This document shows positions 1-64,000 of a stretch of DNA of 64,000 nucleotides, one piece after another. The position numbers and the translations under genes are program-made. A model generated the notes under the pieces. The model was not told the origin of the DNA, ran no database searches, and was given only the letters and a program-made list of their open reading frames with translations. The first letter of the stretch is position 1; every line of letters begins with the position of its first letter. Source of the stretch: Clostridia bacterium (GTDB taxonomy: Bacteria > Bacillota > Clostridia > TANB77 > CAG-508); assembly GCA_017528085.1 (NCBI GenBank), contig JAFXPH010000006.1, forward strand, positions 4,376 through 68,375, given 5' to 3'.

Positions 1-81
1 GTAGTTGTTTATAGGGTTCTCTTGTGTTTGAGGATTATTTACCTCGGCTTTTACTTCATTAATTGAATTATCGTTCTCCAT
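1..81 (-). CDS. hypothetical protein, N-terminal fragment (gene continues past window start)
   Basis: minus-strand ATG at 81..79 preceded by GGAGGT RBS (complement of ~86..91); ORF open to position 1 (MENDNSINEVKAEVNNPQTQENPINNY...). Confidence 0.45.
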   Translation of the reverse strand, partial: MENDNSINEVKAEVNNPQTQENPINNY

Positions 82-182
82 ATTTACCTCCCTTTTTTTT
101 ACTCTTTATACATCATATAACATTTCAAGAAAAAATTAAATATTATTTGGTATTTTTTATAAAAAAAACCATTACTTTTTTA

Positions 183-211
183 TTGAAATATTTATTTCGT
201 AAATATATAAT
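183..211 (+). promoter_or_regulatory. sigma-A-type promoter, TTGAAA - 17 nt - TATAAT
   Basis: consensus-like -35 TTGAAA (183..188) and perfect -10 TATAAT (206..211) with 17-nt spacer, ~40 nt upstream of the 252 start. Confidence 0.5.
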
Positions 212-251
212 AATTCTATAATATTAAAAAAATCTTAAAGTGGAGAAGTCT

Positions 252-812
252 ATGTATAAATCTGTTAAAAAAGGCGAAAAAGGTATAACTTTAGTAGTCT
301 TAGTAATTATTATAATTGTACTTTCAATTATCTTAGGAGTTACGTATACAACGATTAGAGGATTAATTCAATCAACAAATGCAAAAAAATATGCAACTAT
401 TATGTACATGTTAAAAAGTCAGATTGAAAAATCTTATGATGAGTATTCTTTCTCAGGAGAAAGAAGTGATTTAATTGGTACAAAAATCGACATAAGAGCT
501 GCCAAGACTGAAGCAAAGCTAACGGAAATACTAAGAAGTGAAGTAAATACTGTAGATTATAATAAGTATTACTTAAAAGATTCTGATGGATACAACGCTA
601 CATGTGAATTTTGGTATATGATAGATTTAGACACTTTAAAGTCAATAGGTATTGATGGAAGCAAAATAGCTGATAATGATACAAGGGTATTTATTGTAAA
701 TTACGTTACTAATGAAATAATCTATACTCCAGGTTATAAATTAACTTCTAAAGGAGATAGTGGACAAATAGAAAGAACATTTTATACATTAAGAAGTATA
801 GAGGACTTTTAG
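252..812 (+). CDS. type IV prepilin-like / pseudopilin-like small protein (basic leader, G, then hydrophobic helix), function unknown
   Basis: GGAGAAG RBS then ATG at 252; N-terminus MYKSVKKGEKG|ITLVVLVIIIIVLSIIL resembles class III signal peptide (charged leader-G-hydrophobic stretch) but lacks Glu at +5. Confidence 0.4.
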   Translation: MYKSVKKGEKGITLVVLVIIIIVLSIILGVTYTTIRGLIQSTNAKKYATIMYMLKSQIEKSYDEYSFSGERSDLIGTKIDIRAAKTEAKLTEILRSEVNTVDYNKYYLKDSDGYNATCEFWYMIDLDTLKSIGIDGSKIADNDTRVFIVNYVTNEIIYTPGYKLTSKGDSGQIERTFYTLRSIEDF

Positions 813-813
813 A

Positions 814-1440
814 ATGAAGGAAAAAGAAGAAGAAAGACTTAAACTTTTAAAACAACTAGAACTTAGCTTATATGATGACAAAGTAAAATATATTTGTGGA
901 ATTGATGAAGCAGGAAGAGGACCATTAGCAGGACCAGTTGTAGTTGGAGCTGTTATTATGCCAAAAGAGTCATTTATCGAAGGAGTAAATGATTCAAAGA
1001 AGGTTTCAGAAAAGAAAAGAGAATTGCTATTCGATAAAATAACTTCAGAAGCAGTTGCTTATTCAGTAGGAATTGTAGATCAAGAAAAAATTGATGAGAT
1101 AAACATACTAGAAGCGACAAGACTTGCTGTTCATCAAGCATTAGAAAAAATAGAAGTAAAACCAGATTTAATAGTAGTAGATGCTCTAACAAATATTGAT
1201 ACATTTGGAATTCCTTACATGTCAATTATAAAGGGAGATGCTAAAGTGTATTCAATATCAGCAGCATCAATTATTGCTAAAGTAACAAGGGATAGAATGA
1301 TGCAAGAGTGGGATGAGATATTCCCTGAATATGGATTTGCAAAACATAAAGGATATGGAACTAAGGACCATATAAATGCAATAAAAACATATGGACCAAC
1401 TCCAATACATAGGAAGACATTTATAAAGAATTTTATATAA
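814..1440 (+). CDS. rnhB: ribonuclease HII
   Basis: GIDEAGRGPLAGPVV catalytic motif, ~208 aa, typical RNase HII size. Confidence 0.9.
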   Translation: MKEKEEERLKLLKQLELSLYDDKVKYICGIDEAGRGPLAGPVVVGAVIMPKESFIEGVNDSKKVSEKKRELLFDKITSEAVAYSVGIVDQEKIDEINILEATRLAVHQALEKIEVKPDLIVVDALTNIDTFGIPYMSIIKGDAKVYSISAASIIAKVTRDRMMQEWDEIFPEYGFAKHKGYGTKDHINAIKTYGPTPIHRKTFIKNFI

Positions 1441-1468
1441 ATTAAATGTACAAATGAAAGGAAATAAT

Positions 1469-2773
1469 ATGGATATTAAAAGTATTATTGTAAAGAAAAG
1501 AAGCAGAGATGTTTTAAATGACGATGAAATTAAATATTTCGTTTCAAAAATGACTAAAGGCGAAATAACTGAAGCTCAAATAGGAGCATTACTAAGTTAC
1601 ATCTACACAACTGGACTTACAGAACAAGAACTTGTATGTTTAGCTCAAGCAATGGCAAATTCAGGAGATAAAATAGATTTGTCAGATGTAGCAGATAACA
1701 TCGTTGACAAACACTCAACTGGCGGTGTTGGTGATAAAGTAACTTTAATACTTATACCAGTTATAGCTGCACTTGGAATTCCAGTAGGAAAGATATCTAG
1801 TAGAGGCTATGGTATTACAGGAGGAACACTGGATAAACTTGAATCTATTCCAGGATTTAATGTTAATATCTCAATTGAAGATTTTAAAAAGCAAGTTAAA
1901 GAAGTTGGAGCAAGTATAATAGGACAAAAGTTGAATCTAGCACCAGCAGAAACTATAATGTACAAAATCAGAAATCAAGTTGCTTGCCAAGATAGTCTTC
2001 CAATAATTGCTGCAAGTTTAATGAGTTTAAAATTAGCTACTGGAGCAAACAAGATAGTATTTGATATTACTTGTGGAAAAGGAACATATGTAAAAAATCT
2101 TGAAGAGGCAAGAAGACTTGGAAAACTTTTAATTAGGCTTGGAAAGAATTTAAAGAAAGATGTAGCTTGCATTATAACTGATATGGATGAACCACTTGGT
2201 TATTCAGTCGGTCATAATTTAGAGATAGAAGAAACAATTAATGCACTTAATGGAAAGATGCCAGAAGATTTAGGAAATGTTGTTGTTACTTTAGGTACAG
2301 TAATACTAAATCTAGTAAATGGCAAAAAGAATGATGAAGAGCATAAAGAAGCAATAAAAGAAGTACTTAGAAATGGTGCTGCATACGAGAAATTTAAAGA
2401 AATAGTAAAAGCCCAATCAGGTGATTTAAGCTATGTTGAAAATGTTGATAAATTTGAAAAAGCAAAATATATAGTACCAGTTTATGCAGAAAAAGATGGA
2501 ACTATAGAATCAGTTGATGCTGATATTGTAGGAAGTATAGCAATATATATAGGTGCTGGTAGAACAAAAGAAAACAATGAAGTAAATCATAGATCAGGAA
2601 TAACAATACTTAAGAAAAAAGGAGATCCAGTATCTACTGGAGAAACTTTAGCTTATATACATTCAGATGATGAATCTAAAATTAAAGGTGCAACTGAAAA
2701 TTTAAGAGATGCATTTAAAATTACTAATAAGAAAGTTCAGTTTAAATCAAATATTTTAGATATATTATATTAA
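1469..2773 (+). CDS. pdp: pyrimidine-nucleoside (thymidine) phosphorylase, copy 1
   Basis: DKHSTGGVGDK phosphate-binding motif, ~435 aa; RBS AAAGGAAA before ATG 1469 (ORF track start 1454 lacks RBS). Confidence 0.85.
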   Translation: MDIKSIIVKKRSRDVLNDDEIKYFVSKMTKGEITEAQIGALLSYIYTTGLTEQELVCLAQAMANSGDKIDLSDVADNIVDKHSTGGVGDKVTLILIPVIAALGIPVGKISSRGYGITGGTLDKLESIPGFNVNISIEDFKKQVKEVGASIIGQKLNLAPAETIMYKIRNQVACQDSLPIIAASLMSLKLATGANKIVFDITCGKGTYVKNLEEARRLGKLLIRLGKNLKKDVACIITDMDEPLGYSVGHNLEIEETINALNGKMPEDLGNVVVTLGTVILNLVNGKKNDEEHKEAIKEVLRNGAAYEKFKEIVKAQSGDLSYVENVDKFEKAKYIVPVYAEKDGTIESVDADIVGSIAIYIGAGRTKENNEVNHRSGITILKKKGDPVSTGETLAYIHSDDESKIKGATENLRDAFKITNKKVQFKSNILDILY

Positions 2774-2788
2774 TATTAAGGGGTACAT

Positions 2789-4093
2789 ATGAATATTATT
2801 GATATTATTGAAAAGAAAAAAATATCTAGAGAATTAACAAAGCAAGAAATAGAGTTTTTTATTAATGGTTATACAGATGGTTCAATTGCAGATTATCAAG
2901 CTGCTGCATTAATAATGGCTATATGTATAAATGGTATGACACAAAATGAAATCCTTAATTTAACATTAGCTATGGCAAACTCAGGAGAGACTTTGGATTT
3001 GTCAGAAATATCTGATAATATCGTTGATAAACATTCTACAGGAGGTGTTGGAGATAAAATAACTTTAATTTTATCACCAATTATAGCTGCACTTGGAGTT
3101 CCTGTTGCTAAGATGAGTGGAAGAGGATTAGGAATTACAGGAGGAACAGCTGATAAACTTCAATCAATACCTGGATACAATACAGAAATATCAATAGATG
3201 ATTTTAAGAGAAATGTAAAAGATATTGGTATAAGTTTAATTTCTCAAACATTAAACTTAGCACCAGCTGATAAAAAAATATATGCATTAAGAGATAGTAT
3301 AGGCTGTACTAACAGCATTCCTCTTATTGCATCAAGTATAATGAGTAAGAAAATTGCAGCTGGAGCAAGTAATATAGTTTTAGATGTTACTTGTGGAAGC
3401 GGTGCATTTATGAAAGATAGAAAAGAAGCTGAAAAATTAGCCAAGATGATGAATCTAATTGGAGAATGGGCTCATAGAACTACAATTAGTATAATAACTA
3501 ATATGGATGAACCACTAGGACATGCAGTAGGAAATTCTTTAGAAGTTGTTGAATCAATTAACTTCTTAAAAGGTGATATGCCAGAAGATGTAAAAGAAGT
3601 AGTATTTACAATGGGTTCATATATGCTTAAACTTGCAGGAAAAGGAAATGACTTAAAACAAAATAGAGAAAAAATTCAAGCAGTAATAGATAGTGGAGAA
3701 GCATTTGAAAAATTTAGAGAACTTGTTATAAGACAAGGCGGAGATGTTTCATTTATAGATAATCCTGAAAAGTTTGAAAAAGCTCCTATTATTGTTCCAG
3801 TAGTAAGTAGAAGAGAAGGATATGTTCAAAGTTTAAACGCTGAAGTAGTAGGAAAAGCCGGAGTTGAACTAGGCGTTGGAAGAAAGAAAAAAGAAGATTC
3901 TATAGATCCAAGACTAGGATTCATCTTTGTTAAGAAAACTGGCGATTATGTAGATGATAATGAAGTGTTAGCATATGTTCATGCACCTGATGCTGAAAGA
4001 GCAGAAGAGGCTGTAAATAGAATTTTAGAAGCATATGATATTAGTTCACTAAAGCAAATTAAGAAGAATAATATACTAGAAGTTTTATACTAA
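2789..4093 (+). CDS. pdp: pyrimidine-nucleoside (thymidine) phosphorylase, copy 2 (tandem paralog)
   Basis: same DKHSTGGVGDK motif and colinear similarity to the upstream gene; RBS AAGGGG. Confidence 0.85.
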   Translation: MNIIDIIEKKKISRELTKQEIEFFINGYTDGSIADYQAAALIMAICINGMTQNEILNLTLAMANSGETLDLSEISDNIVDKHSTGGVGDKITLILSPIIAALGVPVAKMSGRGLGITGGTADKLQSIPGYNTEISIDDFKRNVKDIGISLISQTLNLAPADKKIYALRDSIGCTNSIPLIASSIMSKKIAAGASNIVLDVTCGSGAFMKDRKEAEKLAKMMNLIGEWAHRTTISIITNMDEPLGHAVGNSLEVVESINFLKGDMPEDVKEVVFTMGSYMLKLAGKGNDLKQNREKIQAVIDSGEAFEKFRELVIRQGGDVSFIDNPEKFEKAPIIVPVVSRREGYVQSLNAEVVGKAGVELGVGRKKKEDSIDPRLGFIFVKKTGDYVDDNEVLAYVHAPDAERAEEAVNRILEAYDISSLKQIKKNNILEVLY

Positions 4094-4120
4094 GAGGAAA
4101 AACACAAAGGAGAAATATTG

Positions 4121-5527
4121 ATGGAAGAAACAAAATACCTAAAAGAAAAATTATTTAATGACAAGAAAAATGGTTGGTTTAGAATGACTGATGAAATGTC
4201 AGATAAAATCATGCAATATGCAGAAGAATATATGTATTTCATCAACAGATCTAAAACAGAAAAAGAAGCATTTAACAGTGTTAAAGATATTCTAATCAAA
4301 AATGGCTTTGTTGACATTGCAGAAAAAGAAGAACTAGTTCCAGGTGATAAAGTTTTCTTTGGAAATAGAAATAGATCAATATATATGGCGGTAATAGGAA
4401 GTGAACCATTACTAAATGGAGTAAGGGCAATTGGAGCTCATATAGATTCACCAAGAATAGATTTGAAACAAAATCCACTATATGAAGAAAATGAATTTGC
4501 TATGCTCAAAACTCAATATTATGGTGGAATTAAAAAGTACCAATGGACAAATATTCCACTTGCAATGCATGGTATATTCGTAAAACCTACAGGTGAAAAA
4601 ATAAATGTTGTTATTGGAGAAGATGAAGAAGATCCTGTATTTACAATCAGTGATTTATTACCACATCTTGCCCAAGATCAACTAGCAAGAAAACTATCAG
4701 AAGGCGTTAAAGGTGAAGAACTTAATATTTTAGTTGGTAGTAGACCATATGATGATGAAAGTATAACAGAAGCAGTAAAATTAAATGTTTTAAAACTATT
4801 AAATGATAAATATGGAATTACAGAAATCGACTTTACAAGTTCAGAAATCGAGTTTGTTCCAGCTTTAAAAGCAAGATCAATAGGACTTGATTCTAGCATG
4901 GTTGGTGGATATGGACAAGATGACAGATCATGTTCATATGCAGCATTAAGAGGAATTTTAAATTTATCAGAATTAAAGAAAACAGCAGTATGTATTTTAA
5001 CAGATAAAGAAGAAATTGGTTTTATGGGTAATACTGGAATGGAGTCAAGAACATTTGACTTCTTTATGGCAGAACTATTAAATAAAACTAATTCAAATAA
5101 ACCAAACGCTTTGGAAGAAATGTATTCTAAATCAAAAGTAATATCAGCAGATGTTGATGCTGCTTATGATCCAACATATGCTAGTGTATTTGAAAAAAGA
5201 AATTCAGCATTCATGGGTAAAGGTGTTACAATAGTAAAATTTGGCGGAGTAAAAGGTAAAGCGAATGCATCAGAAGCATCTTGTGAAATGGTTGCAGAAT
5301 TAAGAGATGTTTATGATAAAGCAGGTGTTAAATATCAATCATCTCAACTACATAAAGTTGACCAAGGCGGTGGAGGAACAATAGCTATGGTTCTTGCAAA
5401 TAAAGGAATGGATGTTATTGATTCAGGAATTCCAATACTTGGAATGCATTCACCATATGAAATAAGCAGTAAATATGACTTATATCAAGCTTTTATTGGT
5501 TATGAAGCGTTTTACAAATATGAATAG
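4121..5527 (+). CDS. M18-family (aspartyl-type) aminopeptidase
   Basis: size ~468 aa and motifs GAHIDSP, GGGGT, HSPYE typical of peptidase M18; RBS AAAGGAG 7 nt before ATG 4121. Confidence 0.75.
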   Translation: MEETKYLKEKLFNDKKNGWFRMTDEMSDKIMQYAEEYMYFINRSKTEKEAFNSVKDILIKNGFVDIAEKEELVPGDKVFFGNRNRSIYMAVIGSEPLLNGVRAIGAHIDSPRIDLKQNPLYEENEFAMLKTQYYGGIKKYQWTNIPLAMHGIFVKPTGEKINVVIGEDEEDPVFTISDLLPHLAQDQLARKLSEGVKGEELNILVGSRPYDDESITEAVKLNVLKLLNDKYGITEIDFTSSEIEFVPALKARSIGLDSSMVGGYGQDDRSCSYAALRGILNLSELKKTAVCILTDKEEIGFMGNTGMESRTFDFFMAELLNKTNSNKPNALEEMYSKSKVISADVDAAYDPTYASVFEKRNSAFMGKGVTIVKFGGVKGKANASEASCEMVAELRDVYDKAGVKYQSSQLHKVDQGGGGTIAMVLANKGMDVIDSGIPILGMHSPYEISSKYDLYQAFIGYEAFYKYE

Positions 5528-5534
5528 AGGATAA

Positions 5535-5566
5535 AAAATAGTAGTTTAAAACTACTATTTTTTTTG
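5535..5566 (+). terminator. rho-independent terminator
   Basis: hairpin AATAGTAGTTT/AAACTACTATT followed by T-run. Confidence 0.7.
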
Positions 5567-5658
5567 CTTAAAAATTAGTAAAAAAATCGGCTAAAAGTAT
5601 TGAAAATGGGGCGTTAAAGTGTTATAATTATTATATATGGACTAATATTAAAGAAGGG

Positions 5659-5919
5659 ATGAAAAAAGTGACTATTTTTAAATTAAATTTAGATGCAATT
5701 TGGCAATTATATGTTTTGTTTGGATTACCAATTTTCTTTTTAGCTATGGTGGTTAGGTATGTAGCTATTAATAGAAAATCTAAGTTTTTAAAAAGGTGTT
5801 CAACAATTGTTATTATAATTTGTATACCACTTCTAGTCTTAAGTTTACTAGAAGCACTAGGTGTTGACACACATATTCCAATTTTTAATTATAGTTTATA
5901 TAATGTATTTGGAGAATAA
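5659..5919 (+). CDS. small two-TM membrane protein, unknown function
   Basis: 86-aa ORF with two hydrophobic helices; antisense ORF 5631..5870 judged spurious. Confidence 0.35.
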   Translation: MKKVTIFKLNLDAIWQLYVLFGLPIFFLAMVVRYVAINRKSKFLKRCSTIVIIICIPLLVLSLLEALGVDTHIPIFNYSLYNVFGE

Positions 5920-5936
5920 AAATTAAATAAGATAGT

Positions 5937-5977
5937 AGGCTTTCAGAAAATCATTTTCTGTGAGCCTTTTTTATTTT
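5937..5977 (+). terminator. rho-independent terminator (imperfect stem)
   Basis: GGCTTTCAGAAAA..TTTTCTGTGAGCC hairpin then TTTTTT. Confidence 0.45.
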
Positions 5978-6098
5978 TCAAATAGGTAAAAAATATATAA
6001 TTTTTTTATTAATTTGTAGAAAAAATTTTTTCTATAGTATACAATTAAATAGAACTATTATATGAAAATAATTTAAGTATAAAATAGAGGTAAAAAGT

Positions 6099-9000
6099 AT
6101 GAGTATTTTCTATGAAGAGGGTAATGAAGAAGAAGATGATGATTTAGACCCAAATAAGAAACAAAACGATGGTCAAGAAGATGAATCAAGTGAGTTTGAA
6201 GATGAGATTAGGGATAAATTAAAAGAAGAATTAAAGGAAAGAGATCAAGCAAAGAATCAGGAGCAAGCTAATAAAGACACTACTCAATCAAATCAAAATG
6301 GACAAGCTGAAGGTTCAAACAATACTCAAGGACAAGGAAATGGAACAGATTCTGCTCAAACTGGTTCTCAAAATGGACCACAAAATGGACCTCAAAGTGG
6401 ACCAGAAACGACTGGACAAGGACCAAGTACTTCAGGTACTACACCAAATGCTGCATCAGGTACAGCAAATGCAACTACTAATGCTACTAATGCAGGTGTT
6501 AATGCAGGAAGTAATGCAGCAGCTAGTACAACAGCAAGTACTGGAGCAGCTGGAACTGCAGGTGGAACTGCAGCAGCAGGTGCAGGTGGAGCAACAGCAG
6601 CAGGAGGAGCCGCAGCAGGAGGTTCAGCAGCAGCAGCTGGTGGAACTGCCGCAGCAGGTGCAGCTAGTGCCGGTGGAGCCGCAGCAGCAGGAGGTGCAGC
6701 AGCTGGTCTTGGAGTTGTACTATTCTGGGTATTAGTAGTTGCAATTATTTTATTTATTTTGATAGGTATAATTGCATTCTTATTAACAATGCCTGGTGTA
6801 GCATTGGCTAAATTAAAACAATTATTTGGAGTTTTGAAACAAGCCGTTGTAGCTTTCTTCGGTGGAGATACAACACAAATGATAGCTAACCAAGACATGT
6901 ATGATATTATGGATTACATAGAATCTATGGGTTATGACTTAAAAGGTGATGGATACTTAACTGAATTCTATGGAAGAGATTATTTAGCAAGTAGTGAATT
7001 TATAGATAGAATTAAACAAGATAACGAAGAAAGAGTAGAGAAAACTGGTGATACAAGTAAAAACTTACCAGAAGATACAACTGAAGGTTTTAGTTATGAA
7101 AACGGTGCAATAAGATATGGAGATAAGATAGCTGTTGCAGATAGTGATTTCTTAACTACATATATGATGAGTGATAACTATTGTTATACTGTAAAAAACT
7201 TTAACTTAGCTACTCAACAATCTGATGACAACTGGATTCAATCAATTTGGCATGGTATTGTAGCCCTTGCAGAAAAAGTTAATAGATGGGCCGCAAATCT
7301 AGTTGGGGCAAGTACAAAATCTGCTTCTAGATGGGGCAAGGGTATGATTTACCTAAAAGAAAGAAGTGCTTCTAGACAGAATGAATGGGATTGGGAAAAA
7401 CTTCCAGAATGGGCAAATGGATATACTTTATTCAAAGGTTCAAAAAGTGCTGAATTAGATGCAGGTGCACAAACTTTAACAATTAAAACAACGGAATGGT
7501 TTACATCAACTAAGATTGAATATTCACTTGAAGGTTGGACAGGCCGTTATGGTATGCCAATAGAATTCTTGCTTGCTATACATCAAGCAACAAGAATGCC
7601 TGACTTACCAATGAGTATGGTTGATTATTTCCCAACAACAATAAATATTGTATTAAATTCCGGAACAGTAGATGTTGATGCTATGGCTGTTGGTACTAAA
7701 GATACTCTAAGTAAAAGAGAAATTAAAGGTGACGGTTTATGGGATTGGCTTACTGGTGGAGGAGTAAATGAAATACAAATGTGTATAAAATATGGCTTCT
7801 GTGCTCCAGATTGTGAAGGAGTAGATGATAAAATCACAGGAGAACATGTTAATTGTTGTAATCAAACAATTCCTGAAGGTACAGACATAATGGAATATAC
7901 AGATCTTTCTATTTGCGATGCTTGTAAAACATATATGGATGGAATTACATCAGGAATTCAAGAGACAAATAGAGAAAATGCTGATACATATATACCATTT
8001 ATCCATAGCGTAAAAAATCATTGGTATAGAGATGTATTATTTGTAGCAAAGAGAGATAGCGAAGTAATAAATATTGATGATGATTATGAATTATTAATGG
8101 ATGAAAGATGGACTTTATACGATACAGATGATAATGGAAATACAATTTGGTATAAAGTTGACGAAAATGGAGAAACAACAAATGAAAAATGGAATGGAAC
8201 TAAAAAGGAAGCTCTAGAGGCTGGTGTAGCAGTTGCTAGAAAGGCTAAATTATCAAAACTAGAAGATAAATTTAAACCAGAAGGTTCAGATGACGAGAAA
8301 AATAAAGAGTTCCAAGGTGATTGGTGGACAGCATATTCATTTACTGATCAACAATCATCAGCTAAAGAAAAAGCATTCCCTGAGGAACCTCCAGAGAGTG
8401 GAAAAAGCCAAGTTTATTATGTTATGACTTTCACATCTGGTTATCCTAAACAATTAGAAGACGGTCAAAGAACAGAAACAAATAATATAATTAAAGATTT
8501 ATTCTTGAATAAATATTATTTGGCTTATAATGGTCAAGGGGATACAGCAGAAGAAATTTATAATTTAAGAAAAGAATTTTTAAGCAATAAGAGTTATAAT
8601 ACAGATCCAGAGTATGCAACAATGCCAGATGGTTCATATTATTATGGACCTATTCCAGATAATATGATTGAAAAAATGCTTACTACTACAGAGGCAGGCG
8701 GAAAGATTCTAAATAAAGAAGATGAGACATATGTAATGGCAAATCCTAACTATAATGCTCAACAGGAAGCAGTTTCAGGAGATGATCCTACAGCAGAAAA
8801 TGGAAATGTTTCTCATGAGAAATTAAACTTAGTAAATTACATTGCGCTACCTTCAGTAGACTCAAAAGCATTAGAAGCATTTACAATGTTAGAACATATG
8901 CATTCAGTTGATGCAGACTTTATTTATAAAGATTTTAAAGAATTAATAGTAGAACTTGGATATTTTGACAAAGAAGCATTAGCAGATCATATACCAGAGT

Positions 9001-11855
9001 TATTTGAATTTATAATTCCTGATATAGGATCAGGCGGTTTCCCAAAGAGAGAAATGGACAAGAGCGAACAATATGAAGGTACATTAGCACATTCAAAAGA
9101 GGACTATACAATTAATGAACAAAACACATTTGCTGCATTAGTTTCTACAATGACACCAGAGATTGACCCAGCATTATCAAAAGAGCAATACTTTAATGCT
9201 GTAAGTGATTTAAAATATGAAACAGAAGATGGTCAAACTATCGACCCTCAAGGAAAATCAAATCTATTCAGTGCGGCTGCTGCAGGAGATACAAATGCTG
9301 TACAAGGAGCAAGTGCATTTACAGCCGATAGTGAGACAACTGCTAAAACTTCATTTAGCAGACCAGTTGGAGCAAAAGTTAAAGGTGCTGCAAGATCTGT
9401 TGAATCTGTATCAATAGATGAATTCATAGAAGTTAACCAAGAAATGATAGACTACTGTATGCAAACAGGATATGATTATTGTGTATTAGTTGGTGATGCA
9501 GGTAATGGAGAACAAAATTGTAATCACGCACCAGTTCACGGAAATTCATGTAATTTACCAACATCATTTGAGAAGTCAAAAAATGGTGGTATACCAACTG
9601 CAAACTATTGTTGTGCTACATTGGTTTGCTGGGCACTTCAAAATGTTGAAGTTATTCCTGAATCTGACCATTTAGATGGTGCTGATTCACTTTGTGAATA
9701 TATTAAAAACGTATTAAATGCAGAAGTAATTCAAATAGGTGAACCATTAGAAGTTGGTGATATATTCTGCTATGATGGACATATTGACTATTTAGGTAAT
9801 GAAGACTCTGGTGGATTGATACTATTTAATGGTGGTCACTATTGTCCAATAGGATCTTCACTGGACTCAGATCATTCAGCATCACGTCACCAAAATGGTT
9901 GGCCAAGTGATGATAGATTAAAATTTGCATTAAGACTACCTTGGGGTGGTAAGAAGAAAGAACCTAAAAACTATGAAGGATTCATGGGAGGCGAAGCAGT
10001 AGTTTCACCAGTAACAGGTATTCTATTAGATTATGGTGTTTATGATGGTTCAATAACAAAGGAGACAAAGACAGTTGGCGAAGGAGATTTTGCTAACACA
10101 GTTGAAATACAACATGGACCAGACAGAGTAAACTTAAATAAATTATATCCTCCAATGGGATATCAATCAGTAATAGTTAACAAAAATAATGGAAAAGATA
10201 ATGATAATAATCAACCTGATACTCAAGTAACCACAGATGGACAAGAAGGAAAAGACCACATTGGTATGACACCAGAAGACATAGCAGAAACAACAGGTGG
10301 AGAGGTTGTAATAGATAAAGTTGCTTATGCTAAGATAATGACTTTAGATTATACTCATATTCAAAAGTTGGAAAATCACTTAGCTCACAATATACCACTA
10401 GCAGGAGGTGCGACATCACTTGTAAATTCAGAAGGTGGATTTGTTGAAGCAGATAAGATTAGTCCAGATAAGATAAGAGATTGGACAGATGATGAGATTA
10501 CATTATATGGCTATAAAGAGTTTGCAGAGTTATATTCAAAGTTTGGACTAGGTGGAACAATTATAACAATTGATGGATTTAAACCTGAAGCTCCAGTTGA
10601 AAAAGATGAAGAGGAAGAAGAGAAAACATATTCATCAGATCCAAGAGCTGAATATACAAATGTAAGTACAGAACCTCTAGGCGATGGTATTACACTTTCT
10701 AAATCATACTTTGCAAGTCAAAGTAAAGAATATAAGAAAACAAGATATGAACCTGATACAATCTATCAATTATCAACTGAAGCTGCTACAGATAAACAAA
10801 ATGCTGAAGCAACAATTAAGAAAGGTGCATATGCTATGTTAGCATATGGCGAAGATGAAATATATATTAAAGAAGGTACAGTTTTAGGTAGAACATATAC
10901 AAATAAAGAGTTTATAACAGAATGTAGAGATGGAGAATCATACGTAGATACTTATGATTCAAGAAAAGATCCAGATAATGAAGATGCTGCTACATTCTAT
11001 CAAAAGGATATGGATGGTAACTATATTAGAATAATAATGACTACATCAGATCAAACAACAGTAGAAAATGTTGAAGACTACATGAAGCTAGATGAAGTAG
11101 TTCATGACTTAGAAATCACAGATTGGTTATTATTCTACTGGATTCCATTTGAAGGTGGATGTACAAATACAACACCATATCAAGTAAAAGTAGTACAAAG
11201 ATATACAGGACCTTCATCAATAAGTACATGTTCAGAAGGTGAGGTTGCTATTGGTATTATCCAAGAGACAAGTTTGACAAGTAAAGGAATGTGTAACCAA
11301 AGAGATCAATTTGTACCATTCATGAAAAAGAATTATCCAGAAGTTTATAGCTACATTAGAGTTATGGATGGTAAAGATGCAAATTGGTGGTGGGAAGACT
11401 TTAATGGTGCTAACCAAGCACAAAAAGCAATTTCAGCATGTGATAAAGATATGCATGACTTATTACTAAAAGCAGAATTTGAAGAAGCAAAAGAGCACTA
11501 TTATAAGCCATTAATTGAGGAAATTCCATGGTTAGCATCAAAAAATGTTGCAGCTCAAGCTGAAATATTACACTTAAAAGTTTGGGGTGCAGATTATAAT
11601 GATATAACTGAAGGAATGTCAGATAAAGATTTAATAATGTATGCAAGAGAAAAAATCGCAACTACTTCTTCAACTGCAAACCAAAATCCAGATGGTGATA
11701 CAACTAAAGGTAGAGCATTTAATGAACCAGAGATTGGACTTGGTATTCTAGATGGAAGACTATCAGAAAGCGATATTGAAGAATTCGTAAAGACAGGTGA
11801 CTTTGGTATTATCACAAGTCATGGAGTTAAACAAGCTGGAGCTCAAACAAATTAA
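6099..11855 (+). CDS. giant (1918 aa) single-pass membrane protein: acidic + Ala/Gly/Asn/Gln-rich disordered N-terminal region, TM helix, large extracytoplasmic region with Cys-rich segment and CHAP/NlpC-P60-like Cys-His peptidase fold
   Basis: uninterrupted 5.7-kb ORF with AGAGGT RBS; TM at ~aa 240-275 (LGVVLFWVLVVAIILFILIGIIAFLL); motifs YCCATLVCWAL...GDIFCYDGHIDYLG resemble CHAP/peptidase C51 catalytic Cys and His. Confidence 0.75.
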   Translation: MSIFYEEGNEEEDDDLDPNKKQNDGQEDESSEFEDEIRDKLKEELKERDQAKNQEQANKDTTQSNQNGQAEGSNNTQGQGNGTDSAQTGSQNGPQNGPQSGPETTGQGPSTSGTTPNAASGTANATTNATNAGVNAGSNAAASTTASTGAAGTAGGTAAAGAGGATAAGGAAAGGSAAAAGGTAAAGAASAGGAAAAGGAAAGLGVVLFWVLVVAIILFILIGIIAFLLTMPGVALAKLKQLFGVLKQAVVAFFGGDTTQMIANQDMYDIMDYIESMGYDLKGDGYLTEFYGRDYLASSEFIDRIKQDNEERVEKTGDTSKNLPEDTTEGFSYENGAIRYGDKIAVADSDFLTTYMMSDNYCYTVKNFNLATQQSDDNWIQSIWHGIVALAEKVNRWAANLVGASTKSASRWGKGMIYLKERSASRQNEWDWEKLPEWANGYTLFKGSKSAELDAGAQTLTIKTTEWFTSTKIEYSLEGWTGRYGMPIEFLLAIHQATRMPDLPMSMVDYFPTTINIVLNSGTVDVDAMAVGTKDTLSKREIKGDGLWDWLTGGGVNEIQMCIKYGFCAPDCEGVDDKITGEHVNCCNQTIPEGTDIMEYTDLSICDACKTYMDGITSGIQETNRENADTYIPFIHSVKNHWYRDVLFVAKRDSEVINIDDDYELLMDERWTLYDTDDNGNTIWYKVDENGETTNEKWNGTKKEALEAGVAVARKAKLSKLEDKFKPEGSDDEKNKEFQGDWWTAYSFTDQQSSAKEKAFPEEPPESGKSQVYYVMTFTSGYPKQLEDGQRTETNNIIKDLFLNKYYLAYNGQGDTAEEIYNLRKEFLSNKSYNTDPEYATMPDGSYYYGPIPDNMIEKMLTTTEAGGKILNKEDETYVMANPNYNAQQEAVSGDDPTAENGNVSHEKLNLVNYIALPSVDSKALEAFTMLEHMHSVDADFIYKDFKELIVELGYFDKEALADHIPELFEFIIPDIGSGGFPKREMDKSEQYEGTLAHSKEDYTINEQNTFAALVSTMTPEIDPALSKEQYFNAVSDLKYETEDGQTIDPQGKSNLFSAAAAGDTNAVQGASAFTADSETTAKTSFSRPVGAKVKGAARSVESVSIDEFIEVNQEMIDYCMQTGYDYCVLVGDAGNGEQNCNHAPVHGNSCNLPTSFEKSKNGGIPTANYCCATLVCWALQNVEVIPESDHLDGADSLCEYIKNVLNAEVIQIGEPLEVGDIFCYDGHIDYLGNEDSGGLILFNGGHYCPIGSSLDSDHSASRHQNGWPSDDRLKFALRLPWGGKKKEPKNYEGFMGGEAVVSPVTGILLDYGVYDGSITKETKTVGEGDFANTVEIQHGPDRVNLNKLYPPMGYQSVIVNKNNGKDNDNNQPDTQVTTDGQEGKDHIGMTPEDIAETTGGEVVIDKVAYAKIMTLDYTHIQKLENHLAHNIPLAGGATSLVNSEGGFVEADKISPDKIRDWTDDEITLYGYKEFAELYSKFGLGGTIITIDGFKPEAPVEKDEEEEEKTYSSDPRAEYTNVSTEPLGDGITLSKSYFASQSKEYKKTRYEPDTIYQLSTEAATDKQNAEATIKKGAYAMLAYGEDEIYIKEGTVLGRTYTNKEFITECRDGESYVDTYDSRKDPDNEDAATFYQKDMDGNYIRIIMTTSDQTTVENVEDYMKLDEVVHDLEITDWLLFYWIPFEGGCTNTTPYQVKVVQRYTGPSSISTCSEGEVAIGIIQETSLTSKGMCNQRDQFVPFMKKNYPEVYSYIRVMDGKDANWWWEDFNGANQAQKAISACDKDMHDLLLKAEFEEAKEHYYKPLIEEIPWLASKNVAAQAEILHLKVWGADYNDITEGMSDKDLIMYAREKIATTSSTANQNPDGDTTKGRAFNEPEIGLGILDGRLSESDIEEFVKTGDFGIITSHGVKQAGAQTN
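6440..6720 (+). repeat. GC-rich low-complexity tract (GCA/GGT/GGA codon runs encoding poly Ala/Gly/Thr) inside the giant gene
   Basis: runs such as GCAGCAGCAGG / GGTGGAGC repeated; locally much higher GC than the surrounding AT-rich DNA. Confidence 0.7.
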
Positions 11856-11862
11856 TATATAA

Positions 11863-11897
11863 AAAGAAATGACAGAAATGTCATTTCTTTTTTTATG
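11863..11897 (+). terminator. rho-independent terminator
   Basis: AGAAATGACA-GAAA-TGTCATTTCT hairpin + T-run. Confidence 0.75.
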
Positions 11898-11971
11898 TTT
11901 TTAAAAAATAATATAGCTATTTTTTTTCAATTAGTATACAATATTTGTGAGATTAAATTAGGAGAATTAAT

Positions 11972-12652
11972 ATGAGTAGTAAAAATAATGAAGAAAAAAT
12001 GAAAAATGTTAAAGGATTAATATTATTTCTTGTAATACTTCTAGTTGTTTTAGTTGTTTATAGAATTATTCATGTAAGTACTGTAGATAAACAATTACGT
12101 TATTTAAATAGTGCAAATATAGAAGAAGGTACTATAGGAATAAGTAATATGTATGCCTTTGGTATGAAATATAATGGAGATGTTGAATTAGGTACTATAG
12201 ACAAAACAGTTTATTATTTTGCATCTGAACTAGCTCCGGAATACAAAAATATTGACGATATTGAAAAATACTATAATAGAAACGTAGATAAAATCACAAG
12301 ATATTTAGGAGTTGCTAATGTCGAAGATTTCAGCAAAGTAGTTAAAAGCTTACAAGCACTACCAGTAAGTGATTTAAAAGTTAAATCTATAAAATGCTAT
12401 GAATCTTCTATAAAAAGTAGAAAACTAAGTACAGCCATGACAGTTGGAATTGAATTTGAAGGATTAGATGACTATTATTTGATAGACGTTGATGTATTAG
12501 ATAAATCCTTATCAAATAGTGAATCTTCTGTAAAAATTTCTAGAAATTATGCTACAGATGTAGTTTACAATACTTCAGTAAAAGAAGAATTCGTAGAGGA
12601 TAAGATGAATAATAAAGTAATATATATGGAAACAACAGGTAGAGTTCATTAA
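11972..12652 (+). CDS. single-pass membrane protein with extracytoplasmic domain, unknown function (partner of giant protein?)
   Basis: 226-aa ORF, AGGAGAA RBS, N-terminal TM LILFLVILLVVLVVY. Confidence 0.55.
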   Translation: MSSKNNEEKMKNVKGLILFLVILLVVLVVYRIIHVSTVDKQLRYLNSANIEEGTIGISNMYAFGMKYNGDVELGTIDKTVYYFASELAPEYKNIDDIEKYYNRNVDKITRYLGVANVEDFSKVVKSLQALPVSDLKVKSIKCYESSIKSRKLSTAMTVGIEFEGLDDYYLIDVDVLDKSLSNSESSVKISRNYATDVVYNTSVKEEFVEDKMNNKVIYMETTGRVH

Positions 12653-12698
12653 TAAAAAAAAAAGCCTTTAAGCTTTTGCTTAAAGGCTTTTTTGCTTT
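12653..12698. terminator. bidirectional rho-independent terminator
   Basis: AAAGCCTTTAAGC/GCTTAAAGGCTTT hairpin flanked by A-run and T-run; sits between convergent genes. Confidence 0.75.
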
Positions 12699-13300
12699 TA
12701 AAATAGACTATTAATTATTTCAATAATTGAATTACTTAGTTTATCTATATCAATATCAGCATTTGAATTATAAGTGCTGACATCAGCATATGAATTAATT
12801 AATTTATTTATAATAAAGACTTTTTCATTTAAGTTTTCTTTTGATATTCCGTTTTTTTCAAACCATTCTACAATATCTTTATTGTACTGTTGTTCCATTT
12901 CAACATATATCTTTAAAAAGTCTTCATCTGAATGAATCATACCTATAATATTTTCATAAGATCTTCTTGTCATTTTTCTAAAATCGTAAGTTGTTTTAAG
13001 AAACTTCTTTATAGCAGGTTCTATATTATTATCTTTGATTTCAGTCTTCTCTATTATTTCATATATAGGGAAGAGAATAGGCTTAGAAAATATTTCTAAT
13101 GCTTCTAGCATAACAGCTTTTTTATCTGAAAAATATGCATAAAGTGTTCCAACAGAAACTTCAGCTTTATTTGCAATTTGAGGAGTAGTTAATGATTCAT
13201 AACCATTCTCACACACTAAGTAATAACCCGCATCTAGTATTCTGTTTTTCTTGTCTATACTATTTGTTTTCTTTGGTATTCTAGTAGGTGCTTTACCCAT
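12698..13300 (-). CDS. TetR/AcrR-family transcriptional regulator
   Basis: N-terminal HTH (ILDAGYYLVCENGYESLTTPQIANKAEVSVGTLYAYF), 200 aa. Confidence 0.8.
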   Translation of the reverse strand: MGKAPTRIPKKTNSIDKKNRILDAGYYLVCENGYESLTTPQIANKAEVSVGTLYAYFSDKKAVMLEALEIFSKPILFPIYEIIEKTEIKDNNIEPAIKKFLKTTYDFRKMTRRSYENIIGMIHSDEDFLKIYVEMEQQYNKDIVEWFEKNGISKENLNEKVFIINKLINSYADVSTYNSNADIDIDKLSNSIIEIINSLF

Positions 13301-14222
13301 TTTGACCTCCTTTATAGTATATTCCTTGATATAGATTTTTTTCTTTCATTATTTTATTAAATGTATTTAATATCCTTTTCTTGTGAAGATTCCACTCTGG
13401 TGCAACTAAGATATCTTTAGGTGCATCTCCGACAATTCTATGGATTATAATATTTTCTGGTACATGAGTTATTATATATTCTAGATCTTTTATATAATCT
13501 TCTTCAGTTATTGGTATATAAGAGCCATCGTTATACATCTTTTCTAAAACAGTATCTTTAACAACATATGTAGAATGAATTTTAAGACCTGTATATTGTA
13601 ATTTGTTTAAATATTCTACAGTGTTTTTAATATCTTCAAATGATTCATAAGGTAATCCGCACATTATATGTAGCACTGTGTCAATTTCATAATTGTTTAA
13701 AATAGATAAACTTTTTTCTAAGTCACTATTATTATATTTTAAATTAAGAAAATCTTTTGTTCTATCATTTGATGTTTGGAACCCAAGTTCAACTTGAACA
13801 TAATACTTTTCTTTGTATGTAGATAAAAGTTTTGCAACTTCTTCATTTATCATATCTGGTCTTGTTGCAATTGAAAGACCAACAATTCTATCATCTATTA
13901 AGCTACTATCATATTTAGATTTTAGGTTTTCTAGAGTATCGTAAGTATTAGTATAGTTTTGAAAATATACTATAAACTTATTAGCTCTATCTGATTTATA
14001 TGAAGATAGGTAATTTTTAACTTGATCAGTAATAGTTGGAGCTTTTTTAATTAGTTCTCCAGATCCTAAATTACTACAATAGATACATCCACCAGTTCCT
14101 TTTAAGCCATCACGATTGGGGCAAGTAAAAGAGCCATCAACACATATTTTTAAAACTCTTTCACCAAACTTCTTCTTATAGTATTCTGTTACTCTATTAT
14201 ACTTAAAACTATTTACTATCAT
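13293..14222 (-). CDS. radical SAM protein, TIGR01212-like (YhcC/YtqA family)
   Basis: CPNRDGLKGTGGCIYC cysteine motif near N-terminus, ~309 aa. Confidence 0.7.
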   Translation of the reverse strand: MIVNSFKYNRVTEYYKKKFGERVLKICVDGSFTCPNRDGLKGTGGCIYCSNLGSGELIKKAPTITDQVKNYLSSYKSDRANKFIVYFQNYTNTYDTLENLKSKYDSSLIDDRIVGLSIATRPDMINEEVAKLLSTYKEKYYVQVELGFQTSNDRTKDFLNLKYNNSDLEKSLSILNNYEIDTVLHIMCGLPYESFEDIKNTVEYLNKLQYTGLKIHSTYVVKDTVLEKMYNDGSYIPITEEDYIKDLEYIITHVPENIIIHRIVGDAPKDILVAPEWNLHKKRILNTFNKIMKEKNLYQGIYYKGGQNG

Positions 14223-14313
14223 ATCTAAAGTATATCAAAGTAAAAACTAAAAATAAAGTTCATATTGAGTTTTAATATTAAAACTAGTAAAATAGGGATT
14301 AGGAGAGAAAAAA

Positions 14314-14924
14314 TGGATATTCTAACAATGAAATCAAAAGTAAGCCTTGGCTGTAATAGATGTGATAAGTGTTGTGTATATAGAGGTGATATTAAACTTA
14401 CTGGAGTAAATATTTACCAAATATCAAAACACCTAAATATGACTCCAAAGGAGTTTATAGAAAAATATACTGAACGATTGGAAGACTCTTTCCCAGAAAT
14501 AGTATTTAAAACTAAGGGAGAGAAGAGGGAGTGTATACTTTATGATGATGACTTTAAGGGATGCTCAATTAACTCAATCAAACCTCTTCAATGTATAATG
14601 TTTCCATTAGTTCCAGAAAATTTAAAAAGAAATTACTTTACAAGTAATAATCAATGTCCATATGTTCCACCAAAGAAAATAACTGTTAAGAAGTGGCTAG
14701 ACGGAAATAATAGATTATATTCTAAGAATAAAAAGAATTATTTAAAGTGGATTTCATATATGGAATGGATCTCATATAGGGAAGAAAAATTAACAAAAGA
14801 AGAGAAAGAAAAGATATATTTTTATCTGTTTGAAAATTATGATATTTCGAAGAGAAATCTAAATAAGCAATTTGATTCAAACTTAAAAGAAGTAGAAAAA
14901 ATAATTAATCAAAAAGAAGACTAA
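14314..14924 (+). CDS. YkgJ-family cysteine-cluster protein (putative Fe-S/zinc-binding, UPF0153)
   Basis: CNRCDKCC motif; RBS AGGAGAG before ATG 14314 (ORF track start 14265 is upstream, no RBS). Confidence 0.6.
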
Positions 14925-14945
14925 TTTTTAGTCTTCTTTTTTCTT
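14914..14945 (+). terminator. rho-independent terminator
   Basis: AAGAAGACTA/TAGTCTTCTT hairpin + T-run, overlapping stop codon. Confidence 0.7.
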
Positions 14946-15035
14946 TAAAACCTTGAAATGTGTTGTAATTGAGGTTAATCTGTGATATAATAAAAAACTG
15001 TCTAGGAAAAAAATTTTTAAATTAGGAGAGTATAT

Positions 15036-18000
15036 ATGAATTCACTAGTAAAAGTTTTGCCTAGTCTTGAAAAATATAATGACTACATCTTTAATTTGAA
15101 AAAGGGTGTAAGTCCTATAATGCTTTCAGGACTGACAGATGTAGCTAAAGTACATATGGCATATTCAACAAAATTTTATACAGAAAAGCCAATATGCATA
15201 GTTACATATAACGAATTACAAGCTAAAAAAATAATAAATGATTTAGCATATTTTGAAGAAGAAGTTAAATTATTTCCAAAAAGAGATCTAATTAGTTTCG
15301 ACTATATAGTTGAAAGTAAAGATACTTTATATAGTAGAATTGAAGTATTAAATGATATCTATAAGGGTAATAATCCAATTATAGTAACAACTATAGAGGC
15401 TATGCTTCAAAAGATGATAAAGAAAGATAGTTTATATAAAAATGTTCTATCTATTAAAGTAGGAGATACTATCGATTTAGAGAAACTTAAGGAAAAACTT
15501 ATCTTACTTGGTTATGAAAGATATGATTTAATCGAAGGTAAAGGACAGTTCTCAATAAGAGGTGGTATCGTCGATGTTGCAACTTCTAAGACAGAAGGTG
15601 TAAGAATTGAACTTTGGGGAGATGAAGTTGATTCAATTAGGAACTTTAACATATCTACTCAAAGAACTACAGAAATGATTGGTGAATTTGATATTTATCC
15701 TTCTTTTGAATTCTTGCTTGAAGATAGTTTAGATAATATTGCTAAGAAGATTGATGAAAAGAATTATCCTCAATCAGTTAGAGTAAAAGTTGATGAAGAT
15801 ATAGAAGCAATCAAAGAAGGCGATTATTTAAACAAGATAGACAAATACTTTAATGAATTTTATCCTGAGACAGATACTCTTCTAGATTATCTATCAGACA
15901 ATTATATTGTATTTATAGATGAGATAGAAAAATTAAAGAGTAGAGCAATAAGTATAGAAAAAGATAATGAATCTTTAGTTAAAGATTTAATATCAAGAAA
16001 TAAATTAGTTCCAGGAATATTCATTTCAGACAATAACTATGAAAAATTTATTACTGAACTTGAAGATACTAAACAAACAATATATCTAGAAAGACAAGAT
16101 GTTGGATTTATAGATAAACAAAGTATGCATGCAAAAAGAAACGGATATAGCTTTAGCTATAGGGAGGTTAACTTTTTTCGTAGTTCAATGGATCTATTGT
16201 TTAAGGAATTACAAGAAGCTACTAAAAGAGGAAAAGGAACAATAGTCCTAGGCGGAAACGCTGAGAACTCAAAAAGACTTTCAAACATACTTTTGGAGCA
16301 TGATATTCAAACACAATACATGGAAAAACTAGAAGATGACTTAGCTCTTGGTGTCGTAATTGTTACACCAGGGGCTTTTAGTGCTGGCTTTGAATTCTAT
16401 GATGCAAATATTTTATTAGTTTCTATTGGTGAAATGTTTGAACCAAAACCTGTAAGAAAAAAGAAAATGGGTAAGACTTTTAAGGAAAGCGAAAAGATAG
16501 TTTTTGCAGACTTAAAAGAGGGAGATTATATTGTTCATAGATACCATGGTATTGGTCAGTATATAGGAGTAAATACTATAAGAGCTGACGGAGTAACTAA
16601 GGACTATGTTAAAATTAAATATTTAAATGGTGACCTTTTATATGTTCCTACTGATTCTTTAGATAACATTAGAAAATATATCGGTGATGAGAAAAATGGT
16701 CCGAGATTAAATAAACTAGGATCTAAGGACTGGGAGAAGACTAAAGCAAAAGTAAAGAGCAATTTAAGAGAGGTTGCAGAAGAACTAATAGAACTATACG
16801 CTAAAAGACAAAAAATGAAAGGCTACGCATTCTCAAAGGATACAGCATGGCAAAATGAATTCGAAAATAGTTTTAACTATGTTGAAACTGATGATCAATT
16901 AAGGTGTATTGAAGAAATCAAAAAAGATATGGAAGCTGATAAGCCAATGGATAGATTATTATGTGGAGATGTTGGCTATGGAAAGACTGAGGTTGCTATG
17001 AGGGCTGCGTTTAAAGCTGTTATGGATGGTAAACAGGTAGCATATCTAGCACCAACAACAGTCCTTTCTAATCAACAACTAGACTCTTTTAAAGAGAGAA
17101 TGAAAGACTATCCAGTAAGAATAGATATCCTAAATAGATTTAAAACAAAAAAAGAACAAAAAAATACCCTTAATAAGCTCGAAAATGGAAATTTAGACAT
17201 TTTAATCGGAACACATAGAATATTAAGTAACGATGTAAAATTTAAAAATTTAGGCCTTCTAATTGTCGACGAAGAGCATAGATTTGGTGTTAAAGCTAAA
17301 GAGAAAATAAAAGAGTATAAAAACAATGTTGACGTACTTACAATGACAGCTACTCCTATACCAAGAACATTACATATGTCTATTGTAGGAATGAGAGATT
17401 TATCTGTTATTTATGAGCCTCCTCAAAACAGAAAACCGGTTCAAACTTATGTATTTGAATATGATGAAGAAGTTATTAAAGAGGCAATAACAAAAGAAAT
17501 AGAAAGAGAAGGACAAGTTTTCTATCTATATAACAATGTTGAAGGTATTGAGAAAAAAGTAGTAGAAATCTCACAATTAGTACCTGAAGCAAAGGTGGTA
17601 TATGCACATGGAAAAATGACAGGTAATGAGATAGAAAATATCATGGAAGATTTCGTTGAAGGAAAGACTAATGTTTTAGTATGTACAACAATTCTAGAAT
17701 CTGGTATTGATATTCCAAATGCTAATACAATTATTGTTGAAAATGCAGATAGATTAGGCCTAGCTCAGCTATACCAAATAAGAGGTAGAGTAGGTAGATC
17801 TGATAGACAAGCATATGCATATATTACATATAAAAGGGATAAGATGCTTTCAGAAGTTGCTGATAGTAGATTAAAAGCAATAAAAGAATTTACTGAGTTC
17901 GGTTCTGGATATAAGATTGCTATGCGTGACTTAGAAATAAGAGGTGCAGGAAGTTTAATGGGAGAAATACAACATGGTCATATGGAACAAGTAGGATATG

Positions 18001-18494
18001 ACATGTATTGTAGACTATTAGACGAAGTAGTAAAAGAATTAAGAGGCGAAAAGGTAGAAGAAGAAAAAGATATCCAAATCGATATCAATTTATCAAGTTA
18101 TATTCCAGAAGAATACATATCTTCTAATTCTCAAAAAATTGAAGTATATCAAAACATTGCTCTATGTAAAACTGAAGAAGATATCTTAAATGTAACTGAT
18201 GAAATAATAGATAGATATGGACCAATACCTAAAGAAATTGAGAACTTACTTGATATAGTGAGAATAAAAACATTAGCAGGTAAAAAGAATATATTAAAGA
18301 TAATTCAAAGAAATCAAAATGTTTTATTCTATTTTGATCCAGAAGAATTTGACTTTAACATAGTTAATAATTTAATAAAACTATACAAAAATAAGATTAA
18401 GTTTTCACCATCTCAAGAACCATATATTACTCTTAATATTAATGAATATAGTGATTTGGTAAAAGCAATAATGAAATTTTTAAATTGTATATAA
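15036..18494 (+). CDS. mfd: transcription-repair coupling factor
   Basis: 1152 aa; UvrB-homology N-term, DEAD/H helicase motifs (LLCGDVGYGKTEVA, DEEHRFG, TATPIPRT, QLYQIRGRVGR). Confidence 0.95.
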   Translation: MNSLVKVLPSLEKYNDYIFNLKKGVSPIMLSGLTDVAKVHMAYSTKFYTEKPICIVTYNELQAKKIINDLAYFEEEVKLFPKRDLISFDYIVESKDTLYSRIEVLNDIYKGNNPIIVTTIEAMLQKMIKKDSLYKNVLSIKVGDTIDLEKLKEKLILLGYERYDLIEGKGQFSIRGGIVDVATSKTEGVRIELWGDEVDSIRNFNISTQRTTEMIGEFDIYPSFEFLLEDSLDNIAKKIDEKNYPQSVRVKVDEDIEAIKEGDYLNKIDKYFNEFYPETDTLLDYLSDNYIVFIDEIEKLKSRAISIEKDNESLVKDLISRNKLVPGIFISDNNYEKFITELEDTKQTIYLERQDVGFIDKQSMHAKRNGYSFSYREVNFFRSSMDLLFKELQEATKRGKGTIVLGGNAENSKRLSNILLEHDIQTQYMEKLEDDLALGVVIVTPGAFSAGFEFYDANILLVSIGEMFEPKPVRKKKMGKTFKESEKIVFADLKEGDYIVHRYHGIGQYIGVNTIRADGVTKDYVKIKYLNGDLLYVPTDSLDNIRKYIGDEKNGPRLNKLGSKDWEKTKAKVKSNLREVAEELIELYAKRQKMKGYAFSKDTAWQNEFENSFNYVETDDQLRCIEEIKKDMEADKPMDRLLCGDVGYGKTEVAMRAAFKAVMDGKQVAYLAPTTVLSNQQLDSFKERMKDYPVRIDILNRFKTKKEQKNTLNKLENGNLDILIGTHRILSNDVKFKNLGLLIVDEEHRFGVKAKEKIKEYKNNVDVLTMTATPIPRTLHMSIVGMRDLSVIYEPPQNRKPVQTYVFEYDEEVIKEAITKEIEREGQVFYLYNNVEGIEKKVVEISQLVPEAKVVYAHGKMTGNEIENIMEDFVEGKTNVLVCTTILESGIDIPNANTIIVENADRLGLAQLYQIRGRVGRSDRQAYAYITYKRDKMLSEVADSRLKAIKEFTEFGSGYKIAMRDLEIRGAGSLMGEIQHGHMEQVGYDMYCRLLDEVVKELRGEKVEEEKDIQIDINLSSYIPEEYISSNSQKIEVYQNIALCKTEEDILNVTDEIIDRYGPIPKEIENLLDIVRIKTLAGKKNILKIIQRNQNVLFYFDPEEFDFNIVNNLIKLYKNKIKFSPSQEPYITLNINEYSDLVKAIMKFLNCI

Positions 18495-18536
18495 AAAAAC
18501 TGAGCTGCACCGGAATTCCGATGCAGCTCTTTTTGG
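18492..18536. terminator. bidirectional GC-rich rho-independent terminator
   Basis: GAGCTGCACCGG-AATT-CCGATGCAGCTC hairpin flanked by A7 upstream and T5 downstream; serves convergent mfd (+) and 18545..19084 (-). Confidence 0.75.
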
Positions 18537-18544
18537 GATGCAAC

Positions 18545-19084
18545 TTACATTGTGCTATTGGCCTCGAAGGTAACGGTATAGGTGGCAAATTTCTCCTTGC
18601 ACCACGTGAAGACCTTGTCCGTGAAAGCATACCCCTCGGGGACGACGGAACGGATTTCCTGAAGTTCATCGTAAGAAAATTCTCGTTTCCCAGCGGGGAA
18701 GACGATCTTAAACTGGATGGAGTCAGGGAAGAAGTGGTCAAGGTACTTGGTACCAAGTTCCACTTCGATGATGTTTACACCATAAGACCTGATTTTGTCG
18801 TACAACTTCACGAAGGAAGTGTAGTGGGGAAAATTCACCCAAATCTTGTCTCTGGTGTAAGAGAACACCTCACCAATGTTCTTGATGTTGCTCTTGTCCG
18901 TCATGAAAAGTTCTTGCGCGATGCTTTTGGCGATTTCATCCGTGAGGTCACTGTGGAAGCAGAAAACCACCTCTCCGTCTGAAGAGTCTTGACGACAATC
19001 AAACTTGAGATGATTTGCTTCGAAGTACCCACATAGCCGCTCTACCATTGACCCAATGTTAGGCTCGAACCGAATGAAGTCCAT
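18545..19084 (-). CDS. hypothetical cytoplasmic protein (179 aa) on a GC-rich island
   Basis: strong AGGAGG RBS 8 nt upstream of minus-strand ATG at 19084; codon usage and GC clearly differ from neighbours; + strand ORF 18485..18982 is its antisense shadow. Confidence 0.6.
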   Translation of the reverse strand: MDFIRFEPNIGSMVERLCGYFEANHLKFDCRQDSSDGEVVFCFHSDLTDEIAKSIAQELFMTDKSNIKNIGEVFSYTRDKIWVNFPHYTSFVKLYDKIRSYGVNIIEVELGTKYLDHFFPDSIQFKIVFPAGKREFSYDELQEIRSVVPEGYAFTDKVFTWCKEKFATYTVTFEANSTM

Positions 19085-19164
19085 AAACGATCCCTCCTTA
19101 AGTACTCATGCAAAAGCATGGACTTTTATTATAGCACAGGAAGTCATAAAAATCAATAAATCAA

Positions 19165-19193
19165 GTGACTTAAAGGTTTTTATATGTTATAAT
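19165..19193 (+). promoter_or_regulatory. sigma-A-type promoter with extended -10 (GTGACT - 17 nt - TGtTATAAT)
   Basis: TATAAT at 19188..19193 preceded by TG at 19185..19186; -35-like GTGACT at 19165..19170. Confidence 0.4.
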
Positions 19194-19224
19194 AAAGAAG
19201 ATAAAAAAGAAAAGGAATAAAAAA

Positions 19225-19992
19225 ATGGTAATTATTTCAAGTAAAGATAATGATATTATCAAACATATCAAAAAACTTAGCGAAAAGAAGTATAGAGAAG
19301 AGTTTGGAGAATATGTAATCGAAGGAAAGAAAATAGTAGAAGAAGCTATAGAAAATGGAGCAGATATAGAAAGAATTGTTGTATCAGAATCATTTATTAG
19401 AGTAAATAATATGAAAGATGTGACAATAGTAACAGATAAAGTATTTGAAAGTATGTCAGGACTTGTAAATTCAGAAGGAGTTTTAGCAGTTATTAGAAAC
19501 AAAAAGCTAGATGAAGAAAATATAGATTTATCTCATGATTTTTATCTAATATTAAATGATATTCAAGATCCAGGAAACCTAGGAACAATAATTAGAACTG
19601 CAGATTCTTTAAATATTAAACAAATATTAGTTACTGATAAAACTGTAGATGCATATAACCCTAAAGTAGTAAGATCTACAATGGGAGCTATCTTTAGAGT
19701 TAAGATAATTACAATTAATGATATAAAAAAGACAATAGAAAAGCTAAAAGAAAATGGTATAAAAGTGTACACTACAGACTTAAATACAGAAAATACTATT
19801 TATAGTATTTCATTTGATAAAGCAGCTGTTGTAATAGGAAATGAAGCAAATGGAGTTTCAGAAGAAGTAAAGAATATGTGCGATTCAAGATTTATAATTC
19901 CAATGCTAGGAAAAACAGAAAGTTTAAATGCAGCTGTAGCTACAGGTGTAGTATTGTATGAAGCATTTAGAAATAAATTAATGAATAAATAA
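19225..19992 (+). CDS. TrmH/SpoU-family RNA 2'-O-methyltransferase (RlmB-like)
   Basis: SPOUT C-terminal motifs (VIGNEANGVS, ESLNAAVATGVVLYE), 255 aa. Confidence 0.8.
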   Translation: MVIISSKDNDIIKHIKKLSEKKYREEFGEYVIEGKKIVEEAIENGADIERIVVSESFIRVNNMKDVTIVTDKVFESMSGLVNSEGVLAVIRNKKLDEENIDLSHDFYLILNDIQDPGNLGTIIRTADSLNIKQILVTDKTVDAYNPKVVRSTMGAIFRVKIITINDIKKTIEKLKENGIKVYTTDLNTENTIYSISFDKAAVVIGNEANGVSEEVKNMCDSRFIIPMLGKTESLNAAVATGVVLYEAFRNKLMNK

Positions 19993-20024
19993 AAAAATCC
20001 AAGTATAAACTTGGATTTTTTTAT
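19990..20024. terminator. bidirectional rho-independent terminator
   Basis: ATCCAAGT-ATAAA-CTTGGAT hairpin between A-run and T-run. Confidence 0.7.
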
Positions 20025-20614
20025 TCATCTAAATGATTTGATTTATCAATAAGTTCATCACGCTTTTCAGTTTCAATTAATAAATTTAGTAGTTTTGGAT
20101 ATATTTCAGTTGCATTGTTATTCCAATTGTCAACTATTTTTTTGGCTTGTTCTTTTGATCCTGCATAAGCATTTAGATCAAAAATAACATCTGTATTATC
20201 TATGATTTTACATCTAATTTTGTATTCTTTTTCATTAATAGGAGTAGATTCTGCTGAAATTGAGAATTTGTTTTTAATATCTCCTAAGTTTTTCTTAAAC
20301 TTACTATCAATATCTAATTTTAATATTCCAGGCACCATGTCGATTGTAAGATCAAGTGCTGATTTACCTTCTTTAGTAATTTCATATATTTCAGTTTCAT
20401 CTTCTTCATACTTGACGATATAGTTATCTTCAAATAAGTCAAGTAAGAATTGTTGAAAATAGAAGTAATTCATATCTGAAATAGATACTACTAAATCCAA
20501 GAGTTCATTATGTGAAATTGGTTTTCCAACTTTGCTAATTATGTATAAAAGTAATACTTTATTTTCAGCTAAAGTTTGGTCATCTGAATTTAATTTCAAG
20601 CTTGTTTCCTCCAA
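20021..20614 (-). CDS. hypothetical protein (197 aa), possible wHTH N-terminus
   Basis: ORF with plausible coding composition between two terminators/promoter region; no recognisable catalytic motif. Confidence 0.45.
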   Translation of the reverse strand: MEETSLKLNSDDQTLAENKVLLLYIISKVGKPISHNELLDLVVSISDMNYFYFQQFLLDLFEDNYIVKYEEDETEIYEITKEGKSALDLTIDMVPGILKLDIDSKFKKNLGDIKNKFSISAESTPINEKEYKIRCKIIDNTDVIFDLNAYAGSKEQAKKIVDNWNNNATEIYPKLLNLLIETEKRDELIDKSNHLDE

Positions 20615-20738
20615 ATTTTTTCTAGGCTTATTATATCACAGAATTTATATAAGTAAATATTTAAATTGTATTAAAGCCTTACTTGTGATAGAATGTGAGA
20701 AGAATATGATAATTTTTAAACAAAAGAAAGGAAGAACA

Positions 20739-22508
20739 ATGGACGAAAAATACACATGGGATTTAACAGAGTTTTATAAAACAGATGAAGAGTTTTACTC
20801 TGATATTGACAAAATAAAAGAACTAGTAGAAAAAGTAAAAAGATTTAGGGGTACATTTAAAGATGATTTATCAAATGTCGCTGCATGCTTTAGAGAGTTA
20901 GAGGAGCTAGATAGAATTTTTGAAATTGTAAGCTCATATGCAACATTTGCATATCATCAAGATATGTCAGATACATCAAGACTAAAAAAATATAAAATGG
21001 TAGAATCTTTAGCTACAACTTTTTCAGAAGCTACAAGTTATATCTCTCCAGAGCTAAGTAAATTAGATGATAGTGTCTTAGAAGAACTAGCAAATAGAGA
21101 AGATATGACAGAATACAAGCTAGAAATTAAGGATATTATCAAATTTAAAAAACATATTTTAACGGAAGAAGTAGAAGAAGTAATAGCAAAATTTTCAGAA
21201 GTATTTGGTACTCCTGAAAATGTATTTGATCTACTTACAAACACAGAATTTAAATATGAAAATGTTAAAGATTCTTCAGGTAAAGAATATGAAATGAATG
21301 AAGCTTTATATTCTATATACATTAAGAGTAATGATGAAGAGTTAAGAAGAAATGCTTTCCAAGTATTATTTAATAAATATAAATCACACATTAATTCAAT
21401 TACTGAATTATACTTAAGTATAGTAAAAGAAAGCTCAATTTCTTGTAAGTTAAGACATTATGAATCTTCTCTAGATGCTGCAACTCAAGGCGATGACTCA
21501 AATATAAATGTTTATAATACTCTAGTTAGAGAAGTAAATAAAAACTTAAGCCTTAACCATGAATACTTAGCACTAAAGGCTAAGATGCTTGGAAAAGATA
21601 AAGTACATATGTATGATGTATATACAAATACATTGGTACCAGAAGATGATAAAGTTGAATACGAGGATGCAAAAGAGATTGTTAAAAAAGCTCTTAGTGT
21701 ACTTGGAGATGATTATGTGGAACAACTTCAATATGCATTTGATCATAGATGGATTGATGTATATAAGACAGAGAATAAGATGAGTGGAGGATATAGCGCA
21801 GGAGTTCATCCAATGCATCCATTTATTCTTTTAAACTATGTAAATTCATCAAGAGATGTGTCTACTTTAGCTCACGAACTTGGTCATACAATGCATAGCT
21901 TTTATTCAAATAATGCTCAAAATATATTTAATGCAAACTACACTATCATGGTTGCAGAAGTAGCATCTACAGTAAATGAGATTTTACTTGCAAATTATCA
22001 AATTGAGCATGAAGAGGATAAGATGAAAAAAGCAGCTCTTATAAATGAACAACTTGATATGATAAGAGCAACTTTAATTCGTCAAACAATGTTTGCAGAA
22101 TTCGAAGAAATCATTCATGATAAAGTATCAAAAGGTGAAAGCTTAACATCAGATAACTTATGTGATGAATACTACGAATTAGTTAAAAAATACTTCGGAG
22201 ATCCTACAATTTGTGATGAAGAAATCAAATATGAATGGGCAAGAATACCACATTTTTATAGATGTTTCTACGTTTATAAATATGCAACTGGTATTACTTC
22301 TGCAATAGTAATTGCAAGCAACATATTAGCTCACAAAGAAGGATATGTAGAGAAGTATAAACACATGCTATCACTTGGTAGAACTTTAGAATCATTAGAT
22401 TTATTAAGACTTGTTGACGTTGATCTTGAAAAAGAAGAAACATATGAAAAAGCATTTGATTATTATAGAGACAACTTAAGAAAATTAGAAGAATTACTAA
22501 ATAGTTAA
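20739..22508 (+). CDS. pepF: oligoendopeptidase F (M3B family)
   Basis: HELGH zinc-binding motif, ~590 aa from ATG 20739 (MDEKYTWDL...); ORF track start 20532 overlaps upstream minus gene and is unlikely. Confidence 0.85.
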   Translation: MDEKYTWDLTEFYKTDEEFYSDIDKIKELVEKVKRFRGTFKDDLSNVAACFRELEELDRIFEIVSSYATFAYHQDMSDTSRLKKYKMVESLATTFSEATSYISPELSKLDDSVLEELANREDMTEYKLEIKDIIKFKKHILTEEVEEVIAKFSEVFGTPENVFDLLTNTEFKYENVKDSSGKEYEMNEALYSIYIKSNDEELRRNAFQVLFNKYKSHINSITELYLSIVKESSISCKLRHYESSLDAATQGDDSNINVYNTLVREVNKNLSLNHEYLALKAKMLGKDKVHMYDVYTNTLVPEDDKVEYEDAKEIVKKALSVLGDDYVEQLQYAFDHRWIDVYKTENKMSGGYSAGVHPMHPFILLNYVNSSRDVSTLAHELGHTMHSFYSNNAQNIFNANYTIMVAEVASTVNEILLANYQIEHEEDKMKKAALINEQLDMIRATLIRQTMFAEFEEIIHDKVSKGESLTSDNLCDEYYELVKKYFGDPTICDEEIKYEWARIPHFYRCFYVYKYATGITSAIVIASNILAHKEGYVEKYKHMLSLGRTLESLDLLRLVDVDLEKEETYEKAFDYYRDNLRKLEELLNS

Positions 22509-22584
22509 TAATTTCACACAAAATTCATAAAAGTAGTATAATATAAAGCTGAAATTGATAGGTTTTATTTTAAGGAGGACTGTT

Positions 22585-23265
22585 ATGTCAGATGTAACTA
22601 TACTTGTAGTTGATGATGAATCAAGAATGAGAAAACTAATTAGAGACTTCTTGGTTCAAAAGAATTACAACATAATTGAAGCTCAAGATGGAGAAGAAGC
22701 TTTAAAAATCTATAATGAGAACAAGAACAAAATAAAACTAATATTATTAGATGTTATGATGCCAAAACTAGATGGATGGAGTGTACTTCGTCAAATTCGT
22801 CAAGAGAATAAAACAATTCCAATAATCATGCTTACAGCAAGAAGTGAAGAACAAGATGAATTATTTGGATTTGAACTTGGTGTTGATGAATATATAACAA
22901 AGCCATTTAGTCCAAAAATCTTAGTTGCTAGAGTCGAAGCAATACTAAAAAGAAGCATTAAAGAAACTAAAGAACTTAAAGATTATGATGGTATCGTAAT
23001 TGACAATGAAGGTAGAACAGTAACTGTTGACGGAAAAATTGTTGAATTAAGCTTTAGAGAATATGAACTTTTAAAATACTTATTAGATAATGAAAACATT
23101 GCGTTATCTAGAGATAAGATATTAAATACTGTATGGAATTATGACTATTATGGTGATTCAAGAACAATAGATAGTCACATTAAAAAGATTAGACATAAAT
23201 TAGGTAAAAAAGGTAAACATATCCAAACTATTAGAGGAATTGGATATAAATTTGAAATTAAATAA
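22585..23265 (+). CDS. OmpR-family two-component response regulator
   Basis: receiver domain (ILVVDDE...LLDVMMPKLDG) + winged-helix output; RBS AAGGAGG before ATG 22585. Confidence 0.85.
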   Translation: MSDVTILVVDDESRMRKLIRDFLVQKNYNIIEAQDGEEALKIYNENKNKIKLILLDVMMPKLDGWSVLRQIRQENKTIPIIMLTARSEEQDELFGFELGVDEYITKPFSPKILVARVEAILKRSIKETKELKDYDGIVIDNEGRTVTVDGKIVELSFREYELLKYLLDNENIALSRDKILNTVWNYDYYGDSRTIDSHIKKIRHKLGKKGKHIQTIRGIGYKFEIK

Positions 23266-23281
23266 GTTTTAGGAGAATTAA

Positions 23282-24805
23282 ATGGGAAAGAAGATGGCAT
23301 CTTCTGTTCGTGTTAAATTATTTGCAACTTTGGCAATTGTTATTATCATAATAATTGCCTTTTTAATTATTGTAAGTAATACAATTCTAGAAACTATTTA
23401 CCTATACACAAAGAAGAATACTGCTTTGGATGTGCTTGGGCATATAGATTCTATCATGGAACAGAGTTTAAAAGATAATAGAGATGATAGTATTATATTT
23501 GATATTGAAAAAACTTCTATTAAGAATAACTTTGAAATACTAATAATGAGTAAAGATAAAGAAGTTCTTTATGATACAGATGGAAACTTTACAAAAGACT
23601 TTACTGAAAAGGAAATAGCAGATATTGGATACAATATAAGCTACAGCATTTTAAATAGATCAGATGTAATATTCTCTGAAGGAACTACATATATTAAAAG
23701 GTTACAGGACAGGAAATATGATTTAAACTTCCTTTTAATAAAAGGAGAACTTAAATGTGGCGATATAGCTTATATCAGAATACCTATCCTTCCAATACAA
23801 GAAAGTGTTAATATTTCAAATCAATTCTTAACTATTATTGGAGTTGTAACTATAGTTTTAGGTGGTATAGCAATTGTTGTAATTACTGATAGATTTACAA
23901 AACCAATTGAGAAATTAAATGAGATTGCTAACTCAATGGCAAATTTAGATTTTTCTAAAAAGTACAGAATATCTGATAATGAAGATGAAATAAATGAACT
24001 TGGAAGAAGCATTAACACACTTTCAGATAAACTAGAAAGTACTATTGATAAGTTAAAAAAGAATAATCTAGAACTTGAAAAGAACATTGAAAACAAATCT
24101 AAAATAGATGAAATGAGAAAACAATTTATCTCTGATGTATCACATGAACTTAAAACTCCTATAGCATTGATTCAAGGATATGCAGAAGGATTAGTTGAAA
24201 ATGTAGTAACTGAAGAAGAGGATAAAAAGCAATACTTATCAGTAATTTTAGATGAAGCAAATAAAATGGATTCTTTAGTAAAAAGATTACTAGAATTAAT
24301 GAAATTAGAGTATGACGAAAGAAAATTCTCAGATAATAAATTTGATTTAGTAGATTTAATTAATGGTGTTATAAAGAATTCTAAAGTAATGCTTGAGGAT
24401 GAAAAAATAACAGTAGAATTTGCTGAAAAAGATCCAATGTGGGTATATGCAGATGACTTCTATATTGAGCAAGTAGTAACTAACTATTTTACTAATGCAA
24501 TTAAGAACAATGTAGAGAAAAATGGTGTAAAGAAGATTAAGATATCAATTAAAAATGCAAAAGATCCAGCAAAATATAGAGTAACTGTTTTCAACACTGG
24601 AAATAATATTTCTGATGAGAACTTAGAAAGAATCTGGACAAGATTTTATAAAGTTGATTCATCAAGAGATAGATCTAAAGGTGGAACAGGTATAGGTTTA
24701 GCCCTAGTAAGAGCAATTATGAATAAATATAATAATGCTTATGGTGTAGTAAACAAAAAAGATGGAGTAGAGTTCTACTTTGAAATTCATAAAGATACAA
24801 AATAA
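23282..24805 (+). CDS. sensor histidine kinase (membrane, HAMP + HisKA + HATPase)
   Basis: H-box SHELKTPI, G-box GGTGIGLALV, two TM segments. Confidence 0.85.
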   Translation: MGKKMASSVRVKLFATLAIVIIIIIAFLIIVSNTILETIYLYTKKNTALDVLGHIDSIMEQSLKDNRDDSIIFDIEKTSIKNNFEILIMSKDKEVLYDTDGNFTKDFTEKEIADIGYNISYSILNRSDVIFSEGTTYIKRLQDRKYDLNFLLIKGELKCGDIAYIRIPILPIQESVNISNQFLTIIGVVTIVLGGIAIVVITDRFTKPIEKLNEIANSMANLDFSKKYRISDNEDEINELGRSINTLSDKLESTIDKLKKNNLELEKNIENKSKIDEMRKQFISDVSHELKTPIALIQGYAEGLVENVVTEEEDKKQYLSVILDEANKMDSLVKRLLELMKLEYDERKFSDNKFDLVDLINGVIKNSKVMLEDEKITVEFAEKDPMWVYADDFYIEQVVTNYFTNAIKNNVEKNGVKKIKISIKNAKDPAKYRVTVFNTGNNISDENLERIWTRFYKVDSSRDRSKGGTGIGLALVRAIMNKYNNAYGVVNKKDGVEFYFEIHKDTK

Positions 24806-24840
24806 AAAAGAGGAAGTAAAATTCCTCTTTTATTTTTACT
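24806..24840 (+). terminator. rho-independent terminator
   Basis: AAGAGGAA-GTAAAA-TTCCTCTT hairpin + T-run. Confidence 0.7.
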
Positions 24841-24934
24841 TTTAAAAAAGGTTACATAAAATTTGATATTTAAAAGTAAAAGTGCTATAATTAAGGAGGT
24901 TACCGTTTTATTAATTTATAAGGAGGATGACACT

Positions 24935-25765
24935 ATGTCAAAGACGGAACGGTACACTATTACTCGGGGATTGATTCTGATTATCATCATGATGATTGTT
25001 TCAATCTCTATGCCTATCACTGCGATGGCATTCGAGAGCTTCTCTGTTGGCTCGGTTGTCTACGTGAATGTCGAAGACTTCCTTCGCATAAGAGAAGAAC
25101 CACAAGGTGAAATCATTGGTCAAATTCCAAGAGGTGGAACTGTTACTATTCTCTCTCAAAGAGACAGGAACGGATACTATAAAGTCAAAGTAAATAGCAC
25201 AGGTGAAACTGGCTATTGCTATGGCGAGTATCTGACTTCTGAAAAAGTCGAAAGGAGAGGAAAAGCACAGACTACCCAAGAAGAAACCCATGAGAGTACT
25301 ACCGAGTGGTACATTGGAGACCTTGCGTATGCAAATGTTTCTCAACGACTAATCCTAAGAAAAGGACCGTCAAAAAAGACCAAGTCCATTGGGTACATTG
25401 AGAAGGATACAGAAGTAGAAATCATGTCTGAAATGGCAGAAAATGGATATATCGAAGTTAAGGTTCTAAAGACCGGAACTATCGCATATGTCGACTCGTA
25501 CTATCTTAAGAAAATTGAGGTAGAGGAGTTTGAATGCCAAGACTATGATGTGTGTCCTGGAATGGTAATGTACGTGGATAATAGAGGGAGACTGAATTTC
25601 AGAAAGAATCCGACTATGTCCAATAATGTACGATTCCAACTCCATCCGGGTGACGAAGTCACAATACTCTCCTTGGAGATTATTGATGGATTCGTAAATG
25701 TCTGTACCTCAAATGGAACCGAAGGATATGTCAAACTCGAATTCCTGACATTTGATAAGCATTGA
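24935..25765 (+). CDS. secreted/membrane-anchored protein with three bacterial SH3 (SH3b) repeats, on GC-rich island
   Basis: AAGGAGGA RBS before ATG 24935; signal/anchor ILIIIMMIVSISMPITAMA; three ~65-aa repeats each with ...GYVKxxYL-type SH3b signature; GC markedly above neighbours. Confidence 0.65.
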   Translation: MSKTERYTITRGLILIIIMMIVSISMPITAMAFESFSVGSVVYVNVEDFLRIREEPQGEIIGQIPRGGTVTILSQRDRNGYYKVKVNSTGETGYCYGEYLTSEKVERRGKAQTTQEETHESTTEWYIGDLAYANVSQRLILRKGPSKKTKSIGYIEKDTEVEIMSEMAENGYIEVKVLKTGTIAYVDSYYLKKIEVEEFECQDYDVCPGMVMYVDNRGRLNFRKNPTMSNNVRFQLHPGDEVTILSLEIIDGFVNVCTSNGTEGYVKLEFLTFDKH

Positions 25766-25817
25766 TGACGTTTCGTATCTCCTGTTGTAACCGACTTAAA
25801 AGAGTCAGTAGGAACTA

Positions 25818-25840
25818 TTGAGCCTACGGGCTCTTTTTGC
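25818..25840 (+). terminator. short GC-rich rho-independent terminator
   Basis: GAGCC-TACG-GGCTC + TTTTT. Confidence 0.4.
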
Positions 25841-25905
25841 ATATTATTGACAGTAATTTTTTAAATATATATAATATTTTTAGAATATGTAAGGAGGGGG
25901 TTAAT

Positions 25906-26490
25906 ATGAAAATAATTTTAGCATCACAATCTCCAAGAAGGGCTTCACTACTAAAACTTGTTAATATAGATTGTGAAATTTTTCCAAGCAATTATGACGA
26001 GGCAAAAACACCAGGTCTTACAGTAGAAGAACAATCTAAAGAGTGGGCTTATCAAAAAGCAAAGAGTGTATTTGAAAGCATGCAAGGAGATAGAGCAGTA
26101 ATTGGAGCAGATACTATAGTAGTAAAAGATGGAGTTATATATGGAAAACCAAAAGATAGAGATGAAGCTATTAGTATGATAGAAAATATTCAAAATGATG
26201 TTCATCAAGTATATACAAGTATTGCTGTATTAATTGAAGATAGAGGTAAAGTTAAAGAGTTTAAAGATATAGTTAGAACAGATATCTATGTAAATAAAAT
26301 GACTAAAAAAGAAATTGAAGAATACATAGATTATGATTTACCTTTTGATAAAGCAGGAGCATATGCTATTCAAGGATTCTTCTCAAAATATATTAGTAGA
26401 ATAGATGGTAACTACTCTAGTGTAGTAGGACTTCCGGTAGACAGGATCTATACTATTTTAAAAGAAAATGATGTATTTGATGAGATATAA
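25906..26490 (+). CDS. maf: Maf-like nucleotide pyrophosphatase (septum formation protein Maf)
   Basis: MKIILASQSPRR N-terminus, RBS AAGGAGGGGG; ~195 aa. Confidence 0.85.
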   Translation: MKIILASQSPRRASLLKLVNIDCEIFPSNYDEAKTPGLTVEEQSKEWAYQKAKSVFESMQGDRAVIGADTIVVKDGVIYGKPKDRDEAISMIENIQNDVHQVYTSIAVLIEDRGKVKEFKDIVRTDIYVNKMTKKEIEEYIDYDLPFDKAGAYAIQGFFSKYISRIDGNYSSVVGLPVDRIYTILKENDVFDEI

Positions 26491-26530
26491 AAATAAGCAC
26501 TTCAACATAAGTTGAAGTGCTTTTGTTTTA
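26491..26530. terminator. bidirectional rho-independent terminator
   Basis: AGCACTTCAAC-ATAA-GTTGAAGTGCT hairpin. Confidence 0.75.
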
Positions 26531-26536
26531 TCTTAT

Positions 26537-26803
26537 TTAAAATTTTTCAAATACTTGGAACTGAAGTGCCTTTTTAACTTCTGGCCATTCTTCATCAGTT
26601 AAATCAGTAAGCGTTATAGTATTATTTTCAGTACTTACGATTCTTAATATATCTAAATTATTATACATACTATTTTTTTCAAATATAGGTGCTTGGTTAT
26701 CTACAACTGCAAAACCAGACTTTAGTTCTGGTATATTGAATGAAAATACCAAGTCTACATTTAATTCATTTAATTTATCATCTACACATTTCATCTTTGG
26801 CAT
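26537..26803 (-). CDS. hypothetical small protein (88 aa)
   Basis: ORF only. Confidence 0.35.
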   Translation of the reverse strand: MPKMKCVDDKLNELNVDLVFSFNIPELKSGFAVVDNQAPIFEKNSMYNNLDILRIVSTENNTITLTDLTDEEWPEVKKALQFQVFEKF

Positions 26804-26817
26804 AATAAAATCCTTTT

Positions 26818-27210
26818 TTATAATGGTTTTAATGTTTTAAAGAATGGGTGAGAAAGAAGAGTCTTATCTGAAATTGCTTCGCTATCATCACTTACTTGAG
26901 GAGCTGCACTAGCAGCTGGTTGAGGATTTGATTGTTCCTCTAGCTCTTTTGGTATTGGTTTTGTAAGTCCAAGTATTTCTCTCATTCTTCTAATAGTCAT
27001 AAAGTTAACTTGTTTTGCAAATAAAGTATAAGTCTTAGGAATGTAATTGAAGTTATCAACTTGTACGACAAATTCTGAATTTTTTGAATATTCATATAAT
27101 TTTGATGTCATTAATTTTGTGTTATAAAAAGACCTTAAAGTCTCTATATCTGATTTAGTTAACACCATTGACCCTTTGCAAGGGAATACTACTTTCAAAA
27201 AATTCACCAC
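26818..27210 (-). CDS. hypothetical protein (up to 130 aa; start may be the internal Met giving MVLTKSD...)
   Basis: ORF only; C-terminal Pro/Ala/Ser-rich tail. Confidence 0.35.
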   Translation of the reverse strand: MVNFLKVVFPCKGSMVLTKSDIETLRSFYNTKLMTSKLYEYSKNSEFVVQVDNFNYIPKTYTLFAKQVNFMTIRRMREILGLTKPIPKELEEQSNPQPAASAAPQVSDDSEAISDKTLLSHPFFKTLKPL

Positions 27211-27345
27211 CTTATCCTATGTACTCACAAATACTATATCAATATTAGTATGCATTTTCAAGAATTTTGAAAAAAAGAAATAATAATGTAATATTTATAT
27301 ATTGCAAGCTTTGTGTTATAATAAAAAACGATTTTAGGAGGGAAA

Positions 27346-27849
27346 ATGAAACTTAATATTGTAATGGTAGAACCAGAAATACCACAAAACACTGGAAACA
27401 TAGCAAGAACATGTGCGGCTTTAGGTGCAAAACTTCATTTAGTATATCCACTAGGATTTTCTATAGATGAAAAACAAGTAAAAAGAGCTGGACTTGATTA
27501 TTGGGATAAATTAGAAATAGAAGAATATATGGATTTAGATGAATTTTTAGAAAAACACAAACCTGAAGAAACTAATATGTATTTCTCAACAACAAAGGGA
27601 AAACATGTTTATTCAGATGTAGACTATAGTAAATTTGATGAAGTATACTTACTTTTTGGAAAAGAGACTAAAGGACTTCCAGAACCACTACTTATGAAGT
27701 ATATTTCAAATACTATTAGAATACCTATGAGAGATGGACTAAGATCACTTAATTTATCTAATTCTGTAGCTATTGTAGCATATGATGTTGCAAGGCAAGC
27801 AGGGTTTGACAATTTGCTTCAAATTAGCCCATATTTTGATGATAAATAG
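27346..27849 (+). CDS. trmL: tRNA (cytidine/uridine-2'-O)-methyltransferase TrmL (SPOUT)
   Basis: MKLNIVMVEPEIPQNTGNIARTCAALG N-terminus typical of TrmL/YibK; 167 aa. Confidence 0.8.
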   Translation: MKLNIVMVEPEIPQNTGNIARTCAALGAKLHLVYPLGFSIDEKQVKRAGLDYWDKLEIEEYMDLDEFLEKHKPEETNMYFSTTKGKHVYSDVDYSKFDEVYLLFGKETKGLPEPLLMKYISNTIRIPMRDGLRSLNLSNSVAIVAYDVARQAGFDNLLQISPYFDDK

Positions 27850-27929
27850 GGCTTTTAAAAGTTGATAAAAGTGCAAAAATATAGTATAATTAATATATAT
27901 GGGATAATTTATACATAGGAGGAAAGAAT

Positions 27930-28187
27930 ATGAAAAAAGTTGTAAGTATAGTAGTATTCATTGTTATGATGACTTGCATTTTATTTGCTCTTACAGGATG
28001 TACTTTAAAGATAGAAACAACAGACAATTCTGTTTCTGCATCAGTTGATGGAGATACAACAGAAAAAGTTGATAATATATTAGAATGGACAAAAGAAAGA
28101 TTAAGAAGAATTTTTACTTCTACAGCAGAAGAAAATAATTCTAGTACAAATACAAACACAAGTACAAGTACTAACACAAATGCATAA
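27930..28187 (+). CDS. small lipoprotein, Asn/Thr/Ser-rich tail
   Basis: lipobox LTGC after hydrophobic signal. Confidence 0.5.
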   Translation: MKKVVSIVVFIVMMTCILFALTGCTLKIETTDNSVSASVDGDTTEKVDNILEWTKERLRRIFTSTAEENNSSTNTNTSTSTNTNA

Positions 28188-28207
28188 ACATAACATTGGA
28201 GGATAAG

Positions 28208-29002
28208 ATGGTTAATAAGATATTCAAATCTTTGGCACTAATTATCATTAGTGCCTTATTAATTTGTGCCTTGACAGGATGCACAAAAAAAGAAGAAACT
28301 ACTAATGTAGAGAATACATCAAGTAGTAGTGAAAATGTAGTAGAAAATACTACAGAAAAGAAATCAGACAAAGTTAGAGTAGTTGATACAATCGACTATA
28401 AAGCTGCTGCTGAAAAGCAATTTGCAGAACCACAAAAAGGAGATACTATTGCTATTATTCATGTAGAAAAATATGGAGATATTAAAGTAAGATTTTTTGC
28501 TGATAAAGCTCCAAAAGCAGTAGAAAACTTTACTACTCTTGCAAAAAGAGGATACTATGATGGAGTTATTTTCCATAGAGTTATTAATGAATTTATGATT
28601 CAAGGTGGAGATCCTGAAGGAACTGGTTATGGTGGAGAAAGTATGTGGGGAGAAGGATTCGGACCAGAACTAGACTATGAACTTGTTCCATATAGAGGAT
28701 CACTTTGTATGGCTATGAGTAATCAGCCTAATAGTATAGGAAGTCAATTCTTTATTACTCAAGCAAATTATGATAAAGAACAAGATGATTATTTAAGGGA
28801 AGCAAATTACCCAGCAAAATTAATGGATGAATATAAAAATTATGGTGGTTATTTATCACTATATCTTCAATATACAGTCTTTGGACAAGTATATGAAGGT
28901 ATGGATGTAGTAGATGCAATTGCTAAAGTTGAAACTAATCCAGAAGATGATAAACCACTAACAGATGTAGTTATAAAATCAATTGAAGTAAAGGAATTTT
29001 AA
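28208..29002 (+). CDS. cyclophilin-type peptidyl-prolyl cis-trans isomerase, lipoprotein
   Basis: FHRVINEFMIQGGDP motif; lipobox LTGC; RBS GGAGGA before ATG 28208. Confidence 0.85.
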   Translation: MVNKIFKSLALIIISALLICALTGCTKKEETTNVENTSSSSENVVENTTEKKSDKVRVVDTIDYKAAAEKQFAEPQKGDTIAIIHVEKYGDIKVRFFADKAPKAVENFTTLAKRGYYDGVIFHRVINEFMIQGGDPEGTGYGGESMWGEGFGPELDYELVPYRGSLCMAMSNQPNSIGSQFFITQANYDKEQDDYLREANYPAKLMDEYKNYGGYLSLYLQYTVFGQVYEGMDVVDAIAKVETNPEDDKPLTDVVIKSIEVKEF

Positions 29003-29010
29003 GATATAGA

Positions 29011-30264
29011 ATGTATGAAATGTTTGGAATAAGTAATAAAATTGTAGATTTAGCATCAGAAGTAGAAAAAGAATTAGAACCAATTTTTAAAGGCTATGAT
29101 GATAATTGTGCTTTAGTTAGTGCTAAAGTTTTAAAAGCTTTTCAAGATAATAGAGTATCTACAAGTGACTTTATAGAAGTTACTGGATATGGATATTATG
29201 ACGGTGGTAGAGATAAATTAGAGAAAGTTTATGCTCAAATATTTGGAGCAGAAGATGCACTAGTTAGACCACAAATAATGTCAGGAACACATGCTTTAAC
29301 ATTAGCTTTATTTGGATTATTAAAGCACGGAGATACAATGATAAGCATCTCTGGAGAACCTTATGATACTTTAAAAAGCGTAATAGGTCTTACAGGAGAT
29401 AGTGAAAATTCTTTGATTAAACATGGAATTAAATATGAACAAATAGAATTAGTTAATAATGATTTTGATTATGAGAAAATAGAAAAGAGAGTAAAAGAAG
29501 GAAATATTAAACTAATTGAAATTCAAAGATCAAGAGGATATTCTCAAAGAAATAGTATTAATATTGATAAGATTGAAAAAGTAACTAAACTTATTAAATC
29601 ATTAGATAAAGATATTATCGTAATGGTAGATAATTGTTATGGTGAATTTGTAGAAGATAGAGAACCTACAGAAGTAGGTGCAGACTTATTTGTAAGTTCA
29701 CTTATGAAAAACTTAGGTGCTGGTATTGCAACTAGCGGTGGATACATAGTAGGAAGAAAAGATATAATTTATATGGTTGGTGAAAGATTAACTGCTCCAT
29801 GTGTTGGAAAAGATATGGGAGCTAACTTTAATCAATTACTTCCATACTTTAAAGGTTTATTTATGGCACCATCAGTTGTTGCATCAGTTTTAAAAACTAT
29901 GACATTTGCAAGTAGAATGCTTGAAAGATTAGGATTTGAAGGTATTAGCCCTAAATATAATGAAAAAAGAGCAGATATCATTCAAACTATTGAACTTAAA
30001 TCAGAAGAGAAACTAATTAAGTTCTGCCAAGGACTTCAAAAGGGATCTCCAATTGAAGCATATGTTGTTCCAGTTCCAGATTCAATGCCTGGATATCCAC
30101 ATCTAGAAATAATGGCTGGAGGAAGCTTTACACCAGGTTCTACTATTGAATTAAGTTGTGATGGACCACTTGTTGAACCATATACAGCTTATATGCAAGG
30201 TGGTTTAACATATGAATATGGCAAATTAGGAATAATGATTGCTTTAGAAAACATGCTTAAATAG
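29011..30264 (+). CDS. PLP-dependent Cys/Met-metabolism family protein (aluminium-resistance-protein/YnbB-like)
   Basis: size 417 aa and overall fold-type-I aminotransferase-like pattern recalled by eye; moderate confidence. Confidence 0.5.
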   Translation: MYEMFGISNKIVDLASEVEKELEPIFKGYDDNCALVSAKVLKAFQDNRVSTSDFIEVTGYGYYDGGRDKLEKVYAQIFGAEDALVRPQIMSGTHALTLALFGLLKHGDTMISISGEPYDTLKSVIGLTGDSENSLIKHGIKYEQIELVNNDFDYEKIEKRVKEGNIKLIEIQRSRGYSQRNSINIDKIEKVTKLIKSLDKDIIVMVDNCYGEFVEDREPTEVGADLFVSSLMKNLGAGIATSGGYIVGRKDIIYMVGERLTAPCVGKDMGANFNQLLPYFKGLFMAPSVVASVLKTMTFASRMLERLGFEGISPKYNEKRADIIQTIELKSEEKLIKFCQGLQKGSPIEAYVVPVPDSMPGYPHLEIMAGGSFTPGSTIELSCDGPLVEPYTAYMQGGLTYEYGKLGIMIALENMLK

Positions 30265-30272
30265 GAAAATTT

Positions 30273-30308
30273 TTAAGACAATAATTATTAATTATTGTCT
30301 TTTTTTAT
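30273..30308 (+). terminator. rho-independent terminator
   Basis: AAGACAATAATTA-TTAA-TTATTGTCTT hairpin + T-run. Confidence 0.75.
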
Positions 30309-30432
30309 TGATTTAATTATACTTTAAAACCACACTAAAGATATATTTTATAAAAGTCTTTTAAAATAAAAATTATTGTGATACAATAACGAAAAAGCAA
30401 AAATATGTTTGTATAAAAATAAGGAGAATGAA

Positions 30433-31029
30433 ATGATTGCATATGTTAAAGGTACTTTAGAAGAAGTAGGAAATAATTTTGTTATTATTGATGTTCAAGG
30501 AATTGGATATAAAGTTTTTATGAGTGATATGTCACTTCAAAAAATATGTGAAGTAGGGCAAACTATTAAAGTACACACATACTATTATGTAAGAGAAGAT
30601 AATATTAGTTTATATGGATTTTTATCTAATGATGAACTAAAGATGTTTGAACTTTTACTATCTGTAAGTGGTGTAGGAGCAAAATCTGCACTTGCTATGC
30701 TTTCACACATCCATCCATCAGACTTTGCATTTGCAATTATCTCTAATGATGTTGGAATGCTTAAAAAGATTCCAGGAATTGGGCCAAAGACAGCTCAAAG
30801 AATTATATTAGAGTTACAAGATAAATTGAAGAATATAGATACAATAGAAAAACCAGAGAGCGGAACAGTAGTTACAAAACACTCAGAAAATGTAAATGAA
30901 GCAATGGAAGCATTACAAATATTAGGATACAATAGAAAAGAAATCGAAAAGGCATTTGACAAAATTGCTAATAAAGATGTTAGTGTTGAAGAGTTAATTA
31001 AGAAAGGACTTACTATATTAGCAAAATAG
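30433..31029 (+). CDS. ruvA: Holliday junction DNA helicase subunit RuvA
   Basis: MIAYVKG...GIGYKV N-terminal OB fold, HhH motifs (LLSVSGVGAKSALAML, IPGIGPKTAQRI); RBS AAGGAG. Confidence 0.85.
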   Translation: MIAYVKGTLEEVGNNFVIIDVQGIGYKVFMSDMSLQKICEVGQTIKVHTYYYVREDNISLYGFLSNDELKMFELLLSVSGVGAKSALAMLSHIHPSDFAFAIISNDVGMLKKIPGIGPKTAQRIILELQDKLKNIDTIEKPESGTVVTKHSENVNEAMEALQILGYNRKEIEKAFDKIANKDVSVEELIKKGLTILAK

Positions 31030-31050
31030 TATTTTAAGGAGATATTTGTT

Positions 31051-32295
31051 ATGGAGTCTAATCAACCATTAGCATTTAGAGTTAGACCTAAATCTCTTGA
31101 CGAGTTTGTAGGTCAGGAACAAATTCTTGGAAAAGATAAACTTTTGTATAGAACAATTGCAGCTGATAGATTATCAAGTTTAATACTATGGGGACCACCA
31201 GGCTGTGGTAAAACATCACTTGCAAAAGTTATAAGTGAAACTACAAAATATAAATTTATAAAGATTAATGCTGTTACATCAGGAGTAGGAGATATTAAAG
31301 CAGCTGTTGAAGAAGCAGGAAACTTACTTTTAAATCCTACAGGAAAATGTATTTTATTTATTGATGAGATTCATAGATTCAATAAACTACAACAAGATGC
31401 ATTACTTCCATATGTAGAAAATGGAACAGTAATTTTGATTGGTGCTACTACAGAAAATCCTTATTTTGAGGTTAACAAAGCCTTAATTTCAAGATCTATG
31501 GTAGTAAGATTAGAACCACTTAAAAAAGAAGATATCATAAAAATCGTAAATAATGCTCTAAAGAACAAAGAAGGTCTTGGAGATTATAATATAAAGATTA
31601 GCAAATCTACTATTGAAACAATAGCAGAGATTTCTAATGGCGATGTTAGAACTGCTTTAAATGGATTAGAGGTAGCAGTACTAACTACTAAAATGAATGC
31701 AAAAGGCGAAATAGTTATCACAGATGAGATAGCAAGTCAATCAATGAATACTAATAAAGCTATGTTTGATAAAAAAGGTGATTCTCATTATGATAATATT
31801 AGTGCATTTATCAAATCTTTAAGAGGTAGTGATCCAGATGCTGCTATATTCTATTTAGCAAGAGCACTAAATGCAGGAGAAGATCCTGTATTTATGGCAA
31901 GAAGAATGGTTATTCTATCTGCCGAAGATGTTGGACTTGCAAATCCAGAAGCACTTCAAGTAGCTACTGCTGCTATGGAAGCTACAAGAATGGTGGGTAT
32001 GCCGGAAGCAAGAATAATTCTAGCAGAAGCAGCAGTATATTTAGCAAGATCAAAGAAATCAAACTCTGCATATCTTGCAATTGATAAAGCACTAGCAGAT
32101 GTTAGAAGTAAAGATACTGGAACAATTCCAATGCACATAAGAAATGCACCAGCAGAAGGAATGAGTGATTTCGGATATGGACAAGGATATAAATATCCAC
32201 ATGATTTCCCAGGTCACTATGTAGAACAACAATATTTACCAGACAAGATGCTTGGAACTAAATATTATGAAAAAGGTGAAAATGATATAGATTAG
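31051..32295 (+). CDS. rarA: recombination/replication-associated AAA+ ATPase RarA (MgsA)
   Basis: LWGPPGCGKTSLA Walker A, IDEIHRFNK, C-terminal GYKYPHDFPGHYV..QYLP signature; not RuvB. Confidence 0.85.
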   Translation: MESNQPLAFRVRPKSLDEFVGQEQILGKDKLLYRTIAADRLSSLILWGPPGCGKTSLAKVISETTKYKFIKINAVTSGVGDIKAAVEEAGNLLLNPTGKCILFIDEIHRFNKLQQDALLPYVENGTVILIGATTENPYFEVNKALISRSMVVRLEPLKKEDIIKIVNNALKNKEGLGDYNIKISKSTIETIAEISNGDVRTALNGLEVAVLTTKMNAKGEIVITDEIASQSMNTNKAMFDKKGDSHYDNISAFIKSLRGSDPDAAIFYLARALNAGEDPVFMARRMVILSAEDVGLANPEALQVATAAMEATRMVGMPEARIILAEAAVYLARSKKSNSAYLAIDKALADVRSKDTGTIPMHIRNAPAEGMSDFGYGQGYKYPHDFPGHYVEQQYLPDKMLGTKYYEKGENDID

Positions 32296-32304
32296 GAGAA
32301 TAAT

Positions 32305-33663
32305 ATGAACTTTGAAGAATTAAGGGAGAAACACCCAGTAATTTTATATAGAAGTTATGATATTGAAGATAAGGAAGATAGGTTAGTAATAACATACCAT
32401 TTTGAGATTCCAAACCTAGCTTCTTTTTATCCTAAGATTGAAATATTAAAGAAGAGTTTTAAATTTAAAGATATTCATTCTAATATAGTTAAAAACATGG
32501 TTTTTAATATTGGAATGGTAGAACTATTAAGCTACTTTAAATGTACATGCTCTAAACAAGTAATTGTAGAGTGTGGTTCTTTAGACGAAAGACAGGTTAG
32601 ATGGTATAAGAAATTATACTATTTAGGACTTGGTGAATTCAGATTTATTAATCACATAAGTATTGATATGGATTCTTTTGTAGAGATAATTTCTACTGGA
32701 GAAAAACTAGAAGTAGAGAACTCTTTGGAAGAACTATCTGGCAATTTAATTCCTGTAGGTGGTGGAAAAGATTCTAATGTAACTATGGAATTATTAAACG
32801 AATCTAAAAATGATAATCTATGCTTCTTAATTGGAAGTAAAACAGTATCAATAGAGTGTACAAAAGCTGCAGGATATGAATATGATAAAGTAGTAGAAAT
32901 TAATAGAATTATAGATAAGAATTTATTAGATTTAAATAGCAAAGGGTACTTGAACGGACACACTCCATTTTCAGCAATAGTTGCATTTATCTCATATTTA
33001 GTGTCATATTTACTAGGAAAGAAGTATATTATTCTATCAAATGAAGATAGCGCCAATGAAACTAATGTTGAAGGTGAGAACATAAATCATCAATATTCAA
33101 AGACATTAGAGTTTGAAAATGACTTTAGGGAGTATGCTAGAGATTATTTGAAAGCAGGAGTAGAGTACTTTAGTATCTTAAGACCAATTACAGAACTTCA
33201 AATAGCATATTTGTTTTCTAAAAATGAGAAGTATCACAAGATATTCAAAAGTTGTAATGTAGGAAGCAAAAAGGAACCTTGGAATTGGTGCTGTAATTGT
33301 CCAAAGTGCTTATTTGTATATACAATATTAAGTCCATTCCTATATAAAGAAAAACTAGTAGATATCTTTGGCGAAGATTTATTTAGAAAAGAATCATTAT
33401 TAGATACATTTATTTCACTTTGCGGATATGGAACTAATAAACCATTTGAATGTGTTGGTACATATAAAGAAGTAGGATATGCTTTAACTAGAGTAATAGA
33501 TGATTTAAAATCAAAGGGTGAAGAATTACCTTATCTTTTAAAGTATTATGATGATAACTTTAACAAGGTATATGATGAGAATATTTTAAAATACTATAAT
33601 GATGAAAATAACTTACCAGAGGAATTTGGCAAGATATTAAAAGGAAGCTTAGGTATATGTTAA
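32305..33663 (+). CDS. hypothetical protein with PP-loop-like motif (VGGGKDSN) and C-terminal Cys cluster (CCNCPKC)
   Basis: 452-aa ORF; SGGxDS-like motif suggests ATP-pyrophosphatase (PP-loop) superfamily; no closer assignment possible by eye. Confidence 0.5.
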   Translation: MNFEELREKHPVILYRSYDIEDKEDRLVITYHFEIPNLASFYPKIEILKKSFKFKDIHSNIVKNMVFNIGMVELLSYFKCTCSKQVIVECGSLDERQVRWYKKLYYLGLGEFRFINHISIDMDSFVEIISTGEKLEVENSLEELSGNLIPVGGGKDSNVTMELLNESKNDNLCFLIGSKTVSIECTKAAGYEYDKVVEINRIIDKNLLDLNSKGYLNGHTPFSAIVAFISYLVSYLLGKKYIILSNEDSANETNVEGENINHQYSKTLEFENDFREYARDYLKAGVEYFSILRPITELQIAYLFSKNEKYHKIFKSCNVGSKKEPWNWCCNCPKCLFVYTILSPFLYKEKLVDIFGEDLFRKESLLDTFISLCGYGTNKPFECVGTYKEVGYALTRVIDDLKSKGEELPYLLKYYDDNFNKVYDENILKYYNDENNLPEEFGKILKGSLGIC

Positions 33664-35027
33664 AAGAATTATTAGATTATTTAGATTCAAAGAATAGAAT
33701 ATTGATATTAGGTTTCGGTAGAGAGGGAAGAAGTACATATAATTTAATTAGAAAATTCTTTCCAGAAAAGAAGCTATTTATTGCAGATCAAAAGATGGAT
33801 TTGCTTGAAAATAATATAGATTTAGGTGAAGATATCAATCTAGAAGTATCATTAGGAGAAGGTTATTTAAATGGCCTTTATGATTATGACCTAATTATAA
33901 AAGCTCCTGGTGTTACTTTTAAAGGAACTGATATAGATGTAAATATTATTAGAGATAAACTAACTTCAGAGTTGGATTTATTCTTTAAATTCTTTAATGA
34001 TAAAGTTACTACTATAGGAATAACAGGAACAAAGGGAAAAAGTACAACAAGTTCTTTGTGCTATGCAATTCTAAACAGTAATAATAAAAAAGCTAGCTTA
34101 CTTGGAAATATAGGAAAGCCAATATTTGAAGAGGTAGAAAATATTACTGAAGAAACATATGTTGTTATAGAGCTTTCATCACATGCTCTTCAATATGTTA
34201 ATTATTCACCTAATATTGCAATTCTACTAAATATGTTCGAAGAGCATTTAGACTATTATGATTCTTATGAAGATTATATAGATGCTAAGTGCAATATATT
34301 TAAATATCAAACAGAAAAAGATTATCTAATATATAATATTGATAATCCAGATGTAGTAAGAAAAGTAGTAAACTTAAAATCTACAGGAATAAAAATAAGT
34401 CTAGATGAGAAAAACTCTGATAGCTTAGTTTATATTAAAGATGACACAATCTATGTAAAAGATACACCTGCTATGAGACTAGATGAAGAAATTAATCTAA
34501 TAGGATTGCACAATAAGAATGATATTATGTTTGTACTTGCAGTAAGTGATATTTTAGGATTAGATTTAAATTCATCACTTAAAGGAATAAGGGATTTTAG
34601 ACCTTTAGAACATAGAATAGAACATTTCGCTAATATTAATGGTGTAGATTATTATAATGATTCAATAGCAACAATTCCAGCCTCAACAATTAACTGTGTT
34701 AACTCAATTTCTAACATTGGAACATTAATAGTAGGAGGTAAAGATAGAGGAATTGACTATAGTGAATTTTGTGAGTTCCTATTAAACACAAATATTGAAA
34801 ATATTATTTGTATACATGCTACAGGCAAAATAATTTATGAAAGAATAAAATCTTCTAATAAAAATACTTACTATACGGAAGATTTTGATGAAGCATGTAG
34901 AATAGCAAAAGAAATGACAAAATCAGGTACTGCATGTGTTTTATCACCTGCAGCATCTAGCTATGGATACTTTAAAAACTTCGAAGAAAGAGGAAGAAAA
35001 TTTAAAGAAAACATCAAAAATAATTAG
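33657..35027 (+). CDS. murD: UDP-N-acetylmuramoyl-L-alanine--D-glutamate ligase
   Basis: ILILGFGREGRS Rossmann N-term, IGITGTKGKSTT P-loop. Confidence 0.85.
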   Translation: MLKELLDYLDSKNRILILGFGREGRSTYNLIRKFFPEKKLFIADQKMDLLENNIDLGEDINLEVSLGEGYLNGLYDYDLIIKAPGVTFKGTDIDVNIIRDKLTSELDLFFKFFNDKVTTIGITGTKGKSTTSSLCYAILNSNNKKASLLGNIGKPIFEEVENITEETYVVIELSSHALQYVNYSPNIAILLNMFEEHLDYYDSYEDYIDAKCNIFKYQTEKDYLIYNIDNPDVVRKVVNLKSTGIKISLDEKNSDSLVYIKDDTIYVKDTPAMRLDEEINLIGLHNKNDIMFVLAVSDILGLDLNSSLKGIRDFRPLEHRIEHFANINGVDYYNDSIATIPASTINCVNSISNIGTLIVGGKDRGIDYSEFCEFLLNTNIENIICIHATGKIIYERIKSSNKNTYYTEDFDEACRIAKEMTKSGTACVLSPAASSYGYFKNFEERGRKFKENIKNN

Positions 35028-35228
35028 TTGCAAATAATTATTAAAGTCTAAAACAATATAAAATAAAGGAAAAAATTTTGAAAGAACAGTAAAAAGTTTG
35101 TGAAAAATAAACTTTTTATGTAGACAAAGCCGTCAAAAGGTGCTATAATATAATTGTTTTAAGCGGATTTATAAGGTACATTTTGATGAATTAAAACACA
35201 GTAGAAAAAATTTTAGGGGGAATAAAAA

Positions 35229-35909
35229 TTGAATACTAATTATTTAGAGAACAATCATTTACAATTAGTGGGTAAGATTGTAAGTGATAAAAGCTACAGT
35301 CACGAGATTTATGGAGAAAAATTCTATAACTTTGATTTAGAAGTTATTAGATTAAGCAACACAGTAGACATTATACCTATTACAATTTCTGAAAGACTAC
35401 TTACTGAAGTAGATATAGAAATTGGAAAAAACGTTATTATTGAAGGTCAATTTAGATCATACAATAACTATGAGAACGAAAGAAACAGATTAGTTTTAAC
35501 AGTATTTGCAAAAGAGATCAAAGTTGTTTCAGAAGACGACGTTATAGAAGTTACTAACAATGTTGTATTAGTTGGTTATGTATGTAAAAAACCAATTTAC
35601 AGACAAACACCATTTGGAAGAGAAATTGCAGATATATTATTAGCTGTTAACAGAGCTTATAATAAATCAGATTACATTCCATGTATTTCATGGGGAAGAA
35701 ATGCAAGATTCTGCCAAAACATGGAAGTAGGAACTGAAGTTAAAATTGTTGGTAGAGTTCAATCAAGAAATTATGAAAAGAAGCATGAAGATGGTTCTGT
35801 TGAAACAAGAGTTGCTTACGAAGTATCAGTAGCAAGTATGGAAGTAGTTGATGAAGAAAATATGGATTCAACAACTGAAAGCGAAACAGAAAACGTTGAA
35901 AATGCATAA
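35229..35909 (+). CDS. SSB-like protein with two tandem OB folds and acidic C-terminal tail
   Basis: TTG start after AGGGGG RBS; two similar ~100-aa halves each resembling SSB OB fold; ends in acidic tail ...ESETENVENA. Confidence 0.5.
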   Translation: MNTNYLENNHLQLVGKIVSDKSYSHEIYGEKFYNFDLEVIRLSNTVDIIPITISERLLTEVDIEIGKNVIIEGQFRSYNNYENERNRLVLTVFAKEIKVVSEDDVIEVTNNVVLVGYVCKKPIYRQTPFGREIADILLAVNRAYNKSDYIPCISWGRNARFCQNMEVGTEVKIVGRVQSRNYEKKHEDGSVETRVAYEVSVASMEVVDEENMDSTTESETENVENA

Positions 35910-35943
35910 TGAAGAAATATAGATTTTAGCAAATTATATAAAT

Positions 35944-35987
35944 GCTCACGTACTAATTTGAAATTGGTATGTGGGCGTTATTTTTTT
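35944..35987 (+). terminator. rho-independent terminator (stem with 2 G-U pairs)
   Basis: GCTCACGTAC...GTATGTGGGC hairpin + T7. Confidence 0.45.
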
Positions 35988-36217
35988 GTGATTTTTTCTC
36001 CTAGGGAATAAAGGGTTTCAAAAAATAAAAAATCATAAAAAAATCACAAAAATATGTAGAAATAAATTTACTTTAATGATAGAATTATCATGATAATTTT
36101 TGGATTTCTAAGGGGAAAAGATGAGAAAAAAATTAGTAAGTTGTTTATTATATTTGAATTTATTTTTTATTATTTTATTTTCAATAAAATCGACTACAAG
36201 CATTCGGAATCAGGAAA

Positions 36218-37198
36218 GTGGAATATATTTATGGTATTTTTGTAGGAATTTTAATTTTTGCTCCTACAGCTTATTCTTTATTAAAAGCAAAAGAAATACC
36301 AAATAATATTAAAGAAATTAAAAGATTCGATGAACATTCTGTTTCCCCAGTGATTGCAGAATCATTAATAGATGGAAAAATAAATCTTGATAAATTAATT
36401 TTAACTACTTTAGTTGAATTAGTCGCTAAAGGAAAAATAAGTAGACAAAATGGAATGTTTAAACTTGAATCTATAGATGATCTTGATGAATATGAAAAAG
36501 AAGTAGTTTTTATTTTATTTGATGAAGTTGGAGACGAAACTAGTTTTAAACAAATAAATGATAATTTAAAAGAAAATGATTGTTTTGAAAGTAAGATATC
36601 TCATTTAAAATATGAAATCAGAAAACAACTAAGAGAAGATGGTTTCTTTGATAGTAAAGTTAAATCAAGATTAAATGTTGTAAAAGCTTTTGCTATTATG
36701 AATATTATAAATTTAATATTTTTCTTATTATCAGTTTGCATGAAAAGTATTCCATTTACAGGAATAATTACAGGAAATCTAGTAGGACTTTTAGTAATTG
36801 GCTTTTTAAGAAATAATATCTATAAAGTTGTTGATGATCTATTCTCATTTAGAAATGTCGGAAGAATAATCTTATGGATATTCTTCATATGTTTGATTTC
36901 TATTTTAGGTTATCTAACACTTAATATCTATTTCTTGATATTTGGAGTATTAGAAATGGTATTAATATTAAATTCATTAAATTATTCAACTCTTGATACA
37001 TATACGGAAAAAGGTATTATGAGCCTTCATAGTATACTAGCTTATAAAAATTATTTGATGAGTAATGAAGTAGATGTAAAAGATGTGGATAACGATAACT
37101 ATACGATGGATTTAGCTTACGCAATAGCGTTTAACATGAAAACAGCATTGAATGATAAAATTGAAAATGCAGATATAAAAATTAGTTTTAAAGGATAA
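36218..37198 (+). CDS. polytopic membrane protein, unknown function (DUF2207-like topology: TM, soluble domain, TM bundle)
   Basis: 326-aa ORF with N-terminal TM and 4 C-terminal TMs; overlapping 61-aa ORF 36121..36306 judged spurious. Confidence 0.5.
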   Translation: MEYIYGIFVGILIFAPTAYSLLKAKEIPNNIKEIKRFDEHSVSPVIAESLIDGKINLDKLILTTLVELVAKGKISRQNGMFKLESIDDLDEYEKEVVFILFDEVGDETSFKQINDNLKENDCFESKISHLKYEIRKQLREDGFFDSKVKSRLNVVKAFAIMNIINLIFFLLSVCMKSIPFTGIITGNLVGLLVIGFLRNNIYKVVDDLFSFRNVGRIILWIFFICLISILGYLTLNIYFLIFGVLEMVLILNSLNYSTLDTYTEKGIMSLHSILAYKNYLMSNEVDVKDVDNDNYTMDLAYAIAFNMKTALNDKIENADIKISFKG

Positions 37199-37202
37199 TG
37201 AT

Positions 37203-39020
37203 ATGGACGAAAAGGATGTAAATGAAAATTTAAACGAGACAAATGAGAATAAAGAAGAAGTAAAAGAACAAAAGAAGAAAAAGACTATATTTAAGGAGAT
37301 GTCTGAAAAAGAGCAAAACTTTATATTTAATATAATTGCTATTATAGCACTTATATTATTAAGTATAGCAGTTACACCTAAGGTGCTACAAAACGATACT
37401 TTCTACACAGTAAAAGTAGGAGAATATATAAGTCAAAATGGTATATTTAATCTAAATACAGATCCATTCTCATGGATGGATTTACCTTATACATTTCCAC
37501 ATTGGCTTTATGATTTAATGATGTATAAGATCTATAATATAGGTGGATTTGATGCTATTTATGTATCATCAATGATCTTTATATCACTTTTGTCACTTTC
37601 AATATATAAAGTATGTAAAGAAAAAACAAATAATAATTATGTAGTTTCAGCTGTACTTGCGATGCTAGCTATATATGTTCTAGAACCATATATACCTGCT
37701 AGAGCGCAACTTGTTACTTTCATTTTATTTGCTTTAACTGTTTACTTTATTGAAAGATTGTACAAAACGAATAATAAGAAATATGCTATACCACTTCTTA
37801 TTATTCCACTACTAATAACTAATTTACATTGTGCAGTATATCCATTTTACTTCATAGTATGCTTACCATATGTTGCAGAATATATTGTAGCAATAGTTGC
37901 TGAAAAGGATTTGGATAAACAAGTATTTAAATTAGTTACTAGAATTCAAAAGAAGTTTTCTAAAAAGAATAAAGAAAAGTATGATCAAAGAATTAACATT
38001 TTAAATGATGAAATATATAGAAGAAAAGTAAGAAGAGAAGAAGTAAGAAAAAATCCATATAAGATTAAGATTGAGAAGAATCCTGCAGCTAAGACTCTAA
38101 TAGTAATAGTATTAATTGCAGCATTACTTGGATTTGTTAATCCATGTGGAACTGGTGCATACACATACATTTATAAAACATATCAAGGAAATACTACTCA
38201 AAGTATAAATGAGCATTTACCTGTTACACTAATAGAATCAAGAGACTTCTTGGTAAGTTTAATAGTTATTTTATGTGTATTAATGTTTACTGATACAAAG
38301 ATAAGACTTCCAGATTTATTCTTCTTTGGTGGTTTAACATTACTTGCACTTAAATCTAGAAGACAAATTTCATTCTTCTACATATTCTGCATACCAATAG
38401 CGGCAGCTTTGATTGCAGCATTTTTAGATAAATATGATAGCAAGCTATGTAAAATCATAAAAAGATATTTCACAGACTTCTTTGGCGTAATTATATTCAC
38501 TTGTATTGTTTTAATAGTATCTATGAATATATTAAAGCCAAAACTACATATGGAATATATTGCAAAAGAATCTTATCCTGTGGAAGCAGCTGATTGGATA
38601 CTTGAAAATGTAGATTTAAGTACTGCTAAATTCTATAACGAATATAACTATGGAAGTTACTTAATACTAAGAGGAATTCCAGTATTCATAGATTCAAGAT
38701 GTGATTTATATACACCACAATTCAATTCAGATTATGATAGTGAATTTGCAGGTAAAGATATATTCTCAGATGCACTTAATATTGCAAATCAAGGAGTAGA
38801 TTATAATATTAAATTTGAAGAATATGGAGTAACACATGTTATGCTTCTATCTAATGCAAAAGTAGCAGAAGAGATGTCAAAAGATACAGGATACGAAAAG
38901 ATTTATGATGATGGTACATTTGTTATTTTCAAAAGAAAAGCAGCAAATATCGATAAATTAAAAAGCGAACTTATAACAGAAGAAAAAGATGGTGTAAGTA
39001 TAGTTAACAGTGCTAATTAA
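37203..39020 (+). CDS. large polytopic membrane protein (~12 TM + C-terminal soluble domain), possible GT-C-fold glycosyltransferase-like
   Basis: 605 aa, start overlaps previous stop (ATGATATGG); topology resembles PMT/ArnT/YfhO-type enzymes; family not assignable by eye. Confidence 0.5.
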   Translation: MDEKDVNENLNETNENKEEVKEQKKKKTIFKEMSEKEQNFIFNIIAIIALILLSIAVTPKVLQNDTFYTVKVGEYISQNGIFNLNTDPFSWMDLPYTFPHWLYDLMMYKIYNIGGFDAIYVSSMIFISLLSLSIYKVCKEKTNNNYVVSAVLAMLAIYVLEPYIPARAQLVTFILFALTVYFIERLYKTNNKKYAIPLLIIPLLITNLHCAVYPFYFIVCLPYVAEYIVAIVAEKDLDKQVFKLVTRIQKKFSKKNKEKYDQRINILNDEIYRRKVRREEVRKNPYKIKIEKNPAAKTLIVIVLIAALLGFVNPCGTGAYTYIYKTYQGNTTQSINEHLPVTLIESRDFLVSLIVILCVLMFTDTKIRLPDLFFFGGLTLLALKSRRQISFFYIFCIPIAAALIAAFLDKYDSKLCKIIKRYFTDFFGVIIFTCIVLIVSMNILKPKLHMEYIAKESYPVEAADWILENVDLSTAKFYNEYNYGSYLILRGIPVFIDSRCDLYTPQFNSDYDSEFAGKDIFSDALNIANQGVDYNIKFEEYGVTHVMLLSNAKVAEEMSKDTGYEKIYDDGTFVIFKRKAANIDKLKSELITEEKDGVSIVNSAN

Positions 39021-39031
39021 AGGAGATATTT

Positions 39032-39514
39032 ATGGATAAAGGGCTAAAGAAAAAAATAGCTATTTTTATAATAATAACAATATTACTTATTGCACTTGAT
39101 CAAATATCAAAACAAATTGTAGTTAGTAATTATGTTGAACCATATGGCAATAGTTTTATGTCATTTACTTTAACTGAAAATACAGGTATGTTTTTAGGAT
39201 TAAATGAAGGAAATTTGAGAAATATAATAATTACAATAGTTATATTATGTTTGATATTACACTTTATAATAAAACAAAACGAGATGATTGATAAAGTAGC
39301 TCTTGTAGGAGTTTCTTTAATCAATGCAGGAGCATTATCTCAGCTAATTGATAGGCTTGTAAGACACCATATTGTTGATTTTATTAAGATATGGAAATTC
39401 CCAATTTTCAATGTAGCTGATTGTATTATAGTAATTGGATGGATACTATTTGTTGTTTCAATTTTTAAAACAGCATTAACAGATAGGAGTGAACATGTTG
39501 ACAACAAAGAATAA
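39032..39514 (+). CDS. lspA: lipoprotein signal peptidase (signal peptidase II)
   Basis: NTGMFLGL and FNVADCIIVIG catalytic-region motifs, 4 TM, 160 aa. Confidence 0.85.
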   Translation: MDKGLKKKIAIFIIITILLIALDQISKQIVVSNYVEPYGNSFMSFTLTENTGMFLGLNEGNLRNIIITIVILCLILHFIIKQNEMIDKVALVGVSLINAGALSQLIDRLVRHHIVDFIKIWKFPIFNVADCIIVIGWILFVVSIFKTALTDRSEHVDNKE

Positions 39515-40253
39515 AGTCCTTGGAATCGGAATAAGTAATGTCGATATTGAGGATGCGTATAATGTTACTAAAGAACTAGTTGAAAGTAGTAATAAAACAT
39601 GTAAGATGGTATTTGCACCTAATACAGAATTTATTATGAAAGCTCAAAAAGATGAAGAATTTTATAATATATTAAACCAAGCAGATTTGGCAACACCAGA
39701 TAGCGTTGGTGTTATGCTTGCTGGAAAATTCAAAAAAGAACCTTTTAAACAAAGGATACCTGGACAAGCATACTTTAGAAGAATTTTAGCTGGTGCTGAA
39801 GAAAATAACTGGTCTATATACATTTTAGGAGGCAAAGGTGATACTCCAGATAGAGCAGTAGAAAACTTAAAGAAGATTTTTCCAAAGTTAAATGTTGTTG
39901 GATTTCATGAAGGATTCTTTGAAAAAGATTCTGAAGAAGATGTAATAAAAGAAATAAACTCTTTAGAGCCTAATATTCTATTTGTTGCAATGGGTGCACC
40001 ACTTCAAGAAAAATGGATTTATAAACACAAAGATATATTAAAAGTAGATGTTGCTGCAGGTCAAGGTGGAACTCTTGATTATGAAGCAGACAATGTAAAA
40101 AGAGCTCCTGAAGCGTTCCAAAAGATGGGGATAGAATGGCTTTGGAGACTAATAAAGCAACCATCAAGAATAGGTAGAATGATGGTGCTACCAGTATTCT
40201 TTTTAAAGATTGTTTTTACTAAAGATATTTCAAAAGGAAAATTTGATAAATAA
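39495..40253 (+). CDS. WecB/TagA/CpsF-family glycosyltransferase (TagA-like)
   Basis: ILGIGISNV..FAPNTEFIM..DSVGV..ILGGKGDT..FVAMGAPLQEKWI family signature. Confidence 0.7.
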   Translation: MLTTKNKVLGIGISNVDIEDAYNVTKELVESSNKTCKMVFAPNTEFIMKAQKDEEFYNILNQADLATPDSVGVMLAGKFKKEPFKQRIPGQAYFRRILAGAEENNWSIYILGGKGDTPDRAVENLKKIFPKLNVVGFHEGFFEKDSEEDVIKEINSLEPNILFVAMGAPLQEKWIYKHKDILKVDVAAGQGGTLDYEADNVKRAPEAFQKMGIEWLWRLIKQPSRIGRMMVLPVFFLKIVFTKDISKGKFDK

Positions 40254-40263
40254 GGAAAACAAT

Positions 40264-41175
40264 ATGAAAGAGTTTGAATTTGAAGTAAAAGATGAAAATG
40301 TGTCTGACAGAATAGACAAATACATATCTTCAAAAAATGAAGATATATCTAGAGTTATGGTACAAAGGCTAATAGATGAAGGAAATATTTTAGTTAATGG
40401 AAAGGAAACTAAAGCAAGTTATAAAGTTCAAATAGGAGACAAGATTTTAGTTAAAATCGAAGATCCAAAACCAACTGAGTTAGTTCCTCAAGAAATACCA
40501 CTAGATGTTGTTTATGAAGATGATGATATATTAGTTATCAATAAGCAAAAAGGTCTTGTTGTTCATCCTGGAAATGGTAATCAAGATGGCACTTTGGTTA
40601 ATGCAATTTTAGCAAGATGCAAAGATTCATTATCAGGAATAGGTGGAGAAATAAGACCAGGAATAGTCCATAGAATTGATAAAGATACATCAGGGCTATT
40701 AATAGTTGCTAAAAATGATAAAGCTCATATTAACATGAGTAATCAAATTAAAGAACACAAAGTTAAAAAGACATATTTAGCATTAGTTAGAGGTGTTATT
40801 AAAGAAAATTTTGCCACAATTAATATGCCAATAGCTAGATCTACTAAAGATAGAGTTAAGATGGCAGTTGATAAGAATGGAAAAGAAGCAGTAACACATA
40901 TTAAAGTATTAGAAAGATTCAATGGATATACATTTATAGAAGTAAATATTGAGACAGGAAGAACTCATCAAATTAGAGTTCATATGGCTCAAATAGGATA
41001 TCCACTAGTTGGAGATTTTGTTTATTCAAATGGAAAGAATCCATTTGGAGTAGAAGGCCAGATGCTTCATAGCTACAAGCTAGAATTTGAGCATCCAATT
41101 ACAGGAAAGAAAATGGAACTTACAGCAGACCTTCCAAAGTATTTTAAAGATGTATTAGAAGAATTAAGAAGATAG
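40264..41175 (+). CDS. rluD: 23S rRNA pseudouridine synthase, RluA family (RluD-like)
   Basis: S4 domain N-term, HRIDKDTSGLL catalytic motif; RBS AAGGAAAA before ATG 40264. Confidence 0.85.
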   Translation: MKEFEFEVKDENVSDRIDKYISSKNEDISRVMVQRLIDEGNILVNGKETKASYKVQIGDKILVKIEDPKPTELVPQEIPLDVVYEDDDILVINKQKGLVVHPGNGNQDGTLVNAILARCKDSLSGIGGEIRPGIVHRIDKDTSGLLIVAKNDKAHINMSNQIKEHKVKKTYLALVRGVIKENFATINMPIARSTKDRVKMAVDKNGKEAVTHIKVLERFNGYTFIEVNIETGRTHQIRVHMAQIGYPLVGDFVYSNGKNPFGVEGQMLHSYKLEFEHPITGKKMELTADLPKYFKDVLEELRR

Positions 41176-41185
41176 AGAGGATGTT

Positions 41186-41746
41186 ATGAAAGAAGTTAAT
41201 ATAAAGAAAGTAGCTCATTTATATAGATTACTATTCCTTCTTTTATTCATATTTGTAACTACAATTTGTAATACTACAGTTAAAGTAGTTTCAGATGGAT
41301 ATTTTATAAGGATACTTGATTACATAATTGCATTTGGAATCTTTTCAGCACTTATACCATTTATATTCTTTAAGAAAAAAGCAATAGATTCTGAAAGTAT
41401 TAAAGATTTTAATAAAATGTGTATAGCATTTGTTGCAATAATCCTTACACTTAATTTCTTAATTAATATTTTGGTTCAAGCATATAGTTTTGATCATTAT
41501 GTTGAAGTTACTGATAACTTAAGAAAAGTAAGTCAGGGTGTAGAAAATTCATTTTACTATAGAAATAGTGGCCTAATAGAGAATTCTGTTATAGATAGGC
41601 AAATAGGTGGAGAAATGTATGATTTTAACTACGCAGTTATAACTATTTGTGAGATTTGTATGTCTGTTTTATTTATAAATTTAATTCAAAAGAAAATAAT
41701 AATTAAGTTAACAAATAATCAGGATAAGAAAGAAAATGGAGAATAA
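41186..41746 (+). CDS. membrane protein, unknown function (4 TM)
   Basis: ORF with RBS AGAGGATG; hydrophobic helices. Confidence 0.45.
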   Translation: MKEVNIKKVAHLYRLLFLLLFIFVTTICNTTVKVVSDGYFIRILDYIIAFGIFSALIPFIFFKKKAIDSESIKDFNKMCIAFVAIILTLNFLINILVQAYSFDHYVEVTDNLRKVSQGVENSFYYRNSGLIENSVIDRQIGGEMYDFNYAVITICEICMSVLFINLIQKKIIIKLTNNQDKKENGE

Positions 41747-42473
41747 TGAAAAAGAAATCCGTCTTCAAAAATTTTTAGCAAATTCTGGAGTAGCTTCAAG
41801 AAGAAAATCAGAAGAGCTAATTTTAGAAGGAAGAGTTAAGGTAAACGGAAAAGTTGTTACTGAACTTGGTACTAAAGTTAATCCAGAAGATGAAGTAATT
41901 TGTGACGGAAAAAAAGTTGAACTTAATAAGGAAGGATATATTTATATTCTTCTAAACAAGCCAATTGGATATGTAACTTCAAGTCATGATCAGTTCGGCA
42001 GGGACGATATTCTTGATTTAGTTAAAGTTAAAGAAAGAGTAGTCAGTGTTGGACGATTAGACATGTACACATCTGGAGCAATAATTTTAACAAATGATGG
42101 AGATTTTGTGTATAAAGTTACTCATCCAAAGCATGAAATTGTGAAAACTTATCAAGTAACTGTAAAAGGAAAAGTTACTGATGAAGATATAGATAGCTTA
42201 AAAAATGGTGTCATTATAGATGATAATTATTTAACTAAAGAAGCTGATGCAAGAATAATGAAAATAGATGAAGAAAAGAATATTTCTAGAATTGAAATAA
42301 AGATTCATGAAGGTAGAAATAGACAAGTTAGAAAAATGTGTGAAGCAATTGGAAAAAAGGTAATTGCACTTCATCGTTCAAAAATAGGTAGTGTAGGAGT
42401 AAAAGACTTACCTATTGGAAAGTGGAGATATTTAAAAGAATATGAGGTAAAAAATATACTAGAGGGTAAATGA
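41736..42473 (+). CDS. rluB: rRNA pseudouridine synthase, RsuA/RluB family
   Basis: S4 domain (RLQKFLANSGVASRR), GRLDMYTSGAIILTNDG catalytic Asp motif. Confidence 0.85.
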   Translation: MENNEKEIRLQKFLANSGVASRRKSEELILEGRVKVNGKVVTELGTKVNPEDEVICDGKKVELNKEGYIYILLNKPIGYVTSSHDQFGRDDILDLVKVKERVVSVGRLDMYTSGAIILTNDGDFVYKVTHPKHEIVKTYQVTVKGKVTDEDIDSLKNGVIIDDNYLTKEADARIMKIDEEKNISRIEIKIHEGRNRQVRKMCEAIGKKVIALHRSKIGSVGVKDLPIGKWRYLKEYEVKNILEGK

Positions 42474-42501
42474 TAAATAAAGTACTAAAGAGGAGAAAAA
42501 T

Positions 42502-43305
42502 ATGGAATATCAAAAGTTTATTCCTGAAGGATGGGTTGAAACAAAAGAAGAATTTAATATTGATGGACTAAAGACTGCATTAGAAAACAAAGATGTAATC
42601 CAAGGATATGTTACATCATGCGATAACAATTATAATTTGCATGTAGATCTTGGTAATAATATTAAAGGTGTTATTCCTCGAAATGAAGTAGATGCAATTA
42701 ATAGTGATGAATATGGCTTTTGTAAGCCTAACTTATGCGTTAATAAAGTTAATTCTTTTGTTCAATTTAAAGTAAAAGAAATATATGATAATAACAATGT
42801 TATTTTATCACGTAAAGAGGTTGGAACAGATGCACTTAATTGGGTAAAAACATCACTAGAACCCCATACTGTAATCAATGGTATAGTAAAGAATATTAGA
42901 AAATATGGAGTGTTTGTTGAGATAGGTGGAGGTATGGTAGGCTTGCTACATATCGAAGATATATCTGTTTCAAGAATGAAAACTCCAGAAGAAAGATTCC
43001 AAGTTGGACAAAAAATTCAGGTTATGATAAAATCAATTGACAAAGAAACTGGAAGAATAATTCTTTCTTACAAAGAGTTACTAGGTGACTGGGATGAGAA
43101 CATCAAAAGCTTTAAAGAAAAGATGATTGTTCCGGGAATAATAAAAGAAGCAGATAAATATAAAAATGGTATATTTATTGAACTTAAACCTAATTTGGTT
43201 GGACTTGCTGAATACAAAGAAGGCTTCTCATATGGAGAAAAAGTAAATGTATTCATCAAGAAAATCGTTAAAGATAAAAAGAAAATTAAATTAGTTATTG
43301 TATAG
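42502..43305 (+). CDS. RNA-binding protein with two S1 domains
   Basis: two ~70-aa S1-like OB segments (GYVTS..., GIVKNIRKYGVFVEIGGGMVGLLHISD-like). Confidence 0.65.
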   Translation: MEYQKFIPEGWVETKEEFNIDGLKTALENKDVIQGYVTSCDNNYNLHVDLGNNIKGVIPRNEVDAINSDEYGFCKPNLCVNKVNSFVQFKVKEIYDNNNVILSRKEVGTDALNWVKTSLEPHTVINGIVKNIRKYGVFVEIGGGMVGLLHIEDISVSRMKTPEERFQVGQKIQVMIKSIDKETGRIILSYKELLGDWDENIKSFKEKMIVPGIIKEADKYKNGIFIELKPNLVGLAEYKEGFSYGEKVNVFIKKIVKDKKKIKLVIV

Positions 43306-44254
43306 GAGGATTTTAGAAGTGGTTGAAGATGAAGATATTAAAACTACGGTATCACCATTCGCTATTAGAGAAGGTGAAATTAAGACATTTGATGGTAAAG
43401 ACGGCTACGTTTCTATCAATCAAATAATTCACAAAATTAATTTGGGACACATCAATGAGGTTCATTTTGCAATATTAGATATTGTTAATGAATTTGAGTT
43501 TGTTACATCAAGACAAATATTCCAATTATTACAACTTAGAGGAGTTGAAATTAAATCTCAAGATAAATTGAATATTAAACTTGAGCAATTAGTTAAAACA
43601 AAGATACTTACAAGATATTACTTTACATCTGAAGAGGGTAAAGGAATCTATAGAATATATTGTATGGAAAAGATGGGTAAATATTTACTAAATTCTAAAG
43701 AAGTTGAATGTAAATGGCAACCAACAGACAATATTAAACCAGTTCCATTAATTAAGAAAAGATTGGCTGGAAACCAAGTATTACTTGCTTACATGAGAAA
43801 AGCAAAAGCTTATTCACAAGTTATAGTAAAACCACAAATAACAGCTAAGATGGCAGGAAAATCATTCAAGTGTCATGGTAAAGTTACTTTAGAGAAAGCT
43901 GGAAAATCAATCGATTTAATATTTGAATGTGTTAGAAGAGAAGATGATTGGCAAACAAAATTTGTTGATAGAATGAGATTATATGCTGATTTCTATAATA
44001 ACTTTGTTAAATTTGATTCAGGATTTAATACAATGCCTCAACTTATTTTAGTATGTGAAGATAAAAACCATATGGCAGAATGCTATGTTGAAATTGTTAA
44101 AGCTAAAGTAGAATTTAAGAAATTAAAACTATACTTTACAACAGATTTAGATCAAAACTCTACATCATTAAAGAAATCATTATATGAATTCGTTAAAGAT
44201 GAAGCAACAGGAAAGGTTAAGACAAACAACATAGAGCTTAATATTTTAGGATAA
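43298..44254 (+). CDS. replication-relaxation (Replic_Relax)-family-like wHTH protein
   Basis: N-terminal pattern HFAILDIVNEFEFVTSRQIFQLL matches the conserved wHTH of replication-relaxation proteins as I recall it; start overlaps previous gene. Confidence 0.4.
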   Translation: MYRRILEVVEDEDIKTTVSPFAIREGEIKTFDGKDGYVSINQIIHKINLGHINEVHFAILDIVNEFEFVTSRQIFQLLQLRGVEIKSQDKLNIKLEQLVKTKILTRYYFTSEEGKGIYRIYCMEKMGKYLLNSKEVECKWQPTDNIKPVPLIKKRLAGNQVLLAYMRKAKAYSQVIVKPQITAKMAGKSFKCHGKVTLEKAGKSIDLIFECVRREDDWQTKFVDRMRLYADFYNNFVKFDSGFNTMPQLILVCEDKNHMAECYVEIVKAKVEFKKLKLYFTTDLDQNSTSLKKSLYEFVKDEATGKVKTNNIELNILG

Positions 44255-44259
44255 TAAAA

Positions 44260-44292
44260 AGGAGAGGAATAGGGAAGCTATTCCTCTTTTTT
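44260..44292 (+). terminator. rho-independent terminator
   Basis: AGAGGAATAG-GGAAGC-TATTCCTCT hairpin + T6. Confidence 0.75.
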
Positions 44293-44301
44293 GGAGGATA
44301 T

Positions 44302-44670
44302 ATGAAAAGGAAAACTTTTTTGGAAATAATGATAATTATTTGTGTAATACTTGCATTTTATACTGTGAGTGAAAAGGCACAAGTTGTGAATTTAATGAAT
44401 AGAGGATACTATCCACTAATTGATGTTATGAGATACTATGGATATAATTCTACTGGCCTTTATGAATTCAAAAAAGGTGATGACATAGTTAAATTTGAAC
44501 AAAGTACAAAAACTCTAATAGTTAATAATGATAAGTATGTATTATCAGAAGAAGAATTTCTTTTAGGCAAAAACATGATATATTTATCAAATAGTGTCTA
44601 TATGAGAGCATTTGGAATCTCTGTAGATAATGATGGAACAACTATGGACATTGTTCAAGTAGATACTTAA
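44302..44670 (+). CDS. small secreted/anchored protein (122 aa), unknown
   Basis: GGAGGA RBS; N-terminal hydrophobic signal/anchor. Confidence 0.45.
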   Translation: MKRKTFLEIMIIICVILAFYTVSEKAQVVNLMNRGYYPLIDVMRYYGYNSTGLYEFKKGDDIVKFEQSTKTLIVNNDKYVLSEEEFLLGKNMIYLSNSVYMRAFGISVDNDGTTMDIVQVDT

Positions 44671-44671
44671 A

Positions 44672-44715
44672 TAAAAACAAAAAAGCGACTACATTAAGTA
44701 GTCGCTTTTAATTTT
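44672..44715. terminator. bidirectional rho-independent terminator
   Basis: AAAGCGACTAC-ATTAA-GTAGTCGCTTT hairpin between convergent genes. Confidence 0.75.
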
Positions 44716-44717
44716 TA

Positions 44718-47096
44718 TTATTGTTTTTTGTTATGTTTGATGCTGCTATCATTTTTGTTTTTTCTCATATCGATGATTGCATCTTGATCATCAGCATCAT
44801 ATACCATATCATGCGTTCTAGTTTGAATTGGATTAATAGAATGCATTTCATCTTCTGGTAAGTTATCGAAGTCTATATTTGAATAATTAAACTTAGATGA
44901 TAATTTTTTAGCTTCGTTTTCTTCTTTCTTTTCAATTCCTCCAGCAAACTTAGCAAAGTTAAATGTTCTAATTTTTTGTTTTTGTTTATATTTGCTTTCA
45001 AGGAAATCAAGTTTTGCTTGACCAACAAGCATCTTACCATTAACATCTCTTGTCTTGTATATACAAGCTTTAAATTTAAGTGAGTTAATTTTACCCATCT
45101 TAAAGTTTTCTTTCCAAGCCCAAGATATTGATTTATATGTTGTATCGTATTCACCTTTATCTGTTTTATAGTCGTTAGTGAATTTCCACTCTCTCTTATC
45201 ACCAAACTCTTTTTGCCACCATTCGTTATCTTCTGGAGTGTTATTACCAAATACGATTTTTGTAGAACAGTTAGCTAGAATTGTTTGTCTGAAGTTATAA
45301 TCATTGTTTACACCAAATTGTGATAAGTTTTGTGCAGATATAATTGTACCAACTCTATACTTTCTATATAGTGTGAATATATCTTCTGTTGCTCTACATA
45401 CATATGGTGGGAATTCATCAATGTATAAGAAGTGAGGGATTCTTGTCTTTTCTGTACCTGGTCTAGTTAATACTGAGTATTGCATTAATAGTAAGAAGAA
45501 TAGACCAAATGCTTTATGAATTGATGCTCCTAAGTCTCCACGTCTTGTACATAATAGTATGATTTCACCATTTGCTAAAGCTTTATCATAATTTAAGTTT
45601 TCATGTCTATTACATAGAATATTCTTTACTCCAGGATATCTTAATAGATTTTCAAGTTGAGCAATTGTAGGTTGTAAACATTTTTCTGTTTCTGCTCTTC
45701 CAGAACCATCTTTAAAGAAGTTTTTCTTGAAGTAATTTATTTGATATTTATATTTCTCAGTCAAGTCTTCATGTTCTTGAAGCTGAGCAACCATTTTTTC
45801 AACATTATCAAAGTTATTAATTAATTCTAGTAAATCTTCTAGAGTAGGTAGGTCACCTGAGTGTTCTCTAGGATATAATTCTTTAAGTACTAATACTAAG
45901 TTTTCAACTGCTTGACTAGAAATGTTTTGCATATATGCTTGATCTACAGTTACGTTTCTAGTTAAGTTTATATCTGTATCATACAATCTCTTTAATACTG
46001 ATGAAATTGCAATAGATGTTTTAACTGGGTCTGTGAATATAAATGGGTTTAGTCCAACAGAATTTGTTGAATCATTTGGATCTATTAATTTATATTTGAA
46101 ACCAAAGTTTGTACATACATCTTTTATATGTTCAATTGACTCTATATCTGGAGCCATATATGTTATACCTAAATCTTTAAATGTTGACTTGTTTCCGTTG
46201 TATGAGTACATTAACTTTTTAAAGAAAGATTGGAAAACTTTTTCTTTGTTGTTCCCTGGTGATAACATGTTAAGTGAAAAATTATCATTAATATATTCAT
46301 TTGAATATGGACTATTAAGAATTGCAACACCAGCTTTTAATGCTGTATAACCCATCTCTTTAGCTGACTCTTTAAAGAAGTGCTTTCTTTCAATATCTCT
46401 AGCAATCATTGGTTCGAATACCATTGATGTTTTACCTGAACCAGATACACCAACAACTAACATTGATTCGAATCTTCTTGATTCAGGAATCTTAATTGTT
46501 GTACCAAATTCTTTATCTCTACATAAGTATATCTCACAAGAGAATGGTCCAACGAATTCGCTCTTTTTATTTATATTAATTCCACCATAATCAAATATTG
46601 AGTCTCTTAAATCCTTTGTATCATCAACGAATGTGTATAACCATTTAAATAGTGGATAGAATGATATGATTGGTACATACCAAGCGAATGATGATAATGC
46701 TGGATGAATTAAGTAATCAAATGAAGTTATAACATACTTGTAATTAGGTACCATAAATAAAAGCGTCCAGCTTAATTTGTTTACCCATTGAATAACCATT
46801 GATGCTAACATTATATATAGAGATATTGTATATATGTAGAAGAATTGTAGTTTGATTTTATCATCAGTTACGAATTTAGATCCACCTGATAGATAGAATG
46901 CAGCTACGGGAACAGCCATTGCTATAGTGTACTTAATAGGTCCCCAATAATCTACGGATATACCTGTAAAGCCTATCAATAATATTTCAACAAATCTGTC
47001 TATTACGACATAGAACGCCATTAATGTAAATAAATATGTAAAGAATGTGTTTCTGTCGGTTTTTAACTTCTTTAAGAACTTATCTAAAATATTCAT
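44718..47096 (-). CDS. membrane-anchored P-loop ATPase resembling type IV secretion coupling protein (VirD4/TraG/TraD-like)
   Basis: 792 aa; ~4 N-terminal TM helices; Walker A VVGVSGSGKTS, Walker-B-like LYIDEF, downstream IISAQNLSQF (T4CP/FtsK-like Q motif). Confidence 0.5.
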   Translation of the reverse strand: MNILDKFLKKLKTDRNTFFTYLFTLMAFYVVIDRFVEILLIGFTGISVDYWGPIKYTIAMAVPVAAFYLSGGSKFVTDDKIKLQFFYIYTISLYIMLASMVIQWVNKLSWTLLFMVPNYKYVITSFDYLIHPALSSFAWYVPIISFYPLFKWLYTFVDDTKDLRDSIFDYGGININKKSEFVGPFSCEIYLCRDKEFGTTIKIPESRRFESMLVVGVSGSGKTSMVFEPMIARDIERKHFFKESAKEMGYTALKAGVAILNSPYSNEYINDNFSLNMLSPGNNKEKVFQSFFKKLMYSYNGNKSTFKDLGITYMAPDIESIEHIKDVCTNFGFKYKLIDPNDSTNSVGLNPFIFTDPVKTSIAISSVLKRLYDTDINLTRNVTVDQAYMQNISSQAVENLVLVLKELYPREHSGDLPTLEDLLELINNFDNVEKMVAQLQEHEDLTEKYKYQINYFKKNFFKDGSGRAETEKCLQPTIAQLENLLRYPGVKNILCNRHENLNYDKALANGEIILLCTRRGDLGASIHKAFGLFFLLLMQYSVLTRPGTEKTRIPHFLYIDEFPPYVCRATEDIFTLYRKYRVGTIISAQNLSQFGVNNDYNFRQTILANCSTKIVFGNNTPEDNEWWQKEFGDKREWKFTNDYKTDKGEYDTTYKSISWAWKENFKMGKINSLKFKACIYKTRDVNGKMLVGQAKLDFLESKYKQKQKIRTFNFAKFAGGIEKKEENEAKKLSSKFNYSNIDFDNLPEDEMHSINPIQTRTHDMVYDADDQDAIIDMRKNKNDSSIKHNKKQ

Positions 47097-47517
47097 ATTC
47101 CACCGCTTTCTTAAAAATAATATTCTTATCTATATTATGCTACAAAATCGGAAAAAAAACAAGTATTTTTAGCAAAAAATAGCTAGTTTTCATAATTTTT
47201 TACACATTTTTTTGCCATTATTAATTACATTATATATAAATAAAATAAAATGATTTTTAGAAATTTTAAAAATATTACAAAAATAATACAAAAAAATTAA
47301 AAATTTTTGAAAAAAGTTCAACTCTAGTTAAAGGGGCGAACGCCTTGGGAATAAAAGAATACAAAAGACGAAAACCTTATACATATTGAAAAATAAATAA
47401 AGAAAAATAAAAAAAAAGAAGGAAAAAAATCTAATGTGTCGAATAGATTAATTGTAGAACAAAAAAATATAGAAGCTTCTACAATAATATACTTAATTCT
47501 ATTAGGAGGTAATTAGA

Positions 47518-47796
47518 ATGAACAAAGCTGAATTAGTTGCAGCTATCGCTGCTAAAACAGGAGACACAAAAAAATCTGCAGAAGAAACAGTTAACGCATT
47601 TGTAAACGTTGTAACTGCTGCATTAAAGAAAGGTGAAAAAGTTCAATTAGTTGGATTTGGATCTTTCGAAGTTAGAAAAAGAGCTGCTAGAAAGGGAAGA
47701 AACCCACAAACTAAAGAAGAAATTAAAATACCTGCTTCAAAAGCTCCAGTATTCAAAGCTGGTAAAGCTTTAAAAGAAACAGTTAACAAAAAATAA
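47518..47796 (+). CDS. hup: DNA-binding protein HU
   Basis: [11 protein letters not shown]...[20 protein letters not shown] signature, 92 aa, GGAGGT RBS. Confidence 0.9.
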
Positions 47797-47810
47797 TTTT
47801 AATTATCTAT

Positions 47811-47843
47811 AGAAGAAGATGAGTTACTCATCTTCTTTTTTTA
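47811..47843 (+). terminator. rho-independent terminator
   Basis: AAGAAGATGAG-TTA-CTCATCTTCTT + T-run. Confidence 0.8.
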
Positions 47844-47965
47844 TGCCTTCAAAATTTAGAATCCGCAAGTAAAAATATTTATTTAAAGATATAAAAATCT
47901 CTTGAAATATAAAATTATTATATATATAATTTTTATGAGATTATACAAAAGAATGAGGAGAGATT

Positions 47966-48397
47966 ATGGAAAAAGACATTGATGTCATCTTTATGGATGA
48001 AGATAGAGTTACAATCCTAGATACTCAAAGGGTTGCTAAAGGAGATAAGGTTGTTTACAAAGGAAAAATTCCTTCAAAAGAACCAGTTGAAGGTGTTACT
48101 TATTCTTTTGCAGGCTGGGAAAATGAAGAAAGAATGGATTGTGTAGTTGAGAAACTAGTATTAGTAGCCAAATACGAATCATCAAGTTCTTTAAAGGATG
48201 CAATGTATAATGCTTCACTTGAAAATGCTCAAAAGGCAAATTTGAAAGACGTTATGGCTTCAGGAAATAAGATAAATGAACAACAAAAAGCTTTAGAAAA
48301 AGATTCTAGATCAGCAGAAGAAATCGTAAACGATATTGTTGAAAATGGAAAAACTGAAGTAGGACAAGAAATAAATAAAGACAACATGGAAAGATAA
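47966..48397 (+). CDS. hypothetical protein (143 aa)
   Basis: GAGGAGAGA RBS; no recognisable motif. Confidence 0.45.
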   Translation: MEKDIDVIFMDEDRVTILDTQRVAKGDKVVYKGKIPSKEPVEGVTYSFAGWENEERMDCVVEKLVLVAKYESSSSLKDAMYNASLENAQKANLKDVMASGNKINEQQKALEKDSRSAEEIVNDIVENGKTEVGQEINKDNMER

Positions 48398-48417
48398 CAA
48401 AAGATAAGGAGTTAGTT

Positions 48418-49047
48418 ATGGGAGTAGTAATTACAAGAGATGATATCATAGCTTATGCTGAGGTAGATTATGTAATTAAACACATGAATGAGAGATATCA
48501 AGATATGGTACCAATTAAATTAAGAGATTTTTTTGAAACATATAAAGAACCAGATTATGATATATATGTTAATCCAAAGGTACCACTTGCAAATCAAGGA
48601 TTAAAGAAATATACATTAGAGATTTTGGCACTATTACATTTAAAATATTGGTGCCAAGATGAAGATAGAAAAAAACAATTATACAATATGATGAAACAAA
48701 ATGAGATGGAAATTGAAGCGAGAATCAGGGAACAATATGGTGTAGAAAATCTTTTCCAAACTGCTGATGCTACAATTGTTAATTCAGAAGAAGACCTAGA
48801 AGATGCAGAACCACAAGATTTTTCAAAACCAAAAGGAGTAACTAGAGTAGATGTAGTGTCTACTGAAGAAGTAGAAGAAAAAGAGACAGAATCTGAAGAA
48901 ACAAAAACAGAGGAAAAAACTAGTGAAACTGCTGAAAGCGCAAGTAGTGAAGATAATAATTTAGCTTCTATTAATAAAACTGGATTTTTTGAAAAAATTA
49001 AAGAATTTTTCTCAAAATTATTTAAGAAAAATGGAAGTGTTGAATAG
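48418..49047 (+). CDS. hypothetical protein with acidic Glu-rich region and C-terminal amphipathic helix (FFEKIKEFFSKLFKK)
   Basis: AAGGAG RBS; C-terminus resembles a membrane-targeting amphipathic helix. Confidence 0.45.
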   Translation: MGVVITRDDIIAYAEVDYVIKHMNERYQDMVPIKLRDFFETYKEPDYDIYVNPKVPLANQGLKKYTLEILALLHLKYWCQDEDRKKQLYNMMKQNEMEIEARIREQYGVENLFQTADATIVNSEEDLEDAEPQDFSKPKGVTRVDVVSTEEVEEKETESEETKTEEKTSETAESASSEDNNLASINKTGFFEKIKEFFSKLFKKNGSVE

Positions 49048-49065
49048 AACAACACTTCTTTTTTA
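49034..49065 (+). terminator. rho-independent terminator
   Basis: GAAGTGTTG-AATAGAA-CAACACTTC + T6; stop codon lies in loop. Confidence 0.7.
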
Positions 49066-49226
49066 CAATTGTTAAATTTTGACAGTAAAAATATAGGAAA
49101 AAAGTTGATAAAAATAGTGGTTTTTTGTTGATATTTTCCTAAATATATAGTATCATAATATATGTAGTATAAGTAGATTTTATGCTACGGATATTAATGA
49201 ACAAATAATTCCTAAGGGGGATAAAT

Positions 49227-49640
49227 ATGCTAAAAAAAGTATTAATCTTAACAATGGTATTTATGTGCGTATTAGGTATGTTTTTCATGTTTTCAAATGC
49301 AGACTCAGAATATGATGCTGTTATTGAACAACATGATGACCCAGAATTAGTTCAAATGAGGGAATCAACAGCTGCAAAATTAGAAGGCTATGTAGCAGCA
49401 TATGGTTCATATCCATATGGTGTAGCTGCAGCAATCTTGAATGTTGTTAGAATTTACAGTATTCCATTTTGCTTTGTTGGTATAGCATTAGGATCTATAT
49501 ACCAATATGTTATTGGTATAAGAAGATTAGATGTTAGAGATAGAGGTTTCCACCTTATCATAACATTTGTAACTATATTGGTAATATGCCAAATTTTACC
49601 ATTACTTTTTGCTGTAATAGTAACAGGTTGGAGGAGTTAA
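49227..49640 (+). CDS. small polytopic membrane protein (137 aa)
   Basis: AAGGGGG RBS; 3-4 TM helices. Confidence 0.5.
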   Translation: MLKKVLILTMVFMCVLGMFFMFSNADSEYDAVIEQHDDPELVQMRESTAAKLEGYVAAYGSYPYGVAAAILNVVRIYSIPFCFVGIALGSIYQYVIGIRRLDVRDRGFHLIITFVTILVICQILPLLFAVIVTGWRS

Positions 49641-49643
49641 CGA

Positions 49644-52600
49644 ATGAAAGTTTTATTTGCAGTTAGTAGCGAGGCTATTTCAGAAGGAATAGTTAGACAA
49701 TATCAAAAAGAATATAAAGAGATATTGTCTTATAAAAATGTTTATTACTTTAATGCAATATTAAAAGAAATACAACAAGATAAATCATATGACAGAATTG
49801 TCATATCAGAGGATTTAGAGTCATTTTCAAATAATAACTACGAACAAATCGATAAGTTCTTATTTGAGAAGTTAGATAATATTAGTGATGAGGCACAAGA
49901 TATTAATGGTCAAGAAACAGCAATCATTTTAATATGTTCTGAAAGAAGAAACAAGGGTAGTGCTTTCTTAAACAAGATTTTTAGTATCGGTATTTATAAT
50001 GCTTTATTAGGTCAAGATAGAATTAAGACAAATGTTTGTAAATTAATTAATAAGCCTAGAATTAAAAAAGAAGCCAAGACATACTATGCTATTGATGCTG
50101 AAGATGCTAATTATGATCAAAGCAATGATGAAGAAGTATCTGAAATTGAAATAACAAATATTAGAAATCACTTTAGAAAATTAGGAAAGAATACTGATAA
50201 GTATGCTGAGAGCTTTAATAATATTGCTGCTCAATATACTGATGATCAATTAAAAATTGTTGTTAACTGTTTACCTGCACAAGTTAAACAAGTTCTTGAA
50301 AAAACATCACCAAGATATCAAGAATTTATGGCAGCAGGAAATGTTAAATCAGTTGCTAATATGTCTGTTGAAGAAGAAGCAAAATCTTCAGGATTAAAGA
50401 TGGACTTCATTTCTAAGAATAAAAATACTATTGATAAACCAATAGTTATTCCATCTTCAGTTCGTAGAAGAACACCTTCTGCTTCAGGAACAGCAAGCTC
50501 TAGTTCAAGTGGTGTATCTACAATTAGAAGAGTAACAAACACAATTAAGCCAGAAGCAAATAAAGCTCCAACTCCAGCTGAAGAAAAAACAGCAGAAAAT
50601 GTTGAGAATGAACTTGATGCGCTAGATGATTTACTAGCACCTCAAGAAGATAAAGCAAATGATATTAATGATAATTTATTAAATATGGATAATACATCAA
50701 ATGAAGTTCCAAATGAATCAGCAGATGATATGTTATCAGCACTAGATGACTTGGGTGGAACTGATGATCTACTAAATCCAGAACCAACAGCAGAAGAACC
50801 TGTTGTAGAAGAAACTGCTAAAGAGGATGATGGAATACTTCCAGGATTCGATGATTTAGGAGGATCAGATGATTTATTAAATCCAGAACCAACAGCAGAA
50901 GCACCTGCTGCAGAGGATGATGGAATTCTTCCAGGATTCGATGATTTAGGTGGAACTGATGACTTATTAAATCCAGAACCAACAGCAGAAGAACCTGCTG
51001 CAGAGGATGATGGAATTCTTCCAGGATTCGATGATTTAGGAGGATCAGATGATTTATTAAATCCAGAACCAACAGCAGAGGAACCTGCTACAGATGATGA
51101 TTTATTACCAGGATTTGATGACTTAGGAGGATCAGATGATTTATTAAATCCAGAACCAACAGCAGAAGAACCTGCTACAGAGGATGATGGAATACTTCCA
51201 GGATTCGATGATTTAGGTGGAACTGATGACCTATTAAATCCAGAGCCAACAGCAGAAAAACCTGCTACAGAGGATGATGGAATACTTCCAGGATTTGATG
51301 ATTTAGGTGGAACTGATGACCTATTAAATCCAGAACCAACAGTAGAAAAACCTGCTGAAGAAGATGATATGCTTCCAGGATTAGATGATTTAGGTGGAAC
51401 TGATGATTTATTAAATCCAGAACCAACAGTAGAAGAATCTACTGAAGAAGATGACATGCTTCCAGGATTAGACGATCTTTCAAATATAGATGATGAAGAA
51501 CCTAAAAAGAGAGGTAGAGGAAGACCAAGAAAAATTATTACTGAGCCTCCAAAACCAAAGGGAAAAAGAGGTAGACCTAGAAAAAATCCTGTTGGAGAAG
51601 ATGGTTCAACATTACCTGGAATGGGATTTGAAGATGATGAATATACAGACGAAGTAGACATCGAAGGATTAGATGAACTTGATGATTACACAGATGAAAG
51701 CTTCGGCGATGTTGAAACAAACAACACTGCAGATGATGGAATGTTACCAGGATTTGATGATTTAGATGTTACTGATGATACTACATCAGATTCATCTGAA
51801 AGTTCAGTTGATGATTTATTATCAGGATTAGATGATTTAGGAGGAGATACTCCTGTAGCTGACAGCACTCCTAGTGATGATATGCTACCAGGTTTAGATG
51901 ATGTAGATGATTTATTAGGTGGCGAAACTCCAGCAAATAATAATCCTGAACCTACTAAGATAGATACTGTAAAACCAACAGTAGATTATTCAATGTCAAG
52001 TTTAAATAGTTTATTAACACCAGATAAGAAGATAGCAACATTTATAGGAACATCTAAAAATGGTACATCTTTCTTAGTTAATAACCTTGGATTATTATTT
52101 GATACAATTGGTAAGAATGTAGCTATCTTAGATATGACTAAAAATAGAAATTCTTATTACATCTTTAATTGTAACGATGAAGAGTTAAGAAAAGTATGTA
52201 ATAATTCATTTAGCAATTTGGAAAGAGGTGTAGCAGAAGGAATTAGAGTTAAACCTAATTTAACTGTTTATACTGGACTACCAGATGATGGAAAAGTGTA
52301 TAAAAATGTTGAAGCTATGCTATCAACATTAGTACAAAATCATGATATAGTATTAATAGATTGTGATTTTGATACAGATCCTTCATTCTTTGCTAAGTGT
52401 CAAGAAATATATCTTGTTCAATCAATGGATACATTAACAATTCAACCATTGACATACTTCTTAAAGATATTACAAGATAGAGAAGTATTAGAACCAGAAA
52501 AAATTAGAATAGTACTTAACAAAGTAGTTAAGTTAAGAGGATTCCAACCAAAAGATTTCGTTGGAGGTATGTCATGTTATAATGCTCCTTCAATGTCAGT

Positions 52601-52895
52601 AATGAGAACATTGTTTAATCCTCAATTAGTAAAAGTGTTTACAATAAACTTTGAAGAAAGTGTTTATATTAGATACTTAGATGCTATTGCAGCATGTAAG
52701 ATGACTTTAGATGGTTACTCAAAGACATTTATGGCTGCATTAAAGCAACTTGCTCAATCTGTTTATTCATTTAACAATGGTGGCGGAATGAGAACAAATA
52801 TTGGTGCACCAACTCAACCACAAATGAGACCAGGAGCACAATTTACAAGTAATATGAATAACACATTAGACAAAATGAAAAGAAATATGAATTAG
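49644..52895 (+). CDS. modular 1083-aa protein: receiver-like N-domain, ~8 near-perfect plus ~4 degenerate acidic [DDGILPGFDDLGG(S/T)DDLLNPEPTAEEPA]-type motifs, two AT-hooks (GRGRPRK, KRGRPRK), C-terminal MinD/ParA-like domain with degenerate Walker A
   Basis: GGAGGAG RBS 7 nt before ATG 49644; repeats visible in DNA; C-terminal IATFIGTSKNGTSFLVNNLG...VAILDMT...IVLIDCDFD aligns to MinD/ParA deviant Walker A region but lacks the GK[ST] lysine. Confidence 0.7.
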   Translation: MKVLFAVSSEAISEGIVRQYQKEYKEILSYKNVYYFNAILKEIQQDKSYDRIVISEDLESFSNNNYEQIDKFLFEKLDNISDEAQDINGQETAIILICSERRNKGSAFLNKIFSIGIYNALLGQDRIKTNVCKLINKPRIKKEAKTYYAIDAEDANYDQSNDEEVSEIEITNIRNHFRKLGKNTDKYAESFNNIAAQYTDDQLKIVVNCLPAQVKQVLEKTSPRYQEFMAAGNVKSVANMSVEEEAKSSGLKMDFISKNKNTIDKPIVIPSSVRRRTPSASGTASSSSSGVSTIRRVTNTIKPEANKAPTPAEEKTAENVENELDALDDLLAPQEDKANDINDNLLNMDNTSNEVPNESADDMLSALDDLGGTDDLLNPEPTAEEPVVEETAKEDDGILPGFDDLGGSDDLLNPEPTAEAPAAEDDGILPGFDDLGGTDDLLNPEPTAEEPAAEDDGILPGFDDLGGSDDLLNPEPTAEEPATDDDLLPGFDDLGGSDDLLNPEPTAEEPATEDDGILPGFDDLGGTDDLLNPEPTAEKPATEDDGILPGFDDLGGTDDLLNPEPTVEKPAEEDDMLPGLDDLGGTDDLLNPEPTVEESTEEDDMLPGLDDLSNIDDEEPKKRGRGRPRKIITEPPKPKGKRGRPRKNPVGEDGSTLPGMGFEDDEYTDEVDIEGLDELDDYTDESFGDVETNNTADDGMLPGFDDLDVTDDTTSDSSESSVDDLLSGLDDLGGDTPVADSTPSDDMLPGLDDVDDLLGGETPANNNPEPTKIDTVKPTVDYSMSSLNSLLTPDKKIATFIGTSKNGTSFLVNNLGLLFDTIGKNVAILDMTKNRNSYYIFNCNDEELRKVCNNSFSNLERGVAEGIRVKPNLTVYTGLPDDGKVYKNVEAMLSTLVQNHDIVLIDCDFDTDPSFFAKCQEIYLVQSMDTLTIQPLTYFLKILQDREVLEPEKIRIVLNKVVKLRGFQPKDFVGGMSCYNAPSMSVMRTLFNPQLVKVFTINFEESVYIRYLDAIAACKMTLDGYSKTFMAALKQLAQSVYSFNNGGGMRTNIGAPTQPQMRPGAQFTSNMNNTLDKMKRNMN
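50730..51480 (+). repeat. in-frame tandem repeat, 90-nt period (about 8 near-identical copies, one 87-nt), followed by degenerate copies to ~51940
   Basis: unit GAGGATGATGGAATWCTTCCAGGATTCGATGATTTAGGWGGAWCWGATGAYTTATTAAATCCAGAACCAACAGCAGAAGMACCTGCTGCA recurring at 50823, 50913, 51003, 51090, 51180, 51270, 51361, 51451. Confidence 0.85.
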
Positions 52896-52910
52896 TAGAG
52901 GTGAATAGTT

Positions 52911-53996
52911 TTGGCGATATTTTTAGCTATTGTTCTTGTCATTATAATAATAATACTAGTTTGTTATAACATCGACTTACAGAAAAAAATTAAAATGTTT
53001 AATAACATCAATGAGAAGATTAACAACTTAAGTATTTTACAGAACTTCATGGAAATTGCAGGTGAAGAGGATTCTGTAGAAGATAAATTGGCAAAGATCA
53101 ATGAAATTGTAATTGAAAAATATGATATTAAGTATTCTACTATAGTTGTTTTTGACGGTGCAGAATTCGTTATCAAAGCATCAAATGTTGATAAGATTCA
53201 TTATGATACACTTGCAAATATCCATCAAGAAGAGATATTCCAAGACAGTATTCAAACAGCAACGCCAAAATATATAACAATAGAAGATGAAAATGAAAAA
53301 CTTCCTTATCAAAAGGTTGAAATGGGTAGAGCTAAATCTGCAATGTTTTTCCCATTGTTTACAGACAACATTTTCACAGGTTACTGGATAATGGAAAGTG
53401 GAAAGATGCATGCATTCGATAATATTGATACAACAATTATTGAAGTTGTTAAGACAAATATCGTAAATGTTCTTTCAACTGTATCTTATCAAAGTACTAT
53501 TGAAAATACTGTAAGAGTAGATCAATTTACAGGACTATATTCACCAGAACACTTATATACTGCTGGTAGAAAAATATATGATAAATATGATACTTCAGCC
53601 GTATGTATGTTTAAAATAGCTAATATCGAAGAAATAAATGAAAAAGTTAGTAGACAAGTTGGTAACGATATAATTACTGAAATTAGTAATATAGTTAAGA
53701 CAAAGATGTCTAACCAATACATTTTCGTAAGATATATGGGACCAAGATTTGTTATAGTATTCTCTGGAGTTGATGAGGGTTCAGTTGAAGAATTCTTAAA
53801 AGACTTAAAGAGAGAGATGGAAGAAGTAGAAGTAGTTGAAGAAAGAGATGGCCAGACAGCACTCTCTGCTTCACCACTTATCAATTTCGTAATTAGTACA
53901 TACTACAAAGGAACTGGTATGGAACAATTATGTAAGAGATTGGAAGAATACTTAGATTCAGCAGATAAATCTGAAAACCAAATTAATTATATTTAG
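52911..53996 (+). CDS. membrane-anchored protein with degenerate GGDEF-like C-terminal domain
   Basis: TTG start after GAGGTGA RBS; N-terminal TM; VDQFTGLYSPEHL (D-x-TGL-x-N-like) and RYMGPRFVIVF in place of RYGGEEF; no RxxD I-site seen. Confidence 0.5.
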   Translation: MAIFLAIVLVIIIIILVCYNIDLQKKIKMFNNINEKINNLSILQNFMEIAGEEDSVEDKLAKINEIVIEKYDIKYSTIVVFDGAEFVIKASNVDKIHYDTLANIHQEEIFQDSIQTATPKYITIEDENEKLPYQKVEMGRAKSAMFFPLFTDNIFTGYWIMESGKMHAFDNIDTTIIEVVKTNIVNVLSTVSYQSTIENTVRVDQFTGLYSPEHLYTAGRKIYDKYDTSAVCMFKIANIEEINEKVSRQVGNDIITEISNIVKTKMSNQYIFVRYMGPRFVIVFSGVDEGSVEEFLKDLKREMEEVEVVEERDGQTALSASPLINFVISTYYKGTGMEQLCKRLEEYLDSADKSENQINYI

Positions 53997-54008
53997 GAGG
54001 ATTTTGAA

Positions 54009-54266
54009 ATGCAAAGTAATGATAAAACTATGAGTTTTAGAGTTGAAAAGGATAAGAGCATAAGAGCAAGAGAAATTTTAAAAGAAGTTTATCAAGCTTT
54101 AGTTGAAAAAGGATATAATCCAATCAATCAAATCGTTGGATATATTTTATCAGGAGATCCTACTTATATAACAAGCCATAACGATGCTAGAAATTTAATC
54201 AGACTAATAGAAAGAGATGAATTACTAGAGAAGATGGTTAAATATTATATAGGATTGGAAGACTAA
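54009..54266 (+). CDS. ireB: IreB-family regulatory phosphoprotein (UPF0297/DUF965)
   Basis: 85 aa, ...[35 protein letters not shown]... family signature; conserved position upstream of ruvX. Confidence 0.75.
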
Positions 54267-54269
54267 TTA

Positions 54270-54686
54270 ATGCGTATACTTGGAATTGATTATGGTGATA
54301 GCCGAGTAGGGATTGCTATAACTGATGCACTTGGTTATACAGCTCAAGGACTTGAAACTATTACTCATAATGGTAATGATAAAATAGTATTGAAAAGATT
54401 AGATGAGATTCTTTCTGAATACGAAATTGATACGTTTGTAGTTGGTATGCCTTACAATATGGATGGCACTAAAACTATAAGAGCAGAAGTAACTGAGAAG
54501 TTTATACATAAGCTTAAATGTAAGTATAATAAGATAAAAATTGAGACTATGGATGAAAGACTAACAACAGTCGCTGCTCATAAAACAATGAACCTTCTAG
54601 ATATCAATAAACACAAGAAAAGAGGGATTGTTGATACTATTTCTGCAGTGTACATTTTAGAGATGTACATGAACAAAAAAAGTTAA
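54270..54686 (+). CDS. ruvX: Holliday junction resolvase-like protein RuvX/YqgF
   Basis: MRILGIDYGDSRVGIAI N-terminus. Confidence 0.85.
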   Translation: MRILGIDYGDSRVGIAITDALGYTAQGLETITHNGNDKIVLKRLDEILSEYEIDTFVVGMPYNMDGTKTIRAEVTEKFIHKLKCKYNKIKIETMDERLTTVAAHKTMNLLDINKHKKRGIVDTISAVYILEMYMNKKS

Positions 54687-54778
54687 ATAAAAGTATTGCA
54701 ATAAATTTTTAGTTAGTATATTATATTTATATATAGAAATATGCAAATGATAATTTGATTAGTGAAAGGAGCTAAGTA

Positions 54779-55102
54779 ATGGACGAGAATAATGAAAATG
54801 AAAACATGGAAGAATTTGATGAAGATTTAAGCAACATCATAATCTTAAATGACGAGAATGGTGAGGAAGTTAAATTCGAATTCTTAGATCTTATTGAATA
54901 TGATTCAAACGAATATGTCGTTTTATTACCAGTAGATGCTGACGAAGATGATGGAGAAGTTGTTATTCTTCAAGTTGAAGAAACAGAAAATCCAGATGAA
55001 GAGTCATATATTAGTGTAAATGATGATGAAGTCCTTATGACTGTATTTAATATTTTTAAAGAAAAATTTAAAGATGAATTTAATTTCGAAGATGCAGAAT
55101 AA
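54779..55102 (+). CDS. DUF1292-family acidic protein (UPF0473)
   Basis: acidic 107-aa protein with ...IIILNDENGEEVKFEFLDLIEYDSNEYVVLLP... pattern; canonical neighbour of ireB-ruvX. Confidence 0.7.
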   Translation: MDENNENENMEEFDEDLSNIIILNDENGEEVKFEFLDLIEYDSNEYVVLLPVDADEDDGEVVILQVEETENPDEESYISVNDDEVLMTVFNIFKEKFKDEFNFEDAE

Positions 55103-55114
55103 TATAATATAATT

Positions 55115-55143
55115 AAAGAAGTACTTAGTACTTCTTTTTTTTA
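55115..55143 (+). terminator. rho-independent terminator
   Basis: AGAAGTAC-TTA-GTACTTCT + T10. Confidence 0.8.
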
Positions 55144-55227
55144 TTTTCATAAATGAAATTGATTTAAAGAATTCTTTGTGATAGAATATTTTTAGTTTTT
55201 ATTATACGAAAGAATAGGAGGATAGAA

Positions 55228-55686
55228 ATGTCATCTTTAATTAGTTATTTATTTACATTTCTAGCTATTGCATTTTGGGGCTTTAGAGCAATAGTTGCAC
55301 TTATGTCATCAATGCAAATTGATTATTGGGCACAACCTTATAATCTACATTATGAGATAATAATTTTATTTTTAACTATACCATGCTTGGTATTTGTTAT
55401 TAAAAGAAATATATTTGCAGCTATTATTTATCTTACAATGTATCTTGCTTATTTTGGATCAGAGATGTATGAATTATTTCAAGCAGGAATCAGTGTAACT
55501 GGAAGTTCACAATTCTTACTAGATTTATTTGGAGTTATAATTCCATTATTTACATTCTTTGATATTTTACTAAATAAGAACAGAGTAAATTTAGGATTAG
55601 CTATGAAATCAGATTGGTTCTATAAAAACGAGCAATTCGACAGAAAATTTGACGAAAGAGCAGATAGAAACCAATATAAATTTTAA
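55228..55686 (+). CDS. membrane protein (4 TM), unknown
   Basis: ORF with AGGAGGA RBS. Confidence 0.5.
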   Translation: MSSLISYLFTFLAIAFWGFRAIVALMSSMQIDYWAQPYNLHYEIIILFLTIPCLVFVIKRNIFAAIIYLTMYLAYFGSEMYELFQAGISVTGSSQFLLDLFGVIIPLFTFFDILLNKNRVNLGLAMKSDWFYKNEQFDRKFDERADRNQYKF

Positions 55687-55712
55687 TATTGATATTTTAA
55701 GGAGATATTGTT

Positions 55713-56144
55713 ATGGATATATGGGAAAAGATGTATTTGGAAGCAAAAAAGGAGTACCATCCAGAAGAGATATCTCCTTTTATTAATGCTCACCATGTAG
55801 TTGCGGCAGTAGAAAGTGAAAGTGGAAAAATATTCACAGGTTTCTGCATAGAAAGTGCAAGTGGAGTAATGAATTTATGTGCTGAAAGAGTAGCGGCTCT
55901 TAACATGTATTTAAATACTGGTGAGACAGTAATTAAAAGGATGATAGCTTTTAGAGCAGAACCACCAAAAGTAAATGGTGGAATGCCATGTGGAGCATGT
56001 AGAGAATTCTTAATGCAGCTTTCTTATGAAAATAGAAATATGGAAATACTAACAGATTATGAAACTAGAAAAACAGTTTATCTAAAAGATATTATTCCTA
56101 ATTGGTGGGGAGATAAAAGATATAAGCAAGTAGAGGAGAATTAA
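55713..56144 (+). CDS. cdd: cytidine deaminase
   Basis: CAERVA...PCGACREF zinc-ligand motifs, 143 aa. Confidence 0.7.
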   Translation: MDIWEKMYLEAKKEYHPEEISPFINAHHVVAAVESESGKIFTGFCIESASGVMNLCAERVAALNMYLNTGETVIKRMIAFRAEPPKVNGGMPCGACREFLMQLSYENRNMEILTDYETRKTVYLKDIIPNWWGDKRYKQVEEN

Positions 56145-56145
56145 T

Positions 56146-56766
56146 ATGATTAAGTTAAATAATAGTGGACCTGCTAGGTTCATGTATACAGTAATTGCAA
56201 TTTGTTTAGTTACATCAATTACTTGTTTTACTATGTTTTATGGAAGTAAAGCGGGAGGAAAACCAGTACTATATACTGGAATTGTTACTTTCACAATAAT
56301 GTACCACTTTTGGGTAAGAATTATTATGGGTAATGTTTCAAAGTTATTTAGAAACAAAATTAAATATGATCAATGGTGGTTTCAAGAACATAGTTTTGAA
56401 AAACCATTATACAAGCTACTACAAGTAAAGAAATGGAAAGATAAAGCCTTTACATATAATCCTGGAGACTTTGATTTAAAAGAAAAATCTTTAGATGAGA
56501 TAGCAAATATTATGGCTAAGTCTGAGGTAGACCATTGGATAAATGAATGCATTTCAATATCTACAATGTTCTTTTCTTTAATATGGCCAAAATTAACTGC
56601 AGCATTTATAATATCAGCAATTTGTGCAATGATTTTTGATAGTCAGTTTATTATAATTCAAAGGTACAATAGACCAAGAATAGTAAAAGCTTTGGAGCAT
56701 AAAAATAGAGTTCAAGAAAAAGCTGAAGAAACGAACGAAGAAGAAGCTAAAGAATCTGAAGAATAA
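56146..56766 (+). CDS. membrane protein, unknown
   Basis: ORF, several TM helices, acidic C-terminal tail. Confidence 0.45.
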   Translation: MIKLNNSGPARFMYTVIAICLVTSITCFTMFYGSKAGGKPVLYTGIVTFTIMYHFWVRIIMGNVSKLFRNKIKYDQWWFQEHSFEKPLYKLLQVKKWKDKAFTYNPGDFDLKEKSLDEIANIMAKSEVDHWINECISISTMFFSLIWPKLTAAFIISAICAMIFDSQFIIIQRYNRPRIVKALEHKNRVQEKAEETNEEEAKESEE

Positions 56767-56779
56767 AAGGAGAAAAGGT

Positions 56780-57448
56780 ATGATTGAATCAAAAGGTTGG
56801 AACTGGAAGATTGTTAGCGATGATAAAGATTCTATATGGAAAAATCCTGCAATAGAGTCTTATTATTTACTAAGTAGGTGGACTTCTCAAGGAATGAAAG
56901 ATTTCTTGGATTTAGGCTGTGGCCTTGGAAGACACACAATCCTATTTGGAAAAAATGGATTTAATGTCAAAGCATTTGATATTAGTGAAGTAGCAGTAGA
57001 AAAGACAAAAAGTTGGGCAGAGGAAGAAGGACTAACTATTGAAACAAAGACAGGAGATATGCTAGAACTTCCATATGAGGACTCATCAGTCGATTGTATT
57101 TATTGTAGAAATGTTATTTCTCATACAGATACTGAAGGAATGAAAAAAGTAGTAGAAGAGCTTAGAAGAGTCTTAAGAAAAGGTGGAGAATGTTATCTTA
57201 CTTTAGGTTCAAAAGACACATGGGGCTTTAAACAAGAAAGTTGGCCACTAGTTGATTCAAATACTAGACTAAGAATGGAAGAAGGACCTGAATACAAAAC
57301 ACCTCATTTTTATGTTGATTATAAGCTTGCAAAAGAATTATTTAAAGAATTTGAAATAGTAAATATTTATCAAGTGGTTAATTATCATGAAAAAGAAGAT
57401 AAGGTATTAGATTCATACCATTATCATTTATTAATTAAAAAAGTTTAA
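56780..57448 (+). CDS. class I SAM-dependent methyltransferase
   Basis: motif I LDLGCGLGRH. Confidence 0.65.
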   Translation: MIESKGWNWKIVSDDKDSIWKNPAIESYYLLSRWTSQGMKDFLDLGCGLGRHTILFGKNGFNVKAFDISEVAVEKTKSWAEEEGLTIETKTGDMLELPYEDSSVDCIYCRNVISHTDTEGMKKVVEELRRVLRKGGECYLTLGSKDTWGFKQESWPLVDSNTRLRMEEGPEYKTPHFYVDYKLAKELFKEFEIVNIYQVVNYHEKEDKVLDSYHYHLLIKKV

Positions 57449-57460
57449 AGGAGAAAGGAT

Positions 57461-57817
57461 ATGTCATATATTTATGAATATAATAAACTTGTAAGAGATA
57501 AGATACCAACTAGGATTATTTCAAGAGGTGCAAAACCTAAATATAGAACTCTAAACGAGGAAGAATATTTAAAAGAATTAAATAAAAAGATAATAGAAGA
57601 AGCTACAGAATTTATTGAAGATAATAGTTTAGAAGAACTTGCAGACTTAATAGAAGTATGTGAATCAATAATGAAGGTTAAGAATTATTCTTGGGACGAA
57701 GTAGAAGAAGCGCAAAAGAATAAACTTGAAAAAAATGGCGGTTTCTATGAAAGAATATTCCTAGAGACAGTTGAAGAAGATACTATTAACGAAAAGGAAG
57801 AAAAATACAGAAAATAA
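57461..57817 (+). CDS. MazG-like nucleotide pyrophosphohydrolase (small all-alpha NTP-PPase)
   Basis: KLVRDKIP N-terminal motif and EExxE acidic helices. Confidence 0.55.
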   Translation: MSYIYEYNKLVRDKIPTRIISRGAKPKYRTLNEEEYLKELNKKIIEEATEFIEDNSLEELADLIEVCESIMKVKNYSWDEVEEAQKNKLEKNGGFYERIFLETVEEDTINEKEEKYRK

Positions 57818-57910
57818 AAAAGGCAAGAGCCCTACGCTTGTGTAGTATTATCTACTATAGCATAAGGCTCTATTATAATTATATTTTCTAGTTCGGCTCA
57901 CGTTAAAAAG

Positions 57911-58324
57911 TTATCTATTTTTGTGTCTCCGAATAGTACCAGTGGTACCATCCCAATCAACGAGTTCATAGCGCCCTAAATGACCTCCAATCTTATCCTG
58001 TGGTGGAACAAGTGGACTATACATGAGAAATAATCTTTCGGCGTCATCGACGTCAAAAGTAAAATATTCTCCGTCTTCTGTAAGTATTGAATAGGTGCAG
58101 TAGCATCTACCGCGAAAATATCCAATAGCTACATAAGAGTCCTCAATTACCTCATCAAAATCAGGATTTGCCTCTACGGCATTTCTGAAAGTGTTATTGA
58201 GAGAATCAGCTCCATCAACAACATGAATGCGGTCTTTGTCCGCTTCAAACTGCTTGGCTGGGGTCGCGCATGCGCTTAAAACTACTAAAAAAACAACAAT
58301 AGCAAGTAAATAAAATTTCTTCAT
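57911..58324 (-). CDS. lipoprotein (137 aa) on GC-rich island, unknown function
   Basis: lipobox LSAC after signal MKKFYLLAIVVFLVV; GC clearly above neighbours; GGAAGG RBS. Confidence 0.6.
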   Translation of the reverse strand: MKKFYLLAIVVFLVVLSACATPAKQFEADKDRIHVVDGADSLNNTFRNAVEANPDFDEVIEDSYVAIGYFRGRCYCTYSILTEDGEYFTFDVDDAERLFLMYSPLVPPQDKIGGHLGRYELVDWDGTTGTIRRHKNR

Positions 58325-58483
58325 GAGTATAAACCTTCCTTATTTCTGTGGGTGAGCCAAACTTGCTATATAATGTTATATTTATGTTAACATAAATATA
58401 ACAAAAAGTCAATGATAAAAAGACATAAACTTCATATGGGAGTAGCATTTGATGAATATTTTTTGGAAAGAAGGTAAATAATA

Positions 58484-58942
58484 ATGGAAGAATTAACGCC
58501 AGCAATGTTAACTGATCAAGGGATTTGTCCAACATGTTATGACAAAGAACATAACCATATTTTGTATGGAGATAACTCAGATAAAATGTTATTTGAAAAT
58601 GATTTATTCGAATGTTTCTTGGTGGGAAATCCAAGAGCAGATGGGCATACAATAATAAGCACTAAGACTCATTATAAAGATATGATGGAATGTCCAGATG
58701 ATCTAGTAAAAGAAATATATGTATTTGCAAAGAAAGCAATGAATATAATTAAAGAAGTGTATGGTTCAGAAAGTGTTTATCTTTGTACTATGTGTGATGG
58801 ACCAATGAATCACTTCCATGTACAACTTATTCCAAGATACGATTTTGAAAAAAGAGGATCTAAGAATTTTGTAAAAGAAAGAAAAGAATATGTAGAAGAT
58901 AAGGATAAGATTAATAAAATAAGAGAATTATTAAAGCAATAA
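58484..58942 (+). CDS. HIT-family (histidine triad-like) protein with N-terminal Cys cluster
   Basis: ADGHTIISTK...NHFHVQLIP resembles HIT nucleotide-binding/His-triad region. Confidence 0.5.
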   Translation: MEELTPAMLTDQGICPTCYDKEHNHILYGDNSDKMLFENDLFECFLVGNPRADGHTIISTKTHYKDMMECPDDLVKEIYVFAKKAMNIIKEVYGSESVYLCTMCDGPMNHFHVQLIPRYDFEKRGSKNFVKERKEYVEDKDKINKIRELLKQ

Positions 58943-58966
58943 AATATCATTTTATTGCTTTTTTCT
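58935..58966 (+). terminator. rho-independent terminator
   Basis: AGCAATAAAAT-ATC-ATTTTATTGCT + T-run. Confidence 0.75.
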
Positions 58967-59022
58967 GTTTCTTAAGGGAGCGTTCATATGATATAATAGT
59001 TGGCGTAAAAGGGAGTGATTTT

Positions 59023-59541
59023 ATGAACAAAAAAGTATTAACAAAAACATATTTAAGAGAAGCAGTAAAATATCAAGTCCGCTTATTTTTGGATGAGGAC
59101 GATAAATGGGTGGTAGTAAAGAAGTTAATAGAGATAACTGAACCTTTTATTATTCGTGAGAATGTGACAGGAATGGATAATGGCTATTATGTATTAGAAC
59201 TAATCCCAAAGAATGAGAATTATGCTTTAAGAATATTTTTTGATGAAAATAAGAAGATAGTCGAATACTATTATGATGTTATCAAAAGTAGTGGTATAGA
59301 TGAAGAGACAAAAGTGCCATACTTTTGGGATCTATATCTAGATGTTACTTATAATGAATATTTTGATGATATTCACATTTTAGATGAAGATGAACTTGAA
59401 GAAGCTTATAGAACAGGAGTCATTAATAAAGAAGATTATAAAATGGCAATTGAAGTCAAAGATAAATTAGTAGAAGAAATAAAAAGTAAAACAAATAAGT
59501 ACTTAAATTATGATTATAGTAAATATTTGAAAGACTTTTAA
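59023..59541 (+). CDS. DUF402-like protein (FomD-like nucleoside diphosphatase family?)
   Basis: WDLYLDV...ILDEDELEEA pattern recalled from DUF402; low confidence. Confidence 0.35.
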   Translation: MNKKVLTKTYLREAVKYQVRLFLDEDDKWVVVKKLIEITEPFIIRENVTGMDNGYYVLELIPKNENYALRIFFDENKKIVEYYYDVIKSSGIDEETKVPYFWDLYLDVTYNEYFDDIHILDEDELEEAYRTGVINKEDYKMAIEVKDKLVEEIKSKTNKYLNYDYSKYLKDF

Positions 59542-59551
59542 GGAGGAATAA

Positions 59552-59938
59552 ATGAAGTTTAATAGTTTAATTCCAGAACTTTCTGTTTCTGATATTAATA
59601 AAAGTAAAGAGTTTTATTTAAACCTAGGATTTGAAATTAAATATGAACGAGAAGAAAATAGATTCTGCTTCTTAGAATTAGAAGAAAACCAAATAATGAT
59701 AGAAGAGAATAATGGTAATTGGGATGTAGGTCCAATGGAGTATCCATATGGACGTGGAATTAATATTAGTATGGCAGTTAAAGATGTTGAAGCTTTTTAT
59801 AATAAGCTAAAACAAAAAGGAATAAAAATGTATTTAGATTTAGAGAAACATGAATATAGAGTAGGAGATGAAGTATCTAAAGATATAGAATTCTTGCTTC
59901 AAGATCCAGATGGATATTTACTTAGATTTAATAATTAA
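59552..59938 (+). CDS. VOC-family (glyoxalase/bleomycin-resistance fold) protein
   Basis: 128 aa, N-terminal IPELSVSDINKSKEFYLNLGFEI beta-alpha-beta-beta-beta module. Confidence 0.65.
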   Translation: MKFNSLIPELSVSDINKSKEFYLNLGFEIKYEREENRFCFLELEENQIMIEENNGNWDVGPMEYPYGRGINISMAVKDVEAFYNKLKQKGIKMYLDLEKHEYRVGDEVSKDIEFLLQDPDGYLLRFNN

Positions 59939-59962
59939 AAAATTATAAATAGGAGTAAAGGT

Positions 59963-60709
59963 ATGAAACAAAATATTTATGACGATTCAGATTTTGCTAA
60001 AGGGTACGACAACATTAGAAAAGAAGGCAAAGGAACCAATGCTAACGATTTAATTGAAATTCCAAACTTTAGAAAAATGGTGCCAGATGTAAAGGGAAAA
60101 ACTATATTAGATCTTGGATGTGGTTATGGAGAAAATGACAAGTACTACAAAGAAAAAGGTGCAGAATATGTTTTAGGAATTGATATTTCAAAGCATATGA
60201 TTGATGAGGCAAACAAAGAAAATAAAGTTGATGGAGTTGAATTTGAAGTCCTTCCAATGGAAGATATAAGCACTTTAGGTAAGACTTTTGATATGGTTAT
60301 CTCATCACTTGCATTTCACTACATTAAAGACTTTGATAAACTTGTAAAAGATATTTATGACATACTAAATGATGGGGGATACTTAGTCTTTTCTCAAGAA
60401 CACCCCAATATTACTAGTTTTAAACCAACTGAGAATATGCCCAAAGGCCATATAGAAGTAGATGGCAAATACTATGGAGTATTTTCTGACTACAATAGAC
60501 TAGGAACAAGAGAAATGAATTGGTTTGATAAAAAAGTGCTTAAATATCATAGAAACTTTGAATACATTATAAATACTTTGGTAAAAGCAGGATTTACTAT
60601 AGAAGAAGTAAATGAACCAGTACCTAGTGAAGAGGGAATAAAGATTAATCCAAAATATAATAATCAATTTGATAGACCTTACTTTTTAATAATAAGAGTA
60701 AGAAAATAA
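59963..60709 (+). CDS. class I SAM-dependent methyltransferase
   Basis: motif I ILDLGCGYGE. Confidence 0.7.
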   Translation: MKQNIYDDSDFAKGYDNIRKEGKGTNANDLIEIPNFRKMVPDVKGKTILDLGCGYGENDKYYKEKGAEYVLGIDISKHMIDEANKENKVDGVEFEVLPMEDISTLGKTFDMVISSLAFHYIKDFDKLVKDIYDILNDGGYLVFSQEHPNITSFKPTENMPKGHIEVDGKYYGVFSDYNRLGTREMNWFDKKVLKYHRNFEYIINTLVKAGFTIEEVNEPVPSEEGIKINPKYNNQFDRPYFLIIRVRK

Positions 60710-60736
60710 ACAAAAGATAAATAGGAGGAAACTACC

Positions 60737-61192
60737 ATGTATATGGAAGACGCAATTAATAGAGCAAGACATACAGTTTATGAAAATGCTGGAGGACCTT
60801 TTGGCGCAGTTATAGTAAAAAATGGAGAAGTTATTTCAATAGCATCAAATACAGTTTTAAGAGATAATGATCCTACAGCTCATGCAGAAATGAATGCAAT
60901 AAAAGGAGCAGGGAAAGCTCTAAACACATATGATTTATCAGGGTGTGAGATATATGCTACCGGGTATCCTTGTCCAATGTGTATGTCAGCTATTATGTGG
61001 TCAAACATTAGAAAAATCTATTATGGTACAGACTTAAAAGATGCTGGAGCAATTGGCTTTAGGGATGATAAGATATATGACTTTATTAAAAATGGAAATG
61101 AATCTAATCTAATAGAAATAGAAAATGTTGATAGAGATAAATGTTTGAAATTATTTGAAGAATATAAAAATATGGGTAAAACAATTTATTAA
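60737..61192 (+). CDS. CMP/dCMP-type nucleoside/nucleobase deaminase (TadA/guanine-deaminase-like)
   Basis: HAEMNAI and PCPMC zinc-ligand motifs. Confidence 0.75.
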   Translation: MYMEDAINRARHTVYENAGGPFGAVIVKNGEVISIASNTVLRDNDPTAHAEMNAIKGAGKALNTYDLSGCEIYATGYPCPMCMSAIMWSNIRKIYYGTDLKDAGAIGFRDDKIYDFIKNGNESNLIEIENVDRDKCLKLFEEYKNMGKTIY

Positions 61193-61204
61193 AGGAGATT
61201 GTCT

Positions 61205-61699
61205 ATGGAATTAGTAGATGTATATGATGATAATGCTCAATTAACAGGAAGAGTAGTTGAAAGAGGTTCAAAAGATTTTAAAGAAGGAGAACACATCGCA
61301 GTCGCAATTATTTATATCGAAAACAGTAATCATGAATTCTTAATTCAAAAAACATCAAAAGAAAAAGGTGGACAGTATTCTTCTACAGGAGGACATATTG
61401 ATCATGGAGAAAAACCTATGCAAACTATAAAAAGAGAAGTTAAAGAAGAATTAGGAATTGATATAGAAGGTGATAATGTTGTTGATTTAGGCTATTTATG
61501 TGTTGATTTTCCAATTAGATTTTGCTTTTATTTAAAAAAGGATATTGATATTAAAGATATTAAAATTCAAGAAGATGAAGTAGAATCAGTATCTTACAAG
61601 ACTGTAGATGAAATTAAAAATCTTATTGATAAAGGACTTATGCATCCAGGTCATGCTAAAGTATTAGATAAAGTCCTAGAGTATCTAGAAAATAAATAA
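61205..61699 (+). CDS. NUDIX hydrolase
   Basis: Nudix box GGHIDHGEKPMQTIKREVKEELGI; RBS AAGGAGA before ATG 61205. Confidence 0.75.
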   Translation: MELVDVYDDNAQLTGRVVERGSKDFKEGEHIAVAIIYIENSNHEFLIQKTSKEKGGQYSSTGGHIDHGEKPMQTIKREVKEELGIDIEGDNVVDLGYLCVDFPIRFCFYLKKDIDIKDIKIQEDEVESVSYKTVDEIKNLIDKGLMHPGHAKVLDKVLEYLENK

Positions 61700-61714
61700 G
61701 TATTAGGAGAAAAC

Positions 61715-62125
61715 ATGATTTATATAAAGGAAAATATCAATAATGTAGATGAATTCAATATGTTATATGATTTGGTTGGCTGGGGAGCATATAATAGAAA
61801 AATCAGTCAAAAAGCATTAGATAATACTTTTTATTCAATAAGTGTATATCAAGAAGATAATATTATAGGATTTGGTAGACTTATTGGTGATTCAATTTGC
61901 TTTTTATATATTCAAGATATCATGGTGAAACCTGAGCATCAAAGGAATAAAATTGGAACTTTGATTATGAATACACTTTTGAATAAGATAAATGAAATAA
62001 GAAAAGAAAATCCAGATGTAAAAGTTTATTTAGGAGCATCTAAAGATAAAGAAGGATTTTATGAACAATTTGGCTTTATTAGAAGAATCGATGCAGGTCT
62101 TGGATATGGCATGATATTAAAATAA
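61715..62125 (+). CDS. GNAT-family N-acetyltransferase
   Basis: QRNKIGTLIMN acetyl-CoA-binding motif region. Confidence 0.65.
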   Translation: MIYIKENINNVDEFNMLYDLVGWGAYNRKISQKALDNTFYSISVYQEDNIIGFGRLIGDSICFLYIQDIMVKPEHQRNKIGTLIMNTLLNKINEIRKENPDVKVYLGASKDKEGFYEQFGFIRRIDAGLGYGMILK

Positions 62126-62143
62126 AAGGAGAAGCGTTGTTAA

Positions 62144-62989
62144 ATGAAACGTATTGAGTATTATATCTTTGATTCAGTTTATGATGACATGACTTCAGGC
62201 AAAAAAACAGTCGAATTTAGATTATTAAATGATAAAAGTAATAGTATCGAAATTGGAGATGAAATACTATTTAAGGTTTATGATAATGATAAAAGAAATG
62301 TTTTAGTCGAGGTAGTAAATAAAGATATTTATGATGGTTTAGATGATTTATGGAATAATAGAGATGCTTATGGTAATTCTTTAGATTATTCTAAAGAAGA
62401 ATTTGAGAATGCTTTTAATACAATATTTGGAAAAGAAAATGTAGATAACTCTAAAATCGTTGCAATCAACTTTAAAATCAAGAAAGTAAAATTAGAGTTA
62501 TTTGATGTAGTAGATGAAAATAGAACACTATTAGGATATACCAAAGAAAGAGGAGCAGTCCTTGAAGATAACGAGTATAATGTGGGCGTTGAATTCTGGC
62601 TTTTTAATGATAACAAACTTCTTATGACTCAAAGAAGTTTGGAAAAATCCCATCCAGGAGAATGGGAAGTTCCAGGAGGTTGTTCTCAAACAGGAGAAAC
62701 TTCAGTAGGTACTTTGTTAAGAGAAGCTAAAGAAGAAGTGAATCTTTCATTAATTGATGGAGAGTATACATTAATTGGTACAGAGCTTTATAAAAAGCAA
62801 TTTGTAGATATGTATTTGATGACAAAGAAAGTTAGCTTAAGCGATATTGTTCTTCAAGAAGAAGAGGTAAGTGACTGTAAATTTTTCACAAAGGAAGAAT
62901 TTTTGAAAATGGCAGAAGAAAACAAAGTAGTTAAATCAGTTTTTAATAGATATTTAAGTATCAAAGATAAATTAGAAGAGAATTGGTAG
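62144..62989 (+). CDS. ASCH-domain + NUDIX hydrolase fusion protein
   Basis: N-terminal ~110 aa ASCH-like beta-barrel (KTVEFRLL...GDEILFKV), C-terminal Nudix box GGCSQTGETSVGTLLREAKEEVNL. Confidence 0.6.
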   Translation: MKRIEYYIFDSVYDDMTSGKKTVEFRLLNDKSNSIEIGDEILFKVYDNDKRNVLVEVVNKDIYDGLDDLWNNRDAYGNSLDYSKEEFENAFNTIFGKENVDNSKIVAINFKIKKVKLELFDVVDENRTLLGYTKERGAVLEDNEYNVGVEFWLFNDNKLLMTQRSLEKSHPGEWEVPGGCSQTGETSVGTLLREAKEEVNLSLIDGEYTLIGTELYKKQFVDMYLMTKKVSLSDIVLQEEEVSDCKFFTKEEFLKMAEENKVVKSVFNRYLSIKDKLEENW

Positions 62990-62996
62990 GTAGAAT

Positions 62997-63410
62997 ATGG
63001 ATATTAAGATTTTTCATGAAATAACTAATGAAGAGTTTTTAGAAGTCATTGAATCAGTAGGATTTAAAACTTATAGTAATGATCAAGTAACTAAAGCACT
63101 TAAAAATACAATGTATATGGTTAAAGTCGAAGCAGATGGAAAACTTGCAGGAATAGGAAGAGTTGTTGGAGATTATAGCATTGTGTGCTGCCTTTCAGAT
63201 GTCTGTGTTAAGCCAGAATTTCAAAAGAAGGGAATAGGACTTGTTATTATTAATGAACTCAAGAAAATGATAGAAGATGGAGTTAAAGAAGGAGAAAAAA
63301 TGCAAATTGAACTTACTCCTACAGCTGGTAATGAAGGATTCTATCAAAAAGCTGGATTTAAGTATAAGCCAGAAAAAATTACAGGAATGTATTTATGGAT
63401 AAAAAAATAA
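62997..63410 (+). CDS. GNAT-family N-acetyltransferase
   Basis: QKKGIGLVIINEL motif region. Confidence 0.65.
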   Translation: MDIKIFHEITNEEFLEVIESVGFKTYSNDQVTKALKNTMYMVKVEADGKLAGIGRVVGDYSIVCCLSDVCVKPEFQKKGIGLVIINELKKMIEDGVKEGEKMQIELTPTAGNEGFYQKAGFKYKPEKITGMYLWIKK

Positions 63411-63411
63411 T

Positions 63412-63846
63412 TTGAAAGGTAGTAATGATATGGAAGAAAGAGAAGAGTTCAATAGTAGATTAGATGAGATTAGAGAAAACTTATTACTAGAAATAAAAAA
63501 TTGGTGGGGACATAGATTTCCTGGATCTATGGGTACAATTATAACTACTAATAAAGAGGTTTATAGATATCAGTTCTATAACAGAAAACCAGATTTCATA
63601 GAAGGTAATTGTAATTTTATTACAAAGGTAAGAGATTTAAATGATGAAGAATACTCAAAAATATATGCTTTTATAGAAGATGAAATAATTAGTAAATCAT
63701 ATGAAAATAGAAAAATGTATGACGCTGGCTATATAGTTTCAGTAAATTATAACGGTATTGTTAGAGTTATAGAAAACAATAAAGGTGATGAAAATAATCC
63801 TGAAATATATGATACTACAGAAAAATTGTTAAAAGAGATAATATAA
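63412..63846 (+). CDS. hypothetical protein
   Basis: ORF only. Confidence 0.4.
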   Translation: MKGSNDMEEREEFNSRLDEIRENLLLEIKNWWGHRFPGSMGTIITTNKEVYRYQFYNRKPDFIEGNCNFITKVRDLNDEEYSKIYAFIEDEIISKSYENRKMYDAGYIVSVNYNGIVRVIENNKGDENNPEIYDTTEKLLKEII

Positions 63847-63873
63847 CAATTTATATAGGAAAGAAAAAAACTA

Positions 63874-64000
63874 TGATTAAATTATTTGATAAAGAAATGA
63901 ACGAGATACCAGTTGAGAGAAGTATGTATCAATGGCAATTATTACCATTAGATAACTTTGCTGCATTTGGACTAATGATGAACGAAGAATATTTTCAAAC
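63874..64000 (+). CDS. hypothetical protein, N-terminal fragment (continues beyond window)
   Basis: ATG 63874 after GGAAAGAAAAAAA; open to window end. Confidence 0.35.

Follow-up and report, generated by a model that had tools for sequence, protein, structure and literature searches.

A conserved gene of uncultured gut Clostridia combines a dead receiver, an acidic motif-bearing linker, AT-hooks and a lysine-less MinD-like domain

TadZ and CpaE proteins carry an atypical receiver (REC) and a C-terminal amphipathic helix, and they dimerize by binding ATP through a Walker-like K/RGGxGx[ST] motif even though TadZ lacks the Walker lysine (PMC13170226). In E. coli-type cellulose secretion, BcsQ (GVRGGVGTTT, C39) has Thr at the Walker-Lys position and Cys at that of the catalytic Asp, and binds ATP tightly as a locked sandwich dimer; this dimer engages the degenerate GGDEF domain of BcsE, and the small transmembrane (TM) protein BcsF brings it to the membrane (PMC8892547). 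AT-hooks next to a highly acidic region are reported for HMGA and Myxococcus xanthus CarD (PMC2919716, PMC4482583).

TadZ/CpaE and BcsQ–BcsE(REC*–GGDEF*)–BcsF are the closest analogues of the 1083-aa protein described here, which belongs to neither. With TadZ/CpaE (E. rectale TadZ, PDB 3fkq) it shares an N-terminal atypical receiver, a C-terminal atypical MinD/ParA domain, a Walker-like motif without the canonical lysine and, as in CpaE, a C-terminal amphipathic helix; like them, it would be a localization scaffold, not a motor. The TadZ/CpaE-like layout suggested by an earlier note on this DNA is confirmed. However, a disordered linker of 180 to 650 aa separates the domains in its family, the P-loop lysine sits elsewhere (GxxKxGT[ST]), the gene lies outside any tad locus, and no sequence-level relationship to TadZ/CpaE was found. 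In both fold searches the TadZ ATPase domain ranked below MinD, ParA, FleN and FlhG, and by these model-based comparisons the C-terminal domain has a structure nearer to those of MinD, ParA and FlhG than to that of TadZ. In the Bcs module (PDB 6ybb, among the Foldseek matches), the MinD/ParA protein likewise has Thr in place of the Walker lysine and something other than Asp at the catalytic site, and it works alongside degenerate receiver and GGDEF domains and a small TM protein that acts as recruiter. In contrast, the system of order TANB77 fuses REC* to the MinD-like domain and places GGDEF* on a separate membrane protein; it lacks RxxD I-sites, BcsR and cellulose synthase genes, and its AT-hooks and motif array have no counterpart in the Bcs module.

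Compared with MinD, which the Pfam and NCBIfam MinD models did not connect with the 1083-aa protein, there are no equivalents of K11, K16 and D40 (by a low-probability hhalign register), no MinC or MinE, and an additional receiver domain and linker. Unlike the MinD-like flagellar number regulators FlhG/FleN, the protein has lost the catalytic residues, and flagellar genes are not nearby. It resembles HMGA and the CarD C-terminal domain in having canonical RGRP AT-hooks beside a highly acidic, disordered stretch; it differs in carrying only two hooks, within a 540-aa linker between folded domains, in their absence from part of the family and, relative to CarD, in lacking the CarD_TRCF RNAP-binding domain.

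The gene family and its operon

Both ORFs singled out by the earlier note were recovered in the window (the whole 64-kb stretch analyzed), with ATG and TTG starts, respectively. The features of the locus are as follows.

49033..49059, + strand: terminator-like hairpin ending the hup/143-aa/209-aa unit (10-bp stem then T-run, directly after the 209-aa stop)
49128..49156, + strand: sigma-70-like promoter candidate TTGATA-17-TATCAT (10/12 consensus, consensus match only)
49227..49640, + strand: 137-aa small membrane protein, 3-TM (hydropathy, synteny)
49644..52895, + strand: 1083-aa protein, whole ORF (ORF call)
52911..53996, + strand: 361-aa bitopic membrane protein (Pfam GGDEF, hydropathy)
54009..54266, + strand: IreB (Pfam, 4e-39)
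54270..54686, + strand: RuvX (Pfam, 2.7e-40)
54779..55102, + strand: DUF1292 (Pfam, 4.9e-16)
55115..55137, + strand: terminator-like hairpin ending the predicted transcription unit (10-bp stem then T-run, 13 nt after the DUF1292 stop)

The 1083-aa ORF is a genuine, strongly conserved and so far unannotated gene of an uncultured gut order. An exhaustive profile search of 1.84 billion representatives retrieved no more than 424 relatives. The gene occurs in at least 576 species-level genomes, every one an uncultured gut Clostridia MAG, and no cultured organism was among the genomes found to carry the family. Its close clade belongs to the order TANB77 (family CAG-508). Orthologs measure 716 to 1185 aa (70 complete loci), and the two folded domains retain 50 to 67% and 60 to 75% identity across hundreds of species; this strong purifying selection on both domains indicates that the degenerate site is functional and not decaying. 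The receiver-like and MinD-like domains matched no Pfam, NCBIfam or PDB sequence model, in agreement with the lack of annotation claimed previously.

The conserved unit runs from a small 3-TM protein through the 1083-aa gene to IreB–RuvX–DUF1292. Its universally linked partner is the 3-TM protein, mentioned merely in passing by the earlier note: a homolog lies directly upstream of the 1083-aa gene in 83/83 loci and in two distant loci (L084/L085), with 19 invariant columns in an alignment that includes the latter. The 137-aa protein, without match in Pfam and NCBIfam, has an N-terminal signal/anchor helix, an acidic exposed segment and two TM helices with the basic loop IRRLDVRDRG between them (hydrophobic stretches in the hydropathy profile: aa 1-25, 65-91 and 106-137), and its stop codon lies 3 nt before the 1083-aa gene. 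IreB, RuvX and DUF1292 follow in the same order in 71 to 75 of the 83 loci and also in the distant ones; here the spacers in front of them measure 12, 3 and 92 nt and contain SD-like sequences. With core-operon gaps of 3 to 15 nt and terminator-like hairpins on both sides, these housekeeping genes are predicted to be co-transcribed with the 1083-aa gene, and they point to no particular process for its product. As noted earlier, hup (Bac_DNA_binding, 1e-36), the 143- and 209-aa acidic proteins and the 137-aa membrane protein lie upstream in the same orientation. However, hup and the two acidic proteins fall outside the unit, beyond the hairpin and the promoter candidate, which lies in the 179 nt upstream of the gene for the small membrane protein, and they occur within 10 kb in only 11 to 16 of the 83 loci.

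Architecture of the 1083-aa protein

The protein consists of a dead receiver, an acidic linker with a repeated motif, two AT-hooks and a lysine-less MinD-like domain. This four-part architecture, claimed before, holds; both folds came out as predicted, and neither the non-receiver nor the non-P-loop fold that would have spoken against it appeared.

49644..50024, + strand: pseudo-receiver (CheY-like) domain, aa 1-127 (fold search)
50025..50348, + strand: conserved helical subdomain, aa 128-235 (AF2 helices H128-231, pLDDT ~82-87)
50349..50573, + strand: basic/Ser-rich segment, aa 236-310, net +6 (charge, conserved motif)
50574..51500, + strand: acidic disordered array, aa 311-619, net -99, eight LPG(F/L)DD motifs (Tandem Repeats Finder, motif positions)
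51504..51536, + strand: AT-hook 1, KKRGRGRPRKI, aa 621-631 (Pfam AT_hook)
51561..51590, + strand: AT-hook 2, GKRGRPRKNP, aa 640-649 (sequence pattern)
51600..51971, + strand: second acidic segment, aa 653-776, net -40, three more LPG motifs (motif positions, charge)
51972..52778, + strand: MinD/ParA-fold domain, aa 777-1045 (fold searches)
52779..52892, + strand: low-confidence linker and conserved amphipathic basic C-terminal helix FTSNMNNTLDKMKRNMN (model, conservation)

In the pseudo-receiver, an invariant Glu56 directly follows strand beta3 (RIVIS-E-D), the acidic pair after beta1 is missing (SSE instead), and so is the Lys after beta5. The helical subdomain includes an invariant basic patch, PRxKKEAKxYY, and the basic segment a conserved linear motif, GLKMDFI...KPIVIPSSV.

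The acidic linker spans ~540 aa and contains a tandem array of 90-nt units (50807..51476; x7.5, 88% matches, score 948). Eleven LPG[FLM] motifs were counted at the protein level: seven full near-identical 30-aa units plus a truncated one (LPG at aa 399-606), with three degenerate copies further on (aa 657, 701 and 748). Together with a degenerate, LPG-less copy at ~aa 361, these match the 'about eight plus four' repeats counted earlier. The motif [DE]3-x-Φ-L-P-x-Φ-[DE]2 occurs in 66/69 orthologs and is not due to chance: it was observed 397 times, against 20.2 +/- 4.2 expected from composition-preserving shuffles of the orthologs (~20-fold enrichment), and remained ~14-fold enriched in orthologs without repeat arrays. 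The 16-mers at the motif are unique in 367 of the 397 cases, and Gly-less orthologs keep it as LPE[LF][DE]. Distant family members lack it altogether. Both canonical AT-hooks reported for this protein are present, the Pfam AT_hook score being 17.5 bits (cut-off, 17.4), and an RGRP pair spaced by 17 to 36 aa recurs in 49 to 50 of 69 orthologs; hooks are absent from 11/69 near orthologs and every distant member. AT-hooks and acidic repeats do not define the family; they are additions that particular lineages have made to a linker of variable make-up.

The P-loop segment of the MinD-like domain, KIATFIGTSKNGTSF (aa 796-810), contains G802-T-S-K805-N-G807-T808-S809, and further sites are ILD830-M-T832 and LID906-C-D908. 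The P-loop reads G-x-x-K-x-G-T-[ST] family-wide, with an invariant Lys three residues before the Walker-Lys position, which places Thr at the latter. An approximate hhalign register of low probability sets T803 on K11, T808 on K16 and T832 on D40; the active-site mapping also leans on a weak BceF alignment. The earlier observation that the Walker lysine is missing is supported, but the ATP-binding deficiency deduced from it does not follow, judging by analogy with the lysine-less BcsQ and TadZ, which both bind ATP. The C-terminal helix (model residues 296-304, pLDDT 54-61; family consensus FSxxMNxTLxxMKKKY) has a muH of 0.51-0.52 (~96th percentile) and a mean hydrophobicity of -0.38. Tails of distant members are MinD-MTS-like (KKRRGIFG, KKKGLFK, GGFGLFRKK); the near-clade tail is polar and conserved in sequence, so that a peptide for protein binding explains it no less well than an anchor in the membrane does.

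The dead-GGDEF neighbor

The 361-aa protein has a single TM helix (aa 1-27), followed by a cytoplasmic middle domain of high conservation and by a GGDEF domain (Pfam, 4.3e-9, 36.8 bits, cut-off 23.8; TIGR00254, 39.4, cut-off 37.4). RYMGPRF replaces RxGG(D/E)EF, and RYMGP[KR]F is found in 75/76 orthologs. Alignment with DgcR revealed the changes NR to SE, DxD to KxI/N and GGEEF to MGPKF, which replace the guanine-binding Asn/Arg and both metal ligands; no RxxD I-site occurs at the canonical position. These substitutions fit the catalytically dead, I-site-less GGDEF domain that had been predicted. The protein resembles PelD-type degenerate GGDEF receptors in its membrane anchor, cytoplasmic middle domain and incompetent GGDEF, but has one TM helix instead of several, and its middle domain gave no GAF match; the absent I-site makes c-di-GMP binding by the known mode unlikely. 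Linkage to the 1083-aa gene, whose absence would have counted against the pairing, was found in 76 of the 77 near-clade (TANB77) loci that include the C-terminal domain, with the GGDEF-like gene between the 1083-aa gene and IreB. The pairing thus stands for the TANB77 clade but not family-wide, the gene being absent from both distant loci.

Alternative readings and proposed role

Breaks of many metagenome assemblies in the repeat region and the hypervariable length and charge of the linker could suggest that the long ORF results from misassembly or encodes a fast-evolving low-complexity product without function. The likelihood of this is practically nil: 70 independent assemblies hold both domains in an uninterrupted ORF, the flanking domains are 50 to 75% identical over at least 576 species, and the motif core is kept in non-identical contexts; together with synteny, these data refute it. 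It is also highly improbable that the protein is the TadZ/CpaE of a Tad-type pilus encoded away from its cluster. The architecture and the missing Walker lysine are common to both, TANB77 genomes possess a conserved Tad-like pilus cluster (PMC11680825), and T2SSE/T2SSF genes lie ~8 to 10 kb upstream in one locus (L001). However, that cluster already encodes a TadZ-like protein of 231 aa and a CpaE-like one of 280 aa beside CpaB, TadA and TadBC (PMC11680825), no tad genes occur in the window or next to the gene across the 83 loci, and both the fold ranking and the P-loop lysine position set the protein apart from TadZ.

The same three folds in the BcsERQ complex (6ybb; PMC8892547) and the PelD-like order of TM, middle and degenerate GGDEF domains in the partner would accommodate a BcsQ/BcsE-like or PelD-like second-messenger effector complex, in which the dead GGDEF protein senses a nucleotide and the MinD-like protein controls a secretion or polysaccharide machine. 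This is rather improbable given the replaced ligands, the lack of a canonical-position I-site, the absence of synthase, bcs, pel and secretion genes from the operon and window, and the distant members devoid of the GGDEF-like gene. A MinD-derived division-site regulator, whose LPxF[DE][DE] peptides engage FtsA, SepF or other FtsZ-tail receptors to sequester them or concentrate the divisome, is unlikely as well. The peptides do resemble the FtsZ C-terminal core D-I-P-x-F-L, yet the residues after the motif Phe are acidic, whereas FtsZ tails are hydrophobic or basic there; distant members lack the motif entirely, minC, minE and divIVA are missing from the window and flanks, and a MinD incapable of ATP hydrolysis would form no dynamic gradient.

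Our tentative preference is for a non-enzymatic or very slowly cycling, membrane-associated scaffold of the ParA/MinD superfamily, with a TadZ/CpaE-like build and a long disordered linker. Our direct results are the folds, the substituted residues, the conservation of motif and gene order, and the predicted operon. That the protein binds nucleotide and DNA, dimerizes, attaches to the membrane and contacts its partners is inferred, as is any cellular process it may serve, including the nucleoid or cell-pole positioning suggested earlier. The MinD-like domain would homodimerize, probably around bound nucleotide like BcsQ and TadZ, and stay locked rather than cycle, as it lacks the signature lysine and catalytic aspartate. 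Its attachment to the cytoplasmic membrane face may be due to the C-terminal helix and/or two operon partners. One is the universal 3-TM protein; the other, present in TANB77, is the membrane-anchored protein with the dead GGDEF domain, whose contact with the MinD-like domain would resemble that of BcsE-GGDEF* with BcsQ. The pseudo-receiver may serve oligomerization or partner binding. In TANB77, the linker would add multivalency, its up to 18 acidic L-P-x-(F/L/M)-[DE][DE] motifs recruiting a client protein or binding the protein's own folded domains, while the two AT-hooks may tether AT-rich chromosomal DNA. Since distant members lack the GGDEF-like partner and the AT-hooks, and 11/69 near orthologs also lack the hooks, the core function must be able to do without either. 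Overall, the protein would act as a membrane-anchored hub that joins the nucleoid and/or client proteins to a defined site of the envelope.

Operon structure and distribution

An uninterrupted ORF of 1083 aa (49644..52895, +) is followed by a 361-aa ORF (52911..53996, +). The earlier note had described the larger product as a four-part protein with a neighboring partner, and all of these features were found where they had been placed (ORFs, repeats, and AT-hooks were checked). The elements of the locus are as follows.

49033..49059, terminator-like hairpin after the gene of a 209-aa protein
49128..49156, promoter-like site between this upstream hairpin and the operon
49227..49640 (+), 137-aa protein with three transmembrane (TM) helices
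49644..52895 (+), 1083-aa large protein
52911..53996 (+), 361-aa GGDEF-like partner
54009..55102 (+), IreB, RuvX, and DUF1292 genes
55115..55137, terminator-like hairpin after DUF1292

The intergenic gaps are 3, 15, 12, and 3 nt, with an SD-like sequence before each gene. A homolog of the 137-aa protein is encoded directly upstream of the large gene in all 83 fetched loci. The linkage to the GGDEF-like gene anticipated in the earlier note held in 76 of the 77 near-clade loci (order TANB77, family CAG-508) that include the region for the C-terminal domain (C-domain), followed by IreB (75), RuvX (74), and DUF1292 (71); the shortfalls in these counts reflect contig ends. The order small membrane protein, large gene, and IreB-RuvX-DUF1292 is kept in two loci of distant family members (L084 and L085), which lack the GGDEF-like gene and whose small membrane protein is homologous to the 137-aa protein. 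The conserved order, the short gaps, and the bracketing hairpins thus define the unit as the 137-aa TM protein, the large protein, the GGDEF-like partner where present, and IreB-RuvX-DUF1292. At both distant loci, a PBP5-type carboxypeptidase gene adjoins the small membrane protein gene upstream, and Spo0A is encoded a few kilobases downstream.

The earlier note had extended the system to hup and the genes of a 143-aa and the 209-aa protein. These lie within 10 kb of the operon in only 11 to 16 of the 83 loci and are separated from it by the terminator-like hairpin, which leaves them as mere neighbors. The 209-aa acidic protein (48418..49047, +), whose gene is near the operon in only 14 of 83 loci and is likewise set apart by the hairpin, carries at its C terminus a helix (TGFFEKIKEFFSKLFKK) that is strongly amphipathic, with a hydrophobic moment (μH) of 0.58, above that of the large protein's own tail; its match to FtsA_C is very weak (E of 0.85). 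A mobile-element origin of the operon, considered in view of VirD4-like and Replic_Relax-like genes upstream, was dismissed: the window is housekeeping throughout, and the placement before IreB-RuvX-DUF1292 is kept in distant relatives. The VirD4/TraG-like coupling protein homolog (792 aa, 44718..47096, −; TraG-D_C, 5e-9) is accompanied by a weak Replic_Relax-like gene (43298..44254) and a Cu_amine_oxidN1-like gene (44302..44670). About 10 related metagenome-assembled genome (MAG) loci carry the VirD4-like gene at a matching relative position, which makes a conserved chromosomal gene a likelier reading than a recent mobile element. Elsewhere, the window contains tandem pyrimidine-nucleoside phosphorylase paralogs (439 and 434 aa; 1454..4093, +), a 226-aa SSB homolog (35229..35909, +) with an extension of ~110 aa N-terminal to the OB fold (SSB domain at aa 110 to 205), and a 1918-aa ORF (6099..11855, +) with no Pfam match at E ≤ 1e-3. 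The latter has an acidic, G/A/T/S-rich low-complexity N terminus, a hydrophobic segment at approximately aa 205 to 235, Cys-rich stretches, and, at approximately aa 1170 to 1260, a Cys...His region that, by eye only, may be NlpC/P60- or CHAP-like.

Cluster-level homologs at 50 to 75% identity numbered 446 for the C-domain and 538 for the N-terminal domain (N-domain); none carries a Pfam annotation of either domain, and the few named ones are hypothetical proteins. At least 576 genomes harbor the gene (one genome per GTDB species was scanned), all of them MAGs of uncultured Clostridia recovered from the guts of animals and humans. Carriers include Ca. Scatovivens faecipullorum and Ca. Merdicola faecigallinarum, genera of the family CAG-508, order TANB77 (PMC13106387), an order with no cultured member (PMC11680825). 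Name look-ups for the distant members and a homolog search from one of them returned no cultured organism and no annotation, and literature searches on AT-hooks, ParA/MinD, and Clostridia retrieved no account of the large protein. Many database homologs are short (280 to 470 aa) because scaffolds break in the repeats and gene callers yield separate N- and C-terminal "proteins"; the majority of the family's database entries are truncated in this way. N-runs inside the repeat region split the ORF in three fetched loci (L001, 9090-9190 and 9880-9990; L002, ~9800; L003, ~9700), and 70 gap-free loci contain the complete ORF, of 716 to 1185 aa.

Domains and motifs of the large protein

The sole Pfam match of the large protein was a borderline AT_hook (PF02178; 17.5 bits versus a cutoff of 17.4), and NCBIfam returned none. 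The C-domain retrieved nothing from Pfam CbiA/ParA/AAA_31/MipZ or NCBIfam even at E ≤ 1, and searches of PDB sequences with the N- and C-domains, as single sequences and as family profiles, gave nothing usable beyond a weak P-loop alignment to the BY-kinase BceF. The fold assignments of the earlier note (receiver at the N terminus, MinD/ParA at the C terminus) were nonetheless borne out by predicted models, in which neither domain takes a nonreceiver or non-P-loop fold. The N-domain is modeled as a (βα)5 CheY-like fold, with an invariant Glu56 after β3 (RIVIS-E-D) that distant members also retain, S-S/N-E after β1 where the acidic pair is expected, and L-G, without Lys, after β5. These positions were taken from the model topology and not from structural superposition; on that basis, the N-domain would be a pseudo-receiver missing the phospho-acceptor Asp, the acidic pair, and the Lys. 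None of 31 members matched Response_reg (PF00072) at E ≤ 0.01, and hhalign of the N-domain profile to a genuine Spo0A receiver gave a probability of 0.2%. Another linear motif, GLK(I/M)D(F/I)I.N...(K/R)P(I/V)VIPS.V (50391..50468; approximately aa 250 to 275), comes after an adjacent helical subdomain and is conserved in orthologs whose linkers differ strongly.

Net charge sums to approximately −127 over the linker (aa 311 to 776), broken by a +12 AT-hook segment; across orthologs, linker length varies from 179 to 656 aa and net charge from 0 to −166. Tandem Repeats Finder delimited 7.5 copies of a 90-nt unit at 50807..51476 (88% matches; score, 948), and 8 of the 11 LPG[FLM] motifs of the protein fall inside the near-identical 30-aa units. 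The pattern [DE]3-x-Φ-L-P-G-Φ-[DE]3 (as in the 20-mer EDDGILPGFDDLGGTDDLLN) occurs 397 times in 62 of 69 TANB77-clade orthologs versus 20.2 ± 4.2 times in shuffled sequences, and 367 of its 16-mers are unique. The 26 short-linker orthologs without arrays still contain 49 occurrences (3.5 ± 2.0 by shuffling). Copies that miss the Gly take the form LPE[LF][DE]E; 66 of 69 orthologs contain the generalized motif. Enrichment in array-free orthologs, the unique 16-mers, and the LPE variants together indicate that LPxF[DE][DE] is a conserved short linear motif that was amplified independently and is not the by-product of a single duplication. Other proteins of the window lack it, save one chance-like LPTLED in the VirD4-like ORF. 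The two AT-hooks, KKRGRGRPRKI (aa 621 to 631) and GKRGRPRKNP (aa 640 to 649), have the canonical R-G-R-P core with basic flanks and are predicted tethers to AT-rich DNA. RGRP hooks are paired, 17 to 36 aa apart, in 49 to 50 of 69 orthologs and single in 8; the 11 orthologs that miss them have Lys-rich patches instead. Linkers of distant members consist of E/R/K-rich helical repeats, Q/A/E/K repeats, or N-rich tracts, with neither AT-hooks nor LPG motifs. In place of the acidic/AT-hook linker, L084 (8001..10379; protein P0355) has the E/R/K-rich helical repeats and L085 (8001..10943; P0383) the Q/A/E/K repeats with a Pro-rich tract.

The C-domain is modeled as an α/β P-loop fold whose seven-stranded sheet has MinD/ParA topology. 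Residues F800, G802, K805, G807, S809, and F810 are invariant in the family alignment, and in all recognizable cases among 146 representatives, the P-loop sequence is G-[TA]-x-K-x-G-T-[ST]. It departs from the deviant Walker A consensus xKGGxxGK[ST], with non-Lys residues at both the signature-Lys and the canonical-Lys positions. BceF, the only PDB sequence to align, and weakly, placed G-T-S on G-K-S. A short hhalign match to the Escherichia coli MinD sequence, used as a lead for register alone given its probability of 0.2%, set T803 on K11, K805 on G13, and T808 on K16, and ILD830-M-T832 on VID38-F-D40, with D830 invariant and an invariant Thr (T832) at the D40 position. If this register is right, the signature Lys, the Walker Lys, and the catalytic Asp would all be replaced, and another Lys (K805) would be invariant. 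Strong purifying selection keeps the lysine-less P-loop fixed in the family. The earlier note had gone further and called the domain ATP-binding deficient, which the substitutions do not imply: TadZ, devoid of the canonical Lys (bioRxiv 10.64898/2026.07.08.737194), still binds ATP to dimerize (PMC13170226). Weak CbiA matches at E ≤ 0.01 were obtained for 12 of 36 relatives (best E, 5e-4). An exhaustive profile search of 1.84 billion representatives yielded only 424 hits at E ≤ 1e-3 and did not reach canonical MinD/ParA; the family is thus isolated from them at the sequence level. Two homologs (P0009 and P0067) join the C-domain to an N-terminal RDD or HTH_3 domain; as assemblies break in this gene, these fusions are probably chimeric or miscalled models and not real architectures.

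Near-clade proteins end in the consensus FSxxMNxTLxxMKKKY, helical by model with low confidence. The tail of the large protein is amphipathic, with a μH of 0.51 (approximately the 96th percentile of the protein), yet it is polar (<H>, −0.38). Tails of distant members (KKRRGIFG, KKKGLFK, or GGFGLFRKK) resemble the MinD membrane-targeting sequence. Membrane association is plausible, but the window protein may need partners for it. A tie between tail type and the GGDEF-like partner proved only loose, locus L053 having both a MinD-like tail and the partner.

The GGDEF-like partner and comparison with known systems

The 361-aa protein comprises one N-terminal TM helix, a very conserved middle domain, and a C-terminal GGDEF domain (PF00990, 36.8 bits, cutoff of 23.8; TIGR00254, 39.4, cutoff of 37.4), and its family profile matched the cyclase DgcR (6zxb) at 2.7e-11. 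The middle domain has no detectable relatives; its assignment as GAF was dropped, as neither Pfam nor PDB profile searches favored it. The GG(D/E)EF signature is replaced by RYMGP[KR]F in 75 of 76 orthologs. Relative to active DgcR, the substrate-binding NR is changed to SE, the metal-binding DID to KII/N, and GGEEF to MGPKF. The RxxD I-site, five residues upstream of GGDEF, is absent: the window protein has S-N-Q-Y, and orthologs vary except for the Tyr. By these residues, the partner is a conserved GGDEF-fold protein that is catalytically incompetent, and binding of c-di-GMP in the known mode is unlikely.

Judged from the combined analysis, the large protein is best explained as a putative scaffold from the ParA/MinD superfamily that would be associated with the membrane and locked on nucleotide; in TANB77, it would have gained motifs for multivalent client binding, hooks for DNA, and a dead-GGDEF partner for docking. 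Three other explanations are less well supported than this scaffold. One is that of a remote TadZ. TadZ/CpaE proteins share with the large protein an atypical receiver, an atypical MinD-like domain, and, by prediction, an amphipathic helix, as well as the missing canonical Lys. However, the TadZ Walker-like consensus is K/RGGxGx[ST] (bioRxiv 10.64898/2026.07.08.737194), whereas the large protein has T-S-K-N-G-T-S, without K/R-G-G. No tad/cpa locus (tadA/cpaF, tadB, or tadC) surrounds the large gene in 83 loci, and T2SSE/T2SSF are not found in the window. By locus context and by Walker-like motif, the large protein does not qualify as a TadZ/CpaE member; the Tad pilus cluster of TANB77 encodes TadZ-like and CpaE-like proteins of its own (PMC11680825).

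Action of the operon as a second-messenger effector complex would fit its GGDEF-fold member and its likeness to BcsQ-BcsE-BcsF, a set with which it shares a MinD-like protein with Thr at the Lys position, degenerate receiver and GGDEF domains, and a small TM protein. It differs from that set in lacking I-sites, and bcsA/B and BcsR are absent from the window and flanks. The third alternative is a divisome regulator; neither minC/minE nor divIVA/minJ was found in the 64 kb of the window or flanking the loci examined. As for the linker of the proposed scaffold, its AT-hooks next to an acidic region recall HMGA and M. xanthus CarD.

Implications for the ParA/MinD superfamily and TANB77

A fuller picture, which we regard as an unlikely possibility, is that of an undescribed, self-contained positioning and tethering system in which one polypeptide merges roles that are usually divided between several proteins. 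At the membrane, a dedicated three-TM protein and the dead-GGDEF anchor would hold a MinD-like dimer locked on nucleotide. The AT-hooks would take over the DNA contact that ParA-type proteins make by themselves, and the acidic LPxF[DE][DE] motifs, of which there are up to 18, would engage, in trans, the pseudo-receiver or MinD-like domains of this very protein. The resulting multivalent meshwork or condensate would link envelope and AT-rich nucleoid in the reduced-genome, uncultured TANB77.

TANB77, a prevalent order of uncultured gut Clostridia, has been associated with responsiveness to cancer immunotherapy (PMC11680825). The operon ranks among its most conserved uncharacterized genes, present in hundreds of species without a Pfam, NCBIfam, or literature description, and the large gene is subject to a systematic annotation error, being routinely miscalled as two shorter proteins because the repeats break most metagenome assemblies. 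LPxF[DE][DE] is a candidate new bacterial linear motif; it is rare in bacteria, as is an acidic array joined to AT-hooks, and the motif and AT-hook peptides are testable in vitro without culturing the organism. The family would add a new branch to the ParA/MinD superfamily and, with TadZ and BcsQ, represent a putative third independent case of a MinD fold turned into a static, nucleotide-locked scaffold, of interest both to the ParA/MinD field and to those who study uncultured gut Clostridia.
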